From an uncultured Chloroflexia bacterium (lineage in GTDB: Bacteria > Chloroflexota > Dehalococcoidia > DSTF01 > WHTK01): a stretch of DNA of 64,000 nucleotides. The translations under genes and the position numbers were made by a program. The stretch covers positions 14,374 through 78,373 of the forward strand of contig CAVPFY010000007.1 of the NCBI GenBank assembly GCA_963703905.1. The letters are read 5' to 3'. How positions within the stretch are numbered: position 1 is the first letter of the stretch; every line of letters begins with the position of its first letter. Of the stretch, positions 1 through 64,000 are shown one piece after another. The notes below the pieces were generated by a model. That model made no database searches and was not told where the DNA came from. It saw only the letters and a list, made by a program, of their open reading frames with translations.

Positions 1-294
1 TTCCTGCTCGTCGGCGCCGGCATCGGCGGCCAGATTCCCATCCAGGAGACCATCTGGGGGACCTACTTTGGCAGGCGCTACATCGGCCAGGTGCGCAGCG
101 TGGCGCTGCCGTTCTCGCTCTTCCTCGGCGCGGGCGGGCCCCAGGCAGTCGCGTGGTACTTCGACCACGTCGGCAACTACTACGGCGCCTTCCTGGCGCT
201 GGCCGTGCTCTGGGGCATCGCGGCGGTGCTGGTGCTCATGGTGCGGCGCCCGGTCGCGCCGGGGGTACGGCCGCCGCTGGAGGCGATCATCTGA
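1..294 (+). CDS. MFS-type transporter, C-terminal end (5' part lies upstream of the window)
   Basis: Frame 1 is open from base 1 to TGA 292-294. The translation ...RRYIGQVRSVALPFSLFLGAGGPQAVAWYFD...AFLALAVLWGIAAVLVLMV looks like the last hydrophobic helices of an MFS permease. There is no motif-level proof. Confidence 0.45.
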   Translation, partial: FLLVGAGIGGQIPIQETIWGTYFGRRYIGQVRSVALPFSLFLGAGGPQAVAWYFDHVGNYYGAFLALAVLWGIAAVLVLMVRRPVAPGVRPPLEAII

Positions 295-296
295 GG

Positions 297-1424
297 TCAG
301 CGCTGGCGATAGGCTGTCACCTGCTTCGAGACCAGCGCCACCAGGTCGCCGATCGTCAACGTCACGTCGTAGACGTGCAGGCCCCACTCCGGCGCGGTGA
401 TGAAGGCCGGAAGCGAGAAGCCGTCTGCCGGCATGACCTTGAGGTAAGAGAAGGCGCCGCTTTCGACGCAATCGCCGCGTACCTGTCCCTGGAATGCGAC
501 GAAAGGCGTGCTCACGCCGGCCGCGTTGGCGTTGCCGGCGACGGTGAAGTACGGATGAAGGTCGGCCGCGCCGCCGCCAACCGCCGCCGGGTTCACGCAC
601 AGCGCCCCGCGGCCGAAGAGGCTGTTCGCCGGCGGCGGCGACGCCGCCGAGAAAGTGGAGTAGGCGACCACGCAGCCCGTCTGCCCTTCCTGGCGGCAGG
701 CAGGGATGTTCGTGAAGTCGCCGCCGCGGTCGGAGCCCGCCGGCACCCGCACGGTCGCGCCGATGAGCAGGGCGGACACCAGCAGCGGCCGGACCTGGGG
801 ATTGGCGTCGAACTGCTCCTTGATCAGCTTCAGAAGCTGGATCGCGCCCTGCGAGTGGCCGACCAGCACCACGCCGCGTCCCTTATTGTCGTGCTCGAAA
901 TAGTACTTCCAGGCCGCCAGCACGTCGCCGTAGGCCGTTGCGGCGGCCTGGGGGTCGGAGAATCGCCCGCTGGTGAGAGCGCTCAGTGTCACCTGGCGGT
1001 AGACCGGCGCGAAAAGCCGGCATACCGACCCGAAGCGGGCGAACTGCACCAGGGTCGCGCCGGCCTCCTGAACCCCGGGCATGAGGTCAGAGTTCAGGCC
1101 AGGGTCCGTGCTCACGGTCGGGTAGATGTAGAAGCAGTCGACCGCCGGGTCGGCGGCCGGCCGGAATGGATCCGGCGACAGGGCGCCGTCCGCGGCCTTG
1201 ATCGTCGCGTCCAGGTTCGCCGTACAGGGCGTGCTCGACTTGTCGGGCCGGCAGAGCCAGTTCGCCGCGTCCCCGTACTGCACTCTGTCAGGCCCCAACG
1301 TGGCGCTCGCCGCCGCCTGCGGCGAAGGCGATGCCGAGCCCTCAGAGGCACGGCTTCCCGACCCGCCCGAGCAGGCGCTGAGTATGGCGCCGGCGATCAG
1401 GACCAGCGCGACGTTGAATCGCAT
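297..1424 (-). CDS. DUF3089-like alpha/beta-hydrolase lipoprotein (lipase-like)
   Basis: ORF track 297..1445. The inner ATG at 1424 gives the lipoprotein signal MRFNVALVLIAGAILSAC. Motifs VDCFYIYPT and LVGHSQGA (GxSxG nucleophile elbow) match what I recall for DUF3089. Confidence 0.6.
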   Translation of the reverse strand: MRFNVALVLIAGAILSACSGGSGSRASEGSASPSPQAAASATLGPDRVQYGDAANWLCRPDKSSTPCTANLDATIKAADGALSPDPFRPAADPAVDCFYIYPTVSTDPGLNSDLMPGVQEAGATLVQFARFGSVCRLFAPVYRQVTLSALTSGRFSDPQAAATAYGDVLAAWKYYFEHDNKGRGVVLVGHSQGAIQLLKLIKEQFDANPQVRPLLVSALLIGATVRVPAGSDRGGDFTNIPACRQEGQTGCVVAYSTFSAASPPPANSLFGRGALCVNPAAVGGGAADLHPYFTVAGNANAAGVSTPFVAFQGQVRGDCVESGAFSYLKVMPADGFSLPAFITAPEWGLHVYDVTLTIGDLVALVSKQVTAYRQR

Positions 1425-1445
1425 CGTCAAAGGGTACACGAACAC

Positions 1446-1560
1446 CTCACCCCCAACCCCTCTCCGTCAACGGAGAGGGGCTCCGGAAGGGCTCAGGAGG
1501 CGCTGGCCCGTTGCCCTCCCAACTCCCCTCCCCTTGGCGAGGGCCGGGGTGGGGGTTGGC
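1446..1560. repeat. REP-like palindromes between two same-strand genes
   Basis: Perfect 10-bp stem with a 4-nt loop, CCCCTCTCCG-tcaa-CGGAGAGGGG (1457-1480). An imperfect inverted repeat CCAACTCCCCTCCCC (1519-1533) / GGGGTGGGGGTTGG (1546-1559) follows. There is no U-tract, so this is not a clear intrinsic terminator. Confidence 0.5.
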
Positions 1561-2307
1561 TCACGCCAACGGCGTGGTGGAGTAGGCGTTGCAGGGCTTG
1601 AGGCCGCCCTGGTAGCCGCCGTCGAAGGCGGCGGTCCTCTCGGTGGCGGTGCCGTGGTCGCGGCGCGTGCCCTCACGCTCGCCGATCGCCTGCATCAGGC
1701 CGTGGACGTCGGCCAAATCATCGGGCAACTCCAGCCAGCCCTGGGCATCGGCGTAACGCGCCCATGCGCCGGCGATACAGTCCGCCTGGTTTTCGTAGTT
1801 GACGCTCTGCGTCGAGGTCCGCGGCGCGGGTACTCGGAGGACGGCCTGGAGGTGGTGCCCCCACTCGTGCGCCAGGCCGACGACAGGCGCGGCGTCCCCC
1901 ATGCGAAAGAAGGCCCAGAGCAGGTCCTGGCCGATGTAGATGGTGTCGTTGGCGGGACAGTATTCGTAGGACTGGCTGGTCGCGCCGGCATTGCCGCCGC
2001 CACAGGGCGTCGGACCCGCGCGGCCGCGGCCAACGAAGGCCACATTTCGAGGCTGAGGCAAGTCCGGGTAGGAGGACTCGAAGAACTGGGCCACCATCGG
2101 CCTCACCGTGTCCAGGAAGCCGGCCATCTGGTCGTAGGCGAATGCGTTCTCCAGGGTTTGGCGCTGTGGCGTGGCAGAAGGTTGAGCGGTGCGACTGGCG
2201 GCAGGCGCCGCGGCTGACTGTGGGCTCCCAGCCCCTGCCGCGCAGGCGCCCGACATGAACGCGACTGCGAGCGCTAGTACAGGTGCAGCGATGAGCGCAA
2301 GCTTCAT
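1561..2307 (-). CDS. Neutral zinc metallopeptidase (YpfJ/PF04228-like), secreted or lipoprotein
   Basis: Intact 248-aa ORF with signal peptide MKLALIAAPVLALAVAFMSGAC. Motifs YCPANDTIYIG, LAHEWGHHLQ (HExxHH) and ENQADCIAGAW fit the family pattern as I recall it. Confidence 0.65.
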   Translation of the reverse strand: MKLALIAAPVLALAVAFMSGACAAGAGSPQSAAAPAASRTAQPSATPQRQTLENAFAYDQMAGFLDTVRPMVAQFFESSYPDLPQPRNVAFVGRGRAGPTPCGGGNAGATSQSYEYCPANDTIYIGQDLLWAFFRMGDAAPVVGLAHEWGHHLQAVLRVPAPRTSTQSVNYENQADCIAGAWARYADAQGWLELPDDLADVHGLMQAIGEREGTRRDHGTATERTAAFDGGYQGGLKPCNAYSTTPLA

Positions 2308-2482
2308 GACCGTGACTCCCTTTCGTCCACCATGGCAGGCCAGCGGCGCGGCTTTGCTATGGAGCCTCTAAACAAGCGTTAAAGAAACATTTGTGAAATC
2401 GCGCTCAAGAAATCGCGATCGCTGGCGATTCTTATGGTGAGTCGACGGCCGGCGGCGATTTCGACGCCGCCCTGGGGCCGGA

Positions 2483-3136
2483 TTGGTCTGGCGCGTGCGC
2501 AAGCTACTGCTCCTGTTCGGACTGCTGATCGCCGTTAGCGGCGCCGCCTGCGGCGAAGAAGAGCCCAGGGCCGCCGCGCGGACGCCTGTGCCGCGGCCTC
2601 CGGCCGCGCAGCAGACCAACCCCAGCACGCCTGCCGCGGGCAAAGGCGCCTCATCGGCCCCGGCCCCGCCGCGGGCGCCGGCAGCGCCCGCGCCTACGAC
2701 AGCGCCTGGCGGCGCCGCGACCGGCAACACCGGCGGCTCATCGACAAACACCGCCCCGCCGGGGCCCGGCGTGAACCCGACCAGGGCGCCGCCTCCACCG
2801 CCCTCGTCGAGCGGCGGAGGCTCCAGCGCAGGTGGCGGCTCATCGGGCGGCGGTGGGACGGGCGGAGGTTCATCGTCGGGTGGCGGCAGCGGTGGGGGTG
2901 GAGTTGGCGGCGGGCCGATCGGCGGCGCGATACATCAGCCGACCAGCACGCCGAGGCCTGTCGGCGGCGGCCCGATCGGCGGCGCCCTCAACCAGCCGAC
3001 CAGCACGCCCAGGCCCGTCGGTGGCGGCCCCATCACCGGCGCCCTCAACGAGCCGACGAACACACCGCGCCCAGTCGGTGGCGGCCCGATCAGCGGCGCC
3101 CTCCATCCCTCGCCCACACCCACGCCCACGCCATAG
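2483..3136 (+). CDS. Secreted Pro/Gly/Ser-rich repeat protein
   Basis: 217-aa ORF with a TTG start (a GTG 12 nt downstream is also possible). The N-terminal hydrophobic segment LLLLFGLLIAVSGAAC is followed by low-complexity sequence. It ends in four tandem 19-aa units, GGGPI(G/T/S)GA(I/L)(H/N)xPT(S/N)TPRPV, at nt 2906-3133. Confidence 0.45.
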   Translation: MVWRVRKLLLLFGLLIAVSGAACGEEEPRAAARTPVPRPPAAQQTNPSTPAAGKGASSAPAPPRAPAAPAPTTAPGGAATGNTGGSSTNTAPPGPGVNPTRAPPPPPSSSGGGSSAGGGSSGGGGTGGGSSSGGGSGGGGVGGGPIGGAIHQPTSTPRPVGGGPIGGALNQPTSTPRPVGGGPITGALNEPTNTPRPVGGGPISGALHPSPTPTPTP

Positions 3137-3240
3137 CTGTCAGCTATCAGCTGTCAGCTATCAGGGATCAGGGATCAGGGATCAGGGATCAGGGATCAGG
3201 GATCAGGGATCAGGGATCAGCTATCAGGATCAGGGACCAG
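3134..3240. repeat. Heptanucleotide microsatellite
   Basis: Starts on the TAG stop of the preceding gene. CAGCTGT/CAGCTAT heptamers (3134-3159) are followed by 8 perfect ATCAGGG units (3160-3215) and degenerate units to about 3240. Confidence 0.9.
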
Positions 3241-3486
3241 GTTGTGAGCGTCGACACCTGGTTCGGTAAGATTGAATCTCGCCCAGATCCTCCCAAGCCT
3301 TTGGTCAAGGGCGCCTGACTCCTTACCCCCTCTCACCTCATCCCTCGCACCCTTGACGCTTTGATATTTGACTTTGGATATAACGATGTTATGCTCGGAC
3401 ATCGGCGTTTTCGACGGCATGGAAACTGTTAGCCACAGGGAGCAGGGAGAGCAGTGGAAGGCAATTACTGGACCCGGCAACTTACG

Positions 3487-5262
3487 ATGACGCGGCGCCG
3501 CCGCGAGGTGCTCAAAGGCGGCCTGGCGGCGGGGCTGGGCGCCGCCGCGATGTCCCTGATCGGCTGCGGCGGCGGCAAGGACGGCAACGAGGCTTCGACA
3601 GGGCCAAGGACTCCAGCGGCCTGATCACGCAGCCGGAGGACAGCACCTCCAGGGCCGTGCGCGGTGGCGTCTTCAAGGCTTATGCCGGCAGCGACGTCCC
3701 CAGCTGGGACCCGATCGGTGGCCGTCAGTCCGCCTCCGCCGGCATCCCCACGGACGCCTACATCCCCCTGGTGCGGCAGAAGGTCGGCTACCTCAAAGAG
3801 CAGTCGTCGGCCGAGACGGAGCCATACGCGGCCGAGTCCATCGAAGCGACCGAGGGAGGGCTGAAGTACATCGTCAAGCTGCGCGGCAACGGCGGCTTCG
3901 ACCCCGGCCGCCCACCAACGGCCGCATCCTCGACGCCGACGACGTCATCTTCAGCTGGAAGAAGTTCGAGGCGCTGTCGCGCAATCGGGCCAACCTGGCG
4001 CGCTCCGCCAACCCAAACGCGCCCCTGCAGAGCGTCACCGCCATCGACTCGAAGACGGTGTCGCTGAACCTCGCCGCGCCCGACGCCGACTTCCTGGTGC
4101 TGCTGCGGGGCCTCCTGATTGAGCCGAAGGAGGCAGACGGCAAGTACGACCCCAACGGCGAGATGCGCGGTTCGGGGCCCTGGATGGTCACCGAGTACAA
4201 GCCATCCGTATCGGCCACCTTTCAGCGCAACCCCAACCACTTCAACAAGGACAAGTATCACTTCGACTCCGCGGAGTACCCGATCATCCCCGAGTACTCG
4301 TCGGCCCTGGCTCAGTTCCGCACGGGCAACATCTACCAGTTCACCCCCAACAAGCTCGACCTCCTGCCGACCAAGAAGGACGTGCCGCAACTGGACATGT
4401 TCTACGACCCCCTCGTCACCACGCTCAACGGCCTGATGCCTCTCGGCTGGCTCGAAGGCTCGCCGGTGCGCGACGTGCGCGTCCGCCAGGCGCTGCGCAT
4501 GGCCATCGACGAAGAGGCCTTCGTCAGCACCTTCTTCGAGGTCGACAAGCTCAAGGCGCAGGGCCTGCCCGTCGAGTACTTCTTCAACAGCTCCTGGTCG
4601 ACCGCGGCCTATTCGGGCTGGTGGCTGGACCCCCAGGGCAAGGACTTCGGCCCGAACTCCAAGTACCTCAAGTACAACGCCGCCGAGGCCAGGAAGCTTC
4701 TCGCCGCCGCCGGTTATGCCAACGGCGTCGATATCCCGGCCCTGTACTTCACCTCGGCTGAGTACGGCACCGACTTCCCCAAGTACATCGAGGTGGTGCT
4801 GGGCATGTTCCGAGAGGCCGGCATCCAGCCGAAATCTCAGATCACCAACTATCAGAGCGAATGGATTCCGCAGGTGTTCAACGGCAAGGGCAAGTTCAAC
4901 GGCATGTCCTTCACGTTGCGCGGCGACTCCGCCGTGACCGGCCTGCCCAACCTGTCACAAAGACCGGCAGCCGCTTCTACGGTTTCGACGTCAACGGCCG
5001 CGACCCGGAGAACGGCGACCCGGCACTGGAGGACATGATCTTCAAGCAGCGCCAGGAGCTGGACATCCCCAGGCGCCAGGCCCAGGTCTTCGAGATCCAG
5101 CGTTATCTCGCGGAGAAGGCCTACTACCCGCAGTTCATCCCGGCCTGGTCAACCACCTTCACGCTCAACTGGCCGATCCTCCGCAACCAGCGCGTCTGGT
5201 TCGGCGCCGACCGCTTCGAAAGCCAGTGGCTCGATCAGACAAGGCCGCCGGCCAAGAGCTAA
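3487..5262 (+). pseudogene. Family-5 (DppA/OppA-type) ABC substrate-binding lipoprotein, frame-disrupted
   Basis: ATG 3487 gives the Tat/lipobox leader MTRRRREVLKGGLAAGLGAAAMSLIGCGGG. Homology to the intact paralogues at 14249, 17505 and 41915 continues through ORF-track pieces 3657..4067, 4058..5038 and 4861..5262 in three different frames. Shifts lie near 3585, 3900 and 4955. Confidence 0.8.
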
Positions 5263-5420
5263 GAAGCTCACGGCCGGAAATGCTCCTACCGGGGCCAGGC
5301 TTCCTCCGGAGGCTCGCCCCGGTTCCCTTTTGGGGGAGGTGTGAGATGCGAGGTGTGAGGCGTCAGGCATCGGCGCCCATCGACCGCCGCACGCCGCCTG
5401 CTTCAGACGCCAACTTCTCG

Positions 5421-5467
5421 CCGATCATCCTGAGCTTGTCGAAGGACGGAGATCGTCGAAGGACGGA
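5421..5467. repeat. Copy of the dispersed CGTCCTGAGG..CTCGAAGGACG-type palindromic repeat
   Basis: The core ATCCTGAGCTTGTCGAAGGACGG plus the partial repeat TCGTCGAAGGACGG is related to the units at 30198-30290 and 58472-58506. Confidence 0.5.
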
Positions 5468-5504
5468 CACGACCGCTACACACGCCACGAATTTAGCGAA
5501 GATT

Positions 5505-5558
5505 TAGGCCGGGCCTTCCAGGCCGGCCCGCTTGCTACGCGCGTTCGCGAAGCGGGCC
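5505..5558. terminator. Hairpins between convergent genes (REP unit plus stem-loop after the TetR stop)
   Basis: TAGGCCGGGCCTTCCAGGCCGGCCCG (5505-5530) belongs to the family also seen at 9832 and 23004. GGCCCGCTT (5525-5533) pairs with AAGCGGGCC (5550-5558) directly after the TetR stop at 5559. There is no U-tract. Confidence 0.4.
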
Positions 5559-6200
5559 TCAGGCGAGCAACTCCGCCAGCGCTTCACCCGCTGCCGATGG
5601 CTCCGTCAGGAAGCCGGCAAGCACGATCGCCGCGGCCCTGCGACGGTTGCCCGGGCCCTGATCGTCCGGCGATAGGGCCACGTCGATGCCAAGCCCACTG
5701 GTCAGGGAGAAAAGCGCCAGGGCGGCGTCCTGCGGCGCCAGGTCCGGCCTGAACGTCCCGTCTTCGACGCAGGCGGCGATGCAGCGGGCCAGCTCCGAGA
5801 CCTGGTGGGCCGCCCTCGCCTTGTAGTGGGTGGCCAGCTCCGGCTCCCTGGCGGCGTAAGACCAGTACTCGAGCCAAAAGGTCCAGGGCAGAGCGCCGGC
5901 ATTCTCGACGCGCAGGCTCTCGTCGACGAAGGCCAGGAGCCACTCCAGCCCCGGCTCCGGGCCGGCCCGGTCCAGCACTCGGTTCCGCAGCGCGCGTTCC
6001 GCCGAAAGCGATGCGTCCTTGAGGAGCGCCATCTTGTTCTGGTAGTAGTGGGTGAGCATGCCGGTTGTGGCGCCCGCCCGCTTCGCCACCTTGCGCAGGG
6101 TCACGCCGGCGATGCCTTCTTCCGAGACACAGGCGGCGACAGCGCCGATAATCTGCTCGCGCCGGTCCAGTGGTTTCTTCGTCACCCTCTCTACCATCAA
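5559..6200 (-). CDS. TetR/AcrR-family transcriptional regulator
   Basis: Intact ORF with an N-terminal HTH region, GIAGVTLRKVAKRAGATTGMLTHYYQNK. Its start (TTG 6200 or ATG 6197) overlaps the stop of the upstream gene. Confidence 0.8.
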   Translation of the reverse strand: MMVERVTKKPLDRREQIIGAVAACVSEEGIAGVTLRKVAKRAGATTGMLTHYYQNKMALLKDASLSAERALRNRVLDRAGPEPGLEWLLAFVDESLRVENAGALPWTFWLEYWSYAAREPELATHYKARAAHQVSELARCIAACVEDGTFRPDLAPQDAALALFSLTSGLGIDVALSPDDQGPGNRRRAAAIVLAGFLTEPSAAGEALAELLA

Positions 6201-7078
6201 GCACTCCCATCCATGACGACGCCTGAGCGAACCAGCCGCGCGATCTCGGCGCGCGTGTATCCCGCTTCCTTCAAAATCTGGCGCGAATGCTGGCCCGGCA
6301 GGGGAATGTAGCGGGCCTCGTCAGACTTTGTCCACGATGCGTAGTAGGCCGCGCCGACATGCTCAACGGTGCCAAACTGGGGGTCGGACGTGGTCCTGAT
6401 CAGGCCCGATGCGCGCACTTCCTCGTCGTCGAAGAGCTCCCACAGGCGGCGCACTCTCTCGGCCGCGATCCCAGCCTGGCGAAACTCGGCAATCAATGAT
6501 TCACACGTCTTCGTCGCGAACTCTTTTTCGATATTATGCCGCACCTGCTTATTCGCGGCGCTGCCTACCTCCCGAAACATCGGCCGGGGATTCCCCGAGA
6601 TGCGCGCCGGCCAGTTCTCGGTTGGGCAGTGGACGTAGGTCCAGCCGTCCGCGCAGCGGAACAAGCGCGACGTCAGCCAGCTCTCCAGCGGGTCGTAGCT
6701 CATCGGCTTGCGCTCCGGGAAGTCGAACAGGAGCATCGACTGCACCAGGCCCACGCCGGCCACGAGCGACGTTTCGACCTTGCGGCCGCGGCCGCTGGAA
6801 TCGCGCTCTCGCAGGGCCGCGAGGACGCCGAGGGCGGCGCAATAGGCGGTCGAGTAGTCGCTCAGGGCCAGCGGCATGAAACTCGGCCGGCCTTCAGGGC
6901 GGCCGAACTCTGCCTCCAGGCCGGTTGTCGCCTGCGCCGAGGGCTCCCAGCCGTGACGCGTCGCGAACGGGCCGCTGTGTCCGAAGCAGTTGATGTGCGC
7001 GTAAACGATCCCGGGGCGGCGGCGCGAAATTGCCTCGTAGCCAAATCCCAGCTTCTCGGCCGTCCCCAGCGCCACCAC
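6197..7078 (-). pseudogene. Family III CoA-transferase lacking the N-terminal ~90 aa (gene remnant or truncated paralogue)
   Basis: The 293-aa ORF begins at the ...KLGFGYEAI... segment and keeps the mid-domain (LALSDYSTAYCAALGVLAAL). The usual N-terminal LxGxRVLD..AGP..LADLGAxV(I/V)K(V/I)E CoA-binding part is absent. Only about 125 nt separate it from the divergent gene, so the missing part cannot be encoded upstream. Confidence 0.55.
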
Positions 7079-7205
7079 CCCGTCAGAATTCTGACGATGC
7101 TATTTGCCCCCCGGCTTTCTCGTCCAGTCGGCGCCTGCTGTTAGACACGCTCGCCGGGCTGGGCTATTCTCACACGGCCCCGCGTTACAACAGAAAGAGG
7201 AAAAG

Positions 7206-8471
7206 ATGACCGCACCCAGCGCCACCAGAGGTCTCTCGCTGCCCGCCGCCGACCCGGCCGAGATGGGATTCATGCCCGAACGTCTGGCCCGCATCCGGCC
7301 CGCGATGCAGCGCTTCATCGACGAAGGCAAGGTGCCTAACCTGGTGACCCTGATCGCCCGCCGCGGCCGGATGGTGCACCTGGAAGCACAGGGCTACATG
7401 GACATCGAGAGCCGGGCGCCGGTCTCGACGGACACGATATTCCGCCTTTATTCGAACTCCAAGCCAATCGCCGGTGTCGCCGCGATGATCCTGTTCGAGG
7501 AAGGCCTCCTGACCGTCGACGACCCGATCTCGAAGTTCTTGCCGGCGTTCAGCAAGCAGGTTGTGCGCTCCGACATGCCCGGCGTCACCGAGCCGGTGCG
7601 GCGCGAGATCACGATCCGCGACTGCTTCCGCCACACCAGCGGTATCGCCTCCGCGGCGCGGGCGCCGCTGGCCTACCGCAACCAGTATCGCGACGAAATG
7701 GCGACGCTGGGCTGGATGACGTCGCAGGACGGCAGCTCCGGCGCGCCCACCGCCCGCGAGCGGGTCGAGGCGCTGGGGCGCCTTCCGCTGAGCTTCCAAC
7801 CCGGCATGGCCTATGAGTACCACGCCGGCTATCTGGCCATCGGCGCGATCATCGAAACCGTCACCGGCCAGTCGCTGGACGCGTTCTACCAGCAGCGCAT
7901 CTTCGGGCCCCTGGGCATGACGCAAACGTCCTGGTACCTGGACGAGGCCGCCCTGCCGCGCTTCCCGACCTGCTACCGGCCCCAGAACGAGGGCGGCCAG
8001 TGGAAGCTGGCGGTCCAGGAACGCCCCGAGACCAGCGAGAAGGTGAAGGGCCCGCGCGTCTTCTTCGGCGCCGGCGGCGACCAGGGTGGCCTACTCTCGA
8101 CCGTCGAAGACTACGCGCGCTTCGGCCAGATGCTCCTCAACGGTGGCGAGCTCGACGGTGTGCGCGTCCTCGGACGCAAGACCGTGGAGCTCATGACCAG
8201 CGACCATTCGGAGGGCCTTCTGATACCGGCGCGCGGCCCCGGGTTCGGCTGGGGCATCGGCGTTGCCGTGCGAAACGGCATCGGCGGCCTGCCGTTGATG
8301 CGCTCCGTGGGTTCTTACGGCTGGGGCGGCGCCGCCGGCACTCAGTACCTTGGCGACCCTGCGGAGGACCTGCTCCTGGTCTGTTTTACGCAGGTCATGG
8401 GGCGGCTGATGATGCCCGGCAACACCTATTGGGAGGAGTTCGAGCGCATGGCCTACCAGTCCCTGGCCTGA
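7206..8471 (+). CDS. Serine hydrolase / beta-lactamase-family protein (class C/esterase-like)
   Basis: ORF track 7104..8471. ATG 7206 is preceded by the RBS AAGAGG. The SxxK motif LYSNSKPIAG is present, and length and layout are typical of the PF00144 family. Confidence 0.7.
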   Translation: MTAPSATRGLSLPAADPAEMGFMPERLARIRPAMQRFIDEGKVPNLVTLIARRGRMVHLEAQGYMDIESRAPVSTDTIFRLYSNSKPIAGVAAMILFEEGLLTVDDPISKFLPAFSKQVVRSDMPGVTEPVRREITIRDCFRHTSGIASAARAPLAYRNQYRDEMATLGWMTSQDGSSGAPTARERVEALGRLPLSFQPGMAYEYHAGYLAIGAIIETVTGQSLDAFYQQRIFGPLGMTQTSWYLDEAALPRFPTCYRPQNEGGQWKLAVQERPETSEKVKGPRVFFGAGGDQGGLLSTVEDYARFGQMLLNGGELDGVRVLGRKTVELMTSDHSEGLLIPARGPGFGWGIGVAVRNGIGGLPLMRSVGSYGWGGAAGTQYLGDPAEDLLLVCFTQVMGRLMMPGNTYWEEFERMAYQSLA

Positions 8472-8544
8472 AAGCAGGAGCAGGAGCGGAACGCGAAGCA
8501 GGCAGGCTATTCGAGCGTCCAGCCATCAGGGGGAGAGGCATCAC

Positions 8545-9774
8545 ATGGTGTACAAGCCGGCCCGCATGAAGTTCGGCATCTTCTTGGCCCCGTTCCACCG
8601 CGTGGGCGAAAACCCAACCCTGGCCTTCGAGCGCGACCTGGAGCTGATCCAGCACCTCGACCGGCTGGACTTCGACGAGGCCTGGATCGGCGAGCACCAT
8701 TCCGGCGCCCGCGAGCTCATCGGCGAGCCGATGCTGTTCATCGCCGCGGCGGCGCAGCGCACGCGCCACATCAAGCTCGGCACCGGCGTCACCAGCCTGC
8801 CCTACCACCACCCCTTCATGGTCGCCGACCGCCTGGTGCAGCTGGACCACATGACCCGCGGCCGCGTCATGCTCGGCGTGGGGCCCGGCCTCCTGACGTC
8901 CGACGCCTACATGCTCGGTATCGAGACGACGCTGCAACGCCCTCGCATGAACGAGGCGCTGGACGTGATCATGGCGCTGCTGCGCGGCGAAGGCCCGCTG
9001 ACCATGGAGACAGAGTGGTTCAAGCTCAACGACGCCCGCCTCCAGCTGGCGCCCTACACCCACCCCCACCCTCCCATCGCTGTCGCTACATCCTTTACGC
9101 CCTCCGGCCCGATGGCCGCGGGCCGCCACGGCCTGGGCCTGCTTTCCGTCGCCGGCGCCGACGACGAGCGCTTCAGCCGCACGTGGGGCTGGGTCGAAGA
9201 GGCCGCCGCCGAGTCTGGCAAGCAGGTTTCTCGCGCCGACTGGAAGGTGGTCGTCACCTTCCACCTCGCCGAGACCAAGGAGCAGGCGATGGAGGACCTG
9301 CGCCAGAGCTACCCGCGCCGCGCCTACGCCGGCGACACTCGGGCGGGGACCGGCGCCGGCGGCGTCGGGTTCGGGCCCAGCGGCGCCACTGTCGAGGAGG
9401 CTGTGAAGACCGGCCTCATCGCCGGCACTCCGGACGAGATGATCGCCTACATCGAGGATGTCCAGGAGCGCTCCGGCGGCGTCGGCGGCATTCTCGCCCT
9501 CGGACACGAGTGGGCCAACACGGACGCCACCTTCCGCAGTTACGAGCTCTTCGCCCGTTACGTCATGCCCCATTTCCGCGGCCAACTGGAGCCGCTGGTC
9601 AGCAACCGCGACTGGTTCGAAGGGAACATGGCCACGATCTTCGCCCAGTCCGGCGCCGCCCAGGTCAAGGCCTTCGCCGATGCCGGCAAGGAGCTTCCGG
9701 CCGAGTTCGTAAAGCGCCAGGAAGAAATGGCGCGCCGCCGCGCCGAGCGCGAGGCCGCGCGCGCTTCGGAGTAG
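8545..9774 (+). CDS. LLM-class flavin-dependent (luciferase-like) monooxygenase
   Basis: Intact 409-aa ORF with the RBS GGAGAGG before ATG 8545. The N-terminus MKFGIFLAPFH...DEAWIGEHHSG is typical of luciferase-like monooxygenases. Confidence 0.7.
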   Translation: MVYKPARMKFGIFLAPFHRVGENPTLAFERDLELIQHLDRLDFDEAWIGEHHSGARELIGEPMLFIAAAAQRTRHIKLGTGVTSLPYHHPFMVADRLVQLDHMTRGRVMLGVGPGLLTSDAYMLGIETTLQRPRMNEALDVIMALLRGEGPLTMETEWFKLNDARLQLAPYTHPHPPIAVATSFTPSGPMAAGRHGLGLLSVAGADDERFSRTWGWVEEAAAESGKQVSRADWKVVVTFHLAETKEQAMEDLRQSYPRRAYAGDTRAGTGAGGVGFGPSGATVEEAVKTGLIAGTPDEMIAYIEDVQERSGGVGGILALGHEWANTDATFRSYELFARYVMPHFRGQLEPLVSNRDWFEGNMATIFAQSGAAQVKAFADAGKELPAEFVKRQEEMARRRAEREAARASE

Positions 9775-9831
9775 GCGTCAGGCTTCACGAAACGCACTCA
9801 GCCTTCGCCGGCGCTGCCGCGCCTCAAAAAC

Positions 9832-9871
9832 GTAGGCCGGGCCTTCCAGCCCCGCCGGGCCCTTTGCGCAG
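9832..9871. repeat. GTAGGCCGGGCCTTCCAG... REP-family unit
   Basis: GTAGGCCGGGCCTTCCAGCCCCGCCGGGCCCTTTGCGCAG. The same roughly 40-nt unit occurs at 5505 and 23004, each time between convergent genes. Confidence 0.7.
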
Positions 9872-9910
9872 ACGAACCGCTCTATCGTCCGCGACGCCCT
9901 CTGGCTAACC

Positions 9911-9927
9911 GCTGACAGCTGACAGCT
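9911..9927. repeat. Short-period spacer GCTGACA x2
   Basis: GCTGACAGCTGACAGCT lies immediately 3' of the IclR stop (9931-9933). It uses the same word family as the CAGCTGT/CAGCTAT heptamers at 3134-3159. Confidence 0.6.
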
Positions 9928-9930
9928 CCC

Positions 9931-10687
9931 CTACGCCAACTGCACCGCCAGCTCCTCCGCCAGCACGCTCATCTCCTGGCGCATCCAGCCCTGGTGCTCC
10001 ACCGTCATCTTCTCCGGGCGGCCGCCGCAGGTGATCGCGGCGATGGCGTCGCCGCCGGCGTTGAACACGGGCACGGCGACCGAGCGCCAGAACTCGCTGT
10101 ACTCGCCGATGTCGGTCGAGTACTGATTGTGGCGAATTCGGTCCAGCTCCTCGCGCAGCTGGTCGCGGTCCACGATCGTGAGGTCGGTGTAGGAGCGCAG
10201 CGGGATGCGCGCCAGCAGGTCGGCGCGCTCGGCCTCCGGCAAGAAGGCGAAGAGGAGCTTGCCCGAGGACGTGCAGTGGATCGGCTGCAGCGTGCCCAGC
10301 TTGAACTCGCCGCGCTCGGAGTCGGGCGCCGCTCTCGCGGGCGACGAAAGTCACGGCGTCGCCTAGAAGCACGCCGAGGTATGAGTCCAAACGCGACATC
10401 TCGGCCACGTGCGCCAGCACCGGCAGCGCCAGTTGCACCAGCGACGACCGTCCCAGGCCGGCGCCGCCGACCGCCAGAAGGGCGGGCCCCAGCTGGTAGA
10501 GGCGTCCCTGCTTGCGCTCGACCCAGCGCATCGTCGTCATCGTCGCGAGAAGGCGGTGTACGGAGCTCTGGGGGATGGCGAGCTTGGAGGCGATGTCGCC
10601 GGCCGTCAGGGGACGGCGCTCCTTGGCCAGCATTTCGACGATGCGGATGACGCGCGCGCCGGACCTTACCTCTGTTTCAGCCGCCAA
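9931..10687 (-). pseudogene. IclR-family transcriptional regulator with one frame disruption
   Basis: The N-terminal wHTH part (IRIVEMLAKERRPLTAGDIASKLAIPQSSVHRLLATM) is in the frame of ORF 9905..10687. The C-terminal effector domain (...GTLQPIHCTSSGKLLFAFLPEAERADLLARIPL...) is in the frame of 9931..10242. There is a single shift near 10325. Confidence 0.75.
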
Positions 10688-10747
10688 ACCGGTCTCCTAG
10701 CTCTGCCCTCGCCGGACTCTGAACCTGTGTCGTCTTTCACAATATAA

Positions 10748-10762
10748 CGAACGAGCCGTTCG
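10748..10762. promoter_or_regulatory. Candidate operator palindrome upstream of the IclR gene
   Basis: Perfect CGAACG-agc-CGTTCG inverted repeat about 60 nt upstream of the IclR start, next to an AT-rich TATATT stretch. Function is inferred only from position. Confidence 0.3.
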
Positions 10763-10809
10763 GGGCAGTCCCCGCCGCCACCATCTCTAAATTCGCGTGA
10801 CGGCCTGCC

Positions 10810-11664
10810 TCAAATTCCCGGCGCGCCTCTGGCCTTGTCCTCAGCAAGGTGCCGCATCGCCCGCTGGACACGGCTGCGAAAGGGGCTGCCCGCCTCCCGC
10901 GGCTGCGGCTTGCGTTCCGACTCCGGCCGCACCTCCGGGTACGCCCATTGCCGCCCCCAGAGGCTGGGCGAGAGCGACCATACCGAGGTCGTGAAGCCCT
11001 GCATGTCCTGCGCCTGGTTGATTGTGTGCTTTATCGTCCGCAGGCTCACTGGGTCGTTTTCCGCGACGCGGGCCGCGAAAATCATCGTCTCGTCTTCGAG
11101 GCTCTCGGCGGGGAAGACCCGGTTGACGAAGCCGAAGGTCATGGCCTCCTGGGCCGACATGATGCGGTTGCCGAAGAGCAGCTCCTTGGCCTTGCGCGGC
11201 CCGACGTCCCAGGACGTGGTCATGTAGTCGCCGTACGTCGGCACGAACAGCGCGTCCTCGGCCGCGTAGATGATGTCCATCGCGGCCGCGATCATCCAGC
11301 CGCCGAAGAAGCAGTAGCCGTGGACCATCGCCAGCGTCGGCTTCGGCAGGTTGCGCCAGCGCATGTGCATGTCCACGTAAAGCTGCTTGTAGCGCTCGCC
11401 CAGGCCCCAGCGGTCGGCGTCAGCCTGCTCGCGCTCGGTGCGCTCCAGCACCGACTCCGGCGAGTCTATGTCGTGGCCGGAGGAGAAGCCGCGGCCGGCG
11501 CCAGACAGCACGACTATGCGCACTTCCGGGTCGGCGGCCGCCTCCTCGAAGGCCCTGTCCATTTCGTAGAGCAGCTTGTGGCTCTGGGCGTTCAGGCGTT
11601 CGGGCCGGTTGAGGATCACCCTCGCGACAGGACCCGGCTGGTAGATCAAGGTTTCGTAGGTCAT
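10810..11664 (-). CDS. Enoyl-CoA hydratase/isomerase (crotonase) family protein
   Basis: Intact 284-aa ORF. VARVILNRPERLNA and VVLSGAGRGFSSGHD are typical crotonase-fold motifs. Confidence 0.8.
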   Translation of the reverse strand: MTYETLIYQPGPVARVILNRPERLNAQSHKLLYEMDRAFEEAAADPEVRIVVLSGAGRGFSSGHDIDSPESVLERTEREQADADRWGLGERYKQLYVDMHMRWRNLPKPTLAMVHGYCFFGGWMIAAAMDIIYAAEDALFVPTYGDYMTTSWDVGPRKAKELLFGNRIMSAQEAMTFGFVNRVFPAESLEDETMIFAARVAENDPVSLRTIKHTINQAQDMQGFTTSVWSLSPSLWGRQWAYPEVRPESERKPQPREAGSPFRSRVQRAMRHLAEDKARGAPGI

Positions 11665-11686
11665 TCAGGTTCTCCCGTAGTAATCG

Positions 11687-12922
11687 TCAGTCCAGGGCCC
11701 CGGCGGCGGCCAGCTCCGCGATCTCGTCCGCGCTCAACCCCAGGATCGAGTCCAGCACCTGCATCGTGTGCTCGCCCAGCAGGGGCCCCAGGCGCACGTC
11801 CGCCGGGTTGTGCCGGCGCGATTGCATCGGGTTGCCGTGGACCAGGAACTCCCGCCCCACAGGATGCATCAGCCTCGCGAAGTAGTTTTCGCCCAGCGTT
11901 GGGTCGCGCTCGACCATGTCCGCGATGTCCTGGTACGGGCCTGCCGGCACGCCCCGCGCTTGCAGAAACACGGCCAGCTCCTGCCGCTCCCAGCCCTCGG
12001 TCCAGGCCTCGATCGCCGCGTCAATTTCCGCCTCGTGCGCCCGCCGGCCCGCGAGGGTCGCGAACTCGGGCCGTCGCAGCGCCTCCAGCGCCTCGACGGC
12101 GGTGAGCGCGCGCCAGTGCGCCTCCGTCCAGGACGCTGATCGCGCACCAGGAGTCCTCGCCCCGACAGCGGTAGATGTTGTGCGGCACGGCCTCGGGGTT
12201 GCGGTTGCCTTCCGGCGCTGGCGCCTGTTTGTTCGCGGTGTACTCGAAGCACGGCCGGCGCCCAGCAGCGACGCCGTCGACTCGTACTGGCTGACCTCGA
12301 TGAACTGCCCCTCGCCCGTCTTCTCGCGATGGTGGAGGGCCGCCATCAGGGCGATGGCGGCGTGAAACGGGTTCGCGGAGAAGTCCGGGTACTGGTGGCC
12401 GAAGTTCACCGGCGGCTCGCCGGCGTTCCCGGAGACGGACTTCAGGCCGGCCAGCGCCGCGAAGCTGTCGCCGAAGGCCCGCCAGCGCTTCCTCGGGCCG
12501 CGCGTCTCCATGGTCGGCACCGTAATGACGATGATGCGCGGGTTGAGCTTGCGCGCCTCCTCGTAGCCGACGCCCCAGCGGTCGAGCTGGTCGCCGTGGA
12601 GGTTGCAGACGATGGCGTCGGAGACGCCGACCAGGCGGCGCAAGCATGTCACGGCCCTGCGGCAGGGTCAGGTTGAGGGTGCATGGAGAGCTTGCCGGAG
12701 TTCATGTCCTGGAAGTAGCCGCCCGTGTCGGCGTTGGCGTTGGCGTCGCCCGGCAGCTCGCCGAACAGAGGAGTGCGGTTGCGCGCGCGCCACGTCCGGC
12801 CGGGTCGACGACTCGATCTTGATCACCTCGGCGCCCAAATCCGCGAGCAGGCGCGAGGTCAGCGGTCCGGCGATGATCCAGCCGCAGTCGATGATGCGGA
12901 TGCCCTCGAGCGGCAGGCTCAC
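11687..12922 (-). pseudogene. Family III CoA-transferase (unit type 2), frame-disrupted
   Basis: GTG 12922 starts MSLPLEGIRIIDCGWIIAGPLTSRLLADLGAEVIKIES. Homology to residues ~415-815 of the 19494..21941 protein continues through at least four frame changes (near 12790, 12665, 12255 and 12125). The C-terminus is ...LGEHTMQVLDSILGLSADEIAELAAAGALD. Confidence 0.75.
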
Positions 12923-14134
12923 AGGACGCCGCTCGGCTTCAGCGCCGCGACCGCTTCGGCATCGAGGCCGATGCGGCCGAAGACCTCGGCGTTATGCTCG
13001 CCCAGGAGCGGCGGCCGGCGCCCGAGGCGAAACGGCGTCTTGTCGAAGCGCATAGGCACGCCGGCGTCAAGCCACGACAGGCGCCAGTCCCGGCTGCTCG
13101 ACTTCGGCAAAGAAAGCGCGGCCGCGCAGGAACGGGTCCGCGACAAGGTCGGCGACATCGTTCACGGGCACGCACATCACGTCCTCGGCCTGGATGGCCT
13201 CGGCGACTTGCCAGCGCGTCCGCGCGCCGACGAAGCTTCGGATGACCTCGCCGCACGCGCGGGTCGCGCGCCGAATTCGCCTTCCGGCAAGCGAAGCGGC
13301 GATCTCGGCCAGGCCCTCACCCTCGCCGGCGCGCTCGAAGACCTTCTGCAGCGGCGCCAGGTTGCGAAAGGCGCCCATCTGCACGAAACCGTCGCTGGCC
13401 TCGTACAGGGTGGTGGCCTCGGCCCCTCGCAGGTGACGGGCGCGCTTGAAGCCAAATTGGTGGTACAGGGACGCATTCGACATCTGGAATGTCACCAAAG
13501 CGCCAACCCGTTCGGCCGCGATGTCGATGACGTCGCCCCTGCCGTTGCGGCGGGCGTCGTAGAGCGCGATCAGCGCGCCCAGGGCAGCCGCCAGGCCGCT
13601 CATCTCGGACGCCTGCTGCGGCCCGAAGCGCGCCGGGCGCTCGCCACGATAGCCGAAGTAGCCGATCATGCCGCTCATCGCCTGGCAGATCAGGTCGTCG
13701 CCCAGCCAGGCCGACCGCGCCGAGCTCAGTCCGAACGGCGTCACCGAGACCACCACCAGCGGCGGCGACTTCGCGGCCAGGGCGTCGAGGTCGAAGCCCA
13801 TTCCGGCCAGCGTGCCGTTGTCGAACACGATCTCGACATCGTCCAGGAGGCGGCGCATGAGGTCCCGGCCCGGCGACGTACCGGTGTCGAGCGTTATCCC
13901 CTTTTTGCCGGCGTTGTAGTGCAGGAAGTACAGGCTGGGCGCGGTCTCGGCCGGGCCCTCGACCATCTCATACAGCGGGAGGCGCCGTCGCTGCGTCGAG
14001 CCTCCGGGCGGCTCGACGCGAATGACCTCCACACCGAGGCCGACCAGCAGCCTGGGGCCATACGCGCCCAGCCCGTCGATCAGGTCGAGGGCACGCGTAC
14101 CGGCCATAGGTCCGCTGGGATCAGTCAAGTTCAA
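12919..14134 (-). pseudogene. Family III CoA-transferase (unit type 1), one frame disruption near the 3' end
   Basis: ORF 13067..14134 (MAGTRALDLIDGLGAYGPRLLVGLGVEVIRVEPPGG...) continues in ORF 12919..13158 (...PMRFDKTPFRLGRRPPLLGEHNAEVFGRIGL...). The shift is near 13085. Its stop overlaps the GTG of the next gene (GTGA). Confidence 0.75.
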
Positions 14135-14159
14135 CCGTTCGTTCCTTCATCGCAGCGTA

Positions 14160-14186
14160 GGGGCGTCCCACAGTGTAGGACGCCCC
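14160..14186 (-). terminator. Intercistronic hairpin after the SBP gene
   Basis: GGGGCGTCC (14160-14168) pairs perfectly (9 bp) with GGACGCCCC (14178-14186). It lies about 60 nt after the SBP stop and before the CoA-transferase gene. With no U-tract it may be an attenuator or mRNA stabiliser rather than a full terminator. Confidence 0.35.
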
Positions 14187-14248
14187 CTTGAATCGCGGCT
14201 GGCGCTCAGAGCACCGGATCCAAACTGTGTTTCCCTCCTCGTGGCCGG

Positions 14249-16129
14249 TCAGGCCTTCTTGTTAACGGGCGGCCTGCTCTCATCGATCCAGAGGTTGAGG
14301 TCGCCCTCGGCGATCGCCGCGCCGCCGATGGTCGTGCGGTAAACGCCGCCGTTCTGGATTGTGGGCCAATGAAGGATGAAGTTGACTGCGCCTACCGGAG
14401 GCATCGGGATGCGAAGGGCCTTCTTCGCCATCATCCGTTGGTATTCCTGGATCTGGTCGATCTGCTTCTGGTGGTCGAATTCGGCCCTGAACTGCTCGAT
14501 CGCTTTGTCGACTTCCGGGTCGCCCTTCCTGGCGTCGCCGCCGTTGTAGGAGTAGCCGTCTGTCTGCGTCCCCTTCGAGTGCTGGAGGTGGAAGATCGTC
14601 AGGTCGACGGTCGGCCGCGAGCCGGCAGCCTTGAGCAGGATGCCGTTGTATCCCGGCATCGGCTCGTTGCGGTGCTGGGCCGGCGTATAGGCGTAGTGGT
14701 AGTTCGGCAGATACTCGGTCGAGTAGTCCTTGGGGGTCTGCTTGGCGCGAATGCCGATTTCCGGCAGCATGCCGGCGAGCAAATCCGCCGAGCGGCTGTA
14801 GGTGGTGCCGTACTGAGTGCCGCCGTTGTAGAAGAGGCTGGTGTCGAAGCCGTTGGCGAAGCCCGCGGCCGACAGGAGCTTCTTTGCCTCGGCGATGCTG
14901 TACTCGTAGAAGACGCCGTTGGGGCCGAACTTCTTCGAGTCCCTGGCGTCGATCCAGTAGCCTTCCCAGGTCGCGCTGATGATGTTGTGATAGCGCGTCT
15001 GCAGGTCCAGGCCGTCGAGCTTGAACTTGTCGCGGTTGTTCATGACGTCGGTCAGCAGCTCGCGGTCGATGGCGCGAGAGACCGCCTGGCGTACGCGCTC
15101 GTCCTTGAACGGCGAGTCCCCATCGTAGCCAAAGAGGATGACCGACGAGATCGCCGAGAAAGCGTCGTCCAGGCGTAAGGTCGCGTCCGGCACGTCCTTC
15201 TTCGTCTGGACAATGTCCTCCTGGCGCGCGACGCTGGTCCAGATATTGCCGGCCTTGAACTGGGCCAGCTGGGCGGAGTATTCGGGCACGATCGGCACTT
15301 CGATCGAGTCGATGTAAGGGCGGCCTTTGTTGTAGTACTCCGGGTTCTTCTTCCAGGTGCGCCCGGCGGAAGGCGTGCTCTGCGACAGGAGCCAGGGGCC
15401 GGCGCCGCGGATGTCCTTGCGCGCGTCGAAGCCACCCTCGGCTTCCTTGGGCATGATGTAGAAGTTACGGTTGTAGGCCAGTAGCGGCAGGATGGACGCA
15501 TCCGGCTGCTTCAGCTTGAACACAACGGTCTTGTTGTCTGGCGTGCTCACCGACTCCACGGGACCGAAGGGCGAGACGGTGGCGTCGTAGAGGACGTCCG
15601 CCCTGTTCGGGCTGAGCTTGGCGAAGCGGGCCCAGGTTGTCGCCACGTCTTCTGCGTCCATCAGGCGTCCGCTGGTGGGCGCCCGCGCGTCCCATTTGAT
15701 CCCCTGGCGAAGCTTGAAGGTCACCTGAAGCTTGTCGGCGCTCACCTCGTAGGATTCGGCGCCGTCGCCTTCGGTCTCGCCGGACGGGGCCTTCGGATAC
15801 TTGCCCGTCGCGAACTTGATCAGCCGCGGGTAAGCGTAGGCCGAAATTTGGCCGTACACCGTGGACGTCGCATCTCCGATAGGGTCGAATGAGGTCGCGT
15901 CGGCGCTGGCGAAGGTCTTGTATGTGCCGCCGGATTTCGCCTTGGAGGTGGTGTCCACGGGCGTGCTGACCAGGCCCGAAACATTCGCCTTCGGCTCGTC
16001 CGAACCGCCGCCGCCACAGCCGACGAGGCTGAGCGCGGCGACTCCTCCACCAATTGTTGCTGCGCCTGTAAGGGCGCGCCTGCGTGAAATCCGTGCTCTC
16101 GTTGCTTGCTCCCAGTAGCCAGGTTTCAC
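14249..16129 (-). CDS. Family-5 ABC substrate-binding lipoprotein (Tat signal)
   Basis: ORF track 14249..16174. GTG 16129 is preceded by a perfect AGGAGG 5 nt upstream. The leader is (M)KPGYWEQATRARISRRRALTG...LSLVGCGGGG. It is a paralogue of 17505..19391. Confidence 0.85.
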   Translation of the reverse strand: MKPGYWEQATRARISRRRALTGAATIGGGVAALSLVGCGGGGSDEPKANVSGLVSTPVDTTSKAKSGGTYKTFASADATSFDPIGDATSTVYGQISAYAYPRLIKFATGKYPKAPSGETEGDGAESYEVSADKLQVTFKLRQGIKWDARAPTSGRLMDAEDVATTWARFAKLSPNRADVLYDATVSPFGPVESVSTPDNKTVVFKLKQPDASILPLLAYNRNFYIMPKEAEGGFDARKDIRGAGPWLLSQSTPSAGRTWKKNPEYYNKGRPYIDSIEVPIVPEYSAQLAQFKAGNIWTSVARQEDIVQTKKDVPDATLRLDDAFSAISSVILFGYDGDSPFKDERVRQAVSRAIDRELLTDVMNNRDKFKLDGLDLQTRYHNIISATWEGYWIDARDSKKFGPNGVFYEYSIAEAKKLLSAAGFANGFDTSLFYNGGTQYGTTYSRSADLLAGMLPEIGIRAKQTPKDYSTEYLPNYHYAYTPAQHRNEPMPGYNGILLKAAGSRPTVDLTIFHLQHSKGTQTDGYSYNGGDARKGDPEVDKAIEQFRAEFDHQKQIDQIQEYQRMMAKKALRIPMPPVGAVNFILHWPTIQNGGVYRTTIGGAAIAEGDLNLWIDESRPPVNKKA

Positions 16130-16280
16130 CTGTGCCTCCTTCCGAAACGAAAAGCCAACCGGTGGACGGATCATTGTTCCGGGAAGCTGGGGCTGTCAAG
16201 AGTGGTATTGACAAACTGGCGTACAATTCGGCCAGCACGAACCATATTTGGTGTTCGATTACCGCTTTCGGAGGCAGCAC

Positions 16281-17474
16281 ATGGACCTCAGCGACACCCC
16301 CGACGAAGCGGCCTTCCGCTCTGAGGTCCAACGCTTCCTGCGCGCGAACCTGCCCGCGGGCTACGGCTCCCCGGACCATTATGCCGGCGCGGAAGCCTCG
16401 GGCGGCTCGCAGGTTGAATTCATGCGCGGCTGGCGCCGGGCGCTCGTCGAAAAACGTTGGGCCGCCGCGCACTGGCCGAAAGAGCATGGCGGCGCCGGCC
16501 TCAGCACCGTGGAGCAGTTCATCCTGCATGAAGAGGCAGCGCTCGCCCGCGCCCCTCAGCTTGGGAACATGGGCATCGACATGATCGGGCCAACGCTAAT
16601 CGTCTTCGGCAGCGACGCCCAGAAAGACCGGTTCTTGAGCCCTACCGCCAACCTCGAGATCAACTGGTGCCAGGGTTATTCCGAGCCGGGCGCCGGCTCC
16701 GACCTGGCCTCGCTTCAGACTCGCGCGGTCCGTGACGGCGACGACTTCCTGATCAACGGCCAGAAAATCTGGACCTCCGGCGCGCACCGGGCTGACTGGA
16801 TGTTCATGCTGGCGCGTACCAACACCGAGGCGCCCAAGCATCGCGGCATCAGCATGTTCCTCCTCGACATGAAGTCGGCGGGCGTCAGTCACTCGCCCCT
16901 GCCCAATATGGCCGGGGACCACAGCTTCAACCAGGTGTTCTTCGACAACGTGCGCGTCCCCGCCTCCCAGATGGTGGGCGAAGAGAACCGCGGCTGGTAC
17001 GTCGGCGCGACTCTTCTCGACTTCGAGCGCACAGCCATCCACGCCTCGATCAGCCTGCGCAATAACGTCGATGACCTGCTGCAGTTCGCCCGCGAGCATC
17101 GCGGCGACGGCCGGGCGAGGCTGATCGACCAGCCCGCGATTCGCCATGAGCTGGCGGACCGCCTCCTGGACGCCGAGATCGCCAGGCTCTTCTCCTATCG
17201 CATCATCTCGATGCAGAAGAAGGGCTTCATTCCCAACCACGAATCGTCCGTGAACAAAGTCTTCCGCACGGAAAGCCAGCAACGTGTCGCGGCCACCGGC
17301 ATGAGGCTCATGGGCCTCTACGGGACGCTTTACCGCGGGTCCAAGTGGGCGCCTCTGCACGGGCGCCTGGCCCACTTCTACCTGGATTGCGTGTCGCGCA
17401 CCATCGGCGGCGGCACCAAGGAGATCAACCGCAACATCATCGCGCAGCGCGGCCTGGGATTGCCGCGAGACTAA
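16281..17474 (+). CDS. Acyl-CoA dehydrogenase family protein
   Basis: ORF track 16248..17474. ATG 16281 has the RBS GGAGG. The protein has typical ACAD length and segments (GYSEPGAGSDLASLQTRA, GQKIWTSGA, and the C-terminal IGGGTKEINRNIIAQRGLGLP). Confidence 0.8.
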   Translation: MDLSDTPDEAAFRSEVQRFLRANLPAGYGSPDHYAGAEASGGSQVEFMRGWRRALVEKRWAAAHWPKEHGGAGLSTVEQFILHEEAALARAPQLGNMGIDMIGPTLIVFGSDAQKDRFLSPTANLEINWCQGYSEPGAGSDLASLQTRAVRDGDDFLINGQKIWTSGAHRADWMFMLARTNTEAPKHRGISMFLLDMKSAGVSHSPLPNMAGDHSFNQVFFDNVRVPASQMVGEENRGWYVGATLLDFERTAIHASISLRNNVDDLLQFAREHRGDGRARLIDQPAIRHELADRLLDAEIARLFSYRIISMQKKGFIPNHESSVNKVFRTESQQRVAATGMRLMGLYGTLYRGSKWAPLHGRLAHFYLDCVSRTIGGGTKEINRNIIAQRGLGLPRD

Positions 17475-17504
17475 GGCCGCGTTCAGAGTCAGAGAAGGAG
17501 CCCG

Positions 17505-19391
17505 ATGAAGGACAATCGTTACTGGGAAAAGTTCACCAATCAGCGCCTGAACCGCCGCAAGGCGCTCGCGGCGGCGGGCGGCATCGGGGCCGGGGCCGTC
17601 GCGCTCAGCCTCGCCGGTTGCGGCGGCGGTGGCAGCGACGACACGAAGGGCAACTCCTCCGGCCTGGTTTCGAACCCCGAGGACACGACCAGCAAGGCGA
17701 AAGCCGGTGGCGTTTTCAAGGACTTCGTTGGCGCGGACGTGCCCTCGCTGGACCCGATCGGCTCGGCGAACGTGCGCTCCCAGACCGACATCGGTTCCTA
17801 CACCTACCCGCGGATCATGAAGTACGTGAACGCGAAGTACCCGAAATTCGCAACCGGCGACGTCGAGGGCGACGCCGTCGAGACGTTCGAGATCGCGCCC
17901 GACGGCCTCCAGGTCACCATGAAGGTCCGCCAGGGCATGAAGTGGGACTCGCGCGCGCCGACGAGCGGACGCGCCCTGGATGCCCAGGACATCCTCTTCA
18001 GCTATGACAAGTTCACCAAGCTCAACGGCTACCGCTCGGAGTTTCAGTACAACGCCGAGACGTCACCACTGGCCCCGATCGAGACGATAACGTCGCCGGA
18101 CCCGCGCACGATCATCCTCAAGCTGCACGCGCCCCGCGCTTCGCTCCTGCCGATCTTCGCTTACAACCGCTATTTCTACGTGATGCCCCGCGAGTCCGAA
18201 GGCGGCTTCGACCCCCGCGGCGACGTGCGCGGCTACGGCCCCTGGCAGCTCGTCAGCAGCCAGCCTTCGACGGGCCGCACCTGGAAGCGCAACCCGGACT
18301 ACTACGTTAAGGGCCGCCCCTATCCGGAGACCCTGGAGCACCCCATCGTCAGCGAGTACGCCGCCCAGCTGGCGCAGTTCCGCGCCGGCAACATCTGGGC
18401 GGGAGTCGTCCGGCCTGAAGATGTAATCCAGACTAAGAAGGACCTACCCGAACTGGTGCTGCGCCAGGCGGAGGCCTACAGCGCCATCCCCTCGGCTCTG
18501 ATCTTCGGCTACGAGGGCGATTCGCCTTTCAAGGACCCGCGGGTGCGCCAGGCCGTCTCGATGTCAATCGACCGCGAGACCCAGGCCGACGTGCAGGGCA
18601 ACCGCGACAAATTCCGCGCCGAAGGCCTGGAGGTGCCGGCTCGCTTCCACACGGTCATTAGCGCCAACTGGGACGGCTACTGGCTGGACCCTACCGACAC
18701 CAAGAAGTTCGGCGCCAACGCCAAGTACTACACGCTGGACATCGCCGAGGCCAAGAAGCTGCTCTCGGCCGCGGGCTTCGCCAACGGCTTCGAGACGCCG
18801 CTGTTCTATAACGGCGGCAACCAGTACGGCACCGTCTACACCCAGACGGTCGATATTGTCGCCGGCTTCCTCAAGGAAATTGGCATCCGCGTCAAGAACA
18901 ACCCGCTGGAGTACAGCACGGATTACCTGCCGAACTACCACAACGGCGGCTACGCCCAGGCCCAGAACATCGGCCGGCGCCCGCCCGGGTACAACGGCAT
19001 CCTCCACAAGTCCGCCTCCAACAGGCCGACGGTGGACCAGAGCCTCTTCGGCCACATGCACAAGGACGGCAGCCAATTCGAAGGCGCCCTGCCCGAAGGC
19101 GGCACCGACGCCCGCCTGGGCGACCCCGAAAACAACTCCATGATCGAGAAGATCATGGCCGAGTTCGACCATGACAAGCAGATCGCCCTGGTGCAGGAAT
19201 TCCAGAAAATGATGGCGAAGAAGGTCTACCGTATCCCGGACGGCTCCTACAGCGCCCTGGGCTTCAGCCTCTCCTGGCCCGTCATCGGCAACTACGGCCT
19301 CTACCGCACCTGGCAGGGCGGCGTCCCGCCCGTCGAAACGTCGCTGCACTGGTGGGTCAATGACACAATGGCCCCGCTGAAGAAGGCGTAG
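17505..19391 (+). CDS. Family-5 ABC substrate-binding lipoprotein (Tat signal)
   Basis: Intact 628-aa ORF with the RBS AAGGAG. The leader is MKDNRYWEKFTNQRLNRRKALAAAGG...LSLAGCGGGG. Confidence 0.85.
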   Translation: MKDNRYWEKFTNQRLNRRKALAAAGGIGAGAVALSLAGCGGGGSDDTKGNSSGLVSNPEDTTSKAKAGGVFKDFVGADVPSLDPIGSANVRSQTDIGSYTYPRIMKYVNAKYPKFATGDVEGDAVETFEIAPDGLQVTMKVRQGMKWDSRAPTSGRALDAQDILFSYDKFTKLNGYRSEFQYNAETSPLAPIETITSPDPRTIILKLHAPRASLLPIFAYNRYFYVMPRESEGGFDPRGDVRGYGPWQLVSSQPSTGRTWKRNPDYYVKGRPYPETLEHPIVSEYAAQLAQFRAGNIWAGVVRPEDVIQTKKDLPELVLRQAEAYSAIPSALIFGYEGDSPFKDPRVRQAVSMSIDRETQADVQGNRDKFRAEGLEVPARFHTVISANWDGYWLDPTDTKKFGANAKYYTLDIAEAKKLLSAAGFANGFETPLFYNGGNQYGTVYTQTVDIVAGFLKEIGIRVKNNPLEYSTDYLPNYHNGGYAQAQNIGRRPPGYNGILHKSASNRPTVDQSLFGHMHKDGSQFEGALPEGGTDARLGDPENNSMIEKIMAEFDHDKQIALVQEFQKMMAKKVYRIPDGSYSALGFSLSWPVIGNYGLYRTWQGGVPPVETSLHWWVNDTMAPLKKA

Positions 19392-19430
19392 GCCCGGACT
19401 GACGACAGAAGCAACGGCAGATATTACTTT

Positions 19431-19458
19431 GGGGGCGTCATTCGCCGGAAGGGCGCCC
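19431..19458 (+). terminator. Intercistronic hairpin after the SBP gene
   Basis: GGGGCGTC (19431-19438) pairs with GGCGCCCC (19451-19458), 8 bp including one G-U pair. It starts with the same GGGGCGTC word as the hairpin at 14160 and lies between the SBP and CoA-transferase genes. Confidence 0.3.
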
Positions 19459-19493
19459 CTTCCAAGGCTCCGGCACACTTCCGGATCTACCTC

Positions 19494-21941
19494 ATGAGCA
19501 CGGCCGGCGGACCGCTGGCGGGTTTTCGCGTCCTCGACTTCACCGACGAGCTCGGCGTTTACGCGACGAAGGTCCTTGCGGACCTCGGCGCCGACGTCGT
19601 CCGCCTCGAGCCGCCTCGGGGCGACCCAATGCGGTCGTACCCGCCCTTCGCGCCGGACGGCAAGACCAGCCTCTATTACGGTCACTTCAACCTCGGCAAA
19701 CGGGCTCTGGCGCTCGACTGGACGGCCGCCACCGGGCTCGACGCGCTGGCTGCCCTGGTCCGAAGCAGCAACGCCCTTATCGAGTCGGCGGCGCCGGACC
19801 GCCTGCTCAGCGCCGCCATCGGCATCGAGCGCCTGCGCGAGTGGCGGCCCGACCTGGCCCTGGTCTCGATCACGCCCTTCGGCCGGACCGGCCCCTACCG
19901 CGATTACAGAGGCGGCGACCTGGTGCTGTCGGCCCAGAGCGGGCTCGCCTTCCTCCGCGCCGACCCGGCCTCCCCGCCGATGCGGCCGGGCGGCGAGCAG
20001 ACCACACATATGGCATCACAGCTGGCCGTGAACGCCGCCCTGATGGGCATTTACGAGCAGCAGACCAGCGGCCGCGGCAGCTACGTCGAGGTTGCCGCCA
20101 ACTTCGCGACTTGCCTGGCGACGCTGCAGAGCGGCAACGCCAACTACTGCACCTGGTTCGGCGAAGCGCCAATCCGCCGCAGCAGCGTTTACCAGGTCTG
20201 GGAGGTCGCCGACGGCTGGACGACGTATACGAACTCGCCGCGGGGTTTCGCCAACCTCCTGGGCCTGCTGCAGGAGCACGGCGCCGAAGACGACCTCGCC
20301 GCGCCTGAATACGCTGACCTCGAGTACCGCCAGGCGCGCGCCGAGCACGTGAACGAGGTCGTCGCGCGCTTCTTCAAGACGCAGGGCAAGCAGCAGCTTT
20401 TCGAGAAGGCGCAACGGCGAGGCCTGCGCTACATGCCCGTGAACAGCGTCGCTGATATCGCCCGCGACCCCTTTCTCGTGAACCGCGGCTTCTTCCGCGA
20501 GGTCGACTGGCCGGCGCTCGGCGGCAGGGTCACCTTTCCCGGCGCGCCCTTCCGCTTCGGCGGCCGAGACCTCTGTCACACCACGCCGCCTCCAGGGCCC
20601 GGCGAGCACACGGCGGAGGTCCTCGAGTCACTTCGCGAGAAGCCGGCCGGTCCCATTTCGGCTGTAGGCGCCCCTCACGAGCGGCGCGCCGTGCCCACGG
20701 CAGGTCTCTCCAGCGAGCCGGCAAACGCACCCTGGCTGCCCCTCAAGGGCATCCGCGTCCTCGACTTCTCCTGGCTCATCGCCGGCCCCCTCGGCACGCG
20801 CCTGCTGGCGAACTTCGGCGCCGAAGTCCTGAAGGTCGAGTCTTACAACCGCGTCGATGGCATCCGCCTCACCGGCCCGCATCCGAAGACGGATGGCCCC
20901 GTCAACGTCAACGCCGACGGCTCCTTCAACGACGTGAACCTGGGCAAGAAGAGCCTCCTCCTGAACCTCAACGTCCCCGAGGCGCGCGAGATCGCGCTGC
21001 GCCTCTGCGCCGTCTCCGACATCGTCGCGGCGAACTTCACGGCCGACAGGCTGGACCGCTGGGGCCTGGGTTTCGACGACCTGCGCCGGGTCAAGAAGGA
21101 CCTCGTCTTCCTCTCCATGCCGGTGTTCGCGAAGGGCGAGCGCGTGGACTGGGGCGGCGTCGGCAGCGACATTTCCGCGCTCTCGGGCATCAACGCCATC
21201 TCGGGCGTCGAAGGCACGCCGCCGATCGGGCTCGGCCTGCACTACCCCGACTTCAGCTCCAACCCCTTCCACGCCCAGGCCGCGATCCTGGCGGCGCTGA
21301 TCAACCGCGAGCGCTTCGGCGAAGCGCAGCTGATCGAGGTCAGCCAGTACGAGTCGACCGTATCGATCCTGGGGCCGGCGTTGTTGAACTACTTCGTCAA
21401 CGGCACGGAGCCACCGCGCCTCGGCAACCGCTCTCAGCGCCATGGCCCCCACAACATCTATCGCTGCGGCGGCGCCGACAAATGGTGCGCGATCTCCGTC
21501 TCCATGGAGGACGAATGGCAAGCTCTATGCCGGGCGCTGAATCGGCCCCAGTGGATCTCGGACGCTCGCTTCGCGGACTTCGCCGCCCGTAAACGCAACG
21601 AGGACGCCCTGGACGCCCTCATCGGCGAGGCCGTTGCCGGCGAGGCGCCATCGGCCCTGGCCGCGCGCCTCCAGGGCGCCGGCGTCGCCGCCGCGCCGGT
21701 CAACAACGTCGCCAACCTGCTCGCCGACCCCTGGTACCGCGACGAATACTTCACGGTCATGGACGGCCCCGACGGCTACGAGTTCACCGCGCATGGCGAA
21801 CCGCTGCGGCCTTTCGGGCGCAAGCATCCCGTGCGCCGGGCGCCGTTCATGGGCGAGCACACCGAAGAGGTCCTGCGCGGCATCCTGGGCCTGGACGACG
21901 GGGAGATGGACGCGCTCTACGTTTGCGGCGCGCTGGGCTGA
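19494..21941 (+). CDS. Two-unit (tandem-fused) family III CoA-transferase
   Basis: Uninterrupted 815-aa ORF. Unit 1 starts LAGFRVLDFTDELGVYATKVLADLGADVVRLEPPRGD. Unit 2 starts LKGIRVLDFSWLIAGPLGTRLLANFGAEVLKVES and ends ...FMGEHTEEVLRGILGLDDGEMDALYVCGALG. Confidence 0.8.
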   Translation: MSTAGGPLAGFRVLDFTDELGVYATKVLADLGADVVRLEPPRGDPMRSYPPFAPDGKTSLYYGHFNLGKRALALDWTAATGLDALAALVRSSNALIESAAPDRLLSAAIGIERLREWRPDLALVSITPFGRTGPYRDYRGGDLVLSAQSGLAFLRADPASPPMRPGGEQTTHMASQLAVNAALMGIYEQQTSGRGSYVEVAANFATCLATLQSGNANYCTWFGEAPIRRSSVYQVWEVADGWTTYTNSPRGFANLLGLLQEHGAEDDLAAPEYADLEYRQARAEHVNEVVARFFKTQGKQQLFEKAQRRGLRYMPVNSVADIARDPFLVNRGFFREVDWPALGGRVTFPGAPFRFGGRDLCHTTPPPGPGEHTAEVLESLREKPAGPISAVGAPHERRAVPTAGLSSEPANAPWLPLKGIRVLDFSWLIAGPLGTRLLANFGAEVLKVESYNRVDGIRLTGPHPKTDGPVNVNADGSFNDVNLGKKSLLLNLNVPEAREIALRLCAVSDIVAANFTADRLDRWGLGFDDLRRVKKDLVFLSMPVFAKGERVDWGGVGSDISALSGINAISGVEGTPPIGLGLHYPDFSSNPFHAQAAILAALINRERFGEAQLIEVSQYESTVSILGPALLNYFVNGTEPPRLGNRSQRHGPHNIYRCGGADKWCAISVSMEDEWQALCRALNRPQWISDARFADFAARKRNEDALDALIGEAVAGEAPSALAARLQGAGVAAAPVNNVANLLADPWYRDEYFTVMDGPDGYEFTAHGEPLRPFGRKHPVRRAPFMGEHTEEVLRGILGLDDGEMDALYVCGALG

Positions 21942-22019
21942 GGCCGGACGCAGCGGCGTCGCCTTGACTCGATTTCGGGGCCTCCCTATTCTCGCTGGGA
22001 CTCCGGCCGGCCCTTTACC

Positions 22020-22990
22020 GTGGGCGCGTCCCCCAAATACCTGGAGGCATGGTTGTACAAAGACCGGCGGATCACTGTCGTTGTCCCCGCCTACAACGAA
22101 GAGCGCTTCATCCTTTCCGTCGTCGCAGACCATGCCCGATTTCGTCGACCAGATCGTCGTCGTCGACGACTGCAGCCAGGACGACACCTACCAGACCGTC
22201 TCCAACGCGCACGACCCCCGCACCGCCGTCCTGACGACGTCTCGCAACCAGGGCGTCGGCGGCTCCACGATGCTCGGCTACCGCCAGGCGCTGGCCGGCG
22301 AGAGCGACATCGTCGTCAAGATGGACGGCGACGGCCAGATGGCGCCGGAGTACCTGACGGCGCTCCTCGACACGCTGATCGACGCCGACTACGACTACGC
22401 CAAGGGCAACCGCTTCCTGGTGCCGGAGTTCCTGCCTGTGATGCCCAAGCTGCGCCTCTTCGGCAACATCGCCCTGACCTTCCTGACGAAGCTGGCGACC
22501 GGCTACTGGAGCATCTTCGACCCCCAGAACGGCTACACCGCGATCAAGGCCGACATGCTCCGCCGCCTGAACCTGGACAACGTGCACCACGCGCTTCTTC
22601 TTCGAGAACGACATGCTCCTGCAGCTCAGCCTGCACGACGCCCGCGTCAAGGACGTGCCCATCCCCGCGCGCTACGGCGGCGAGATCAGCAGCCTCAATC
22701 CGCTGCAGATCTTGATCAGCTTTCCGCTACTGCTCTTCCATCGCTTCTGGCGCCGGGTCTGGCACAACTACGTCGTGCGCGACTTCAGCCCCATCGCCCT
22801 GTTCCTGATCCTCGGCGTGGCCCTGATGCTCCTCGGGGCGGCCTTCGGCGTCTACTCCTGGGCCAGGAGCTCCGAGACCGGCGAGTTCACTTCCGCCGGC
22901 ACGGTCATGCTCAGCGTCCTGCCCCTCGTCCTCGGCTTCCAGCTGTTATTGCAGGCCATCGTGCTCGATATACAGCACTCGCCGAAGTAG
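22020..22990 (+). pseudogene. GT2-family glycosyltransferase (dolichyl-/polyprenyl-phosphate sugar transferase-like), two frame disruptions
   Basis: RITVVVPAYNEE is in the frame of ORF 22020 (the probable start is TTG 22053, after GGAGG). The middle part, DQIVVVDDCSQDDT...VVKMDGDGQMAPEYL...YAKGNRF, is in the frame of ORF 21634..23007. The C-terminal TM part, DVPIPARYGGEISSLN...LLLQAIVLDIQH, is in ORF 22613..22990. Shifts lie near 22125 and 22595. Confidence 0.7.
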
Positions 22991-23003
22991 GCGTGGCATC
23001 AAC

Positions 23004-23042
23004 GTAGGCCGGGCCTTCCAGGACGGGCCGGCTTTAGCGCAG
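23004..23042. repeat. GTAGGCCGGGCCTTCCAG... REP-family unit
   Basis: GTAGGCCGGGCCTTCCAGGACGGGCCGGCTTTAGCGCAG lies between the convergent GT2 and DUF2142 genes. Confidence 0.7.
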
Positions 23043-23067
23043 TAAGGTCAAGGCCCTGGGCCCTCGC

Positions 23068-24573
23068 TCAGTAATACCGCCCCTCGATCGCCTTCACCAT
23101 GCTCGCCAGCAGGAACAGGCCCAGCAGCAGCACCAGCGCCTTGAGGAAGTTCGCCTTCCCTACCGTCGCCGCCGTCTGCGAGACGCCGAGCATCGCGAAC
23201 GGCAGCAGCCCCAGGAAGTAACGGCCCTGCAGGCCGCCGACCACCCCTGAACCCACCGGCGACCAGACAGCGTAGAGCGACAGGAACAGGCAGCCGACCG
23301 TCGTGGCCATTGCTGCCCAGAGGAAGAGAAGCTGCGCCGGTTTCACTCTGAGCGAGTCCTTCTCGGCGATGTAGTACCAGAGCACCCCGGCGGCGACGAT
23401 GACGGCGTAGTAGGGCAGGAAGTTGAAGCCGTAGTCGATCCAGCCGAAGACGCCCACGCCCTCGCGCAGCAGGAGGTCGCCGGCGATGGTCAGCGTCCGG
23501 TAGCTCGCCGCGACGAAGTGCCAGGGGTGCTCGAGCGCGAACCGCACCTGGCGCGAGGCGTCGATCCCGAAGGCGTCCGGCGTCAACAGATGCGACTCCG
23601 TCAGGTAAGTGACGCCCATGATCGCCGTCGTGAGCGCGGCCAGCCCCAGGAAGGCGCCGCTGACCTTCAGGTACTCGGGCATCGTGCCGGCCACTCTGCG
23701 CCAGGGCACGACGAAGAACAGCAGGATCAGGCCGTAATACGCGAACGAGCGCACGTTGATCACCCACCAGATCAGGAACATGAACACGATCAGGTCGCGC
23801 GGGCGGATGCGGCCTTCCTCCTCCAGGAAGCGCGTCAGGTAGGCGAAGACCAGCGGGAACAGCGACAGGTGCACCGCGTCGTAGCTGATCGCCCCCACCT
23901 GGTGCAGGACCATCGGGATCGCGGCGTAGAAGTAGACGATTAGCTTGTAGCGCTCGGCGACCACCCGCAAGGCCAGGACGATCGCCGCCACGAAGAACAG
24001 CGCCCCGGCGGCGCGGCCCAGGTAGAAGCTGATCAGCGGGTTCTGGAAGGGTTTGCCCGCCAGTATGCCCAGCGAGTTGGGCAGATAGCCCGGTGGCGGC
24101 AGGTTGCAAATCTCCGGGACGGGCACTTCCTGCCTGAAGCGCGGGTCGGCGAAGTCCTCCTTTAGCCAGGCCGTATTGAACTTCGACTTGTAGTTGAATG
24201 CGACCTCCCAGACGTGAAGCATGAACGGCGTGTCCGAGTACTTGCGCTTCATGTCGAAGGCGTAGACGCCTTCGGCGTTCTTGGCGCAGACGAAGTTGAG
24301 GTTGGTGAGCGACACGGCGCGGAACCAGTGCGCCGGCTCGTCCGACTTCTGGAACGGCGGCACCATGAAGGTAAAGATCAGCAGCGCCGCCCCCACGTAA
24401 GCCCAGAACAACGCCTGGTACGAAAGCAGGGCCGAAATCGCGAAGCCGCGCGGCCTCAGGCGCTCGCCCAGGCTCTGCAGCGCGCCGGGCCTGAACACGG
24501 CCGCGGGGCCGGCGCCGCCCTGCTTTTCGGGCTCATCCATGGAGACAGTTTGCTTCTTCAGCTTGGACTGCAT
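23068..24573 (-). CDS. DUF2142-like polytopic membrane protein (putative GT-C-like glycosyltransferase)
   Basis: Intact 501-aa ORF with many TM helices and an early periplasmic-loop motif, PPFQKSDEPAHWFRA, as I recall for DUF2142. Confidence 0.5.
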   Translation of the reverse strand: MQSKLKKQTVSMDEPEKQGGAGPAAVFRPGALQSLGERLRPRGFAISALLSYQALFWAYVGAALLIFTFMVPPFQKSDEPAHWFRAVSLTNLNFVCAKNAEGVYAFDMKRKYSDTPFMLHVWEVAFNYKSKFNTAWLKEDFADPRFRQEVPVPEICNLPPPGYLPNSLGILAGKPFQNPLISFYLGRAAGALFFVAAIVLALRVVAERYKLIVYFYAAIPMVLHQVGAISYDAVHLSLFPLVFAYLTRFLEEEGRIRPRDLIVFMFLIWWVINVRSFAYYGLILLFFVVPWRRVAGTMPEYLKVSGAFLGLAALTTAIMGVTYLTESHLLTPDAFGIDASRQVRFALEHPWHFVAASYRTLTIAGDLLLREGVGVFGWIDYGFNFLPYYAVIVAAGVLWYYIAEKDSLRVKPAQLLFLWAAMATTVGCLFLSLYAVWSPVGSGVVGGLQGRYFLGLLPFAMLGVSQTAATVGKANFLKALVLLLGLFLLASMVKAIEGRYY

Positions 24574-24606
24574 CCTACGAAACAGGGCCGCGAGGCGCCA
24601 CCAAAC

Positions 24607-25626
24607 CTAGCCTCGTGCCTGTCCTTCACCCCCAGGATTGGGGGCCGGGGGCCCCGGCTTCGTTGCCGGGCGCTCGGGCTGGTCACGCGCCTCAAGCCGC
24701 TGGAGGTACACGTAGCAGGCGAAGGCCATAAGCACCAGCGGCAGGGTCACGGCTGCCCGTACTAAAAGCGCGACAACCGTCCCCTGGCCCAGGGTCATGC
24801 CGAAGCGGTGCAGCATGGCCGCCAGCGATCCGTCCAGGACACCCAGCCCCAGCGGGATCAGGGAAGCGACCCCCAGCCAGCGTCGAGACGCCCAGCGCCA
24901 GCCAGGCCTCCGGCAGGCTTATCCCCGGCGCCACGGCGCGCGCCAGGAGCCAGTATTGGACCGCGATCACTGAGAACACCGCTACGGACACGAGGGAGGA
25001 TTGCAGCAGCAGGCGAACGTCGCTGAGCAGCAGTCGGAGCTGGCCCGCGAGCCCGAGGACATAGACGGACGCGCGCGGCCATCGCGCTTCCGCCCGCTGC
25101 CGGCCGTTCCGTCTGAGAGCAGGCGCCGCAGCGCGCGGGCCGCGACCCAGGGCGCCAGCGCCAGCAGCAGGCAGGCGGCCAACAGCGGCAGGGCCAGGCC
25201 CAGCGCCAGGCTGCGCAGGCCGAACAGGACTATCGTGCCCAGCGCCAGCACGTACACCGAGAGCACGCGCTCGTACGCCACCACCAGCATCGTCTCTTCG
25301 AACGCCACGCCGGCGCGGGAGCGCAGCGCTCCCGCGCGCAGCAGTTCGCCCGTTGCTGCGGGCGTCAGGCCGCCGGCCACGAAGCCGAGCACCGTCGTCG
25401 GCAGCAGCACTTCGGCCGGCACGGAGCGGCCGAGGCCGCGGAAGACCAGGAACGAGCGCAGGGAGGCCAGCAGGGCCACCGGCAGGTTCAGCGCGACCGC
25501 CGCGAGGACGAGCTTGAAGTCGGTCTGACCCAGGGCATCCCAGATCCGGCCCGGATGCGACCGGACGATCAGGAAGGCCACGACCGCCACCGCGATGGCC
25601 AGGTTCAGGAGCCGAAGCCTGGTCAT
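24607..25626 (-). pseudogene. Flippase-like / lysyl-PG-synthase TM-region family (UPF0104) membrane protein, frame-disrupted
   Basis: ATG 25626 (MTRLRLLNLAIAVAVVAFLIV...GGLTPAATGELLRAGAL...) overlaps the upstream stop (ATGA). The hydrophobic reading continues in two further frames (ORFs 24692..26233 and 24607..24816). Confidence 0.45.
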
Positions 25627-26233
25627 GCGTCGCGGACGGCGATGACGCGATATATGTGCGGGAAGACGCGCGCCAGCACCTTCCCCAGCGCGCGTTCGAC
25701 ACCGTTTCGGCCCGGCCGTATAGGCGTCGATGCGGTCGAGCCGCAGGCCGCCGTCGGCGATCAGCCTCGTGAGCCCCAGGCGGCTGAAGGGGCGCACGTG
25801 CGTGTAGTCGTCCCAGAAGTTGCCGACTGGGTAGAGCTGCGAGTACGGCGTCGGCGTGTGCGCCAGCAGTATCCCCCCGGGACGCAGCAGGCGCCGCGCC
25901 TCCCGCACCAGCGCCAGCGGGTCTTCCACGTGCTCGATGACCTCTTTCATGCGCACGACGTCGAAGCACCCGTCCGCGAACGGCGCCTGGGCGCCGCTGC
26001 CGAGCGCGCCGGGCACACGATCGGCGGCCCCAGACCGCGATCGCGCCTGCCTCCACGTCCAGAGCCACAGCCTCGAAGCCCGCGGCAAGCGCCGCCTTCA
26101 CGAAGCTGCCGCGGCCGGCCCCAACGTCGAGGACGCGCGCTCCCGGCGCCACGCGGGCGCCGATCAGGCGCAGGTCTTCGGCAATGAGCTCCGGGTGCTC
26201 GCGCAGGTGTGTCAGGGGGCCTTCGGACGTCAC
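25623..26233 (-). pseudogene. Class I SAM-dependent methyltransferase, frame-disrupted
   Basis: GTG 26233 overlaps the upstream stop (GTGA). Motif I, RVLDVGAGRGSF, is in one frame. FDVVRMKEVIEHVEDP...LLRPGGILL is in a second frame. The tail GVERALGKVLARVFPHIYRVIAVRDA-stop is in a third. Confidence 0.6.
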
Positions 26234-27393
26234 GACAGCCGCGTCTCCACGTCAGCTTTGGAAGTGACCGCCGCCTGCTGCGATAGCCCGGCGCGGTCGA
26301 ACACGAGTGTACGGAGCAGCCACCATCGGGGCACGCGGCGCGCCGCCAGCGTCCGCCGGCGACGCTCGGCGTACTTCGGCATCGCCACCACCGTCGCAGC
26401 GGCCGCGGCCAGCGTCGGCGGGATTAAGAGGAAGAAGTACAGCAGCCTCTTCGGGCGGGCCATGCCGAACACGCCGGCGTTGAACGGCGAGCCGGCCAGC
26501 GTCACGGCCGCCAGCGGCAGAAACTCCGGCCAGGGGCTCGACTTCCACAGCGCCAGCAGCCGGTTGCGAATGATCTTTACGGTGCGCACGAAAGTCCGCG
26601 GCGAGGGCCTGTCGTGTAGCGTGTGGTCGTGATACACAACCGCCCTCGTCGCAACCACGGTCCGGTAGCCGGCCGTTCGCAGCCTCAGCGCCAGGTCCAT
26701 GTCCTCGCCGTAGGCGAACATGTCTTCGTCGAAGACATAGCCTCCGATCTCATCGATGACTTCGCGCTTGAGGATGATCGAGACGCCGCTGAGGAACAGC
26801 GTGTCGACCGCCGGCAGCGCCACCGGCACGCTCATGTACTCGACGAAGCCCAGGCGCGAAAGCTCGCCGCAGTAGGCCCTTTCGACCGGCGCCTCGCGCT
26901 CCTTGCGGGCGAACTCGGCGTTCCAGGGGTGGATGACGTTGGCCTGAGCCGCCATCACCGATGAATCACCTTCGACGGCCGCCGCCAGCTCCCGCAGCCA
27001 GCCGCGGTGCACAACGACATCCTGGTTCAGGAACACAAGCAGCGGCGCCCGCGCCAGCTCCGCGCCGCGGTTGTTGCCGCCGCAGTAGCCGTAATTCTTG
27101 TCCAGCCTGTGCACCTGCACGCCCTCGAACCTGGCGGCCGCGTCGGCAGTGCCGTCGCGAGAGCCGTTGTCGACGAACAACACCTCGTACTCGCGCTCGA
27201 AGTCCTGGTCCAGGAGCGAGCGCAGGCAAGGGTCGACATACTCACGGCCGTTGAAGCCGAGGACGATGACGCTGACGGCGGGACTCTCCAGCGACTTAAT
27301 GGGCACGATTCGGAGTATATGCCGCTCGCTTCCAGAACCGTCCGTTGTAGTTGCTTCTCGCGAGAAGCAAGTACAGCGGACCATGGACGGCAT
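26230..27393 (-). CDS. GT2-family glycosyltransferase (rhamnosyltransferase-like)
   Basis: Intact ORF with VSVIVLGFNG...FVDNGSRDGT...LDKNYGYCGGNN...LNQDV motifs. The start is uncertain: GTG 27306 would give MPIKSLESPAVSVIV. Confidence 0.7.
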   Translation of the reverse strand: MPSMVRCTCFSREATTTDGSGSERHILRIVPIKSLESPAVSVIVLGFNGREYVDPCLRSLLDQDFEREYEVLFVDNGSRDGTADAAARFEGVQVHRLDKNYGYCGGNNRGAELARAPLLVFLNQDVVVHRGWLRELAAAVEGDSSVMAAQANVIHPWNAEFARKEREAPVERAYCGELSRLGFVEYMSVPVALPAVDTLFLSGVSIILKREVIDEIGGYVFDEDMFAYGEDMDLALRLRTAGYRTVVATRAVVYHDHTLHDRPSPRTFVRTVKIIRNRLLALWKSSPWPEFLPLAAVTLAGSPFNAGVFGMARPKRLLYFFLLIPPTLAAAAATVVAMPKYAERRRRTLAARRVPRWWLLRTLVFDRAGLSQQAAVTSKADVETRLS

Positions 27394-27501
27394 TTCGAGG
27401 TTGGCGGCTCTGCAAGCTCAGGGATATGCTTGCCGCATACGATTGGCACGCCTCGTAGCCGAGGACTGTACCTGCGGCGCGAGGTTCTCCGAGAGGTCTA
27501 G

Positions 27502-29400
27502 ATGCCCAAACGGTACGCCAGGTTGACCCAACCCCTGGTGCGCAGGGTCGGCGAGTTGCAGCCGGCAAGCTGGGAAGAGGCCCTGGACGCCGCGGCGAGC
27601 GGGTTCCGCTCGACGACGGCGCTGCACGGCCCCGAAAGCTTCGGCCTGTTCTCCTGCTCCAAGGCCACGAACGAGGTCAACTACCTGGCCCAGAAGTTCG
27701 CCCGGCAGGTGATCGGCTGCAACAACGTCGACTCCTGCAACCGCACCTGACACGCTCCGAGCGTCGTCGGTCTGACGACAGTGTTCGGGGCGGGCGGCGG
27801 CACCAGCTCCTACCGTGAGGTAGAGGAGACGGACGTCGTCATCCTCTGGGGTTCGAACGCGCGCGAAACGCACCCCATCTTCTTCCACCACGTCCTCAAG
27901 GCCGTTAACCGCGGCGCCCGCATGTACGTGGTCGACCCGCGCCGCACGACCTCCGCCCAGTGGGCCGATGCCTGGCTGGGTCTGGACGTCGGCTCCGATG
28001 TCGCGCTGGCAAACGCCATGGGCCGCGAGATCATCGCCGCCGGCCTGCACAACCGCGCCTTCGTCGAGCGCGCCACTAGAGACTTCGAGGCCTATCGCGA
28101 GTGCGTGCAGCCTTACACCCTGGAGTACGCCGAGCGCATTACCGGCGTGCCGGCCGCGACCATCCGCGAGGTAGCGCACGCCTACGCCCGCGCCGACCGC
28201 GCCCAGCTCTGCTGGACGCTTGGGATCACGGAGCACCACAACGCCGTCGACAACGTGCTGGCGCTGATCAACCTGGCGCTGCTAACCGGCCACGTCGGCC
28301 GCTACGGCTCCGGCCTGAACCCGTTGCGCGGCCAGAACAACGTCCAGGGCGGCGGCGACATGGGCGCCATCCCCAACCGGCTGCCCGGGGGCAACGACCT
28401 GGAAGACGCGGCGCAGAGGGCGCCGTTCGAGCGCGCCTGGGGCGTCAGCATCCCGCCGAGGCGCGGCCTGAACCTGACCGAGATGTTCGAGGCGATGGAG
28501 AAGGGCACTCTGCGCACCCTGTACGTCATCGGCGAAAACCCGGCCCAGTCCGAGGCCGATATGGAGCACGCTATTCACCTGCTCGAAGGGCTCGACCACC
28601 TGGTCGTGCAGGACATCTTCCTCACCAGGACGGCCGAGATGGCGGACGTAGTCTTTCCCGCGGCGGCTTCATGGTGCGAAGGCGAAGGCACCGTCACCAG
28701 CTCCGAGCGCCGCGTCCAGCGCGTGCGCAAGGCGCTTGAACCGCCGGGCGGCGCCCGCGATGACCTCGACATCATTTCGGCCCTGGCGGCGCGCCTGGGC
28801 TTCGAATGGGGCCGGCCTACCGCCGAGCAGGTCTGGGATGAGCTGCGAGGCCTGTCTTCCTGGCACCGTGGCATGAGCTACGAACGCCTGGAGGAGCTGA
28901 ACGGCCTGCATTGGCCCTGCCCGTCTGAGGACCACCCCGGCAGCCCCATCCTCCACACACGCCTCTGGCAGGACCCCGTGGAAGGGCCCCGCGCGCCGTT
29001 CCACGCCGTCGAGCATGACCCGCCCGTCGACCAGTTGACCGACGAGTTCCCCATCCGGCTTACCACCGGACGGCGCCTCGACTCCTTCAACACCGGCGTC
29101 CAGACGGGCGGCTACACGTCGCCGCTGCGGCGGGGAGAGTCCATCGACATCCACGCCGACGACGGCCGCCGCCTGGGCGTCGCCGACGGCGAGGTCGTGC
29201 GGGTGGTGTCGCGCCGCGGCGCGATCGAGGCGCCGGCGCGCTACGACCCGACCCTGCGTCCGGGGCTGGCGTTCATGACCTTCCACTTCCAGGACGACGT
29301 CGCGACCAACATCATCACAATCGACGCCACCGACCCCAAGTCCGGTACGGCCGAGTTCAAGGCCGCGGCCATTCGCATCGAAAAGCTGCCGCCGAAGTAA
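27502..29400 (+). CDS. fdhA: Formate dehydrogenase catalytic (Mo/W-bisPGD) polypeptide with in-frame UGA read as selenocysteine; lacks the N-terminal Fe-S domains
   Basis: ORFs 27502..27750 and 27781..29400 share one frame and are interrupted only by TGA 27748-27750. The context NNVDSCNRT-U-HAPSVVGLTTVFG matches the Cys/Sec-His active-site segment of FdhF/FdsA. The protein begins at ...RLTQPLVRR...ASWEEALD, the point just after the 4Fe-4S domain of full-length alpha subunits. Confidence 0.8.
27757..27788 (+). promoter_or_regulatory. SECIS-like stem-loop
   Basis: Upper stem GUCGUC (27763-27768) / GACGAC (27774-27779) with loop GGUCU. Lower stem CCGA (27757-27760) / UCGG (27785-27788). The loop G and U fall at +23/+24 from the U of UGA. 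Confidence 0.65.
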
Positions 29401-29573
29401 TCAGTAATTAGTCGCCAGTAGTGAGTCCCGACTCCGGTCTCGCGCGGCTGACCCTGGTTTCCGAATGCGGATAATGGCGTAGGCTTGCATCGCCTCTGAG
29501 TCGCCGGTCGCGGCGGTCGCGGGCATGGCACCACCGCCGCCCGTTCGAGGCTGCACCGATGCCGTCCGAACTG

Positions 29574-29601
29574 ATGACTGACAACTAATGACTGACAACT
29601 A
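29574..29601. repeat. 14-nt tandem repeat ATGACTGACAACTA x2 (stop-rich spacer)
   Basis: Two perfect copies lie directly before ATG 29605. The related low-complexity string TCAGTAATTAGTCGCCAGTAGTGAGTC occurs at 29401-29427. Confidence 0.8.
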
Positions 29602-29604
29602 ACG

Positions 29605-31604
29605 ATGGACATCCACCTCATCCCGAACGCCGTGCCGGACGACGCCGAGCGCGCCGCCGTCGACGGCGTCCTTGGGCCTCCCGAGACAGGCTGGGACGGC
29701 GCGACTCAGCGTTCCCCGCTCGAAGGGCACGTCGGCCGCGCCGGCCAGGACACGCGCGACGACCGACACCTGCTCCTGCCGGCGCTCGAAGCGGTGCAGC
29801 GCCGCGCCGGATACATCAGCGCAGGCGCGCTCAACTACGTCTGCCAGCGCCTCACGGTGCCGCCGGCCGAGGCCTACGGCGTTGCCAGCTTCTACGCCCT
29901 CCTCTACCTCAAACCGACGCCGCCCAACGTCGCCCACGTCTGCGATGACCTCGCCTGCCGCATCAACGGCGCCCTCGACCTCTGCCGCGAGGTCGAGGCC
30001 CGCCTCGGCCCCGCCGGCGAGCCGGCCGCGGACGGCGCCTCTACCTGGAAGCGCAGCCCCTGCCTCGGCCTCTGCGAGCTGGCTCCGGCGGCGCTGGTCC
30101 TGCGCGCCGGCGAAAATCCGGCCGAAGAGGCGATCGCCCCGGCTACCGCGGATGCCGTCCTGGCGGCCCTGAGCCTGCCCCTCGAAGCACCGCCAAGCTC
30201 CCTTCCCGTCCGTCCTGAGGCCCTCGAAGGACGCCCTGGGCAAAGGGGCTCCCTTCCCGTTCGTCCTGAGGCCCTCGAAGGACGAACGGGAACCGACGCC
30301 CCGAACGTGCGCTCTGGCTCCCGCTCCGCCCCCCAAACACAGTCCGAGGACCGAGCCGCCCTCGTGCTCCTGCGCCGTGTCGGCCGCGTCGACCCCACGA
30401 GCCTGGACGAATACCGCGCTTCCGGCGGCTATGCCGCCCTGCGCCGCGCCTTCGAGCTCGGGCCCGGCGGCGTCATCCGCGAGCTGCTCGATTCCGGCCT
30501 GCAGGGCCGTGGCGGCGCCGCCTTCCCGACCGGCCGCAAGTGGCAGGAGGTGGCCGCGCGCGCCGGCACGGCCGCACTACGTGGTCTGCAACGCCGACGA
30601 ATCCGAGCCCGGCACCTTCAAGGACCGCCTCCTCATGGAGGAAGACCCCTTCGCCCTGATCGAGGCAATCACCATCGCCGGCTACGCCGCCGCCTGCGCG
30701 CGCGGCTACATCTACGTCCGCGGCGAGTACCCCCTGGCCGCCGCGCGCCTCGAAAACGCGATCGACCAGGCCCGCGCCCGCGGCTTCCTCGGCGCCGACA
30801 TCATGGGCGAAGGCTTCGACTTCGAGATCGAGGTCAGGCGCGGCGCCGGCGCCTACATCTGCGGCGAGGAGACCGCGCTGTTCAACTCGATCGAAGGGCT
30901 GCGCGGCGAGCCACGCAACAAGCCGCCCTATCCGACCCAGGCCGGCCTCTTCGGCAAGCCGACGCTGGTCAACAACGTCGAGACGCTGGCGAACGTGCCC
31001 GATATCGTCCTCGGCGGCGGCCCGGCCTACGCCGCCACCGGCTCAGGCCAGTCCCACGGGCCGAAGCTGTACTGCGTCTGCGGCCACGTCGAGCGCCCGG
31101 GCGTGTACGAGGTGCCCTTCGGGACGACGCTGCGGCAGGTGCTGGACCTGGCCGGCGGCGTAGCGCGGCGGCCGGCCGTTGAAGGCGATGCTCCTCGGCG
31201 GCGCCGCCGGCACCTTCGTGACCCCGGACGAGCTCGACGTGCCGCTGACGTTCGAGGGCACGCGCGCGATCGGGGCGGCGGTGGGCTCGGCAGTCGTCAT
31301 GGCCCTCGACCAGGGCGCCGACCTCGCGGATTTCGTCCTCCGCGTCGCCCAATTTTTCCGCGACGAATCCTGCGGCCAGTGCGTGCCCTGCCGCGTCGGC
31401 ACCCAGCGCCAGGAGGAAGCGCTTCAGCGGCTGGCGCTGGGGAAGCCGCTCGGCGGCGTCGAAGAGGAGATAATGCTCATCGACGACATCGCGCGGGTGA
31501 TGCGCGACGCCTCGATCTGCGGTCTGGGCCCGACAGCGCCGAACGTGGTGCAGTCGGCGATCCAGAAGTTCGGCTTGTTCCGCGACTCACCGCGAGTGAG
31601 ATGA
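29605..31604 (+). pseudogene. NuoE-like (2Fe-2S) fused to NuoF-like (FMN/NAD/4Fe-4S) diaphorase, FdsG-FdsB type, with two frame disruptions
   Basis: NuoE part: VCDDLAC...SPCLGLCELAP. NuoF part: GRGGAAFPTGRKWQEV in frame 1; then YVVCNADESEPGTFKDR...GAGAYICGEETAL in ORF 30377..31645; then LLGGAAGTF...ESCGQCVPCRVG in ORF 31179..31604. Shifts lie near 30565 and 31170. Confidence 0.75.
30198..30290. repeat. Two in-frame copies of the dispersed palindromic repeat inside the NuoE-NuoF linker
   Basis: The unit CTCCCTTCCCGTYCGTCCTGAGGCCCTCGAAGGACG occurs at 30198-30233 and 30249-30284, a 51-nt period. The second copy forms a perfect 12-bp stem, CCCGTTCGTCCT (30256-30267) / AGGACGAACGGG (30279-30290). 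The units encode SLPVRPEALEGR twice. Confidence 0.85.
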
Positions 31605-31718
31605 CTGCGAATGTGAGGTTGAACATGCAGGAGCCGGCTCCGTGACAACAGAGCGCAGTTCCTCCAGGATTGGCGGATACGGGGACGGCAGGTCGACATC
31701 ACGGTCGACGGCCGCGCC

Positions 31719-32621
31719 GTGAGCGTGCCAGAGGGCACGACGCTGCTCCAGGCCTGCCGCGCCGAGGGCATCGACACGCCGACGCTCTGCTATCTGGAGA
31801 CGCTGACGCCCGTCAATGTCTGCCGCGTGTGCGTCGTGGAGCTGGAGGGATCGCGGGCGCTGGTGCCGGCCTGCTCGCGCAAGGCAGAGCCGGGCATGGT
31901 GGTGAGCACCGACAGCGAGCGGGTCCGCCACAGCCGGCGCCTGGTGCTCGAGTTCCTGGCCTCATCCGTCGACCTCTCCTGCGCGCCGGCCGAAGTCCAG
32001 GGTTACCTGGAACGCTACGGCGCCGCGCCGCAGCGCTTCGGGCCGGCGGCGCCGCCGGCAGCGGCGGGTGAGCGCGACGCCCTGGAACCGGGCCACCATC
32101 ACGCGACCAACGCGGCGGCAACCGTGCGCCAGCCGGCGATGGTCGACAACAACCTCTACATCCGCGACTACTCGCGCTGCATCCTCTGCTACAAGTGCGT
32201 CGAGGCTTGCGGCGTCGATGCTCAGAACACCTTCGCCATCGCCATCGCCGGCCGGGGCTTCGACGCCCGCGTCTCCACGGAGTTCGCGGCGCCCCTGCCG
32301 GACTCCGCCTGCGTCTACTGCGGCAACTGCATCGCCGTCTGCCCTACCGGCGCGCTCATGTTCAAGAGCGAGCAGGACATGCGCGCGGACGGCACCTGGG
32401 ACGAGGCCAGGCAGACGAAGACGGACACGATCTGCCCCTACTGCGGCGTCGGCTGCACGCTTCAGCTTCACGTGCAGGACAACCGCATCGTGAAGGTGAC
32501 GTCGCCCCTCGACCATGACGTGACCAGCGGCAATCTCTGCATCAAGGGCCGCTTCGGCTGGCAGTTCGTCCAACTACTCGAAGAAGATGAGGCCCCAAAG
32601 CGCCGTGGCCCAGTCGCTTAA
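31719..32621 (+). CDS. Formate dehydrogenase alpha-subunit N-terminal Fe-S module as a separate polypeptide (2Fe-2S, 4Fe-4S clusters and the bisPGD-type 4Fe-4S domain)
   Basis: PTLCY...VCRVCVVE, CILCYKCVEAC, CVYCGNCIAVCP and CPYCGVGCTL...NLCIKGRFGWQFV. Homology (RQVDITVDGRAV) extends upstream of GTG 31719 to about 31686. A GTG at 31642 lies in another frame, so the true start or one more indel near the GGGG run at 31681-31684 is unresolved. Confidence 0.75.
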   Translation: MSVPEGTTLLQACRAEGIDTPTLCYLETLTPVNVCRVCVVELEGSRALVPACSRKAEPGMVVSTDSERVRHSRRLVLEFLASSVDLSCAPAEVQGYLERYGAAPQRFGPAAPPAAAGERDALEPGHHHATNAAATVRQPAMVDNNLYIRDYSRCILCYKCVEACGVDAQNTFAIAIAGRGFDARVSTEFAAPLPDSACVYCGNCIAVCPTGALMFKSEQDMRADGTWDEARQTKTDTICPYCGVGCTLQLHVQDNRIVKVTSPLDHDVTSGNLCIKGRFGWQFVQLLEEDEAPKRRGPVA

Positions 32622-33461
32622 GCCTCCGGCCTCCACCCAGGCGCGTATCGTCCGCTTCGCCGGCGACGGCGTGTCGCAGGACGATGACCTTCTCGCCGGC
32701 GAGGAGCCGCTAGAGATCCGGCTGCTCTGGAAAGAGGGCCGCGAACAGGTGCAGCGCCAGATCGCCGTCACCATGCGCACGCCCGGCGACGACCTCGCCC
32801 TGGCGGCCGGCTTCCTTTACGGCGAAGGCATCCTCCGCGGCCGCGATGACGTCGCCGACGTTTCCTACTGCCTGGACGATGACGATGCCCAAGCGCTGAA
32901 TATCGTCACTGTGACCCTGAGACCGGGCCTGGAATTCGACGCATCGCGGTTGCAGCGCAACTTCTACACCTCGTCCAGTTGCGGCGTCTGCGGCAAGGCC
33001 TCGATAGAGTCTGTCGAAGTGCAGGGCTGCCAGCCCATCGCCGATGCCGTCGCCAGTCAGCGCCGCCGTCGCTGCGCGGCCTGCCGAAGGCGCTGCGCTC
33101 CGCCCAGGCCGTCTTCGAGCAGACGGGCGGCCTGCATGCCGCCGGCCTCTTCGACGCTGAAGGGAATCTCTTGCTCGTGAAAGAGGACGTGGGAAGACAC
33201 AATGCCGTCGACAAGGTCATCGGCGAGTGCTTCCTGGAAGGGCGGATGCCGCTGACCGGCGACATCCTGCTCCTCAGCGGCCGCGCCAGCTTCGAGCTGC
33301 TGCAGAAGGCAGTGGTCGCGCGCATACCCATCGTCGCAGCCGTCGGCGCGCCTTCCAGCCTGGCCGTCGAAATGGCGCGCTCCTTCAACGTCACCCTGGC
33401 CGGGTTCCTGCGCCCGGAAAGCTTCAACGTTTATGCCGCGCCGGAGCGCATCCGCTCCTGA
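32587..33461 (+). pseudogene. fdhD: FdhD formate dehydrogenase accessory sulfurtransferase, one frame disruption
   Basis: ORF 32587..33180 (...TPGDDLALAAGFLYGEGI...SSSCGVCGKASIE) continues in ORF 32979..33461 (...GGLHAAGLFD...DVGRHNAVDKVIG...). The shift is near 33060. Confidence 0.8.
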
Positions 33462-33616
33462 GGCCCTTCGATCCACGTCGCCCATCCGGCGGCTACAATG
33501 CGGCAGTCCCCTTTGTTGGCCTTAGCGCGCGCTAGCCTTGCTTTTAAGCCAGCGAAGCGATATTCCATGTGAACCAAACCGCTGGGCTCGGACGCCCGGG
33601 CCGAAAGGCAGTGAGC

Positions 33617-34503
33617 ATGAACGCGCTCGACTACGAAGCGCCGGCAACTCTCGCTGAGGCAGTGGCCCTGCTGGGGCAGCACGGCGCCTCCGCCCGCGTG
33701 CTGGCCGGCGGCACCGACGTCATCATCCAGCACCGCGAAGGCCGCCGAAACGTCGGCGTCATGGTCGACGTCAAGCACATCCCGAAGACCATGGAGCTGA
33801 AGCTCACGCCCGACGGCGCCTGCGCATCGGCGCCGCGACGTCCTGCGCGCACGATCTACGAACGAACGCCGAGGTCGCGCGAGCGCTTCCCGGCGCTCAT
33901 CGACTCGGCGTCGCTCATCGGCGGCATCCAGATCCAGTCGCGCGCCAGCCTCGGCGGCAACCTGTGCAACAGCTCGCCCGCGGCCGACTCGATCCCGACG
34001 CTGATCGTGCTCGGCGCGGTCTGCGAGATCGCCGGCCCGAAGGGGCGCCGCACGCGTGCCGGTCGAGGAGTTCTGCACCGGCGCCGGGCCAGAACGTGCT
34101 GCGCGCCGGACGAGCTGCTCGTCGCGCTTGTCGTTCCCGGCGCCGGCCGCCAACAGCGGCGCCGCCTTCGAGCGCTTCATCCCGCGCAACGAGATGGACA
34201 TCGCCGTCGCCAACGCCGCCGCGAGCGTCGACGCTGTCCGCCGACGGCTCGAAGTTCGAGTCGGCGCGCATCGCCGTCGGCGCCGTCGCGCCGACGCCGC
34301 TCTTCGTCGAAGGCGGCGGGCGACGCGCTGGCCGGCCAGCCGGTGTCGCGAGGAGAGCATCGACAAGGCCGCCGCGGCCGCTTCGCGCCGCGGCGAGGCC
34401 GATCACCGACATGCGCGGCTCGGCCGCCCAGCGCAAGCACCTCGCGGGCGTGCTGACGCGCCGCGTCATCAACAAGGCCGTCGAGCGAGCGAGGGGAGCC
34501 TGA
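33617..34503 (+). pseudogene. Xanthine dehydrogenase family FAD-binding (CoxM-like) subunit, multiply frame-disrupted
   Basis: MNALDYEAPATLAEAVALL...RVLAGGTDVIIQ, then recognisable pieces (SLIGGIQIQSRASLGGNLCNSSPAADSIPTLIVLGA; MDIAVANAAA; ITDMRGSAAQRKHLAGVLTRR) scattered over all three frames. Confidence 0.7.
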
Positions 34504-34506
34504 GCG

Positions 34507-35008
34507 ATGAGCGCGACGAACGCCACGTCAGCGCGACGATCAACGGCGAAGCAGGTCGACTTCCTCGTGCGAGCCGCGCCAGAGCCTGCTGGAGGTGCTG
34601 CGCGACGAGCTGGGGCTGACCGGCACGAAGGAAGGCTGCAACAACGGCAACTGCGGCGCCTGCAACGTGATCCTGAACGGCGCGCTGGTCAACTCCTGCT
34701 GCGTCCTCGGCGTCGAGGCCGAGGGCGCCGACGATCACGACGATCGAGGGCGTCGCCGAGCGGCGACCACCTGCACCCGCTGCAGACGAGCTTCCTCGAG
34801 GACGCGGCGCTGCAGTGCGGCATCTGCACGCCGGGCTTCATCGTCGCCGCGAAGGCGCTGCTCGACAGCGAGCCCGAACGCCGACGAAGCGCGCATCCGC
34901 CACTGGCTGGCCGGCAACCTCTGCCGCTGCACGGGCTACGACAAGATCGTGCGCGCGGTGCTGGACGCCGCCGAAGCAGATGCGCGCGCACGCCGGCGAA
35001 CGGCCTAA
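34507..35008 (+). pseudogene. (2Fe-2S)-binding small (CoxS-like) subunit, multiply frame-disrupted
   Basis: The pieces VSATINGE, LRDELGLTGTKEGCNNGNCGACNV, LQCGICTPGFIVAAKALL and LAGNLCRCTGYDKIV lie in different frames. Exact start and stop are uncertain. Confidence 0.65.
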
Positions 35009-35028
35009 GCACGACAAGGAGCAACGCG

Positions 35029-37305
35029 ATGGTCACCGACGGACAAGCCCAAGTACAAGGTCATCGGCACGCGGCCGGTCCGCCCGGACGGCGTCGACAA
35101 GGTCACCGGCCGCGCGCAGTACGGCGCCGACATCCGCCTGCCGGGCATGCTGCGCGGCCGCATCCTGCGCAGCCCGCACGCCCACGCCATCATCAAGCGC
35201 ATCGACGCGTCGAAGGCGCTGGCGCTCGCCGGGCGTGAAGGCGGTCGTGACCGGCGCGCGACCTCGTCGGGCCCGGCCAGGCGACGTCGCGAAGCTGCCC
35301 GACGCCGCGCACGAACATCCTCGCCGGGCGACAAGGTCGCTCTACCGCGGCCACGCCGTCGCCGCCGTCGCCGCGATCAACGACCACATCGCGCAGCGAG
35401 GCCGTGCGACCTGATCGAGGTCGAGTACGAGGTGCTGCCGCCCGTGCTCGACGTGCGCGAGGCGATGCGCCCGGACGCGCCGATCCTGCACGAGGCGCTG
35501 CGCACGCGCGCGCCGCCGGGCCCGAGCGAAGGCCCGACGAACGTCGTCGCGCACAGCGTCGCGGTCGTCTTCGGCGACGTCGAGAAGGGCTTCGCCGAGT
35601 GCGACGTCGTCGTCGAGCGCGAGTTCTCGACCAAGATGGTGCACCAGGGCTACATCGAGCCGCAGGCCTCGACGGCGATCGTGGAACGCCGGACGGCCAG
35701 CTCACGATCTGGACCAGCACCCAGGGCTCGTTCCCCGCGCGCGAGGCGCTGCGCGCAGATCCTCGGCCACCCGATCTCGAAGATCAAGGTGATCCCGACG
35801 GAGATCGGCGGCGGCTTCGGCGGCAAGATCAGCGTCTACCTGGAGCCCGTCGCGGCGCTGCTCTCGAAGCAAGACCGGCAAGCCGGTGACGATGCAGATG
35901 GACCGCGTCGACGTCTTCGAGGGCACCGGCCCGACGCCCGGCACGTCGATCAAGGCGAAGCTCGGCGCGACGAAGGACGGCACGCTTCCGCGCCGCTCAG
36001 CGCCGACATGGCGTACGAGAACGGCGCCTTCCCGGGCTCCGCCGCCGATGTACGCGACGATGGTCATGCACGCGCCGGCTACGACATCGAGAACGTGAAG
36101 CTCGACGCGCTACGACGTCGTCGTCAACAAGCCGCGCACGCAGGACTACCGCGCGCCCAGCGCGCCCGCCGCCGCCTTCGCCATCGAGCAGCTCGTCGAC
36201 GAGCTGGCGCGAGAAGCTGGGCATGGACCCGCTGAAGCTCCGGCTGATGAACGCCTCGCACGAAGGGCACGCGCGGCCCGATGGGCATGCCCTTCAAGCC
36301 GCATCGGCCACGAGGAGTGCCTCGAGGCGGCGCTGAACTCGCGCGCACTACAACTCGCCGCTCGAAGGCCCGAACCGCGGCCGCGGCGTCGCCTCCGGCT
36401 TCTGGTTCAACGTCGGCCTGCGCTCCAGCGTCAACGTCAGCGTGCAGCCGGACGGCACCGTCAACCTCATCGAGGGCAACACCGACATCGGCGGCACGCG
36501 CGCGTCGCTCGCGATGCAGCTCGCCGAGACGCTGGGCATCGCCTTCGAGGACGTGAAGCCGACCGTCGTCGACACCGACTCCGTCGGCTACAACGACGTC
36601 ACCGCCGGCAGCCGCGTCGACCTTCGCCACCGGCATGGCCGTGCACGAGGCCGGCAAGAACCTGATCAAGGAGATGACGGCGCGCCTCGCCCCGCACGTG
36701 GCAGGTCGCAGCCGGACGACATCGAGTTCGAGGACGGCGTCTTCAAGACGAAGGACGGCGCGAAGACCGGCGCCTTCAAGGAGATCGCCGCGCAGGTCGT
36801 CGGCCGCGGCGTCGGCGCTCACGGTCAGCGGCTCCGTCAACGCCGGCTTCCTCGCGGGCGGCGGCTTCGCCCACGCACATCGTCGACGTCGAGGTCGACC
36901 CCGAGACCGGCAAGGTGACGATCCTGCGCTACACCGCGATCCAGGACGCCGGCACCGCCGTCCACCCCGCGTACGTCGAGGGGCAGATGCAGGGCGGCGC
37001 CGTCCAGGGCATCGGCTGGGCGCTGAACGAGGAGTACTACTACGACGACAGCGGCCGCATGGCGAACTCGAGCTTCCTCGACTACCGCATGCCGACGTCG
37101 CTCGACGTGCCGATGATCGACACGATCATCGTCGAGGTGCCGAACCCGCTGCACCCGTTCGGCGTGCGCGGCGTCGGCGAGCCGCCGCATCGTGCCGCCG
37201 CTCGCGGCGATCGCGAACGCGGTCTACCGCGCGACGGGCGTGCGCCAGACGCAGCTGCCGATGTCGCCGCGCCGCATCCTGGAGACGACGCTGGGGCTCG
37301 AGTAA
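35029..37305 (+). pseudogene. Xanthine dehydrogenase family molybdopterin-binding (CoxL-like) large subunit, heavily frame-disrupted
   Basis: The RBS AAGGAG precedes ATG 35029. Pieces KYKVIGTRPVRPDGVDKVTGRAQYGAD, LRGRILRSPHAHA, DLIEVEYEVLPPV, MVHQGYIEPQ, IPTEIGGGFGGK, DYRAPSAPAAAFAIEQLVDELA, ILRYTAIQDAGTAVHPAYVEGQMQGGAVQGIGWAL and YRMPTSLDVP alternate between frames about every 50-300 nt. The YRAPS context is not the CODH AYxCSFR motif. Confidence 0.7.
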
Positions 37306-37315
37306 GCGCGGCCAG

Positions 37316-37675
37316 ATGCCGGTGGTCTTTCTGCCTCAGTTGCTCCGCCCCCTGGCCGGCGGCGCGGCCAGCGTCCCCGTCGAAGGCGCCACCCTGCGCG
37401 AGGCTGTTGCCAGCCTGGAGCGACTGCATCCGGCCCTCAAGGGGCGGATCGTCGACGCTGATGGCCTGCGGCCGGAGGTGTTTCTGGCCGTGGGCGGCGA
37501 AGAGGCTTTCGGCCTCGATCAGGCCGTGGCGCCCGAGGCCGAGGTCCACGTCATGCCCGCGATGGCCGGCGGGGGCTTGCCTGTCTGGTTGAGCCAAGCT
37601 GAGACAGGGATCACACGGCACCCGTCGAGGTACTCTTCTTCGATTGAAATGCCGCCGGCCGCGGACAGCACCTAA
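37316..37675 (+). CDS. MoaD/ThiS-like beta-grasp sulfur-carrier with a 33-aa extension after the Gly-Gly
   Basis: The first 86 aa, MPVVFLPQLLRPLAGG...EVHVMPAMAGG, have MoaD/ThiS-like length and ending. The ORF then continues as GLPVWLSQAETG... to TAA 37673-37675. Confidence 0.45.
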   Translation: MPVVFLPQLLRPLAGGAASVPVEGATLREAVASLERLHPALKGRIVDADGLRPEVFLAVGGEEAFGLDQAVAPEAEVHVMPAMAGGGLPVWLSQAETGITRHPSRYSSSIEMPPAADST

Positions 37676-37684
37676 TATTGCGCC

Positions 37685-40618
37685 ATGTCGGTCTCAGGCG
37701 TGGTCCGCGCGGCAATTGCGCCTCTGGCGGCCGTCATCATCGTCCTCGGTCCGGGGGAGGAGCCGTCCGGGTCCCGGCCGGCCGCGGCGGCGGAGTTCAC
37801 GCCCACTGCCACCCAGCTGCCGATAGCCGCCCAGCCTACCCTCACGCCCACGCGGCCGGTCTCTTCGGTCCCAACCCGCACCCCAACGCGTACGCCAACG
37901 CGCACGCCCCTGCGGACCGCGACGGTGACGCGGACGCGGACAACTACACCAACCAATCCCCCCGGCCCGACCCGGACGCCCACGCCTGTGATAGCCCAGT
38001 TGTTCACGCCGGCGCCGCCCGGCGTCGCGACCGTCCCGCCGGTGGTCCCCGGTGACCTCACGCTGCCCTCGCCGACCAACACGCCCTTCTCCTTCGGCGT
38101 CGAACCGCCAACACCGACGCCGCTGGGCCTTACCGCGCCGCCGCCGACGCCCACACCGCCTTCGCTTACATCCGGGCAGGTGCCTGACCTGGTGGCGACG
38201 GACATGGAGGTGACCCAGGGCATCCAGAACCTGGCCAACCAGGTGCCACTGGTCTCGTTGCGGATCACCGCTGTCCGGGTCTACGTGCGGACCCAGGACC
38301 CAGATGTGCCGGCAATCAACGTCAGCGGCGCCCTCGGCGCCTGGCGGGATGGCGATTTCCTCGGCGCGGTGTACCCCGAAAACGGGCCTATCTATGCCAT
38401 TCCCAGCGGCGGCGAACGCATCAACGTCGACGACAGCCTCTACTTTTATCTCCCCGGGTCCTGGACCTTCGAAGGGCCGTTGACCCTGAAGGCGTTCGTT
38501 TATTCGGGCTCGCCCGGCTCGCCGGAGGATTTCGAGCCGGACGCCGACAACAATTACATTCAGCGCGAGGTCACCTTCTCGCCCGCGGAGACGTTGAAGC
38601 TGAAGCTGGTGCCCGCGCACCTGCACTCCTTCCCCAGCCCGCAGAGCGCCGAGGTGACCTACCTCTACCAGGACCACGAGACCGACGCGTTGAAGGTCCT
38701 CCTCTACCTGTACCGAATCTTCCCCATCTCCAGCCTCCAGTGGGACGCCGGCATGGAGTTCGATCTCTTGCCCCTGTTCGGCGGTGAAGAGACGACGATC
38801 CCGGCAACCGTATTCCCTGTCGGCCACTGGGATGGAAGCGAGTGGGACCTCTCCCTCAGTGCCAGCCGCGACGAGCTCAATTCCCAGATCGCAATCCTCA
38901 AGATCCTGTTCACTGAGGACTGGGAGGGCTGGCAGTGGTACGGGATGGTCGATTCCAGCGTCAGCATGGGTAACTTCTCCGGCTGGGCGACCTCGGGCGT
39001 CGCGCACGGCAAAATGAGCACCGGCGCCTCCTACGCGCCCTGGTACATCGGCGGCGGCAACACTCTTGCCCACGAAGTCGGCCACAACCGCGGCCTCAGC
39101 CACGACCTCTGCAAAGGTAACGAGGAGTCGGGCGGCGCCCTGGACCCGGATTACCCCTACCAGTTCCCGGACTGCAGCATCGCCGACATCGACCCGGCTG
39201 GTTATTACGGCTTCGACACGCACTGGGCCCTGTTCTCGAATACAAGCGGCCCCACCGTCATGAGCAACGACCCGGCCGAGTCTTCGCCCAACCAGGCCTA
39301 TCCCTTCATGGGTTACCAGCCGCCCAAGTGGGCCGACCCTTACAACTACTGCAAGCTGCTCCCCGCCTTCGGCATCGATTGCGACGTCGGCGCCCTGAAC
39401 ATCCGCTGGCCGGCCATCTCACCCCAACTCCAGGCGTCTACGCAGCCTCAGCCTCAGGCCCACGACCACGCGTCGCACAGCCACCCGGCCGCGGCAATGG
39501 AAGGGGAGCGCCCCGCGGCACGGACGAACGCCGCCGGCGAATACGTCTTCGTCAGCGTCTCCATCGATAGTTCAGGCGCGGCTGCGCGCTTGATCGATGT
39601 CATGCCGGTCGCGAATCCGCCTCAGGCAGCCGTTGACGAGGCCTCGCGGCGGCGGCAGGCGATGGCGGCCAGGCCAAGCCAGCTCCAGCTTCGCTTAGAA
39701 GACGGCGCCGGCCGGGTGCTGGCGTCTCATCCGCTGGCGGACATCGACCCGGCACAGCACGAGTCCGGCCAGGACTCGCGCCTCTTCGCCGAGCTGTTCG
39801 AGCTTCCAGCCGGCACGCGGGCAGTGCTCGTCTTGAACAGCGGCGCCGAGATCGCCGGCCGCCGGGCCAGCGGCGCCGCGCCTTCGGTAGTGATCACCAG
39901 CCCGGCGCCGGGCGCGCAGATTTCGGCGCCTCTCGACCTTCGCTGGCAGGCTACCGACCCGGACGGCGACCAGCTGCGCTTTAGCGTCCTCTACAGCCCG
40001 GACGATGGCGCTACCTGGCGCGTCGTCGCCGCCAACCAGCGCGACAGCGGCGTGCGCCTGCCGAACCTGGAGATGCTCCCGGGCAGCGACCGCGCCCGCT
40101 TCCGGATCATCGCTTCGGACGGCTTCAACACCGGCGAGGCCGTCACGCCGGCGTCTTACCGCGTGCCGAACTCCAGACCCCGGGCCGCGATCTTCGGGCC
40201 GGCCGCCGGAGCCGCCTTCGACCGCGGCCAGACGGTCGTGCTCCTGGGCGCCGCCATGGACCTCGAGGAAGGGACGATCGGCGACTCGGGCCTGAGCTGG
40301 CGCTCGAGCCTGGACGGAGACCTTGGACAGGGAAGGCAGGTCGAGACGCGCGGGCTGCGACCTGGCACGCATCGCATCACCCTGACCGCCACCGACGCTT
40401 CCGGCGCGGCCGGCGAGTCTTCGGTCGAGATCACGGTCGGCGACTCGGGGCGCGATCGCATCCCTTCGGACGCCGACCGCGATGCGATTCAGCGTTTGCT
40501 CACGGGGACCGGTGAAGGTGGCTCGCGTACGTTGCTTCTCGCCGCCGGGGCTGCCGTCGCCGCGGCGTTGCTGGCCCTTGTGGCGCTGATCCTGCTGCGT
40601 CGAAGGCGGACCGCCTGA
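37685..40618 (+). CDS. Membrane-anchored surface protein with reprolysin-type (HExxHxxGxxHD) zinc-metalloprotease motif and Ig-like C-terminal domains
   Basis: Intact 977-aa ORF. It has an N-terminal hydrophobic segment, a Pro/Thr-rich linker (TRTPTRTPTRTP), the motif LAHEVGHNRGLSHD, repeated beta-rich segments (DLRWQATDPDGDQLRFSVLYSPDDGATW...) and a C-terminal TM helix plus RRRRTA. Confidence 0.6.
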   Translation: MSVSGVVRAAIAPLAAVIIVLGPGEEPSGSRPAAAAEFTPTATQLPIAAQPTLTPTRPVSSVPTRTPTRTPTRTPLRTATVTRTRTTTPTNPPGPTRTPTPVIAQLFTPAPPGVATVPPVVPGDLTLPSPTNTPFSFGVEPPTPTPLGLTAPPPTPTPPSLTSGQVPDLVATDMEVTQGIQNLANQVPLVSLRITAVRVYVRTQDPDVPAINVSGALGAWRDGDFLGAVYPENGPIYAIPSGGERINVDDSLYFYLPGSWTFEGPLTLKAFVYSGSPGSPEDFEPDADNNYIQREVTFSPAETLKLKLVPAHLHSFPSPQSAEVTYLYQDHETDALKVLLYLYRIFPISSLQWDAGMEFDLLPLFGGEETTIPATVFPVGHWDGSEWDLSLSASRDELNSQIAILKILFTEDWEGWQWYGMVDSSVSMGNFSGWATSGVAHGKMSTGASYAPWYIGGGNTLAHEVGHNRGLSHDLCKGNEESGGALDPDYPYQFPDCSIADIDPAGYYGFDTHWALFSNTSGPTVMSNDPAESSPNQAYPFMGYQPPKWADPYNYCKLLPAFGIDCDVGALNIRWPAISPQLQASTQPQPQAHDHASHSHPAAAMEGERPAARTNAAGEYVFVSVSIDSSGAAARLIDVMPVANPPQAAVDEASRRRQAMAARPSQLQLRLEDGAGRVLASHPLADIDPAQHESGQDSRLFAELFELPAGTRAVLVLNSGAEIAGRRASGAAPSVVITSPAPGAQISAPLDLRWQATDPDGDQLRFSVLYSPDDGATWRVVAANQRDSGVRLPNLEMLPGSDRARFRIIASDGFNTGEAVTPASYRVPNSRPRAAIFGPAAGAAFDRGQTVVLLGAAMDLEEGTIGDSGLSWRSSLDGDLGQGRQVETRGLRPGTHRITLTATDASGAAGESSVEITVGDSGRDRIPSDADRDAIQRLLTGTGEGGSRTLLLAAGAAVAAALLALVALILLRRRRTA

Positions 40619-40701
40619 TCGCCCGCCGGGCGTCCTGTTATTTCGACGAAGGAGAAATCCCGATCCCGGGCGCGCTGACTTCTTGAAGGCTTTGGCGGGC
40701 C

Positions 40702-41850
40702 TCAGGCCTGATGGGCCAACTGCTTCACGAGCGCGCTGAAGCCCCTGGCCTGGCGCGCCACCGACGCGACATCGACCGCGTGCGGCCAGCGGTCGCTCTG
40801 CATGTGGAAGTGCGCGTTTCCGCCCAGAAGGGAGACGCAATTGGCGCCTCTGGAGGCCACAACGCCCGACTCCTGGCCCAGCACCTGCCCGACCGGCGCC
40901 GCCGTCACGCCCTCCACGCCGGCCGCCTCCAGGCCTGCCCGGGCGGCGGCCAGGAGGTCCGCGTCTGTCGCGCTGATGCGCACGGCCTGCTGGGTGGCGC
41001 CGCCCACGTTGGCGCCGAAGTGCACCCAGGCCCTGGCGCCCCGCACGAGGTCGCCGTGGCGCTCCAGGAAGGCATCGCAACCGAGGTGGCCGAGCTCATG
41101 GCCGCTGAAGGCGATGAACCACACGGGCCGGTCGTGTTCCGTCGCCGCGACCTCTCGCATGACCTCCAGCCAGGCGGCGATGCCGCCGCCGCGCTCGCTG
41201 GCGCACTGCCACCAGCCGCTGCGCGGCGTCGTCACCACCACCGGCGCAAGCGAGGCATCGCGCCCCGCCAGGCGAGCGAAGATGTTGGAAGATGAGGCTT
41301 TGGTTCGCGTAGCCGTGGCTACGACCTGGGCCTTCGAGCCCAGGGCCGTCTGCTCCACCAGCCAGTCCTTCACCTCGCCCGAGACCTGAACCACCGGCGG
41401 GCCGAACGGCTCGTAGAAGGAGGATGCGTTGCTGGCCACCAGGCCGGGCTCACGGCCTTCCGTAACGCAGACAATCGCCGAATGCTTGCCCTTGCGGCGC
41501 AACTCTTCCAGCTGATGCATGGCAGGCCCGGCACTGATCACGACGACACCGATGTCCGCTTCCGAGCCGGAGGCGCCGAGGCGGCCGCTGACGCCCGCGC
41601 TCTCGGTCAGGCCGCAGTCAAAGAGCGGCAGCCCATCGACGCGGCGGCCGGCGACTTCGACGTAGGCCTGCTCCGGGTTCAGGCGGCTGATCTCGTAGGC
41701 ATCGGTCTCAGGCGCCGGCCCGAGGTCGCGCACCTTTTCCGAAAGCCAGGCGGCGCATGCCGCGTCCGCCGGCGTGCCGGTCCGGTGCCAGCCCTGCGTG
41801 TCGAACGCGGCGATGATGGCGCCGATTCGGTCCTCCTGGTTAACAGACAC
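40702..41850 (-). CDS. M28-like peptidase / PA-domain protein (uncertain)
   Basis: Intact 382-aa ORF. The segment VWFIAFSGHELGHLGCDAF resembles the FxGxExGLxG metal-site region of M28 aminopeptidases. The assignment is weak. Confidence 0.35.
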   Translation of the reverse strand: MSVNQEDRIGAIIAAFDTQGWHRTGTPADAACAAWLSEKVRDLGPAPETDAYEISRLNPEQAYVEVAGRRVDGLPLFDCGLTESAGVSGRLGASGSEADIGVVVISAGPAMHQLEELRRKGKHSAIVCVTEGREPGLVASNASSFYEPFGPPVVQVSGEVKDWLVEQTALGSKAQVVATATRTKASSSNIFARLAGRDASLAPVVVTTPRSGWWQCASERGGGIAAWLEVMREVAATEHDRPVWFIAFSGHELGHLGCDAFLERHGDLVRGARAWVHFGANVGGATQQAVRISATDADLLAAARAGLEAAGVEGVTAAPVGQVLGQESGVVASRGANCVSLLGGNAHFHMQSDRWPHAVDVASVARQARGFSALVKQLAHQA

Positions 41851-41914
41851 ACCCTGCCCCTCTCCCCGCGCCTGCGGCGCGCGAATTCACCCTCGCTCAG
41901 CATCCTCGACCCGC

Positions 41915-43726
41915 TTACGCCTTCGTCTTGTCGTAAGTCGCCTTGTCGTACCACAGGTACGGGTACGTCTCGGCCGGCACGACGTTGGCGCCACGCACCG
42001 CGCCGGCGTTGCCCACCCAGGGCCAGACAAGACTGTAGCCAGCCGACTGGTAAGTTACCGGCACCACGACCATCGTCGTCGGCATATAGCGCTGGACCTC
42101 TTTGATCAGTTCTCTGCGCTTTGCCGGGTCAGTCTCGCGGATCTGAGCGTCAATCATCTGGTCGAGCTTAGGGTCTGCTCCCTTGGGCTGGCGGGTGGCG
42201 GCGCCGCCGGAGTGGTACTGGACCAGCAACTGGTGGCCGGCGTCGTCTCCCTGCGCGGCCGGCGTCAGGGCAAAGCCATCCCAGGAGCCTACAGCCGGGC
42301 CGCCGAAGTGAATGTTCGGGATGTAGTCAGACTGGTAGTCGATGCCCGTGAGCTGCGCATCGAAAACGCCGCTGTCATTGACCATGCCGTGCAAAGCCTG
42401 GATCCATTGCTGATAGATGGCGCCGTAGCCGTTGTGCGGGTAGATGAACTTCGTGGCCAGCTTTCCGGTGATTCCCGCCGCCGCCACGAGCTTCTTGGCC
42501 TCGGCGATGTCCTGCTTGAAGTATTTCGTGCTAGCGCCGTAATCCTTGCCGTAAGGGTCGAGCCAGTAGCCCTCCCACCCGGCGCCGATGAAGTTGTTGA
42601 TTCGAAGGTCGCTGGGCAAGCCGGCTTCCTGAAACTTCTTGGTGTCCGAAAGGACATCCGCAAAGGTCTGGCGGTCGACCACATAGCTCAGGGCCTGGCG
42701 CAGACGCGCGTCTTTGAAGGGTCCCTGGAACCCGAAGAAGAAACAAGGCGTGCCCGTGGCATAGTCGTTCTTGAACATCGACAGAGCCGGGAGGTCGCGC
42801 TTCGTGGTGAGCACGTCTTCCTGTTTGACAACACCGCCCCAGATGTTGCCGGCGCGAAACTGGGCGAGCTGCGTGGCGTATTCGGGGATTATTGGGTTGG
42901 ACCAACCGTCCAACAAGGGCCTGCCCTTCACGTAGTAGTCCGGATTGCGGACATATTCGACGGCAGATGAGGGCGTGTACTTGCCGATAGTCCAGGGCCC
43001 GTTGCCGCGGACTTCGTTCTTGGGGTCAAACTTACCGTCGGACTCCACCGGCAAAGTCCACATGTTGAGGCCGCGAGTGAGGGTCGCCAGCAGCGGGACG
43101 TAAGGGAACGCCAGCTTCAGGACAAGGGTGCGGCTGTCGGGGGCGGAGATACCGGTAATCGGCGCCGCGGGGCTCTTCGAGTTGAGGAAATTGACGGCTT
43201 GGGGACTCAGCTTCTCGAAGCGCTGGTAACTGAAAAGGACGTCTTGCGTGTCCACCGTGCGGCCGTTTGTAGGGCTGCGCCTGTCCCAGATCACGTTGGG
43301 GCGCAGCTTCAAGGTCAGCTGAAGTCCGTCCGCTGAAAACTCAAAGCTCTCAGCCAGGTCTCCTTCAGGTTCCTCCCGGCGGACGCCGTCAAAACTCGTC
43401 TTCGTCTTGATCAAGCGGAGGTAGGCGTAGGTTGCGACGGCCTGGGCGCGTGCCGAGGCGCCGCCGTTAGGGTCGAAGCCCTGGAGGTCGCTCACGTCGA
43501 ACGACTGGTACGTGCCGCCGGCCACCGCCTGCTTCGTCGTGTCTACAATCGGCGTCAGAAGGCTACTGCCGCCGCTGGCGCCGTCAGACTTGTCGCTGCC
43601 GCCGCCGCAGCCAACCAGCGCCGCTGCCGATAGGCCAAGGCCGGAGATGCCTGCGGCCTTCAATGCGCTGCGACGGGAGATCGCTCCCCGCAGCAGCCTC
43701 TTCGAATAGAAGTCAGCTTCCTTCAT
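41915..43726 (-). CDS. Family-5 ABC substrate-binding lipoprotein (Tat signal)
   Basis: ORF track 41915..43954. ATG 43726 gives MKEADFYSKRLLRGAISRRSALKAAG...ALVGCGGG. It is a paralogue of 14249 and 17505 (PIIPEYATQLAQFRAGNIW). Confidence 0.85.
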   Translation of the reverse strand: MKEADFYSKRLLRGAISRRSALKAAGISGLGLSAAALVGCGGGSDKSDGASGGSSLLTPIVDTTKQAVAGGTYQSFDVSDLQGFDPNGGASARAQAVATYAYLRLIKTKTSFDGVRREEPEGDLAESFEFSADGLQLTLKLRPNVIWDRRSPTNGRTVDTQDVLFSYQRFEKLSPQAVNFLNSKSPAAPITGISAPDSRTLVLKLAFPYVPLLATLTRGLNMWTLPVESDGKFDPKNEVRGNGPWTIGKYTPSSAVEYVRNPDYYVKGRPLLDGWSNPIIPEYATQLAQFRAGNIWGGVVKQEDVLTTKRDLPALSMFKNDYATGTPCFFFGFQGPFKDARLRQALSYVVDRQTFADVLSDTKKFQEAGLPSDLRINNFIGAGWEGYWLDPYGKDYGASTKYFKQDIAEAKKLVAAAGITGKLATKFIYPHNGYGAIYQQWIQALHGMVNDSGVFDAQLTGIDYQSDYIPNIHFGGPAVGSWDGFALTPAAQGDDAGHQLLVQYHSGGAATRQPKGADPKLDQMIDAQIRETDPAKRRELIKEVQRYMPTTMVVVPVTYQSAGYSLVWPWVGNAGAVRGANVVPAETYPYLWYDKATYDKTKA

Positions 43727-43973
43727 ATCTGTCCTGTGCTCCCTTTCTTCTTCCGGCCGTCGCTGGTCGCATGACGGCCCCTGGACCGGCGTATCCGCGA
43801 TTTCAGCAAGGTGAAATCGCGGCCTTCCGAAACGTTTCCAGTTTGGGGAATGGTCGGCTGTCCGCGTCTGCCTGTCAATCCCGGCGGGCGCGATGGCATC
43901 AGGCCGCCCATTACAAGGCCCTTGATGTCGAGGGCAGGGCCGAAGGCGGGGCAATCCCCTTGGCGTCGGGAGC

Positions 43974-46262
43974 CTAGACCCCCACGGGAATGACCGCCCG
44001 CGCCCCCACCAGACGGTCGATCTCCGGCCCCATCCCGATCTCGGCCAGGATGCTGGCGGCGTCCTCGCCGGGCTGAGGCGCCGGGCGGCCGGGGACGCAA
44101 GGCGTGCGCGAAAGGCGGGCCGCGGGCCCCGTGGTCGTGATCAGGCCCATGCCGGAGTGCTCGCGCGTGACGCTGAGGCCGTGATCCTTCACCCAGGGCC
44201 ATTCCATCAGCTCCCTGGCGGAGACAAACCCATGCGCGCCGAGGCCGGCCGCGGTCAGGCCCGAGACCCACTGGTCCACGCTCTTACCGCGAAAGCGCTC
44301 TTCCAGGGCCTGCTCCAGCTCAGGGCCGGAGCTTCCGGCGAGGTCGCGCAGGTCGCTCGAGTTCGCCAGGTCGGCGGGGCGGGCTGCGAAGAAGAACCAG
44401 CCGTCGCCGGCCTGGTAGGCGCGGTTCAGGGGGCCGGAGCCGATGGCGTCCTGGCCACGCGGCTCATCCCAGACCTTGCCTTCGTAGGCCTGCATCATCG
44501 ATGACTGCAGGATGGTGGCCGTGTACGCCAGGGCGCTGTCGACGTGCTGGCCCTGGCCGGTGCGCTTCTTGTGGTAGAGGCCCAGCGCGACGGCCAGGCC
44601 GCCCATGAAGCCGGTGCCGTAGTCATTTACGGCGTAGGGCTGCAGCAACGGCCTGCCACTGCCCCCGTAGCGCTCCTGGGCGCCCGTAGCGGCCTGCAAT
44701 ATCTGCTCGTGGCCTGGTCTACCGGCGAAGGGCCCGACCTGGCCGTAGGCGTTCAGGGACGCGTACACGATGTCCGGCTTGCGCGCCTTCACGGCCTCGT
44801 AGCCGAAGCCGACGCGGTCGGCGACACCGTTGCGGAAGTTCTGGACGACAACGTCGGCGCTGTCGACCAGCTTCATGAACACGTCCATGCCTTCCGGCGT
44901 CTTCAGGTCGAGGACAATGCTGCGCTTGGCGCGGTTGATGTCGGTGTGGAAGCCGCCGCCACCGCCGCCGCGCCCGCCCATCGGATTCGGCGCCGGCGGC
45001 CGGTCGATCTTGATGACGTCGGCGCCGTACTCGCCCAGCGTGCGGCCGCAGGTCGGGCCGGCGAGCACGATGCAAAGGTCCAGCACCCGTACGCCTTCGA
45101 GGGCGGAGCGCATCATCGACTCCACTTTCACCGCAGCCTGGTGGCCGTTGCGGGAGGCAAGCTCGGCCATGATCTCCTGGTGGTGCGCGTCCGGCAGGGC
45201 CCTGGCGAACCGGATCGACGGTGGGCTGACGCTCATGCGCACGGGAATGCCGGGCCCTTTGAAGGCGCCGAGCAAGGGGTCCTGCCCTTCGACGATGATC
45301 CCGGAGCCGAGCGCGCCGGGGTTCGTCGAGCCACTCGGCGCTGGGGCGGCAGACCGCGCACTCGGTGCCGATCTGCTCGCTGTAGTCTTCCCACTCCTGG
45401 GCGGTCCTGGTCATGAACAGCGCTTCGGTCTTCGCCCGCGACTCCTCGGGCGTGATCTTGCCCTCACGGGCGGCGTCCACCCAGACGCTGGCGCCGGTCG
45501 CCTCGAGGAAGTGGCGGGCTTCCTTGTTGCCGCCCATGTACATGACGTAGCGGCCGTCTTTGCACTTGATCTGGCCGCTCACGGCCATCATCGGGTTGGC
45601 CGGCGGCGGCGCGCTCCATCTGCGGCATGTCGCCTTGCGGCGCCTGGTTGTGGATGCGCTGGCCGCCAAAGCCGATGGCGGCAAAGGTAGCGTCGAACAG
45701 CGGCACCTCCACCACCTGGCCGGCGCCATCGCGCTCGCGGGCGTTGAGGGCCATGGTGATGGCCACGGCGGCCTGGATGGCGGCGTAGGTCGAAGGGATG
45801 GGCATTGCCGTGTACACGGGATGAGACGGCGCCGGGACGCAGCGGATAGCAGCCGGTGGCGGCGCTGACGATGCCTTCCCAGCCCGGCGCCTGCGCCCGC
45901 GGGTCGTCTGAGGCAAAGCCGGGGATCGAGCAGTAGATCAGCCGCGGATTGGCCGCGGTCATCTTCGCCGCGCCCAGGCCCAGGCGCTCCATCACGCCAG
46001 GCCGGAAGTTCTCGATCACCACGTCGGCGCCCTCAATCAGGCGGCGGGCCACGTCGCGGTCGGCGTCCGCCTTGAGGTCGAGGACGATGCTGCGCTTGTT
46101 GCGGTTGTAGGTCGCGTTGGCGGCGCTGTCCCAGGCGGGCCCGCCGGGCGGGTCGACGCGCACGACGTCGGCGCCCTGGTCCGCGAGAAGCATCGCGGCC
46201 AGTGGCCCCGCGATGTACTGCCCGAAGTCGATTATGCGAACGCCATCTAGCGCGCCTGCCAT
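43974..46262 (-). pseudogene. Second two-unit family III CoA-transferase; the first unit is frame-disrupted
   Basis: Unit 1 starts MAGALDGVRIIDFGQYIAGPLAAMLLADQGADVVRVDPPGG (46262) and runs through ORFs 45588..46262, 45464..45916 and 44719..45729 in different frames. Its C-terminal end (GIPVRMSVSPP...HHQEIMAEL) is in the same frame as unit 2 (MRSALEGVRVLDLCIVLAGPTCGRTLGEYGADVIKIDRPP, ORF 43974..45275), with no stop between them. Confidence 0.65.
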
Positions 46263-46325
46263 GTCCTGCCCTCCTCGAAAGCTCTGGTCCGCGAGAGGCG
46301 CGGGCCGACGGTCCGCGCATTCTCG

Positions 46326-46353
46326 ATAACGCCGTTATGCCCGTCGGCGTTAT
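46326..46353. promoter_or_regulatory. Candidate operator palindrome upstream of the CoA-transferase gene
   Basis: Perfect 9-bp arms ATAACGCCG (46326-46334) / CGGCGTTAT (46345-46353), 65-90 nt upstream of start 46262 on the minus strand. Function is inferred from position only. Confidence 0.3.
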
Positions 46354-46370
46354 AGCCGAGGCCACCGAAA

Positions 46371-46569
46371 GTGTCAATCGCGCGCATTCGGAGGAAATGC
46401 CACGGATTGACACAGATTTCACTGATTTGGCCGGACCTGATTCTCGAATCTTCCGGAAAAAGTCAGTGAGAATCAGTGTCAGTTTGTGGCATTAGCCCGC
46501 CCGCGCCTGGGATCGGTTCCCAAATCCTGCGGACAACATCAGTGAAAATCAGCGTCAATCTGTAGCATT
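46371..46569. repeat. Low-GC cluster of three ~31-nt repeat units (one direct, two inverted) plus a nested hairpin
   Basis: Units: AATGCCACGGATTGACACAGATTTCACTGAT (46396-46426, + orientation), and the reverse complements of 46462-46493 and 46538-46569. The three are about 80 percent identical by eye. There is also a GTGTCAATC (46371-46379) / GATTGACAC (46405-46413) stem. Confidence 0.75.
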
Positions 46570-46581
46570 GGCCTTCCCGGC

Positions 46582-47496
46582 TCACGCCGGCCGCGACCCT
46601 GCCGCGCTTAGCCTGCGCTTCGCCTCCGCGACGACGTCCGCCGGCAGCGGGCCCTTGAGCGCCGCCGCGACGTTGTCCGCGCAGGTGCTCGAGGCTCTTC
46701 GTGCCGACGATCGTCGTGTCGAGGTCGGGGTCGGAGAGCGTGAAGCGCAGCATGAACTCCATGCGGCTCATGCCGTCCAGCAGGTCGTCCAGCTTCGCTT
46801 GTTCCCAGCGGTTGCGCAGGTCGTCGGCCGAGAGCATGTAGTAGCGCCGCTCCTCCCAGTCGGTCGGCGAGCCGCGGGCGACGCCGCCGCGGATGATGAT
46901 GCCGGCCCCGGCCTTCGAGGCGCGGTCGATGACGCCTTCGTGCTCGCGCTGCAGGGCCGAGTAGGGCACCTGGAAGGCGTCGAAGACGCCCATGTCGCAC
47001 CTGCTCGTCCAGGTTCGGCAGCGTGCCGGAGACGCCGACGAAGCGGACTTTGCCCTCGTCCTTGCAGCTTCAGCGCCTCCTGGAGCGCGCCCTGCTCCTC
47101 GAACTCGTCGCTGGGTGAGGCTGCGGTGGAACTGCACCAGGTCCAGGTGGTCGGTCTTCAGCAGGCGCAGGCTGTTCTCGACGCCGGCGCGGATGTTGGC
47201 GGCCGTGTGGACGTGGTCGGAGCCCTGGGCCGCCGCCGGCACGCAGCCGCACTTCGAGGCCAGGAAGTACTCGGCGCGACGGTGCGAGATGCATCTTGCC
47301 GATCAGCTCCTCGCTGCGGCCGTAGTCGATCGAGGTGTCGATGAAGTTGATCCCGGCGTCGAGGACGGCGTTGAGCACCTTCGCGGCGTCCTCTTCCGAC
47401 ACCGCCGGCCCGCAGCTCCATGGCGCCGTAGCCCAGTGCGGTCACGTCCATTCCGGTGCGGCCCAGGGGCCGCTTCTCAAGGTCAGCCATTCTCAA
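46582..47496 (-). pseudogene. Aldo/keto reductase, multiply frame-disrupted
   Basis: The pieces MADLEKRPLGRTGMDVTALGYGAMEL, VLNAVLDAGINFIDTSIDYGRSEELIG, NSLRLLKTDHLDLVQFH and GIIIRGGVARG...TTIVGTKSLEHLR lie in different frames. The tail DNVAAALKGPLPADVVAEAKRRL ends at TGA 46582-46584. Confidence 0.7.
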
Positions 47497-47517
47497 GCCT
47501 CCGTTTCGCCCCTCATA

Positions 47518-50512
47518 TTAGTCCAGGCCCTGCGCGGCGAGAGCGTCGGCGAGGTACTCGACGGCGTGTCTGGGCCGCCGCCCGGTGAAGTGGCCGATCT
47601 GCTGGCGGCAGGAGACGCCGGTAATCGCGATTGCGGTCGCCGTGCGACGCCGCTTCGACGGCCGGGAAGAGTCGTAGGCGCCCATGGCCCGCGAGATCTC
47701 GTAGTGCTCGGCCTCGAAGCCGAAGGAGCCGGCCATGCCGCAGCAGCCGCTTTCGACCAGCGTGACCTCGTAGCCCGGCACGAGGCGCAGGGCGGCCAGC
47801 GTCGGCTCCGCGCCCGACGACCGCCTTCTGGTGGCAGTGCGCGTGCAGGAGGATCGTCGCGGCGGCGGTCGTCGCGGAAGATGCCGGCCAGCGACCGGCT
47901 CGTCTTGCCGCCAGGCGCGCGATCAGCTCGTCGAGCAGCAGCGCCTGGTCCGCGACCAGCCGCGAGTCGTCGTCACGCAGCAGGTCCGGGTACTCGTCGC
48001 GGAAGGTGAGCAGGCACGACGGCTCGGTGCCGACGATCGGCACGCCGCGCGCGGGCGTACGGCAGCAGGGCGTCGACGTTGCGGCGCGCCCATCTCTTGC
48101 GCCGTCGTCAGCATGCCCTTCGAGATCGCCGGCCGGCCGCAGCAGCCGGCGCCTTCGGCCAGCACGACGCGATAGCCCAGCGCCTCCAGGACGCGCACGG
48201 CGGCCCGGCCGACCTCGGGGTGGTAGTAGTCGGTGAAGGTGTCGTGGAAGAGGACCACGTCGCCGCGCGGCGTCGCTGCAGCCGGCAGGCCTGCGCGTTG
48301 TGCTGAACCAGGCGAGGAAGGTCTCGCGCCGCGAAGCCGCGGCAGCGGCCGGTCGCGGTGGATGCCGCCGAAGCGTTGCAGCAATGCGCGCCCCGGCCCA
48401 AAGCCGGCGAGCGCGTTCGCGATCCGCGGCCGCACGGCTGCCGAGGCGGCTGAGCGCCGCGATGTTCGCGAAGAGGCGCGACCGCAGCGGGACGCCGCGC
48501 TCCTGGTTGCGCTGCGCCAGGATCTCGTACTTGAGCTTGGCCATGTCGACGCCGGAGGGGCACTCGGCCTTGCAGGCCTTGCACTCGACGCAGAGGTCGA
48601 GCGCCTCGTGCAGGCGGTCGCCGGTCAGCTCCTCGGGCGGCAGGACGCCGCGAAAGCGTGAGGCGCAGCAGGTTGGCGCGGCCGCGCGTCGAGTGCTCTT
48701 CGTCGCGCGTGACCATGTAACGAGGGGCACATGCCGCCTTCGAGCTTGCGACAGGCGCCCTGGCCGTTGCACTGCTCCGCCGCGCGCGCGATGCCGCCCT
48801 CGAAGCTGAAGTCGAGGAAGGTCACCGGCTCCCGAGTTGGCGTCGCCGGGCTCGAGGCGCAGGTTCTCGCGTGAAGCCCGGCGTGTCGACGATCTTGCCG
48901 GGGTTGAGCAGGCCGTTCGGGTCGAAGGCGCGCTTGACCTCGCGGAAGGCTTGGTCGAGCTTCGGGCCGAACATGCGCTCCGTGAACACGCCGCGCAGGA
49001 TGCCGTCGCCGTGCTCGCCGCTGAGGCTGCCGCCGAACTCGAGCACGAGGTCGGCGACCTCGGTGGCGATCGCCTCCATCGTCTCGAGGCCCTCGGCGGT
49101 CTTGACGTTGACCATCGGCCGGATGTGCAGGCAGCCGACGCTGGCGTGGCCGTAGTAGGCGGCCTCGGTGCCGTTGCGGCCCTCGACGATCTGCCTGGAA
49201 GCGCTCGCACGAACTCCGGCAGCTTCTCCGGCGCCACGGCCGCGTCCTCGACGAAGGCGAGCGGGCTTGGCGTCGCCGCGGACGCTCATCAGCAGGCCCG
49301 AGCCCGGCCTCGCGCATGCGCCACATGTCGCGCTGGCGCCGCCGGGTCGGTGGTCGTGACGGTGGCGTAGCCGAGGCCGCGCCGCTCGAGGTCGGCCTCG
49401 AGGCTGTCCAGCTGGCGAGCAGCCTCGGCCTCGGTCTCGCCGAAGAACTCGATGAGCAGGATGCCGCCGGGGTCGCCCTCGACGAAGTCGGCCAGGTGCC
49501 GGAAGCCGAGGCTGCGCGCGGCAGCGGCGCGACGATCGACGTCGTCGATCAGCTCGACCGCGGACGGGCCGTGCTCCAGCGCGGCGACCGTCGCCTCCGC
49601 GGCCTCGACGACGCTGCGGAAGTGCACGGCGGCCAGGCCCTTGACCTTGGGCACCGGCACCAGGCGTACCTTCGCCTCCGTGATCACGGCGAGCGTGCCC
49701 TCGGAGCCGACGATCATGCGCGTGACAGGTCCATCGGCCCGTCGTCGTCGACGAAGTCGTCGAGGTTGTAGCCGGAGACGCGGCGCATGATCTTGGGGAA
49801 GCGCGCGCTCGATCTCCTCCGCGCTGCTCGCGCCCGATGCGCGCGCAGCTCGCGGTAGAGCCTCGCCCTCGAGGCCGCGGCGACCGAGCTTCGCGTCCAG
49901 CGCCGCGCCCTCGACGCGCTCGAAGGTTGTCGAGGACCCGTCCGCGAGCACGACGTCGAGCGAGAGGACGTGGTCGATGGTCTTGCCGTAGACGACGGAG
50001 TGCGCGCCGCAGGAGTTGTTGCCGATGCCGCCGCCGATGGTCGCGCGGTTCGCCGTCGAGGGGTCGATGCGCGTACTGGAGGCCGTGCGGCGCCGCGGCG
50101 CGGTTCAGCTCCGAAAGCACGAGGCCGGGCTGGACGCGCGCCCAGCGCTCGTCGGCGTTGATCTCGAGGACTCCGCCCATGTGCGGCGAGAAGTCCAGGA
50201 CGATCGCGTGGTTGACCGTCTGGCCGGACGAGGCCGGTGCCGCCGCCGCGCGGCAAGACCGGCACGCCCGGCCTCAGCGGCGACCTGCAGGACGTGCTGG
50301 ACGTCGGCCTCGCCGGCCGGGAAGACGACCGCGACCGGCTCCATCTGGTAGATCGAGGCGTCGGTCGCGTACATGAGGCGGTAAGGCCGCTCCGAGCGCA
50401 CGCTGCCCCGCAGGCCGCGGGCCAGGTCCGCGTGCAGCGCTGCGATGTCGTCCGCCGTCAGGTCACGCGCGCGCAGCACCGTCTCGTGCAAGGGGGAGCC
50501 GCTGAGGGTCAT
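47518..50512 (-). pseudogene. YdiJ-like FAD-linked oxidase fused to Fe-S / CCG (GlcF-like) domains, heavily frame-disrupted
   Basis: The start is ATG 50512 (MTLSGSPLHE...YATDASIYQMEPVAVVFP). Pieces PVLPRGGGTGL, LEINADERWARVQPGLVL, GHASVGCLHIRP, GGSLSGEHGDGILRG, CVECKACKAECPSG and CCGMAGSFGFEAEHYEIS are spread over at least nine ORF-track fragments in alternating frames. Confidence 0.7.
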
Positions 50513-50595
50513 GCCCGCCAAACCTATCGGAGCGGGGCCAGGCTGGCAATAGGTGCGCCCGGGCCGCCAGCACCTGCCGGCCGGGCGACGGGGGT

Positions 50596-51813
50596 CTACT
50601 TCGCCGGCACCTTCGTCCGCACCGGCAGCGAGCGCAGGCCACGCAGAATGAAGGAAGGCCCCCACTCCGGCTGCTCGAAGTCCGGTTCGGGGTCCGGGAA
50701 GCGCCGCAGCAAGGTGTTGACGGCGATCTGGCCTTCGACCCGGGCCAGCGGCGCGCCGAGGCAGTAGTGGATGCCCTGGCCGAAGCCCAGGTGGTGGTTG
50801 TCCTGACGCGAGATGTCGAAGCGCTCCGGCTCCGGGAACTGGGCCGGGTCGTGGTTAGCGCCACCGAGGAAGGTGATCACGACCTGGCCCTGCTTGAAGT
50901 GTTTGCCCCTGAAGTCCAGGTCTTCGACCGGCACGCGGCTCGTCGCTTGAACAGGCCCGTCGTAGCGCAGCATCTCTTCGACGGCAGCCGCGATCAGCGA
51001 AGGGTCGTCCTGGAGGCGGCGGCGCTGTTCGGGATGGCGCAGCAGGGCCAGCATGCCGTTGCCGATGAGGTTGGTGGTGGTCTCGTTGCCGGCGACCAGC
51101 AGGAGCACGCAGGTTGCGAGCAGCTCATCCTGGCTGAGGACGTCGCTCCGGTCGCGGGCGGCAATCAAGGCCGAGATCAGGTCTTCCCGCGGGGCCCGGC
51201 GGCGCTCTTCGATGATGCCCGCGAAGTACTCGGCCAGCGCTTCGGAGCTGCTGCGGGCGCGCTCCATGGTGTCCTGCGCCTCGCCACCGCTGCCGAGGAC
51301 GCCGGCGATGTCCGTCGACCAGACCTTGAACTGCTCCCGTTCCGAAGGCGAGACACCGAGCATCTCGGCGATGACGATGATCGGCAACGGAATCGCCAGG
51401 TCCTTCACGATGTCGAGCCGGTTTGGGTCCGCGACCGCGTCCAGGAGCGAATCCGCGATCTCCTGAATGTGAGGGCGCATCGCCTCGACAACCCGCGGGG
51501 TGAAGGCCTTGTTGACCAGGTTGCGCATGCGCGTGTGGTCCGGCGGGTCGATGCTCAGCATCGTGGCCGTGCGCCGCATGAGGCTGGGGTCGCTCTGCTC
51601 CGTCAGGCGGGTGACCAGCGGGTTGTTGGAGCGCGAGCGTTCCGAGGAAAAGTGGGCATGGTCTTTGAGGATCGCCTGCACGTCGTCGTAGCCGGTGACC
51701 AGCCAGCCCTGCATCAGGTCCTGCCACAGTATCGGGTCGACGTCGCGCATGCCCTTGTAGGCGGCGTAGGGGTCTGTTCGGAACGCGGCCAGCATCGGGT
51801 TGAACATGACCAT
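50596..51813 (-). CDS. Cytochrome P450
   Basis: Intact 405-aa ORF with the heme-binding loop FGQGIHYCLGAPLA, an I-helix LLLVAGNETT and an ExxR (EEMLRY). Confidence 0.9.
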   Translation of the reverse strand: MVMFNPMLAAFRTDPYAAYKGMRDVDPILWQDLMQGWLVTGYDDVQAILKDHAHFSSERSRSNNPLVTRLTEQSDPSLMRRTATMLSIDPPDHTRMRNLVNKAFTPRVVEAMRPHIQEIADSLLDAVADPNRLDIVKDLAIPLPIIVIAEMLGVSPSEREQFKVWSTDIAGVLGSGGEAQDTMERARSSSEALAEYFAGIIEERRRAPREDLISALIAARDRSDVLSQDELLATCVLLLVAGNETTTNLIGNGMLALLRHPEQRRRLQDDPSLIAAAVEEMLRYDGPVQATSRVPVEDLDFRGKHFKQGQVVITFLGGANHDPAQFPEPERFDISRQDNHHLGFGQGIHYCLGAPLARVEGQIAVNTLLRRFPDPEPDFEQPEWGPSFILRGLRSLPVRTKVPAK

Positions 51814-51863
51814 CGGGGACCAGTCCTCGTGGGTCGAATCTAAGCAAATTCTAACTTAAGGCT

Positions 51864-52127
51864 GCGCCCCCTGCCCCGGGATTGCCACGGCCCTTCCGCC
51901 TTGCGGCATCCAGGGTCCGCCGTGACAGGCGCCGCCCAGGACGGACTGTGCCCTCTGGCCGACAAGCCGAAATGCCGACCAGCCGACGTGCCCGCGCCCC
52001 CTGCGCCGGGATTGCCACGGCCCTTCCGCCTTACGGCATCCAGGGCCTCGCAATGACAGAGCGCCGCCCAGGGCGACTGCCCGCCTCTGGCCGACAAGCC
52101 GAAATGCCGACCAGCCGACGTGCCCGC
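51864..52127. repeat. Tandem direct repeat, 2 x ~130 bp
   Basis: Copy 1 starts GCGCCCCCTGCCCCGGGATTGCCACGG at 51864 and copy 2 starts GCGCCCCCTGCGCCGGGATTGCCACGG at 51994. Both end CTGGCCGACAAGCCGAAATGCCGACCAGCCGACGTGCCCGC. Each contains the imperfect inverted repeat TGCCACGGC...GCCGTGACA. Confidence 0.9.
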
Positions 52128-52745
52128 TCAGCGGCCGCCGGTAACGCCGCCCGAGGCCGCCAGCAGCTCCTCCAGGTGCATCTGCCACTCCAGCGCCGTG
52201 CGGCGCTTGGCCGGCGTGTCGGCCAGCTCTTCGTAGAGCGCCTGGCCCCACTTCAGGTGCTCCTCTTCCTCCAGGAGGATGTGGTTGAGGATGCGCACGC
52301 TGGGCGCATCGCAGATCGCGTCGGTGACGGCGACGTGATGGCGATAGTAGACGGCAAGGTGTGTCTTGAGGACGCGGTGCAGGCCGGTGATGCGCAGGAG
52401 TTCTTCATCCGCCAGGGTCATTTCCTCGACGAAGCGCTCGAATTCGGGGTTGGGCGCGGCCGCGAGGGTTGAGCTGCGGAAGGTCGGCGGCGTGTCCAGG
52501 TCCGCGCCCTCCAGGGCGCGCAGCTCCGGCAGGCGCTGGCCGAGCCAGTAGTAGTGCACGGAGTCCTGATAGCAGTGCTCGCCGAAGGTGAACTTGCACT
52601 TCATGTTCGCCGAGGTCGAAGCCCACATGGCCTCGGCTGTCATGCAGGCCTTTTCGGCGTAGCGGTAGTGGATGATCCGCCGCGCACACTCCTCGACCGA
52701 AAAGGCCCCGCCGATTTGCCGCTGATCGATGCAAAGCTCGGGCAT
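52128..52745 (-). CDS. Hypothetical helical protein, possibly a degenerate ferritin-like partner subunit
   Basis: Intact 205-aa ORF. It contains FGEHCYQDSVHYYWLGQRLPELRA and LLEEEEHLKWG (one ExxH-type motif). I recognise no family with confidence. Confidence 0.4.
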   Translation of the reverse strand: MPELCIDQRQIGGAFSVEECARRIIHYRYAEKACMTAEAMWASTSANMKCKFTFGEHCYQDSVHYYWLGQRLPELRALEGADLDTPPTFRSSTLAAAPNPEFERFVEEMTLADEELLRITGLHRVLKTHLAVYYRHHVAVTDAICDAPSVRILNHILLEEEEHLKWGQALYEELADTPAKRRTALEWQMHLEELLAASGGVTGGR

Positions 52746-52797
52746 GGTCGCTCCTGTCTCAGTGCAAGCTAAACGGCTCCAGCGGCCTTCGCGCCGC

Positions 52798-53109
52798 TCA
52801 GGCCAGGCGGCTGACGGACGCCCGGGCGGTCTCGCGCACGGCCAGTTGATCCTGGCGCCGCCGCCGCGCCCACTGGCGGGCCTTATCCTTGGCCGCTTCC
52901 AGCACCACCGGGTCGGGGACGTACGCCTGGTCGATGGTGATGCAGTCGACGGGGCAGAGCTGCGCGCAGATGTCGCAGTCGATGCAGCCCTCGGCCTCGA
53001 TGACGTGCGTGCGGTGCCCCGTCCGAAAGTAGCTGATGCACTCCGTAGGGCAGTTCTTCCGGCAGAGGCCGCAGTTGATGCAGGCCTTCAGGTCGATTAG
53101 GTACGCCAA
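52798..53109 (-). CDS. 2x[4Fe-4S] ferredoxin with a basic C-terminal tail
   Basis: CINCGLCRKNCP and CIDCDICAQLCP are the two classic CxxCxxCxxxCP motifs. The ORF is 103 aa. Confidence 0.85.
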   Translation of the reverse strand: MAYLIDLKACINCGLCRKNCPTECISYFRTGHRTHVIEAEGCIDCDICAQLCPVDCITIDQAYVPDPVVLEAAKDKARQWARRRRQDQLAVRETARASVSRLA

Positions 53110-53118
53110 GCGGCGGGC

Positions 53119-53988
53119 CTACTGGTATCCGGCTTTGGAGGCGCCATCTCCGACAAGGGCCTCTTCGGCGCGCTCCATCTCTTCCGCGAAGAACGCCTTC
53201 AGCTCGTCTGCCTGGCCGGGGCTGAGCAGGGCACCGCGCATCATTTCGTGGCGGGCGTGGGCGGCCAGCGCCAGGCGCTCCTTGGCCGGGTCGCCTTCGG
53301 CCAGCAGCTTCACGAAGAAGTCGCCGATGGAGACGTGCGTGACCTCGTCCGCCCAGTTGTAGTCGTAACACAGCTCCATGAGATCGTCGCCGATCTTGTG
53401 ACCGAGCTCGCTGGTGCCCTTGAACAGGGTCAGCGCCCCGCCCTCGAGCGAAACGTTGGTCATCGAGAGGCTGACGATCGGGTTGCGCATCATGCCTTCG
53501 AACGCGCCCGCGCCGGCAGGCCGCCCGCCGGTCGCGGCGCCGTTCCCCTGAGCACCCTGGGCTGCCTGCGCCTGGGGGCCCGCGCCGCCGGCCAGGCTGT
53601 CCGGGTACTCGCCGACGACGCCGCCGGTGGCTTCGAGCACGCCCTTGCTCAGCTGAGCGTGGCGGACCTCATCCCAGGTCTGGCGGGCCATCGCCAGGAT
53701 CAGGCTCTCCGGCACGTCCCACTCTTGCCACTCGACCACCTTGCGGCTGAATGCGTCTATGCCGGCGAATTCGGCGCTCATGATCGAGCTGATAAGTGCT
53801 TTGCGCAGCTCCAGGTTCTGGGGCGCGGCGATGATCATCTCGCGCAGGTTGCCGTTGTTGAAGTTCTCGACGCCGCCGATTTTGCGCTTCAGCTCCTCGC
53901 GCTCCTCGTCGGAGACCCGCATCGAGGGGCGGTAGGGGGGTTCGCGCCGTGAGGGCGTGCTCTGTAGCTTTTCGACGATCTTGCTCAT
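53119..53988 (-). CDS. Ferritin-like di-iron carboxylate protein (DUF455-like)
   Basis: ORF track 53119..54075. ATG 53988 has the RBS AGGGAG. There are two E...DExxH half-sites: SAEFAGIDAF...WDEVRHAQL and SLEGGALT...ADEVTHVSIGDFF. The second resembles the DEigHV segment I recall for DUF455. A Gly/Ala/Gln-rich insert separates the halves. Confidence 0.5.
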   Translation of the reverse strand: MSKIVEKLQSTPSRREPPYRPSMRVSDEEREELKRKIGGVENFNNGNLREMIIAAPQNLELRKALISSIMSAEFAGIDAFSRKVVEWQEWDVPESLILAMARQTWDEVRHAQLSKGVLEATGGVVGEYPDSLAGGAGPQAQAAQGAQGNGAATGGRPAGAGAFEGMMRNPIVSLSMTNVSLEGGALTLFKGTSELGHKIGDDLMELCYDYNWADEVTHVSIGDFFVKLLAEGDPAKERLALAAHARHEMMRGALLSPGQADELKAFFAEEMERAEEALVGDGASKAGYQ

Positions 53989-54057
53989 AGGATGCTCCCT
54001 GCGCAGATTTGCGCGCTTTAGGCGATTATTGTGTCGCCCGCCTGCCCTGTCAACGCG

Positions 54058-54148
54058 GCATGGAACAAGGGACACGGGACAAGGAACAGGAACCGTGTCC
54101 AGAAGAGTCCCGGCTTGACCCCTGTTCCATGCTCCCTGTTCCTTGCTC
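54058..54148. repeat. GGAACAGG-word low-complexity inverted repeat (hairpins) between operons
   Basis: GGACACGG (54070-54077) / CCGTGTCC (54093-54100) forms a perfect 8-bp stem. GGAACAGG (54083-54090) pairs with CCTGTTCC (54121-54128), and CCTGTTCC recurs at 54135-54142. The element lies between the permease stop (54149) and the next gene. Confidence 0.7.
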
Positions 54149-55117
54149 CTACCGCCCGCGAGAGCCCCTCAGCCGCGGGTCCAGGACGTCGCGCAGGGCG
54201 TCGCCCAGGAGGTTGAAGCCGAGCACAGTCATGCTAATCGCGATGCCGGGCGCCAGGGCCAGCCAGGGCGCCTCGGTGAAGAAGCTGCGGTTGCGGCCGC
54301 TGAGGTCCTGCCCCCAGGAAGGCGTGCCTGGCGCGACGCCCAGGCCCAGGAAGCTGAGCGCGGCCTCGCCGAGGATGACGCCGCCTACGCCGGCCGTAGC
54401 GCCGACGATCACGTACGGCATCACGTTCGGCAGCAAGTGGCGCAGGATAATGCGCTTGTCGCTTGCTCCCAGCGCTCGCGCCGCGGTCACATACTCCGCG
54501 TTCTTCAGCGACAGGGCCACGCCTCGCACGATGCGCGATCCGCCGAACACGGCGCCGATCGAGAAGGCGATGATCAGGTTCCGCAGGTCATAGGCGACCT
54601 GAAACAATGCGAACGGTCCGCTATGAGGCGAGGTCGTCGGCGGCCCCAGCAGAGAGACGATGAGTAGCAGGGCAATAAGGCCCGGAAACGCCGACCAGAC
54701 CTCGCCGCTTCTCTGGATCACGTAATCGATCGGCCCCTGGAAGTACCCGGCGGCAAGGCCCAACAGAGTGCTCAGAGTCACGTTTATCGCCACAACGCTG
54801 AGAGCGACGGCCAGCGATATCTGGCTGCCGACCATGACGCGGCTGAGGATGTCCTTGCCAACGGCGTCCGTGCCGAAAATGTGCGTGCTGCTCGGCGCCA
54901 ACAGGGGACCGGCTACCGACCGCGTCGCGTCAAACGGCGCGATCCACGGCGAAAGGATCGAGATGGTCAGAAAGACCACCACCAGAGTGCCGCCGAACGC
55001 CCCCAGCGGCTTCTGGCGCGTGAACTTGAGCAGGTATGCTGCAACGCTTTGGGCCCTCTCCCACGCGGCTGAGGCCGGATTGAATGTCCCTCGCCCAGGT
55101 AGCTCCAGAGTTGTCAT
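54149..55117 (-). CDS. ABC transporter permease (DppC/OppC-type)
   Basis: Intact 322-aa ORF with the C-terminal family signature FNLLGDALRDVLDPRLRG. It overlaps the upstream permease by 4 nt. Confidence 0.85.
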   Translation of the reverse strand: MTTLELPGRGTFNPASAAWERAQSVAAYLLKFTRQKPLGAFGGTLVVVFLTISILSPWIAPFDATRSVAGPLLAPSSTHIFGTDAVGKDILSRVMVGSQISLAVALSVVAINVTLSTLLGLAAGYFQGPIDYVIQRSGEVWSAFPGLIALLLIVSLLGPPTTSPHSGPFALFQVAYDLRNLIIAFSIGAVFGGSRIVRGVALSLKNAEYVTAARALGASDKRIILRHLLPNVMPYVIVGATAGVGGVILGEAALSFLGLGVAPGTPSWGQDLSGRNRSFFTEAPWLALAPGIAISMTVLGFNLLGDALRDVLDPRLRGSRGR

Positions 55118-56124
55118 CTGTACCTGATCCTCGGGTCTACCGTCGCGTAGAGAAGGTCAACGATGAGGTTGCAACTGACGATGACAACCGCCGTGTAGGT
55201 CACCATTGTCATCACCACGTTGTAGTCCTGCTGCTGCACCGCCCTGAAGGTGTACTGGCCCAGGCCGGGCATCGCCATGATCTGCTCCAGGATGAGCGAG
55301 CCGCCCAGGAGGCCGGCGATGAGCCCACCGGCGATAGTGAGGATCGGGATCATCGCGTTCTTGGCGGCGTGGCGCATAAAGACCATGCGCTCCTGCAGCC
55401 CCTTGGCCCGCGCCGTGCGGATGTAGTCCTGCCTCAGCACCTCCAGCAGCGCCGACCTGACCAGTCGCATGAGCCCGGCGGCCCCTTCGATCGAAAGGAT
55501 GAGCGTCGGGGGGAGCATCTTTTGCAGGAAGGCCGCCGGATCGTGCCATATCGGCGTGTAGCCCAGCGGTGGGGCGTAACGCCAGAGGATAGCCGGGATC
55601 AATAACAGCAGCGTCAGGGCGAAGAAAGTCGGCACCGACAGGCCAAAGACACTGAAGAAACGCACAAAGTAGTCCATTGGTCCGTCTTGAAAGACCGCCG
55701 CGATGGTGCCGAACAGCAGTCCGAAGAACATTGTGAATACAAAGCTGAAGACCAGGATCTGCAAGGTAACCGGGAAGCGCGCCCTGAGCTCACTCCGTAT
55801 GTTTCCTCCGAGGAGCGAGTCACCGGGATCACCCTTGAGCATGCCGCCGATCCAGGCCACGTACTTCGTGAAGAGGATTCCGGCGCAGTTGTCGACGGCG
55901 CCGGCTTTGCCCAGAGGCCCGTCATCGTGGTGGTTGAGGCAGGTCTGGTGCTCCAGGTGGCGCGTGCTGCGCCAGGCGTCCAGCTCGTCAAGGTAAGCGG
56001 TGCCTCCGACGAAAGTCAGGGCCGGGTCGCCGGGAATGAGGTTCAAACCGAAGAACGTAATGAAGGTCACAGCCAGAAGCACGGGGATGAAGAAAAGCAT
56101 CCTGCGCATCGCATATCTACGCAT
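55114..56124 (-). CDS. ABC transporter permease (DppB/OppB-type)
   Basis: Intact 336-aa ORF with DYIRTARAKGL (EAA-loop region) and the C-terminal VDLLYATVDPRIRY. Confidence 0.85.
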   Translation of the reverse strand: MRRYAMRRMLFFIPVLLAVTFITFFGLNLIPGDPALTFVGGTAYLDELDAWRSTRHLEHQTCLNHHDDGPLGKAGAVDNCAGILFTKYVAWIGGMLKGDPGDSLLGGNIRSELRARFPVTLQILVFSFVFTMFFGLLFGTIAAVFQDGPMDYFVRFFSVFGLSVPTFFALTLLLLIPAILWRYAPPLGYTPIWHDPAAFLQKMLPPTLILSIEGAAGLMRLVRSALLEVLRQDYIRTARAKGLQERMVFMRHAAKNAMIPILTIAGGLIAGLLGGSLILEQIMAMPGLGQYTFRAVQQQDYNVVMTMVTYTAVVIVSCNLIVDLLYATVDPRIRYR

Positions 56125-56221
56125 GAACGGTGAACTCCCTTCTCAGAGGGCGTTTTATCAGAAGATGGGCAAAGGCGAAAGGGCGCCCGCGGACTTAAAC
56201 GTCGCGCGGGCGCCCTTATGA

Positions 56222-57904
56222 CTAGGCAGACGCCTTCCAGCGGTTGATTTGCCAACCGCCCAGACCGCCCGGGTCGGCCTCGAGGTCGACCCCCTTCATG
56301 TAGGAGTAATACGAAGCGTGGATGTTGGTCGAAAGCATCGGGATCAGCGGCGAATACTTCTTCGCCAACATGAGCTCGACGTCATTCGAGAGCTTCGACC
56401 GCTTCTGGTCGTCGATTTCGGCCTCAATCTTGGTGACCAGGTCGTCGACCTCCGCGTCTTCCAGAGACGTGTTGTCCCAGAAGGTGCCGGAGCTGGTCTT
56501 CATGTACTGGTAGTCCAGGAAGACCGTCATAGTGATGTCGAAGTCGCCGGGCTTCGGGCCGGCCCTCTGCAGGTAGAGGTTGCGGACAACGGGGTTGACC
56601 TTGAGCTTGAAGCCGACCTTCTGCAGGTCTTCGGCAACCAGGCCGCCACCGTCGACCCAGGTCTGCGCCTCGGGAGGGACCATGAGCTCGTACGTCTTGG
56701 ACAGGTCGGCGCCGGATGCGCGCAGCAGGTCGGCGGCCTTCTTGGGGTCGTAGCCAACATACTGCTCGACAGGCTTGCGGCCGATCGGGAAGCGGGACGG
56801 CACGGCGTTGGAGTAGTACCAGGTCTTCTCGCCGTCGCCCAGGAACACGACATTGATGATCTTGTCGATGTCGATCGAGCGGTAGATCGCCTCGCGGACG
56901 CGTGCGTCCTTGAAGGGGTCGCGGTGGATGTTCAGCAACATCGCCATGCCGCTGGTGGAGGGATAAGTCAGGTTCTTGATTCTGGACCCCAGGTCCTTCT
57001 CGATCGCCTGGGCCTGCTTGATGTTGTCCCACGCGCCGCCCGGGTCATCTACCTGGCCGGCGCGGAATGCCGCTTCGACCGCGGCGGAGTCACCCAGGAA
57101 CGTGATTTTCTTGGAGTCGAAGAAGGGGCGGTCCTTGACGAAGTACTCAGGGTTGCGCACCACCTCTTCGTTGGTGTTCTGCTGGTGGGACTTGTACATG
57201 TAGGGTCCCGTACCAACAGGGGGCTGCGTCTTCAGCGTCGTCTCGTCGAGCATCTCCTTCGGCACGACCTGGCGGTTCATCTGCTCGAAGAAGAACGCAC
57301 GCGGGCCGAACATCTCAAACCGCAGGGTGGACGCGTCAATCGCGGTCACGCTCTTGAGATCCTTGCCGCTCTGGATGAAGGAGCCTCCGTTGGCCGGGGG
57401 CTTCTTGAGGAACTCGATCGTTTGGACAAAGTCCTCTGCCGTTGCCAGGCGGCCGTTCGCCGGAGCACGGTTGTGGAACTTCAGCTGGTTCAGCTTGACG
57501 TTGACGGTCGTGTCGCCGATGACCTCCCAGGACGAGGCGTAGCGCCCGTAGCGCTGCCTGGTCGGGTCGGTGACCGCGCGGGTGCCCCACAAATAGTCGT
57601 AATACCCTGTGGTGCGCCGCCACGTGTTGATGAAAGAAGGGTCGGCGCCCGGGTGGAAGGGGCTGAAGTGGGTGGGCAGAGTGATCGTGACTTCGTTCCA
57701 GGTGCCGCCCGCCTTGGGCGTGCCCTCGTTTTCGCTACCGGAGCCGCTGCTGCTCTTCGCACTCGAGCCGCTATCGCCGCCGCCACAGCCGACAACGCCG
57801 ACTGCTGCTGCGCCGAGGCCGAGTGCGGCCGCTCCCGAGAGCGCGCGACGCCTGTTGAGCCTTGATTGCGTGAACCTGTTCCAATAGGAACTGGTATCAG
57901 CCAT
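56222..57904 (-). CDS. Family-5 ABC substrate-binding lipoprotein (Tat signal)
   Basis: Intact 560-aa ORF with the RBS GGAGG. The leader is MADTSSYWNRFTQSRLNRRRALSGAA...VGVVGCGGG. Confidence 0.85.
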   Translation of the reverse strand: MADTSSYWNRFTQSRLNRRRALSGAAALGLGAAAVGVVGCGGGDSGSSAKSSSGSGSENEGTPKAGGTWNEVTITLPTHFSPFHPGADPSFINTWRRTTGYYDYLWGTRAVTDPTRQRYGRYASSWEVIGDTTVNVKLNQLKFHNRAPANGRLATAEDFVQTIEFLKKPPANGGSFIQSGKDLKSVTAIDASTLRFEMFGPRAFFFEQMNRQVVPKEMLDETTLKTQPPVGTGPYMYKSHQQNTNEEVVRNPEYFVKDRPFFDSKKITFLGDSAAVEAAFRAGQVDDPGGAWDNIKQAQAIEKDLGSRIKNLTYPSTSGMAMLLNIHRDPFKDARVREAIYRSIDIDKIINVVFLGDGEKTWYYSNAVPSRFPIGRKPVEQYVGYDPKKAADLLRASGADLSKTYELMVPPEAQTWVDGGGLVAEDLQKVGFKLKVNPVVRNLYLQRAGPKPGDFDITMTVFLDYQYMKTSSGTFWDNTSLEDAEVDDLVTKIEAEIDDQKRSKLSNDVELMLAKKYSPLIPMLSTNIHASYYSYMKGVDLEADPGGLGGWQINRWKASA

Positions 57905-57989
57905 AAGATGAACCTCCGGAAACTTAACGCTTGCTGATGGATCGCCTTAGCTTGCTCTCAAGTCGGATACCTCAATCCTTCGCGCGCAC

Positions 57990-58075
57990 CCTGCGCGTGC
58001 CAGCCGCGAAGCCGCGGGTCCAGGTGATGGTCCCGGGCTCCCGGGAGGGCGAATCCTTGCGCAACAATGCCGGTC
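57990..58075 (-). pseudogene. Relic of a DppC-type permease 3' end
   Basis: The minus-strand frame reads ...QGFALPGARDHHLDPRLRG..., compared with the intact paralogues GFNLLGD(A/S)LRDVLDPRLRG. About 12 of 19 positions match by eye. Nothing upstream of this piece is recognisable. Confidence 0.45.
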
Positions 58076-58203
58076 CGCGGGGCGAGGCGGCCTTCCCCAA
58101 ACGGGACTTTCCAGAGGCCGAGGCAGACTCCATCGTCGCCATGAACAATCGTCCCATCTAATTACTCCTACGACTGCGCTTGATAGGAGGATTCTGGGTT
58201 GGG

Positions 58204-58231
58204 ATTATCCAAGTAATAACTATTTAGTCAA
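58204..58231 (-). promoter_or_regulatory. Candidate sigma-70-type promoter for the 57904 SBP operon
   Basis: On the minus strand: TTGACT (58231-58226), a 16-nt spacer, then GATAAT (58209-58204), inside the only AT-rich patch of this intergenic region. Confidence 0.4.
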
Positions 58232-58471
58232 GTCTAAGCTTTAGCCAGACTCGCGCGAGGCCGCGAAGGGCCTGCTTCTGACATGCGGTTGAAATGACCC
58301 GGGTCTCTCCCGCGAGCCCGCCATCAGCGTGCCGCCACCTAAGCGTCACTCAGAGAAGCGCCGCCGGCAGCCACGAAGAATCTCTGCCGGCCGAACCCCA
58401 TCGAATCGGCATCCGCTCCGCTGCTGCGCTGCCGTTTGCCGGCCGGTTTAGCTGCACGAGTGCGTGGCAGT

Positions 58472-58620
58472 CCCGGTCGTCCTGAGGCTCTCGAAGGGCG
58501 AACGGGCGAGGCCATACGGGCGCACGTCCATATCGTGCCCACGAAGGCCCGGCGCTCGTCCGTGGTTCGACAGGCTCACCACGAACGGAAGGAAGGTCTG
58601 TCACCACGAACGGAAAGAAG
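58472..58620. repeat. Dispersed palindromic repeat copy plus a 24-nt-period direct repeat
   Basis: CCCGGTCGTCCTGAGGCTCTCGAAGGGCGAACGGG (58472-58506) belongs to the same family as 30198-30290. TCACCACGAACGGAAGGAAGG (58576-58596) and TCACCACGAACGGAAAGAAGG (58600-58620) form a direct repeat. Confidence 0.7.
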
Positions 58621-58669
58621 GCCAGCTCACACGCGAACCGGGACGGGGCCCGCAATCCTTGCGTGGCCC

Positions 58670-59605
58670 TCAGGCCCTGGCGCCACGCAGCCGCGGGTCC
58701 AGCACGTCCCTGAGCGAGTCGCCCAGGAGGTTGAACCCCAACACGGAGAGGCTGATCGCAGCGCCGGGGAACAGCGCCGCCCAGGTGTTGTATGGCGCCA
58801 CCGCGCGCGCCGCATTGATGTCGGCGCCCCAGGACGGGTTCGGGGGCGGCACGCCCAAGCCCAGGAACGAAAGCGCCGCCTCCGCCAGAATCGCCGTGCC
58901 CAGGAGCGTTGTCGCGATGACGATCGCCAGCGGCGCGATGTTCGGCAGCAGGTGCCGGATTAGTATCCGGGCGTCGCTTGCGCCCATCGACCGGGCGGCG
59001 TCGACGTACTGGTTGTTTTTCTCCGCCAGCGTGGCGCCGCGGATGATCCTCGCCACGCTGGGGATGATCCCCAGCGAAATCGCCAGGATCACGTTCGGAA
59101 TCGAAGGGCCAAGCAGCCGCACCAGGATCAGCAGCAGGATTAGCTGCGGAAAGGCGATGGCAATGTCTACGCCGCGCTGGACGACCGTGTCCACGGGGCC
59201 GCTCTTGTACCCGGAGACGACGCCGATCGCCATGCCGCACAGGGTCCCGATGCCGACCGAGAGGAACCCGACCTCCAGGGAGATGCGGGCGCCGTTGATG
59301 ACGCGGCTGAGAATGTCCTGGCCCAGGCGGTCCGTGCCCATCGGATATGACATCGAAGGCCCCTGGTTGGGCGCGCCGACGAAAGCGTTGATTGGGTGCG
59401 GCGCCAGCAGCGGCGCGAATACGCCGACCACGATGAGGCACAGGATCAGAAAGCCACCGAACGCGCCCAGCGGGTTGCCGCGGACCAGCGACAGAAACCG
59501 GCGCGGCAGCCCCGGGCGCGAAGGCTCAACGGCCTCCCCCGTGGGGCGCAAGATTTCCGGCGCTTCCCGTGCGACAAGGGTTTCATCCATAAGGCAGGCG
59601 TCCAC
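58670..59605 (-). CDS. ABC transporter permease (DppC/OppC-type)
   Basis: Intact 311-aa ORF ending FNLLGDSLRDVLDPRLRGARA. It is a paralogue of 54149..55117. Confidence 0.85.
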   Translation of the reverse strand: MDACLMDETLVAREAPEILRPTGEAVEPSRPGLPRRFLSLVRGNPLGAFGGFLILCLIVVGVFAPLLAPHPINAFVGAPNQGPSMSYPMGTDRLGQDILSRVINGARISLEVGFLSVGIGTLCGMAIGVVSGYKSGPVDTVVQRGVDIAIAFPQLILLLILVRLLGPSIPNVILAISLGIIPSVARIIRGATLAEKNNQYVDAARSMGASDARILIRHLLPNIAPLAIVIATTLLGTAILAEAALSFLGLGVPPPNPSWGADINAARAVAPYNTWAALFPGAAISLSVLGFNLLGDSLRDVLDPRLRGARA

Positions 59606-59619
59606 TCCGGCGTAGGTTG

Positions 59620-60567
59620 CTAGCTATATCTAATGCGCGGGTCCAGGGCCGCGTAGACGATGTCCACGACAAGGTTCATGAAGATGGCGACAGCGGCGGT
59701 GTACAGGACTATCGACTGGGCCACCGGGTAGTCCTTCTGCAACAGCGACGTGAAGATGTATTGGCCCAGGCCGCGCAGGGCGAAGATCTGCTCGATGATC
59801 ACGGCGCCGCCCAGGAGGCCGCCGATCAGCAGGCCGAGGATCGTCAGCACCGGGATCATCGAGTTGCGCAGGGCGTGCTTGACCAGCACTGCCTTCTCGC
59901 CCAGCCCCTTCGAGCGCGCCGTGCGGATGTAATCCTGTTGCAGCACCTCCAGCAGCGACGACCGCGTGAGGCGCATGATCGTCGCCGTCGGCCCCAGCGC
60001 CAGGACCAGCGACGCCGGTATGAACTGTCGCATGTTTTCCCAGGGGGACTCGAAGAAGCCGATCTGCTTGCCCAGCGGCGGCGCGTAGTGGAACCACTGC
60101 AAAGGCAGGATCAGCACCAGCGTCGCCACCCAGAATGAGGGCACCGAGAGGCCGAAGATCGCGAACAGCCGCACGCCGTGGTCCGCGGGAGAGTTGCGCC
60201 ACCGCGCCGAGATCATGCCGAAGGGGATGCCGAAGGCCACTACCCAGATGACCGTCATGAACATGAGCTGGAAGCTCACGGGAAAGCGCGCCTTGAACTC
60301 GGACGTCACGCTGGTCTGGCTGAGGACGGACTTCCCCAGGTCGCCCGTAACGGCGTTCTTGGCCCAGTCCAGGTACTGCACGTACAGGGGCTTGTCCAGG
60401 CCCATCTCGCGGTGCAGCGCCGCCACCCGCTCCGGCGTCGCGTTGATGCCCTGCTGGATCAGGGCAGGGTCGCCCGGCGTCACCCTGAGCAGCAGGAAGA
60501 CGGCGACTGAAATTATCCAGATTGAGATTGCGGCCAGCAGCAGCCGCCGCAATATGTACGCCTGCAT
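59620..60567 (-). CDS. ABC transporter permease (DppB/OppB-type)
   Basis: Intact 315-aa ORF with DYIRTARSKGL and the C-terminal VDIVYAALDPRIRY. It is a paralogue of 55114..56124. Confidence 0.85.
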   Translation of the reverse strand: MQAYILRRLLLAAISIWIISVAVFLLLRVTPGDPALIQQGINATPERVAALHREMGLDKPLYVQYLDWAKNAVTGDLGKSVLSQTSVTSEFKARFPVSFQLMFMTVIWVVAFGIPFGMISARWRNSPADHGVRLFAIFGLSVPSFWVATLVLILPLQWFHYAPPLGKQIGFFESPWENMRQFIPASLVLALGPTATIMRLTRSSLLEVLQQDYIRTARSKGLGEKAVLVKHALRNSMIPVLTILGLLIGGLLGGAVIIEQIFALRGLGQYIFTSLLQKDYPVAQSIVLYTAAVAIFMNLVVDIVYAALDPRIRYS

Positions 60568-60586
60568 GGCCCCCCTTTGGGCGGAA

Positions 60587-62269
60587 TTACCGGTTGAACC
60601 AGTAACCGGGGATGAAGGCCGTGTTCAGCGAGGCAACGCCGCGGTGGACGCCCTTCAGCGCCGTCGCGATCAGGACGTCGTTGGGACGGTTGATGAAGTT
60701 CAGGAACGGCGGGTCCTTGGAGTAAATCAGCCGCTGGGCGTCCTTGTAAGCGTTTTTGCGCTCGTTGTCGTCGATCGTGCTGCCGGCCTTCTTGAGGGCC
60801 GCGTCCACGGCGGCGTCCGAGAAGCCGGTGTCGTACTTGTTATTCCCCGTGATGCCGCCGGTCTGGTACCACTGCAACGCCACGTCAGGCGTCTGGTAGT
60901 CCTGGTTTAGCGACAGGCTGGCCGAAATCTTGGTGTTGAAGTAGTTCGAAAGCCAGGTCGCGGCGTCCTGCGGGTCGGCCTTGGCCGTTATACCCGCAGC
61001 CTGCATCTGCCGCACGAAGATGTTGACGTAGTCCGCGGTGGTGGCGCCGCTGGTCGGGTGGGAGAAGCTGATCTCCTTGATCCCGGCCGCGTCGAAGAGG
61101 CTCTTGGCGTCCTTGGCGTCGAAGGGCTGTTGCTTGCTTTTGAGCTCGTCCTGGGGCAGGGCGTAGTCCGTCATCGACGGCACGATAAGCCCGCTGGGCG
61201 TGCCTACGCCGTGCCCGATGAGCTGGGTGTATTCGTCGCGGTTGATCGCGCGCGAAACGGCGCGGCGTACCCTCGCGTCGTCCCAGGGCTTGGCTTTCGT
61301 GTTCATCCAGAACGACAGGAAGCCAAAGTTGGGGTCCTGGAAGTAGACCGTGTCCTTGCGGTTGTTCTGGATGTCCTTGGCCTCGTCCGGGTTGGTCGCC
61401 GTGTAAGCGTCCAGCTGGCCGGATGAGAACGCCGTCCTCATCGTCGCCTGGTCGGCGAAGATTCGAATCACGTAGCTGTCCAGCAATGGCTTGCCGGTCT
61501 GGTAGTAGGCCACGTTCTTCGCGACCACGCCCTGGGCGTTCTCGGTTTCCTCTCGAAAGAGGAATGGCCCGCCGCCGACGGCCTTCGTCTTCAGCTCCGG
61601 CGAGGCCAGCCACTCCTTCGGAGCCACCGCGTGGAAGAGATTGTTGCCGACGTTGTTGAGGACGAACGCGTACGGCTGCTTGGTGATGATCCGGAAGGTC
61701 TGCTTGTCCGGCGTGTCCGTCTGGTCGACCCACTGGTTCATCCAGGCGAAGCCGTTGAGGCCCGCCTTTGGGTCCGCGACCCTGTCGAAGTTGGCCTTGA
61801 CGTCCTCCGCATCCAGGTCCCGCGCCGCGACGGTGCTGCCGTTCGGGTTGACCTTGACGCCGGGGCGAATCTTGAAGCTCCAGGTCAGCTGGTCCCCGCC
61901 CACTTCATGAGACTGGGCGAGGTCATAGATCACGCCTTCCTGCGGCGCCAGGATGTGCGTCCGCAGGAGATAGTTGTAGGCCAGCGGCACGAAGCCGGCG
62001 CCGCCATAGACCGAACTGTGAGGGTCGATACCGGCGAAGGTGCCGGTGAGCCCCACGGAGTAAGTGCCGCCGGGTTTCGGCGTGCCCTCGTCCTGAGGCG
62101 TCGTGCTCGAGGTTGAGCTCGAGCCGTTGTCGTTATCGCTGCCGCCGCCGCAGCCGACTACCCCCGCGGCCGCGACTCCCAGGCCCGCTACCGCCGCGCT
62201 CCCAAGGGCGCGCCTTCTGTCGATCCGTACCGAAGCAAAACGATCCCAATAGCTCCCTGTGTTGCCCAT
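60587..62269 (-). CDS. Family-5 ABC substrate-binding lipoprotein (Tat signal)
   Basis: ORF track 60587..62290. The inner ATG 62269 gives MGNTGSYWDRFASVRIDRRRALGSAA...AGVVGCGGG, parallel to the 57904 leader. Confidence 0.85.
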   Translation of the reverse strand: MGNTGSYWDRFASVRIDRRRALGSAAVAGLGVAAAGVVGCGGGSDNDNGSSSTSSTTPQDEGTPKPGGTYSVGLTGTFAGIDPHSSVYGGAGFVPLAYNYLLRTHILAPQEGVIYDLAQSHEVGGDQLTWSFKIRPGVKVNPNGSTVAARDLDAEDVKANFDRVADPKAGLNGFAWMNQWVDQTDTPDKQTFRIITKQPYAFVLNNVGNNLFHAVAPKEWLASPELKTKAVGGGPFLFREETENAQGVVAKNVAYYQTGKPLLDSYVIRIFADQATMRTAFSSGQLDAYTATNPDEAKDIQNNRKDTVYFQDPNFGFLSFWMNTKAKPWDDARVRRAVSRAINRDEYTQLIGHGVGTPSGLIVPSMTDYALPQDELKSKQQPFDAKDAKSLFDAAGIKEISFSHPTSGATTADYVNIFVRQMQAAGITAKADPQDAATWLSNYFNTKISASLSLNQDYQTPDVALQWYQTGGITGNNKYDTGFSDAAVDAALKKAGSTIDDNERKNAYKDAQRLIYSKDPPFLNFINRPNDVLIATALKGVHRGVASLNTAFIPGYWFNR

Positions 62270-62342
62270 CGCTCGGGCCCTCCCCTCCACCGCCCTGTCT
62301 ATTCGAGGATACAGTCGCCTGATGGCCTCGTTTGTAATAACG

Positions 62343-62371
62343 GAGATACCTCGCCGAAATATTTATGTCAA
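62343..62371 (-). promoter_or_regulatory. Candidate promoter for the 62269 SBP operon
   Basis: On the minus strand: TTGACA (62371-62366), a 17-nt spacer, then TATCTC (62348-62343), in an AT-rich patch. The TTGAC(A/T)-AAATA context resembles the site at 58204-58231. The -10 element is weak. Confidence 0.3.
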
Positions 62372-62427
62372 ATTGATTTGCGGGCCTCCTCGTTGGCGAT
62401 CGGCCAACCACTGAGGTAAATATGGAC

Positions 62428-63612
62428 TCAGAGATTCTCGCGTTGGTAGACCAGCACCCCATTGACCAGCGTTACAACCACCTCAAAGTTCTCATCCAGA
62501 AGGACCAGGTCGGCGGCCAGGCCGGTGCGAATCGCCCCTGTCGCGCCCTCGATGCCCATCGCCCGGGCCGCGCTCGCCGACGACAGCGTGGCCAGCTCGA
62601 ACAGGTCCTCGGTCAGCCAGCGGCGCGCGTTCCGCACGTCGCTGTCGAAGGTCGAGACGCTGCCCGCGAGCGTGCCGTCCGGCAGCCTGCAGGCGCCGTC
62701 CTTGACCACGAGCGTACGGCCGCCACGTTCATAGGCGCCTTCGGGCATCCCCGTCATCTGTGAGCCGTCCGTGATCAGGGCGACGCCTGTCGCGCCCTTC
62801 GCCCTGAACAACGCCTGAGCCGCGGCCGGGTGAACGTGCACGCCGTCCAGGATCAGCTCCGCCAGGAGGGCGCCGTTAGTCAGCGTCGCGCCGACCAGGC
62901 CGGGGCTGCGGTGCTCCAGGCCCGACATCGCGTTGTAGGTGTGGTTGGCGATCGTCGCGCCGGCGTCGACAGCGGCGAGCGCCTGCTCGTAAGTGGCGTT
63001 GGAGTGGCCGATCGAGACCGCGATGCCCATCTCGCGCGCCGCGCGAATGAATTGGAGCGCGCCCTCAAGCTCCGGCGCGACGTTCACGCGTTTAATCGCA
63101 CCGCCTGAGGCGCTCACCAGGCGCTGCAGCTCCGCCACGGAGGGGGCTCGCAGGTTCGCCGCGTCCCAGGCGCCCCGCTTCTCGACGCTGATATACGGTC
63201 CCTCCATGAAGATGCCCGCCAGCCTGGCGCCGCCGGTCGCCGTCCCAACTACGGCCGCGGCCTCCTCGACCGTGTTCACGATCGCGTCCAGCTCGCTGCC
63301 ATGGCCCAGCCCCGCATACCAGGTGGTGACCCCGGTGCGCGCGACCAGGCGCGAAGCCTCGCGGGCCGCGTCCGCGCCGCCGCCCAGCGCCAGCCCGCCA
63401 AAGCCGTGCACGTGCATATCGACGAAGCCGGGCATCAAGACGGCGCAGGAGAGGAGCGTAGGGGATGGTGTTTGGGGGAGGGACGCGAGGAGCAGATGGG
63501 CCGCGTCCACGGCGGCGATGAGACCGCCCTCGACGCGCACCGCGCCGTCTTCGATGACCCCCTCCGGGGTCACGACTCTGCCGGCGCGAATGACTATCGG
63601 CTCCCCTGCCAT
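62428..63612 (-). CDS. nagA: N-acetylglucosamine-6-phosphate deacetylase-like amidohydrolase
   Basis: ORF track 62428..63648. ATG 63612 gives MAGEPIVIRAGRVVTPEGVIEDGAVRVEGGLIAAVD, followed by LMPGFVDMHVHGFGG and a later SIGHSNATYEQ, as in NagA-type enzymes. Confidence 0.6.
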   Translation of the reverse strand: MAGEPIVIRAGRVVTPEGVIEDGAVRVEGGLIAAVDAAHLLLASLPQTPSPTLLSCAVLMPGFVDMHVHGFGGLALGGGADAAREASRLVARTGVTTWYAGLGHGSELDAIVNTVEEAAAVVGTATGGARLAGIFMEGPYISVEKRGAWDAANLRAPSVAELQRLVSASGGAIKRVNVAPELEGALQFIRAAREMGIAVSIGHSNATYEQALAAVDAGATIANHTYNAMSGLEHRSPGLVGATLTNGALLAELILDGVHVHPAAAQALFRAKGATGVALITDGSQMTGMPEGAYERGGRTLVVKDGACRLPDGTLAGSVSTFDSDVRNARRWLTEDLFELATLSSASAARAMGIEGATGAIRTGLAADLVLLDENFEVVVTLVNGVLVYQRENL

Positions 63613-63738
63613 GTCCGAGATTCTTCGGCTCCTGGCCGCGTATGGCAAGCAGGTCGTCGTATTGCGCTATGGACCTTCCGGCCCATCGAAGTGCCGTCAG
63701 ACATCCATGCCATAATGCGGGCGCTTCGAGGGCAGGTC

Positions 63739-64000
63739 TTGACTGATTCACCACGCCCGACTTTTGACCTTCTAATCCGGCGCGGCGCCATTTGCGACGG
63801 CAGCGGCGGCCGCTCCCTTCGTGGCCGATGTCGGCGTGAGGGGCGATCGGATCGCGGCCATAGGTGACCTCTCACAGGCGGCCGCGGCTATCGACGTCAA
63901 TGCGACGGGCATGACGGTTGCGCCCGGTTTCATCAACATGCTCAGCCACTCCTACCTCAGCATCCTGCACGATGGCCGTTCGCTGTCCGAGCTGAAGCAG
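63739..64000 (+). pseudogene. D-aminoacylase (N-acyl-D-amino-acid deacylase)-like amidohydrolase, 5' part, one frame disruption, runs off the window
   Basis: TTG 63739 gives ...TFDLLIRRGAICDGSG. A 1-nt shift near 63810 is then needed to read APFVADVGVRGDRIAAIGDLSQAAAAIDVNATGMTVAPGFINMLSHS, which is typical of the family N-terminus. Confidence 0.6.

Follow-up and report, generated by a model that had tools for sequence, protein, structure and literature searches.

The window, a stretch of 64,000 nucleotides from a soil Dehalococcoidia genome, holds three gene clusters (modules A, B and C) in which a family-5 substrate-binding protein (SBP) lies next to a two-unit CoA-transferase. Every element that the preliminary description had named in these modules was confirmed by Pfam at or near its proposed position. 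Module A, on the minus strand, begins with the gene for SBP A, a family-5 Tat-lipoprotein (14249..16129; SBP_bac_5, E 5.9e-51), followed by CoA-transferase unit 1 (12919..14107; CoA_transf_3 profile positions 3-337), which is like chain A of PDB 9fn0 and non-catalytic, and unit 2 (11687..12922; CoA_transf_3), which is like chain B and predicted to be catalytic. The GTG start of unit 2 overlaps the stop of unit 1 as GTGA, so module A encodes a split pair. An enoyl-CoA hydratase gene (ECH; 10810..11664; ECH_1, E 3.7e-34) begins 22 nt past the unit 2 stop, and the spacing of the module, with a gap of about 141 nt, then the overlap, then the 22 nt, is operon-like. Downstream, on the same strand, lies the gene for an IclR-type regulator (9905..10687; HTH_IclR, E 2.8e-13) with weak matches to PcaR/BhcR-type NCBIfam models. 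Terminator-like hairpins occur only after the hydratase gene (10762-10748, before the IclR gene) and after the IclR gene (9852-9834). Unit 1 carries a single frame change near its 3' end, which places its C-terminus in frame +1 ('...LLGEHNAEVF...GVL*'), and the coding path of unit 2 in this assembly runs twice through frames 0>1>2>0.

Module B is encoded divergently on the plus strand. The intergenic region between the two modules (16130..16280) contains the palindrome TGTCAA-N9-TTGACA at 16194-16214, one arm of which forms the -35 element of a promoter-like site on the minus strand. The first gene of module B encodes an acyl-CoA dehydrogenase with three Acyl-CoA_dh domains (ACAD; 16281..17474), which in NCBIfam comes closest to the model for the large subunit of pimeloyl-CoA dehydrogenase (E 4.4e-83, under the cut-off of the model). 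It is followed by the gene for SBP B (17505..19391; family-5 Tat-lipoprotein; SBP_bac_5, E 2.3e-45), which is 56% identical to SBP A, and by that for a fused two-unit family III CoA-transferase of 815 aa with two CoA_transf_3 domains (19494..21941). The gaps of 30 and 102 nt between these genes are again operon-like.

Module C, on the minus strand, consists of a two-unit CoA-transferase gene (43974..46262) seen as CoA_transf_3 pieces separated by three frame changes, the gene for SBP C (41915..43726; family-5 Tat-lipoprotein; SBP_bac_5, E 5.5e-45) and, downstream, that for an M28-like protein (40702..41850; Peptidase_M28, a marginal match at E 1.3e-4). An intact 779-aa orthologue of the CoA-transferase (L031:6100-8439) aligns with module C at 64-78% identity through frames 2>3>1>2; since this orthologue is fused, we counted the module C enzyme as fused. 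The preliminary description had the pairing occurring three times in 64 kb. The three modules stood, and the window additionally contains a fourth, broken instance at 3560-7099. Here, an SBP gene of the same subfamily, interrupted by frame changes (3560..5038, plus strand; SBP_bac_5 profile positions 78-339 at 4058-5038), encodes a protein (match at G000:C7:18266-19258) with 38% identity to SBP B, and a family III CoA-transferase fragment lies 1.4 kb away (6197..7099, minus strand; CoA_transf_3 profile positions 95-365, E 1.4e-45).

SBP_bac_5 (PF00496) was the sole Pfam family found in SBP A, B and C, at 154-174 bits against a gathering cut-off of 32.4. Read directly, all three carry an RR motif followed by an L-x-G-C lipobox and a Gly/Ser linker ('SRRRALTGAA...SLVGCGGGGS' in SBP A, 'NRRKALAAAG...SLAGCGGGGS' in SBP B and, after Met76 of a long open reading frame, 'SRRSALKAAG...ALVGCGGGS' in SBP C). 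These signals clearly mark the SBPs as predicted Tat-exported proteins, lipid-anchored on the cell surface. Members of the subfamily are about 620 aa long. The AlphaFold2 model of SBP B (pLDDT 89.7, pTM 0.85) has the bilobed cluster-C SBP fold with an extra domain, and Foldseek matched it with probability 1.00 to DppA, AgaA, GbpA and MoaA (TM 0.66-0.83, normalised to target length). None of the NCBIfam equivalog models was reached by the SBPs (best 60 bits, cut-offs 393-1005). Solved cluster-C relatives share 15-22% identity, and their ligands include peptides, opines, glutathione, metals or nickel chelates, and sugars (chitooligosaccharides); with relatives so distant and ligands so mixed, we dropped assignment of a ligand class by homology as uninformative.

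As previously described, there is no permease or ATPase gene beside SBP A, B or C; the closest BPD_transp_1 gene begins at 54149, in a canonical SBP-permease operon. Genome-wide, we found 37 BPD_transp_1 matches, making up about 9 Dpp-type pairs, and only one locus of the SBP subfamily has a permease within 1.5 kb. Dpp/Opp-type ATPases are encoded at three genomic sites only, with one pair standing alone between unrelated genes. That one locus lies in an operon (G000:C1:490210-496767, minus strand) that joins the parts, in the order CoA-transferase, enoyl-CoA hydratase, SBP, permease, permease and 4HBT thioesterase. In a close relative (L037), the order is CoA-transferase, CoA-transferase, SBP, permease, permease, SBP (of the core subfamily), permease, permease. 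A permease gene is also present 299 bp from an orthologue of SBP C. We predict that SBPs of this subfamily operate with ABC permeases.

The CoA-transferases are built from two distinct CoA_transf_3 units, found in one chain in module B, as a translationally coupled pair in module A and in the fused orthologue of module C, and none of these two-unit enzymes has a signal peptide. The N-domain of the module B enzyme has its best PDB match in 9fn0_A (5.9e-51, compared with 4e-21 for 9fn0_B; phmmer 177 bits) and the C-domain in 9fn0_B (2.8e-65, compared with 1.6e-19 for 9fn0_A; phmmer 224 bits). PDB 9fn0 is BbsEF, the succinyl-CoA:(R)-benzylsuccinate CoA-transferase, which is likewise composed of two different family III units. 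Asp586, in the C-unit of module B, aligns with an Asp of SUGCT and of 9fn0_B, where 9fn0_A has Tyr; we take this column to be that of the catalytic Asp of family III CoA-transferases. The column is occupied by Thr171 in the N-domain of module B and by Ser in unit 1 of module A, and unit 2 of module A retains the Asp ('QYPD'). Overall, 35 of 37 second-type units have the Asp, whereas only 9 of 29 first-type units do.

BbsEF is thus matched in having the catalytic Asp column only in the chain-B-like unit, and also in the Tyr of a Q-A-Y-x-M-A motif, present in chain A and in many N-units here, and in the nearby acyl-CoA dehydrogenase and enoyl-CoA hydratase, which are reminiscent of BbsG and BbsH. 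It differs in that modules B and C have the units fused in one chain, the similarity is distant (177 and 224 bits over about 400 residues) and this one genome has about 27 two-unit loci. No BbsCD/BbsAB-type genes, benzylsuccinate synthase, SDR pair or thiolase were seen in the modules. Because only the dehydrogenase and the hydratase accompany them, and not a full bbs operon, we describe the enzymes as BbsEF-like rather than as BbsEF. DddD, the DMSP CoA-transferase/lyase, likewise joins two tandem CaiB-like family III domains in one polypeptide of about 800 aa, a likeness of architecture only; its model was not matched in the NCBIfam search of the module proteins. Landry et al. described DddD-like CaiB/BaiF paralogues in SAR202 Chloroflexota (PMC5395668); those are marine, whereas the source here is soil, and nothing points to DMSP.

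A neighbourhood survey across the genome, suggested in the preliminary description, bore out pairing beyond chance. The 32 matches to the SBP subfamily correspond to about 26 loci, and the CoA-transferases to about 52, of which about 27 are two-unit and about 25 single-unit. Eleven of the 26 SBP loci have a CoA_transf_3 match within 1.5 kb, whereas 5000 random-placement trials with the same limit gave 2.1 on average and never more than 8. By this 1.5-kb measure, the counts were 7 of 28 for enoyl-CoA hydratases, 1 of 15 for acyl-CoA dehydrogenases, 1 of 11 for luciferase-like genes and 0 of 21 for permeases. The link between the SBPs and two-unit family III CoA-transferases is therefore supported statistically as non-random. 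A preference of the SBPs for two-unit (7-8 of about 27) over single-unit enzymes (3-4 of about 25 loci) was too weak to claim. Several orphan SBPs adjoin peptidase genes (S9, M48, PmbA/TldD, M28-like) or housekeeping genes, and one adjoins a GAF-HisKA_3 kinase gene.

Among related genomes, the pairing recurred in part. In G121, 7 of 17 SBPs adjoin a CoA-transferase (about 9% expected), and the orthologues of SBP A and SBP B in a related genome do so too, but about 90% of the subfamily members in other genomes (about 85 of 93), like 15 of the 26 paralogues here, have no CoA-transferase nearby. The two genomes densest in CoA-transferases (97 and 63 matches, compared with 12-26 elsewhere) show adjacency most often, and on the SBP tree it arose many times (12 changes for 15 rows). 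Identities among the SBPs and among their neighbouring CoA-transferases are uncorrelated (Mantel r 0.04, p 0.39), so that there is no sign of co-evolving pairs. This ruled out co-duplication, and the term 'repeated module' used previously does not hold in the sense of copies of one unit. A spread of the subfamily across the class was likewise unsupported, with 11 of 121 sampled Dehalococcoidia genomes, including this one, matching at 1e-60. We searched the literature for family-5 orphan expansions in Chloroflexota and found nothing relevant, which is no proof of absence.

We consider it somewhat probable (roughly 55%) that the modules are a lineage-specific arrangement in which expanded Tat-lipoprotein SBPs and BbsEF-like CoA-transferases serve organic-acid scavenging. 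Outside the cell, each lipoprotein would capture small organic acids of a single class and dock on one of a few Dpp-type permease pairs encoded elsewhere, powered by ATPases that are likewise encoded separately. The imported acid would be activated without ATP by the adjoining CoA-transferase, one unit being catalytic and the other lacking the catalytic Asp, and the CoA ester would then be processed by the acyl-CoA dehydrogenase of module B and the enoyl-CoA hydratase of module A in a short, beta-oxidation-like pathway. Our best guess for the substrates of modules A and B is substituted dicarboxylic acids, because a BbsEF-like transferase is combined with a PimC-like dehydrogenase. The pairing had originally been interpreted as uptake of carboxylic acids rather than peptides. 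Exported family-5 SBPs and their non-random association with CoA-transferases are in keeping with this, but preference for carboxylic acids over peptides is not established, given the mixed ligands of the relatives. AgaA and MoaA of Agrobacterium, which bind agropinic acid (6hlx) and mannopinic acid (6tfq), are among the best sequence and fold matches and have the same cluster-C fold, show that the family-5 fold can bind small carboxylate compounds. They differ in sharing 19-22% identity and being encoded in complete ABC operons, and the SBPs here are lipid-anchored and exceed them in length by about 100 residues.

The analogy drawn earlier with the Bug/TctC receptors of Bordetella, Cupriavidus and R. 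palustris (AdpC) proved apt, with about 26 orphan receptors for about 9 Dpp-type permease pairs and one ATPase pair standing alone. Among the orphan receptors of Bug/TTT systems, many receptors feed few, poorly specific translocators (PMC5812351). In both cases, there are far more receptors than membrane components, most receptor genes lie apart from any transporter gene, and they are scattered beside catabolic enzymes, CaiB-type CoA-transferases among them. The resemblance is in logic, not ancestry: the fold here is SBP_bac_5/cluster C and not that of the Bug family, a proposed ABC importer with separate ATPases takes the place of the secondary TctAB carrier, and the receptors are Tat-exported Chloroflexota lipoproteins rather than soluble periplasmic proteins of Proteobacteria. 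ABC importers that share parts include those with several OppA-type receptors per translocator and those using the shared ATPase MsiK in Streptomyces. As in the arrangement proposed here, their receptors, permeases and ATPases are encoded at separate loci and combined in trans; what differs here is the number of orphan receptors and their regular position beside CoA-transferases. The pairing is real and Bug-like, and the function is one that we infer. More tentatively, and in our view with less than even probability, soil Dehalococcoidia may have a full ABC-type counterpart of Bug. Dozens of Tat-lipoprotein cluster-C receptors, each specific for a different organic acid of soil organic matter, would converge on few promiscuous permeases of the Dpp type and one shared pair of ATPases, and every receptor gene would lie beside that of the BbsEF-like CoA-transferase activating the same acid. 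In that case, pairs of receptor and enzyme genes could serve as a map of the substrates used by an uncultured lineage.

Several of these observations would also fit orphan SBPs that are ordinary receptors of Dpp/Opp type for peptides or other non-acids, adjacency being the packing of two abundant families into catabolic islands with no substrate in common. DppA, OppA, GbpA and AppA are among their top fold and sequence neighbours, peptidase genes flank some orphans, co-divergence with the CoA-transferases is lacking, adjacency scales with CoA-transferase density across genomes, and most of the subfamily elsewhere is unpaired. We regard this as unlikely, though a serious contender, because adjacency is five times the random level and above that of the hydratase, dehydrogenase and luciferase-like genes of the same genome, recurs in G121 and includes an SBP embedded in the operon with CoA-transferase, hydratase, permease and thioesterase genes, and because cluster-C SBPs that bind carboxylate opines are known.

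It is less probable still, and in our view improbable, that the orphan lipoproteins no longer transport and act as surface sensors, regulatory or structural proteins, signalling to IclR or a histidine kinase. LpqW, a family-5-like lipoprotein of mycobacteria, exemplifies such a non-transport role. Membrane components are absent beside the SBPs, the IclR gene follows module A, a GAF-HisKA_3 kinase adjoins one orphan, and many tctC homologues of Ralstonia sit near regulators (PMC5812351). However, both this genome and a relative have members of the same clade in classical SBP-permease-permease operons, IclR is cytoplasmic and cannot directly sense a surface lipoprotein, and the unlinked ATPases indicate a general dispersal of ABC genes here.

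Frame changes and in-frame stops interrupt the CoA-transferase genes of modules A and C in this assembly, and we put them down to assembly errors as the most likely cause because the essential genes rpoB and rpoC are likewise split over several frames. Alignment of module C with its orthologue at 70% DNA identity was too noisy to place the indels inside or outside homopolymers. A reading of modules A and C as decaying pseudogene clusters, the pattern being a relic with no present function, could draw on these breaks and those of the fourth SBP, but we rejected it as very improbable given the equally broken rpoB and rpoC, a completeness scored at only 60% for an assembly of 8 contigs and 3.9 Mb, frame changes that all run in one direction with the frame regained afterwards, and an unbroken orthologue of the module C gene in a short-read assembly.

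Large paralogue families, CaiB/BaiF CoA-transferases among them, are believed to enable Dehalococcoidia and SAR202-type Chloroflexota to break down recalcitrant organic matter. The route of substrate entry has so far been left open, and the account of CaiB/BaiF expansion in SAR202 lists transporters in general terms only (PMC5395668). A receptor family paired with CoA-transferases would yield testable receptor-enzyme pairs, in which the ligand of one SBP would predict the substrate of an adjoining, otherwise unassignable CoA-transferase. Such a family would also carry the design of many receptors and few translocators beyond the secondary TTT carriers of Proteobacteria, to ABC importers in a phylum of monoderm type.

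Pfam matches bore out the gene content that a preliminary description had given for three modules, each pairing a family-5 solute-binding protein (SBP; SBP_bac_5) with a two-unit family III CoA-transferase (CoA_transf_3). Module A, on the minus strand, comprises SBP A (14249-16129), two CoA_transf_3 units (12919-14107 and 11687-12922), an enoyl-CoA hydratase (ECH_1; 10810-11664) and an IclR-type HTH protein (9905-10687). Module B, divergent from A on the plus strand, comprises an acyl-CoA dehydrogenase (16281-17474), SBP B (17505-19391) and, at 19494-21941, a fused protein of 815 aa carrying two CoA_transf_3 domains. Module C, on the minus strand, comprises a two-unit CoA-transferase (43974-46262), SBP C (41915-43726) and a marginal M28 match (40702-41850). 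Directly upstream of this M28-like gene, on the opposite strand, is a 977-aa ORF (37685-40618) whose sole match, to bacterial Ig (Big_7), is weak. A fourth, damaged module has an SBP at 3560-5038 and a CoA-transferase at 6197-7099. SBP A, B and C had also been described as lacking a neighbouring permease, and this held: no permeases occur in the window except those at 54149-56124 and 59620-60567, which go with two canonical 555-aa SBPs, in two SBP-permease-permease operons (54149-62290) that both lack ATPase genes. The signal region of these canonical SBPs, SYW..R...RRRAL...GCGGG, is common to the orphan SBP subfamily. SBP A, B and C each have at the N-terminus a twin-arginine motif followed by a hydrophobic stretch, then L-x-G-C and a Gly/Ser linker, an arrangement that marks them as Tat-exported lipoproteins; the CoA-transferases adopt a Rossmann-like fold from their first residues, without a signal.

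The CoA-transferase genes of modules A and C carry in-frame stops in the assembly (3.93 Mb, 8 contigs, 66% G+C). The window covers positions 14374-78373 of contig C7 in this assembly, which named homologues assign to the Dehalococcoidia. Read in all frames, the conserved protein of module A runs on through successive +1 frame changes back to its starting frame, and alignment of module C to an intact 779-aa orthologue (L031:6100-8439) passes through frames 2>3>1>2. We set gene decay aside and read the breaks as assembly indels, because the single-copy, essential rpoB and rpoC, outside the window (contig C1 of the source genome G000, 1174457-1182526), are likewise each broken over several open frames and marker-based completeness is only 60%, although the assembly is near-contiguous. 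With many single-base indels in the assembly, a stop or frameshift anywhere in this genome needs read-level confirmation. Within module A, the TGA that ends unit 1 and the GTG that opens unit 2 share bases in GTGA, making the enzyme of this module a translationally coupled split pair, unlike the fusions of modules B and C.

The association between SBPs and CoA-transferases is real and non-random. Used as a query, SBP B found 32 matches genome-wide, of which about 26 loci form a distinct subfamily (roughly 600-640 aa, 31-56% identity); CoA_transf_3 gave 97 matches at about 52 loci, about 27 of them two-unit. Eleven of the 26 subfamily loci have a CoA-transferase match no more than 1.5 kb away, against a mean of 2.1 and a maximum of 8 under random placement (5,000 trials), so that the pairing goes beyond chance adjacency. 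By the same measure, enoyl-CoA hydratases scored 7/28, acyl-CoA dehydrogenases 1/15, luciferase-like oxygenases 1/11 and permeases 0/21. The pairing recurs in a related, short-read genome (G121; SBP B orthologue 82% identical), where 7 of 17 subfamily SBPs adjoin a CoA-transferase against an expectation of about 9% (binomial 6e-4); the two genomes are non-independent samples because some of these SBPs are orthologues of SBP A and SBP B.

The 15 G000 paralogues away from CoA_transf_3 have unrelated neighbours, namely genes for 4-alpha-glucanotransferase, tRNA synthetase, ferredoxin, glycosyltransferase, aminotransferase, peptidases (S9/M48/PmbA), family I CoA-transferase and histidine kinase. 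One orphan SBP (G000:C5:140706-144900; L121) has a family I CoA-transferase (CoA_trans) fragment on one side and a GAF-HisKA_3 histidine kinase on the other. In other genomes (75 loci, 93 subfamily SBPs), 8 SBPs lie within 2 kb of a CoA-transferase and 15 within 2 kb of a permease; about 70 of the 93 are near neither, and these often stand in tandem, three or four together. Within 8 kb of the tandem arrays of 3-4 paralogous orphan SBPs in other Dehalococcoidia MAGs (L059, L095, L086 and L041) there is neither a permease nor a CoA-transferase. CoA_transf_3 matches number 12-26 in those other genomes, compared with the 97 of G000 and 63 in G121. At 1e-60 the subfamily was present in only 11 of 121 sampled Dehalococcoidia genomes. 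A member with 46% identity in a MAG labelled Gemmatimonadales (L094), a label outside the Chloroflexota, could reflect horizontal transfer or a binning error.

When 124 SBPs were placed in a FastTree phylogeny, the 111 rows of the subfamily (support 95) stood apart from canonical permease-linked SBPs, and most permease-linked members of the subfamily fell in a basal clade. SBP A and SBP B are sister groups whose orthologues (L035 and L034) likewise adjoin a CoA-transferase; an SBP C orthologue (L055) is 299 bp from a permease. Adjacency to a CoA-transferase changes 12 times on the SBP tree for 15 rows. Pairwise identity among the SBPs does not track that among the catalytic CoA-transferase units next to them (Mantel r 0.04, p 0.39); the modules were put together repeatedly, not duplicated whole. 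Such repeated assembly fits selection for adjacency and also shuffling inside catabolic islands.

The CoA-TRANSFERASES of this set are pseudo-heterodimers with one catalytic unit each, resembling BbsEF, the succinyl-CoA:(R)-benzylsuccinate CoA-transferase (PDB 9fn0). In the module B fusion, the N-terminal unit best matches 9fn0_A (5.9e-51) and the C-terminal unit 9fn0_B (2.8e-65). Asp586 of the C-terminal unit aligns with the Asp of SUGCT and 9fn0_B; the same column holds Thr171 in the N-terminal unit and Tyr in 9fn0_A. Among 66 near-complete units in G000, this Asp occurs in 35 of 37 C-type but only 9 of 29 N-type units. The module B dehydrogenase is closest to the model for PimC (pimeloyl-CoA dehydrogenase large subunit), below cut-off, and together with the hydratase it recalls the start of benzylsuccinate or dicarboxylate beta-oxidation. 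The modules are not a bbs operon, because no BbsCD- or BbsAB-type genes are present at them. In SAR202 Chloroflexota, a CaiB/BaiF expansion that is partly DddD-like has been described by Landry et al., who drew no link to binding proteins (PMC5395668). A protein of about 1150 aa that combines biotin carboxylase, BCCP and carboxyltransferase in one chain lies between SBP/CoA-transferase modules in G000 (C6:131199-134672) and a related genome (L031:2515-5949) alike; it is a possible acyl-CoA carboxylase acting on branched acids.

Only one subfamily SBP in G000 has adjoining permeases, in a single-strand run (C1:490210-496767) of CoA-transferase, enoyl-CoA hydratase, SBP, two permeases (C1:490675-492214) and 4HBT thioesterase. 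A locus in a close relative (L037) consists of two CoA-transferase genes, an SBP, two permeases, a second SBP, four permeases and a third SBP, and contains no ATPase; its second SBP belongs to the core clade and shares 46% identity with SBP B. The orphan SBPs are thus paralogues of permease-linked SBPs. Dpp/Opp-type ATPases (oligo_HPY) occur in only three places in G000. One is a pair (ABC_tran plus oligo_HPY, twice; C1:705674-707802, L127:5674-7802) flanked by a BrkB-like gene and a methyltransferase gene, with no adjoining permease or SBP. Upstream of this pair, at a distance of about 2.3 kb, is a two-unit CoA-transferase (C1:701073-703330). ABC parts are therefore generally unlinked in this organism, as the stand-alone ATPase pair shows.

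Gene spacing in module B (gaps of 30 and 102 nt) and module A (gaps of about 141 and 22 nt either side of an overlap) is operon-like and weakly suggests that module genes would be co-transcribed. Terminator-like hairpins on the minus strand follow only the hydratase and IclR genes, with a site count not above that of shuffled sequence. The 150 bp separating the divergent genes for SBP A and acyl-CoA dehydrogenase contain a palindrome, TGTCAA-N9-TTGACA (16194-16214), with a -35-like TTGACA hexamer on each strand; it may serve as an operator, possibly of the IclR regulator encoded at 9905-10687.

The predicted structure of SBP B is confident (pLDDT 89.7), and its structural neighbours span the entire cluster-C family at 14-22% identity, whose members bind peptides, glutathione, opines, nickel chelates and chitooligosaccharides. 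AgaA and MoaA show only that the cluster-C fold can bind carboxylate opines, and the SBPs approached no NCBIfam equivalog model. Our literature search found no paper on a family-5 version of the Bug (TctC) arrangement, which follows a like logic of many receptors; the parts here are family-5 SBPs and ABC components. The SBPs are exported and enriched beside BbsEF-like CoA-transferases, and a Bug-like arrangement of ABC parts is the best-supported mechanism, with a probability slightly above even (about 0.55). In this arrangement, many surface lipoprotein receptors, with carboxylates as their putative ligands, would hand small organic acids to shared Dpp-type permeases, the orphan SBPs presumably sharing a translocon, and the adjacent BbsEF-like CoA-transferase would activate the imported acid.

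Follow-up and report, generated by a model that had tools for sequence, protein, structure and literature searches.

A putative selenocysteine-containing formate dehydrogenase whose alpha subunit is encoded by two separate genes in reversed order

The window analysed here, a 64-kb stretch of DNA from an uncultured Chloroflexia bacterium, encodes the two parts of a formate dehydrogenase alpha subunit in separate genes, with the C-terminal part first. Is this arrangement genuine and, if so, what enzyme does it specify? The genes for the catalytic subunit, a NuoE-NuoF fusion (NuoEF), an iron-sulfur (Fe-S) subunit, and FdhD follow each other in this order, all on the plus strand (Table 1). Around 2.3 kb separate the end of the catalytic gene, which corresponds to the C-terminal part of alpha, from the downstream Fe-S gene, which corresponds to its N-terminal part. 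The coordinates confirm what a previous sequence-only reading had claimed, namely that the C-terminal half is upstream of both the diaphorase gene and the N-terminal half. Instead of one alpha polypeptide in which a NuoG/HoxU-like extension is fused to the catalytic domains, we found two genes, and no second, full-length alpha gene within the 64-kb window. Judging from its sequence, the operon probably encodes a soluble NAD(H)-linked formate dehydrogenase of three polypeptides, dependent on selenocysteine (Sec) and on Mo or W.

Table 1. Positions of the features of the locus, counted from the first nucleotide of the window
Feature	Position	Strand	Evidence
Catalytic subunit gene	27502..29400	+	Translation MPKRYARLTQPLVRR..., Pfam, TIGR01591
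In-frame TGA, predicted selenocysteine and metal ligand, in CNRT-U-HAPS	27748..27750	+	Alignment, conservation
SECIS-like hairpin directly 3' of the UGA	27753..27792	+	Predicted fold, covariation
Apical stem-loop GUCGUC-GGUCU-GACGAC	27763-27779	+	Within the SECIS-like hairpin
Long spacer, catalytic to NuoEF gene	29401..29604	+	Inverted repeat flanks; tandem repeat at its end
14-nt tandem repeat (TGACTGACAACTAA x2)	29575-29602	+	3' end of the spacer
NuoE-NuoF fusion gene (diaphorase: [2Fe-2S], FMN/NAD(H) site, [4Fe-4S])	29605..31604	+	Pfam
Stand-alone Fe-S subunit gene (probable start)	31670..32621 (literal ORF from GTG 31719)	+	Pfam, homologues
FS0 domain (Molybdop_Fe4S4), CPYCGVGC...C-I-K-GRFGWQFV	32415..32573	+	Pfam PF04879, alignments
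fdhD, predicted sulfurtransferase maturing the catalytic subunit	32587..33461	+	Pfam FdhD-NarQ on both frame pieces

The break between the two halves

The catalytic gene has 632 codons, counting the UGA. It starts 6 residues ahead of the conserved RLTxPL motif and a TAG directly precedes its ATG, at 27499-27501, as had been read earlier. The only Pfam domains of the product are Molybdopterin (PF00384, 4.7e-71) and Molydop_binding (PF01568, 1.7e-24). Pfam detected no Fe-S domain in it, and it has no Cys motif; hence it lacks the FS0 domain that members of the TIGR01591 clade carry at the N-terminus of the same polypeptide. The match to TIGR01591 covers positions 52-672 with 662.9 bits, slightly below the equivalog cut-off of 666.25, because the first 51 positions of the model are missing. 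The active site is present, with the predicted Sec ligand and its neighbouring His in CNRT-U-HAPS and the active-site Arg in PLRGQNNVQG. Its best solved relatives are FdhF-type enzymes, which align from their residue ~63 onward. The catalytic genes of related loci also have their own start, 4-8 codons ahead of RLTxP, and stop codons are found upstream in most loci.

The missing domain is found on the Fe-S subunit. Pfam identifies Fer2_4, two Fer4 motifs, and Molybdop_Fe4S4 in the ORF at 31719-32621, which gives the order [2Fe-2S], two ferredoxin-type [4Fe-4S], and the FS0 [4Fe-4S] cluster. The match to PF04879 (1.3e-20) spans residues 242-294 of the translation starting at 31692. It aligns to the A1-cluster region of FdsA and to residues 8-50 of E. 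coli FdhH. The four Cys and the conserved Lys of FS0, part of the catalytic polypeptide in one-piece enzymes, are thus located on the Fe-S subunit, whose product ends, as previously described, in ...NLCIKGRFGWQFVQ, followed by a short tail overlapping the start of fdhD at 32587. When both products are aligned to FdsA of R. capsulatus (6tg9_A), the Fe-S half spans residues 26-303 and is separated by a gap of 4 residues from the catalytic half, at 308-931. Along TIGR01591, the C-terminus of the Fe-S protein covers positions 1-50 and the catalytic half starts at 52. The alignments proposed to look for a clean, non-overlapping break therefore found one, and together with Pfam they bear out the idea that alpha is divided just after its FS0 [4Fe-4S] domain, ahead of the Mo/W-pterin domains.

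The Fe-S subunit keeps the motifs of clusters A1, A2, A3, and A5. Three of the four ligands of the His-ligated [4Fe-4S] cluster (A4, HxxxCxxCxxxxxC) are lost relative to 6tg9_A (His to Val, Cys to Ala, and Cys to Leu). The same loss is seen in close relatives, and Pfam finds no His-ligated-cluster domain in the subunit. Its best 120 homologues are all stand-alone proteins of 296-334 aa, save one entry of 392 aa with an internal duplication, and the best 120 matches to each half are all of the split type. The Fe-S half had been considered an intact ORF. This ORF is indeed present, but the real start is probably upstream, at TTG 31670, with one base to be removed: the conserved N-terminal strand VDITVDG precedes GTG 31719 in the same frame, relatives have 316-325 aa, and the deletion of one base within 31673-31691 yields a product of 316 aa. 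The sequence-only reading included neither this likely displaced start, nor the loss of the His-ligated cluster, nor the selenocysteine codon.

The selenocysteine codon and its hairpin

The catalytic half had also been described as an intact ORF. Its frame is unbroken over 1.9 kb, except for an in-frame TGA. This codon aligns with U140 of the U140-H141 pair of E. coli FdhH (CARV-U-HGPS), and both the TGA and the motif occur at this position in all 79 sequences (78 related loci and the window). Of 72 distinct sequences, 70-72 retain the six pairs of the apical stem 3' of the UGA, and 6 show a compensatory CG-to-GC change. The loop reads GGUCU throughout, apart from a single GGGCU, and GGUCUG is found at nucleotides 22-27 from the U of the UGA, in the same register as in E. 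coli fdhF. The fold of the window hairpin is not significant when the single sequence is considered (z = -1.1), and no Rfam family matches it. In 3 of 60 related loci (L009, L014, and L050), a tRNA-Sec gene precedes the catalytic gene by 2-3 kb; in the 64-kb window we found no tRNA genes, tRNA-Sec included. Since the TGA is found in 79 of 79 sequences and is followed by a conserved and covarying SECIS hairpin, the catalytic subunit is, on comparative grounds, a selenoprotein.

Conservation of the locus and competing explanations

A synteny search had been suggested to assess the gene order. We found the catalytic, NuoEF, and Fe-S genes in this order and on one strand in 74 of the 74 related loci whose upstream sequence reached far enough. 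Eight phyla are represented: Acidobacteriota, Chloroflexota, Actinomycetota, Gemmatimonadota, Planctomycetota, Methylomirabilota, Dormiibacterota, and Vulcanimicrobiota. A member that is 46% identical (L084) has the same gene order. All relatives found are from metagenomes or MAGs, and their contig names follow the styles of SPAdes, MEGAHIT, Flye, and metaMDBG, which indicates varied samples and assemblers. Both halves are under purifying selection (dN/dS of 0.09-0.22).

In most loci, the stop codon of the catalytic gene abuts or overlaps the start of NuoEF, and relatives show a 4-nt overlap between NuoEF and the Fe-S gene. The spacer between the catalytic and NuoEF genes is unusually long in the window, and it contains one weak promoter-like match at 29448-29475. 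The corresponding spacer measures 80 nt in L085, the closest relative, whereas most other loci have ~0-10 nt. Around 10 loci have unrelated genes between the two, over 1.6-3.6 kb, so co-transcription is not universal. The fdhD gene is present in the fetched flanks of ~40 related loci, at variable positions and orientations. Its intact homologues have 283-284 aa and score 288.8 bits against NF001943, above the cut-off.

The NuoEF gene of the window is broken into three frame pieces that together carry 2Fe-2S_thioredx, Complex1_51K, SLBB, and NADH_4Fe-4S domains. Intact homologues of 612-674 aa are found at the same position in L001, L002, and L085, and an intact homologue matches TIGR01959 with an e-value of 1.2e-134. 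Pfam finds no extra ferredoxin (Fer4) domains in the fusion, which is, by its domain content, of the non-bifurcating type. Its NuoF part scores ~395 bits with several NuoF and HydB chains, against 322 bits with Fdh1B, and is thus not specifically closest to the latter.

The frame disruptions of the neighbouring genes, already remarked upon in the sequence-only reading, raise the possibility that the operon of the window is a decaying cluster of pseudogenes, where the frameshifts and the lost Fe-S start are real and the two halves are relics. The disruptions themselves are there. Relative to L085, in which every gene is intact, NuoEF has two +1 insertions near 30555 and 31166, whose removal restores an ORF of 665 aa, and four 1-nt indels, three of them insertions and one a deletion, disrupt fdhD between 33033 and 33071. 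Furthermore, no start codon precedes the conserved N-terminus encoded by the Fe-S gene. If the indels of NuoEF and fdhD were real, this copy would be inactive. However, natural decay is not restricted to insertions, whereas these disruptions are local and almost all one-base insertions. The region 33821-37304 has ~55 one-base insertions relative to L085 and almost no deletions, and long ORFs are intact on either side (977 aa at 37685-40618 and 815 aa at 19494-21941). The absence of the frameshifts from L085 and the predominance of one-base insertions suggest an artefact, and the frameshifts in NuoEF and fdhD are most likely sequence errors. The low dN/dS of both halves against relatives (0.09-0.13 in this comparison), the lack of frame errors in the catalytic gene over 1.9 kb, and the conservation of the recoded UGA and its hairpin across related loci also argue against relics. 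We thus regard decay as unlikely.

Slightly less likely still, the two halves might not be partners: the Fe-S protein and NuoEF would form an independent NAD(H) module, and the catalytic protein would use another partner or work without FS0. The unrelated genes intercalated in around 10 loci are compatible with this, as is the existence of enzymes of the superfamily that lack FS0 altogether (PMC10100899). Yet, all loci that could be examined have the three genes together, always in this order, and the last domain of the Fe-S protein has one known role, which is to sit against the pterin of a Mo/W-bisPGD subunit. Moreover, the break amounts to a 4-residue gap in FdsA, and the nearest relatives of the catalytic half are FdhF-type enzymes, all of which depend on FS0. 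These observations favour the three-polypeptide enzyme.

Finally, an assembly or scaffolding error hiding the canonical layout, in which the diaphorase gene precedes a single alpha gene, has a negligible probability in spite of the obvious local sequence errors of this assembly, since the order and the break point recur in 74 of 74 loci, and in L001-L003, L084, and L085, across assemblers, samples, and eight phyla, which excludes misassembly, and since the catalytic gene has its own start and the Fe-S gene its own stop after a short tail.

The layout had been presented as unfamiliar but perhaps present in databases. It is well populated there, under generic names only ('2Fe-2S iron-sulfur cluster-binding protein', 'YjgC', 'HndD', 'formate dehydrogenase major subunit'). 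Our full-text literature search did not retrieve a description of a split, reordered formate dehydrogenase, and none of the structural matches is a solved structure with this split. The system thus appears to be a widespread and apparently undescribed subunit variant of the NAD-linked metal-dependent formate dehydrogenases.

Proposed function and comparison with known systems

In the proposed enzyme, the catalytic subunit (632 residues) would oxidise formate, or reduce CO2, at its metal-bis-pyranopterin site. It would provide the Sec-His pair and the conserved Arg and would hold no iron-sulfur cluster of its own. FS0, the first relay cluster, and the Lys beside its fourth Cys would come from the Fe-S subunit (~316 aa), whose C-terminal domain would dock where one-piece enzymes have their own N-terminal domain. 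The next carriers would be the two ferredoxin-type [4Fe-4S] clusters and then the [2Fe-2S] cluster of the Fe-S subunit, from which electrons would reach the [4Fe-4S] cluster and the FMN of the NuoE-NuoF fusion and reduce NAD+. FdhD would sulfurate the cofactor, and the UGA would be recoded through an E. coli fdhF-type SECIS hairpin. We infer the assembly of the three proteins, the electron path, the use of NAD, and the formate substrate from the sequences.

Metal-dependent formate dehydrogenases are much-studied catalysts of CO2 reduction and models of long-range electron transfer. To our knowledge, the characterised members that use FS0 all carry it on the catalytic polypeptide. With FS0 on another protein, the catalytic subunit would be free of Fe-S clusters and the subunit interface would cut the electron path from pterin to cluster. 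This would show that the junction can be non-covalent, and would offer a ready-made Fe-S-free catalytic module for engineering. It is also the NAD-linked, selenium-dependent type present in MAGs from several groups, among them Acidobacteriota, Chloroflexota, and Actinomycetota. Many of these MAGs come from soil, an environment in which formate metabolism and selenium use have been little studied. Since gene callers cut the gene at the UGA and the product falls 3 bits short of the NCBI equivalog model, annotation undercounts the enzyme.

It is conceivable, if rather doubtful, that a widely distributed clade has moved FS0 and its Lys to another protein, maybe adaptively, and that the operon is a frequently transferred cassette. 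Protein identity is 70-80% across the eight phyla, and if this idea is true the cassette would be one of aerobic soil bacteria. The split could limit the cost of failed UGA recoding, which would waste a peptide of 82 residues; a one-piece enzyme could instead release an Fe-S fragment of ~385 residues, a possible competitor for the diaphorase. It could also keep the maturation of the cofactor apart from the assembly of the Fe-S clusters. As for the permuted order, a diaphorase-alpha operon may have been duplicated in tandem, and the resulting array may then have lost both ends.

Among known systems, FdsABG(D) of R. capsulatus and Cupriavidus necator (6tg9, 6vw7) has the same set of redox modules as the window, and FdsA is the protein that the Fe-S half resembles most. 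The N-terminal region of FdsA carries [2Fe-2S], two ferredoxin-type [4Fe-4S], and FS0 before the Mo-pterin domains, the partners are NuoF-like and NuoE-like modules, and maturation requires FdhD. The direct chain of the R. capsulatus enzyme runs through bis-MGD, A1, A2, A3, A5 [2Fe-2S], B6, and FMN, whereas the His-ligated A4 cluster is off this path, at the dimer interface (PMC7171172). The clusters of the direct chain, A1-A2-A3-A5-B6-FMN, all have counterparts in the window, but the dimer-interface A4 does not. In addition, FdsA is a single polypeptide of 958 aa, where the window has two genes in reversed order with the diaphorase gene between them; FdsB and FdsG are separate proteins, fused in the window; and Fds uses Cys, the window Sec. 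The tungsten enzyme Fdh1AB of Methylobacterium extorquens AM1 (7e5z, 7vw6), also soluble and NAD-linked, matches the window products and pairs an FdsA-like alpha with a beta that is a NuoE-NuoF-type fusion (572 aa) as in the window. Its alpha (989 aa) is in one piece and uses Cys, while that of the window is split and uses Sec.

The closest solved relatives of the catalytic half are E. coli FdhH (fdhF; 1aa6) and FdhF of the Thermoanaerobacter kivui HDCR (7qv7), with 467-522 bits. FdhF shares the Sec position and the SECIS loop GGUCUG in the same register. Unlike the catalytic subunit of the window, it carries its own FS0 (residues 1-60; CxxCxxxC...C-L-K-G), and unlike the operon it has neither a NuoG-like extension nor an NAD-linked diaphorase. 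The electron-bifurcating formate dehydrogenases HylCBA-FdhF2 of Gottschalkia (Clostridium) acidurici and Desulfotomaculum resemble the window in that a NuoG/HydA-like Fe-S protein is separate from the Sec catalytic subunit and is accompanied by NuoF-like and NuoE-like partners (PMC5736913). There, however, the catalytic subunit keeps its own [4Fe-4S] cluster and HylB has extra ferredoxin-type clusters (PMC5736913). The split of the window lies on the other side of FS0 and its NuoEF lacks the extra clusters. The lack of extra Fer4 domains in NuoEF and of FS0 in the catalytic subunit sets the window system apart from this bifurcating type.

A precedent for dividing a Mo/W-bis-pyranopterin catalytic subunit at a domain boundary into two polypeptides is found in the formylmethanofuran dehydrogenase FwdB/FwdD (5t5i). 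That split presumably removes the C-terminal cap domain rather than FS0, FwdB keeping its own [4Fe-4S] cluster. FwdB matches the catalytic half of the window weakly, and the substrate and partners of FwdB/FwdD differ from those of the window system. According to Radon et al., a separate subunit replaces the C-terminus of alpha in Methanothermobacter wolfeii (PMC7171172).

Position of the break in the alpha subunit

The sequence-only reading described an alpha subunit cut at the boundary between its Fe-S and molybdenum parts, with the two halves permuted around the gene of the diaphorase. The domains and coordinates of the four genes, all on the forward strand within 27502-33461 of the window, agree with this description. 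The catalytic gene starts at MPKRYARLTQPLVRR, with a TAG immediately 5' of its ATG, and the Fe-S protein ends at ...CPYCGVGC...NLCIKGRFGWQFVQ, followed by a short acidic tail. Aligned to R. capsulatus FdsA (6tg9_A), the Fe-S protein corresponds to residues 26-303 and the catalytic protein to residues 308-931; on TIGR01591, the NCBI equivalog model of the alpha subunit, they correspond to positions 1-50 and 52-672. Judged from these two independent measures, the break is clean and non-overlapping.

Features of the window and of related loci
Feature	Position	Strand	Remarks
Catalytic gene	27502-29400	+	only Molybdopterin (PF00384) and Molydop_binding (PF01568) domains
NuoE-NuoF fusion gene	29605-31604	+	2Fe-2S_thioredx, Complex1_51K, SLBB, NADH_4Fe-4S
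Fe-S gene, literal ORF	31719-32621	+	Fer2_4, two ferredoxin-type 4Fe-4S motifs, Molybdop_Fe4S4
fdhD	32587-33461	+	overlaps the tail of the Fe-S gene; two frames
Family-5 solute-binding protein genes (SBP_bac_5), n=5	14249-16174, 17505-19391, 41915-43954, 56222-57904, 60587-62290		within 64 kb
Protein with two CoA-transferase family III domains	19494-21941		815 aa
Protein with bacterial Ig domain	37685-40618		977 aa
Insertion after the catalytic gene	L070 2482-6052		also in L008, L012, L014, L029, L045, L057, L083
tRNA-Sec genes	L009 742-840, L014 442-538, L050 1755-1852		related loci

The two halves separate within a loop of about four residues, at the boundary between the first pterin-binding domain and FS0, the [4Fe-4S] domain (Molybdop_Fe4S4) that is N-terminal on the catalytic polypeptide of one-piece enzymes. 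In the alignment, the equivalent point of E. coli FdhH lies between ...GYYGWDFIND and RLKTPMIRR. The conserved Lys after the fourth Cys of FS0 (C-I-K-G) is retained on the Fe-S protein. In the FdhH structure of Boyington et al. from 1997 this residue reportedly bridges FS0 and the pterin, and if so the subunit interface would cross the electron path itself. Rejoining of the halves, by a split intein or otherwise, was rejected because the joining segments are too short: the tail of the Fe-S protein after GRFGWQFV has about 6-25 residues and the N-terminal lead of the catalytic protein 4-8. The translated catalytic protein has no twin-arginine signal, its N-terminus being too short.

The spacer between the catalytic and NuoE-NuoF genes (29401-29604) measures 204 nt in the window, 80 nt in the closest relative (locus L085), and about 0-10 nt in most other members. 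It is flanked by an inverted repeat (TCAGTAAT.AGT / ACT.ATGACTGA), has at its 3' end a 14-nt tandem repeat (TGACTGACAACTAA twice, 29575-29602) with stop codons in several frames, and holds one weak promoter-like site at 29448-29475. The spacer may represent an element inserted in this lineage or a site of RNA processing. The linker between NuoE and NuoF (30170-30330) contains a tandem peptide repeat (SLPVRPEALEGR twice), and blastn gave no HSP to L085 over 30171-30323.

Conservation of the layout and state of the window copy

That the layout might exist in databases had been anticipated, and the best 120 homologues of the Fe-S protein are all stand-alone proteins with the same domains, without PF00384, and with 75-87% identity. 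Their lengths are 296-334 aa with one exception, the 392-aa protein P0002. It was considered as a fused form cut at the selenocysteine and rejected; its ferredoxin region is duplicated internally, probably as an artefact of assembly. A scan with one genome per species gave at least 525 relatives, the best 80 of which were used for the phylum survey and the locus comparison. These 80 belong to Acidobacteriota, Chloroflexota, Actinomycetota, Gemmatimonadota, Planctomycetota, Methylomirabilota (including Rokubacteria), Dormiibacterota, and Vulcanimicrobiota. Among them, the catalytic, NuoEF, and Fe-S genes follow each other in this order and on one strand in all 74 loci with enough upstream DNA, as they also do in L001-L003, L085, and the more divergent L084. 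Complete genomes with the operon include OZ253507.1, OZ253463.1, and OZ244775.1. At the related loci the start codon of the catalytic gene precedes RLTxP by 4-8 codons. The stop of this gene touches or overlaps the start of NuoEF in most loci, and a 4-nt overlap joins the NuoEF and Fe-S genes, which is consistent with one translationally coupled operon.

In around ten loci, unrelated genes amounting to 1.6-3.6 kb are inserted between the catalytic gene and NuoEF, both of which are left undisturbed. In one of them, L070, the ORF translations, judged by eye, resemble an ECF-sigma-like factor, a probable anti-sigma protein, and GYD-like and SRPBCC-like proteins. The place and orientation of fdhD differ among related loci. 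The operon of L084 (1868-7894; Fe-S protein 46% identical, selenocysteine codon present) lies directly downstream of genes for formate-tetrahydrofolate ligase and FolD, which hints at a tie to C1-folate metabolism in some hosts.

Both halves have dN/dS values of 0.09-0.22, and in clustering at 50% the family forms one main cluster, the nearest one-piece proteins being only 38-46% identical. Two alternatives had been raised against the split, a misassembly of a canonical operon and a pair of redundant relics. Given the shared gene order, the stand-alone homologues, and the low dN/dS, both are excluded for the family.

The window copy itself is interrupted by frameshifts. The syntenic L085, whose Fe-S protein is 87% identical, has intact genes for NuoEF (674 aa), the Fe-S protein (322 aa), FdhD (284 aa), three CoxM/S/L-like proteins, and ThiS. 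Relative to it, the NuoE-NuoF gene, which as written occupies three reading frames, has two one-base insertions (30555 and 31166), whose removal restores a 665-aa protein. In fdhD, three insertions and a single deletion, each of 1 nt, lie within 33033-33071, and the CoxM/CoxS/CoxL-like genes (33821-37304) have about 55 one-base insertions with almost no deletions; the inserted bases there are mostly G or C and often make CpG. The catalytic gene is free of frame-shifting indels. It can be aligned to its relatives in a single frame from end to end, and over its 3' end (28990-29420) the alignment to L085 is gapless. The long ORFs on both sides (977 and 815 aa) are also intact, and the names of related contigs indicate 6-9x long-read assemblies. 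Since the indels are localised and of the insertion-only kind, they speak for an erroneous assembly consensus and against gene decay.

Protein identity is 70-80% between phyla, which are interleaved in the match list, and this suggests that the operon spread horizontally. A tblastn search of the PLSDB plasmids with the Fe-S half found no family member; it matched one-piece FdsA-type genes only, all below 60% identity (33-36% among the matches listed). As to the origin of the order, two speculative routes are a diaphorase-alpha operon that was duplicated in tandem and then lost both ends, and a fission with subsequent translocation. The one-piece database proteins closest to the Fe-S half (P0258, P0245, and P0210; about 40% identity) were considered as a lead to an ancestral operon and proved uninformative, as they either belong to another type, linked to Rnf and carrying a fused NuoE domain, or lie on short contigs. 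P0258 (locus L086) and P0245 (locus L088), of 838-961 aa, have the NuoE-type domain at their C-terminus, and their genes follow immediately on those of an Rnf complex, a separate and also poorly described architecture.

Selenocysteine, Fe-S clusters and the predicted electron path

Three points had gone unnoticed in the sequence-only reading: a selenocysteine, the loss of cluster A4, and a probably displaced start of the Fe-S gene. The motif CNRT-U-HAPS of the catalytic ORF contains an in-frame TGA (27748-27750) at the position of Sec140 in E. coli FdhH (CARV-U-HGPS), and both codon and motif are invariant in 79 of 79 readable sequences (78 related loci and the window). Thirteen nt 3' of the TGA lies a hairpin, GUCGUC-GGUCU-GACGAC, whose six pairs are kept in 70-72 of 72 distinct sequences, with a two-sided CG-to-GC change in six sequences, another pair that varies UA/UG/CG, and a loop that is invariant except for one GGGCU. 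Counted from the U of UGA, GGUCUG occupies nucleotides 22-27, the same register as in E. coli fdhF. An Rfam scan of 27400-28100 gave no match to a SECIS family and the single-sequence fold of the hairpin was no better than shuffles, so the case for a SECIS element rests on the comparative data. In three related loci of Chloroflexota type a tRNA-Sec gene (anticodon TCA) lies 2-3 kb upstream of the catalytic gene, which links the decoding tRNA to the operon in some lineages; the 64-kb window has no tRNA genes. Gene callers cut the catalytic protein at the UGA, and every one of its database homologues is split into pieces of about 82 aa and 490-579 aa.

Upstream of the GTG at 31719, in the same frame, we found the conserved first strand of the Fe-S protein (VDITVDG) and no start codon. 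Deleting one base within 31673-31691 joins the ORF to a TTG at 31670 and gives 316 aa; the relatives have 316-325 aa and an N-terminus of the form M-x(8-15)-V-[DE]-[ILV]-T-[IV]-DG. In the alignment, the ligands of the His-ligated [4Fe-4S] cluster A4 of FdsA (His117, Cys121, Cys124, Cys130) correspond to Val, Cys, Ala, and Leu, and this cluster is lost here and in the relatives. The direct chain of R. capsulatus formate dehydrogenase consists of bis-MGD, A1, A2, A3, A5, B6, and FMN, with A4 off it at the dimer interface (PMC7171172), so every direct-chain cluster is kept here.

The enzyme is most likely a three-protein soluble formate:NAD+ oxidoreductase, whose subunit assembly, substrate, metal, and direction we infer from sequence. 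Electrons from formate would enter the Sec-Mo/W-bis-pyranopterin of the catalytic subunit, move to FS0, contributed by the Fe-S subunit, and continue through the two [4Fe-4S] clusters and the [2Fe-2S] cluster of that subunit to the NuoF [4Fe-4S], FMN, and NAD+. The NuoE [2Fe-2S] would lie off this path, in parallel to cluster G7 of the R. capsulatus enzyme (PMC7171172). Since the NuoEF fusion has none of the extra ferredoxin domains of bifurcating HydB/HylB, we expect a simple, non-bifurcating NAD coupling. FdhD would mature the cofactor.

Comparison with known formate dehydrogenases

The sequence-only reading named no characterised formate dehydrogenase with this split and permuted layout. 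None of the solved structures matched has FS0 on a polypeptide other than that of the pterin domains, and the open-access papers and preprints searched or read contain no description of such an arrangement. In their redox modules, the nearest systems are FdsABG(D) and M. extorquens Fdh1AB, the beta subunit of the latter being a fused NuoEF-type protein like that of the window, and FdhF-type selenocysteine enzymes are nearest to the catalytic half. FwdB/FwdD are presumably split at a different boundary. A separate C-terminal subunit is described in M. wolfeii (PMC7171172). HylCBA-FdhF2 also has a separate Fe-S subunit, but its catalytic subunit keeps its own [4Fe-4S] cluster (PMC5736913), whereas that of the window does not. 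The split operon is not a new kind of system; it is a real, conserved, and widespread subunit variant of a well-known enzyme, apparently undescribed. What sets it apart most is an FS0 cluster that comes from a separate protein, selenocysteine being universal in MAGs from phyla with many aerobic soil lineages, and the systematic mis-annotation of its members.

Follow-up and report, generated by a model that had tools for sequence, protein, structure and literature searches.

What is the function of three adjacent genes, encoding a DUF455-like protein (A), a small ferredoxin (Fd) and a second helical protein (C), in an uncultured bacterium of the class Dehalococcoidia (Chloroflexota)? The genes lie in a 64,000-nucleotide stretch of DNA, hereafter the window, and a sequence-only reading of it had suggested a redox-driven oxygenase or oxidase system. 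Among the reactions of ferritin-fold di-iron enzymes are difficult oxidations whose substrates are alkanes, aromatics, CoA thioesters or amines, and to our knowledge each newly characterized family has so far brought new chemistry. The literature and databases yielded no solved structure or paper that gives the trio a function, and for DUF455 proteins no biochemical data at all; a functional study was likewise missing from searches on DUF455, COG2833, PF04305 and di-iron/Dehalococcoidia, in line with the earlier remark that such proteins have no established function. On balance, we favor the view that A and C constitute a heteromeric di-iron oxygenase or oxidase that is fed by Fd and activates O2.

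Results

Organization of the locus

Three intact genes run on the minus strand in the order A, Fd, C. A (53119-53988) encodes the putative catalytic di-iron subunit, a DUF455-like protein of 289 aa with a ferritin fold; Fd (52798-53109) has a TTG start and encodes a 103-aa 2x[4Fe-4S] ferredoxin whose C-terminal tail is basic; and C (52128-52745) encodes a 205-aa helical partner that is a distant paralog of A. The ORF coordinates agree with the gaps noted earlier, 9 nt between A and Fd and 52 nt between Fd and C, and all motifs quoted for the three proteins are present. A GGAG ribosome-binding site is located 7 nt before the ATG of C.

A longer version of the A reading frame (53119-54075) begins at GTG, whereas the ATG at 53988 yields 289 aa. 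Homologs of A begin with MSK, and a strong promoter-like site (TTGACA-17 nt-AATAAT, 54025-54053, minus strand) lies within the longer frame, about 37 nt upstream of the ATG. Accordingly, we rejected the GTG start and assigned the ATG at 53988 as the start of A. The promoter-like site has 11 of 12 matches, with one site found against 0.1 expected in shuffled sequences, and it separates the trio from Opp-type ABC transporter genes upstream. As had been noticed, no ferredoxin reductase gene adjoins the trio in the window, the upstream position being taken by the transporter genes.

The repeat described earlier was recovered as two REP-like intergenic elements in tandem (51864-52127, no strand assigned; period 132, 2.0 copies, 91% matches, 264 bp in total), directly after the stop codon of C. 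Two sub-modules of the 132-bp element are repeated 50 times or more throughout the genome, and the tandem marks the 3' edge of the module. Beyond it, at 50596-51813 on the minus strand, is the gene for a CYP107-like cytochrome P450 (Pfam p450, 133 bits), a lineage-specific downstream neighbor outside the conserved module.

Protein A carries a complete di-iron ligand set

The sequence-only reading had described A, counted there as 290 aa, as a DUF455-like di-iron protein. Six candidate ligand positions, in the motifs AEFAG (E73), WDEVRH (E107 and H110), SLEGG (E182) and ADEVTH (E215 and H218), do not vary among 46 sequences, and the spacing within the two helix pairs (34 and 33) corresponds to the approximately 33 of the E / ExxH / E / ExxH pattern. 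In the AF2 model (pLDDT 78.8), from which helix positions were read, the ligand groups are predicted to be spread over four long helices (59-89, 94-120, 170-199 and 207-230; pLDDT 83-93), one group on each. The Gly/Ala/Gln-rich insert said to split the half-sites corresponds to a loop at residues 134-157, which varies in length among homologs and has a pLDDT below 50. These results indicate that A has a ferritin fold and the complete canonical set of di-iron ligands, and it probably binds metal there.

A matched PF04305 (DUF455) with 20.4 bits (E 4e-4), below the gathering cut-off of 34.3, and the match covers only residues 55-129 of A and positions 56-128 of the profile. No NCBIfam match was obtained. 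Many of the 443 homologs of A have precomputed PF04305 hits, and the hits of the family range from faint to moderate. Judged by its sequence, A is thus a divergent relative of DUF455 rather than a member that passes the model, so the earlier assignment stands in this distant form. Canonical single-domain DUF455 proteins (about 250 aa; bacteria, plants and fungi) have a ferritin-like core in common with A but, unlike A, no C-type partner was seen for them.

Searches of PDB sequences with A, C and both profiles gave nothing meaningful, and hence no solved relative for either subunit. Likewise, Foldseek searches of the PDB with the AF2 models of A and C gave generic ferritin-like matches only, all with E above 0.05, and pointed to no specific family. 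The best of these matches include bacterioferritins and Dps proteins, and the ligand set of A is that of a ferroxidase center, so we considered whether A and C form a ferritin- or bacterioferritin-like iron store from which Fd mobilizes iron, as Bfd does for bacterioferritin. We regard this as very unlikely: the fold matches are weak (TM 0.3-0.45), A has an N-terminal extension of about 55 residues as well as its long loop, heteromeric and fused architectures do not fit 12- or 24-mer cages, and Bfd is a [2Fe-2S] protein, unlike Fd.

Fd is a clostridial-type ferredoxin

Fd contains two CxxCxxCxxxCP motifs (C10/13/16/20 and C42/45/48/52) and scored above the cut-offs of two Pfam models, Fer4_21 (41.3 bits; cut-off 35) and Fer4 (39.2 bits; cut-off 21.1). 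Both motifs and profiles thus identify it as a clostridial-type 2x[4Fe-4S] ferredoxin, as had been proposed. Fd is present in all syntenic loci.

Protein C is a distant paralog of A with an altered site

C has 549 homologs and no Pfam or NCBIfam match. When deep profiles were compared by hhalign, C aligned with the A family with a probability of 82-90% and E values of 1e-5 to 2e-7 over 175-202 columns, as against E 0.17 for the reversed control; shallow comparison of close-homolog alignments gave no A-C similarity, which was seen only with deeper, more diverse profiles. The AF2 model of C (pLDDT 77.5) also has a predicted ferritin-like helix order. Weak DUF455 hits were obtained for 6 of 28 divergent C members, and weak Ferritin hits also occur among divergent members. 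Profile comparison therefore shows C to be an ancient, distant paralog of A, in keeping with the earlier guess that this protein might be ferritin-like. We did not adopt the alternative of a heme-oxygenase-like di-iron oxidase, for which H57-x3-D61-x2-H64 had been a candidate motif, because both the helix order predicted for C and its profile alignment indicate a ferritin-like fold.

In the hhalign alignment, E31, D61, H64, E160 and H163 of C map onto the ligands of A, while K127 maps onto E182, the helix-C glutamate. Five of six ligand positions are thus kept and the six-ligand set is incomplete. Within the trio clade K127 does not vary, and over the C family as a whole the ligand positions are conserved only to 40-87%. 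The sequence-only reading had credited C with one clear ExxH and proposed a non-catalytic role like that of PaaC. A non-catalytic role is plausible, but the count of motifs did not hold, as D61xxH64 aligns with the first ExxH of A and E160xxH163 with the second, only the helix-C Glu being replaced, and C is moreover the most conserved protein of the three (66%, versus 57-61% for A). Such conservation would be unusual for a merely structural partner. C also has H57, the segments GEHCYQDSVH and EEEEH, and a conserved SGGVTGG C-terminus. A tentative suggestion, to which we attach rather low probability, is that C holds a second, non-canonical center (E31, H57, D61, H64, E160 and H163, with Lys127 in place of Glu), making A/C a two-center enzyme.

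Other genomes encode single-chain C-A fusions of 410-550 aa; of 48 long representatives of the C family, 46 include an A-like domain. The existence of these fusions supports the view that A and C work together. They are two-domain DUF455 family proteins of Chloroflexota and other phyla, in which the C-type N-terminal domain ends in GG(V/I)(T/S)G and the A-type domain, at the C-terminus, retains both DExxH motifs; one of these proteins passes the DUF455 cut-off with 38.4 bits against PF04305. They differ from the trio in being single polypeptides in the order C-A with no adjoining ferredoxin, and their sequence relationship to the trio is only distant (C profile matches at E 1e-44 or weaker). 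Unlike the trio, the fused subfamily that we examined is encoded in sugar-uptake operons beside a URO-D-like protein. One data source labels a fused relative 'rubrerythrin'.

The trio is a conserved accessory module of aerobic genomes

The sequence-only reading had proposed looking for co-occurrence of the three genes. The order A-Fd-C was found in all 27 loci with enough flanking sequence, and in 73/73 species loci with enough flank. The refuting condition named in that reading, a trio not conserved together elsewhere, therefore does not hold. In one genus the trio is rearranged and duplicated (A-A'-x-C-Fd-Fd'), with the same three components persisting. The module is kept in at least 80 uncultured aerobic Chloroflexota species, and homolog counts and synteny are far more than expected by chance. 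Its distribution is patchy: the trio was detected in 34 of 401 sampled genomes of the class, and four genomes of the sister genus, 93-96% complete, yielded none. The module is accordingly accessory. COX1 (heme-copper oxidase) was present in 34/34 trio genomes and the trio in none of 151 genomes lacking COX1, an association to be read against the 62% of the class sample that has COX1 anyway and the fact that related genomes are not independent data points.

Recurrent neighbors of the trio are genes for a divergently transcribed MarR regulator (24/80 loci), a luciferase-like monooxygenase, an SDR, an acyl-CoA dehydrogenase and a CoA-transferase; these flanking genes are generic and variable and thus point only weakly to a substrate class. 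The MarR gene and the restriction of the trio to genomes with aerobic respiration would also suit a detoxifier of peroxide or oxygen. A/C would then be a rubrerythrin-like ferredoxin:H2O2 (or O2) oxidoreductase induced through an OhrR-like MarR under oxidative stress. Rubrerythrins are ferritin-fold di-iron proteins that, fed by small redox proteins, detoxify peroxide or oxygen; one C-family member has a weak Rubrerythrin hit, and the label of the fused relative points the same way. Against this, A and C have neither a rubredoxin-type CxxC domain nor paired CxxC, neither of the two gave a Rubrerythrin Pfam match, and the frequent neighbors are catabolic-type oxidoreductases, not stress genes. 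A defense role would also be expected to be commoner than 34/401 genomes, and the sister genus does without the trio. We therefore consider detoxification unlikely.

The same distribution and neighborhood bear on a role in modifying a macromolecule or cofactor, in which A/C would add a hydroxyl group to a tRNA base, a quinone or some other cofactor. MiaE and Coq7, small stand-alone ferritin-fold di-iron hydroxylases of the same Pfam clan, provide the precedent, and the high sequence conservation of the proteins and the lack of fixed pathway neighbors would fit. The patchy distribution within a single family would not, MarR control and catabolic-type neighbors speak against a housekeeping modification, and no similarity to MiaE or COQ7 models was detected in Pfam and NCBIfam searches. 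This role is, in our judgment, improbable.

The luciferase-like monooxygenase gene lies directly 3' of C on the same strand in 35/80 loci. A P450 gene takes that place in 2/80 and adjoins the trio only in the source genus and close relatives; at this frequency, the P450 was rejected as a conserved partner. An ortholog of the luciferase-like protein is enriched in trio genomes (about 23/34, versus 46/367 of the others). It is nevertheless widespread without the trio, as in family f21 (22/25 genomes, trio in 0/25), it is absent at the same threshold from the trio genomes of genus g311, and in the source genome it is on another contig. We therefore also rejected it as an obligate partner.

The position and enrichment of these monooxygenase genes raise the idea that the trio plays an auxiliary part, in redox supply or maturation, and would supply electrons to a neighboring luciferase-like monooxygenase or P450, repair its cofactor or assist its assembly, with no substrate of its own. 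The incongruent distribution of the luciferase-like ortholog, including its separate location in the source genome, counts against this, as does the occurrence of fused C-A proteins with neither monooxygenase; P450s, moreover, rarely use 2x[4Fe-4S] ferredoxins. An auxiliary role thus has little probability.

Comparison with known di-iron systems

One analogy for the preferred reading is PaaABCE, the phenylacetyl-CoA 1,2-epoxidase, in which a catalytic ferritin-fold di-iron subunit (PaaA) is paired with a paralogous partner with an altered site (PaaC) and an iron-sulfur protein passes on the electrons. The label 'PaaA' is given to C in some sources, and CoA-transferase and acyl-CoA dehydrogenase genes recur near the trio. 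However, A and C do not belong to these families: as had been seen without database searches, they have no sequence similarity to Paa proteins, with no Pfam or NCBIfam match to PaaA or PaaC, and Foldseek gave E values of about 1 and TM-scores of 0.36-0.38. PaaB, PaaD and PaaE are absent at the trio, which neighbors an ABC transporter and a P450 instead and which, in place of a [2Fe-2S] flavoprotein reductase, encodes a free 2x[4Fe-4S] ferredoxin as its carrier.

Multicomponent monooxygenases such as toluene 4-monooxygenase (T4mo) also pair paralogous ferritin-fold alpha and beta chains with the di-iron site only in alpha, and the T4mo beta chain gave the highest TM-score to the predicted model of C (TMq 0.62-0.63; Foldseek E above 0.2). 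A is far smaller than the alpha chains of about 500 aa and has no Phenol_Hydrox match, and the trio comes without genes for an effector protein, a Rieske ferredoxin or a reductase; it falls outside this group. In benzoyl-CoA oxygenase (BoxAB), BoxB is a ferritin-fold di-iron epoxidase that receives electrons via two [4Fe-4S] clusters in the N-terminus of BoxA. Unlike in the trio, these clusters form one protein with an FAD reductase and BoxB lacks a paralogous partner, and no similarity of BoxAB to the trio was detected in any search. Overall, profile searches placed neither A nor C in a well-characterized family.

Discussion

Gene structure, conserved ligands, the homology and fusion of A with C, synteny and phyletic pattern were directly observed; that the proteins bind metal, which way electrons flow, that O2 is needed and what class of substrate is oxidized, we infer. 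In the proposed mechanism, A and C would form a heteromeric ferritin-fold enzyme in which A carries a canonical carboxylate-bridged di-iron center. C, its own site altered by the Glu-to-Lys replacement, would be an obligatory partner subunit serving structure, substrate binding or ferredoxin docking. Fd would deliver two electrons to reduce the diferric center, and the reduced center would activate O2 and oxidize an organic substrate by hydroxylation, desaturation or epoxidation. The predicted promoter of the trio, together with the divergent MarR repressor of many lineages, suggests induction by a small molecule, probably hydrophobic or of the acyl-CoA type. The trio would be accessory and self-contained in Chloroflexota of the Dehalococcoidia class that live aerobically in soil and groundwater.

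If C does have its own center, A/C would be of a kind so far undescribed among ferritin-fold proteins, and its characterization as a two-center enzyme would give the DUF455 superfamily, found also in plants and fungi, its first function. The trio is a compact module of a putative catalytic subunit, a paralogous partner, a dedicated ferredoxin and a predicted promoter of its own, and should be easy to express. DUF455 extends from bacteria to plants and in Pfam has no member with an assigned function; solving the trio would de-orphan the family and would reveal how abundant soil Dehalococcoidia apply oxygen to organic matter.

A conserved three-gene module

Three minus-strand ORFs of the window make up a module: A (53119-53988), encoding a DUF455-like ferritin-fold protein of 289 aa counted from its ATG; Fd (52798-53109), a 2x[4Fe-4S] ferredoxin of 103 aa with a TTG start; and C (52128-52745), a helical partner protein of 205 aa. 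The ORF list gives the same positions, and the same gaps of 9 nt (A-Fd) and 52 nt (Fd-C), as the sequence-only reading. A near-consensus promoter-like site, TTGACA-17-AATAAT (54053-54025; 11 of 12 matches, with 0.1 such sites expected by chance), lies about 37 nt 5' of the ATG of A, and a GGAG ribosome-binding site lies 7 nt 5' of the ATG of C. A longer form of A with a GTG start (to 54075) was rejected, because homologues begin with MSK... and the promoter-like site precedes the ATG. In a genome-wide search, A and C were each single-copy.

Opp-type ABC permeases and a family-5 solute-binding protein are encoded upstream of the trio. Directly 3' of the C stop is a 264-bp tandem repeat (51864-52127; 2 x 132 bp), and the first gene past it encodes a CYP107-like P450. 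The 132-bp unit is built from a pair of sub-modules, at roughly positions 12-66 and 87-132, and each is present in at least 50 copies spread over all large contigs of the genome. The repeat belongs to a dispersed family of REP-like intergenic elements and is not a local oddity. Downstream of the P450, a large minus-strand gene for a GlcD-GlcF-like FAD-linked oxidase/Fe-S protein (47513-50665) is broken over at least three reading frames. Its FAD_binding_4, FAD-oxidase_C and CCG pieces fall in separate ORFs and hence point to frameshifts: the gene is either a pseudogene or affected by indel errors of the assembly (3.9 Mb, eight contigs). Widespread indel errors would fit the marker completeness of just 60% and the weak match to haem-copper oxidase subunit I (COX1) in this genome (E 3.5e-88, vs about 1e-160 in relatives).

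Stand-alone C was found in 34 of the 401 genomes of the class sample. The surrounding locus was fetched in 29 cases, and in every one of the 27 whose flanks were long enough, A, Fd and C lay on the same strand. A scan of species-representative genomes yielded at least 80 loci; among those listed, the order A-Fd-C was kept in 73 of 73 with enough upstream sequence, and the sources were uncultured Chloroflexota, Dehalococcoidia or Tepidiformaceae MAGs, except for one labelled Planctomycetota. In closed genomes of one genus, g311, the module is rearranged and duplicated, with the same three components present: at locus L072 (5096-8353), the order is a tandem pair of A paralogues (253 aa and 244 aa), an 81-aa ORF (four Cys, zinc-ribbon-like), C (209 aa) and finally two tandem 2x[4Fe-4S] ferredoxins. 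On one metagenomic contig (L020), neither Fd nor C lay within 8 kb of an A homologue with 63% identity (8001-8810); either their genes are in another part of that genome or A can function by itself in it. At another locus (L019, 6787-7554), a public 255-aa ORF call lies on the opposite strand to the A gene, which tblastn places on the plus strand. The contig is high in GC and the call is wrong, an error that would conceal the trio from automated neighbourhood analyses.

The module is accessory: searches of the 401-genome sample did not find it in four sister-genus genomes of 93-96% completeness or in the majority of the class's families. All 34 trio-bearing genomes encode COX1, and none of the 151 genomes of the class sample without COX1 has the trio. 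This co-occurrence fits an O2-linked function, but the test is weak: COX1 is present in 62% of the sample, and related genomes do not count as independent. Alternatively, the trio may serve in peroxide detoxification.

A putative di-iron protein and its paralogous partner

A matches DUF455 over residues 55-129 with 20.4 bits, below the cut-off of 34.3, and has no NCBIfam family. Across 46 aligned homologues, E73, E107, H110, E182, E215 and H218 are invariant, and the length of the Gly/Ala/Gln stretch differs. An AlphaFold2 model (pLDDT 78.8) contains four long helices (59-89, 94-120, 170-199 and 207-230), each bearing one ligand group, and a disordered insert (134-157). Sequence and profile searches of the PDB recovered no solved-structure relative of A; Foldseek matched its model to bacterioferritin, PaaA, aldehyde-deformylating oxygenase and R2lox, generic ferritin-like hits that all had E >0.05. 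The trio may, as another reading, store iron.

C matched no Pfam or NCBIfam model. Its length is always about 205 aa, and its sequence is strongly conserved. In the AlphaFold2 model of C (pLDDT 77.5) the helices follow a ferritin-like order, in which a long crossover separates two pairs of long helices and a fifth helix is added to the second pair. PDB sequence and profile searches likewise found no solved-structure relative, and Foldseek returned YciF, bacterioferritin and the toluene 4-monooxygenase beta chain (TMq 0.62), again generic ferritin-like and all with E >0.05. No similarity between A and C was apparent when two shallow alignments were compared. Profiles built from diverse representatives aligned over 175-202 columns (probability 82-90%, E 1e-5 to 2e-7; reversed control, E 0.17 over 24 columns). 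Independently of this alignment, 6 of 28 divergent C-family members weakly matched the second half of the DUF455 model, and some matched Ferritin or Rubrerythrin models. On these profile comparisons, C is a diverged paralogue of A.

The profile alignment pairs C residues E31, D61, H64, K127, E160 and H163 with A residues E73, E107, H110, E182, E215 and H218, respectively. By these columns, C of the trio clade retains five of the six ligand positions and has an extra conserved His57, and an invariant Lys (K127) replaces the helix-C Glu. The sequence-only reading of C as a non-catalytic partner is plausible but not established: five ligand positions are kept, and no other protein of the trio is as well conserved. 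Averaged over 45-74 loci, identity to the window's own protein is 66% for C, 57-61% for the two halves of A and 59% for the Fd core. Across the whole C family the ligand positions are 40-87% conserved, indicating that a catalytic centre at this site is not required throughout the family.

The C profile was also searched against 401 genomes of the phylum, where C-like domains lie mostly inside long open frames. One such protein (461 aa, locus L007) joins an N-terminal half of C type to a C-terminal half of A type, and scores above the DUF455 cut-off. Searching 1.84 billion representatives exhaustively gave 753 C-family proteins of two architectures: stand-alone (~200 aa) and long (410-550 aa, the C domain being N-terminal). 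An A-like domain follows the C domain in 46 of 48 long proteins, and E107, H110, E215 and H218 are conserved in the fused A domains wherever alignable. As classic gene-fusion evidence, these proteins suggest that A and C are physical partners. No ferredoxin was found near the fused relatives in the loci examined.

Fused DUF455 proteins of 460 aa at two loci (L051 and one other) lie in sugar-uptake operons with an SBP_bac_1 ABC transporter, an alpha-amylase-family protein and a Zn-ADH. The genes immediately 3' encode a URO-D-like protein and a protein of about 690 aa that has no annotation, and at one locus there is a B12-binding protein as well. These operons may represent an undescribed sugar-modifying pathway.

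Genomic neighbours and proposed function

The trio flanks vary between loci. Neighbours were counted by ORF clustering over 32 loci and by tblastn over the 80 loci listed: respectively, a luciferase-like monooxygenase (437 aa, directly downstream) in 15 and 35, a divergent MarR in 11 and 24, an SDR in 18 and 24, an acyl-CoA dehydrogenase in 11 and 3, and a family-III CoA-transferase in 6 and 9. The window has one family-III CoA-transferase 6.5 kb from the trio. The P450, which was not tallied in the 32-locus set, was seen in three loci (the window, L003 and L058) and counted in 2 by tblastn.

The trio may be auxiliary to an adjacent monooxygenase, and the luciferase-like orthologue is indeed enriched in trio genomes. 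As an obligate partner it was rejected: it is common without the trio (22 of 25 genomes of one family, f21), absent from g311 at the threshold used, and on another contig in this genome.

The best-supported explanation is that the trio is a heteromeric ferritin-fold enzyme. A would carry a canonical di-iron centre and C would be its paralogous partner subunit. Fd, which has two complete CxxCxxCxxxCP motifs and scores above the Pfam Fer4_21 cut-off, would deliver the two electrons required for O2 activation. Such an enzyme would resemble PaaA/PaaC and the alpha/beta hydroxylases of multicomponent monooxygenases in its way of working, although the trio failed every membership test for either family; a literature search found no functional assignment for DUF455. 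The trio may instead hydroxylate a macromolecule or cofactor. If the trio is a heteromeric ferritin-fold enzyme, its substrate may be a small compound of hydrophobic or acyl-CoA type, as weakly suggested by MarR regulation and by the oxidoreductase and CoA-enzyme genes nearby.
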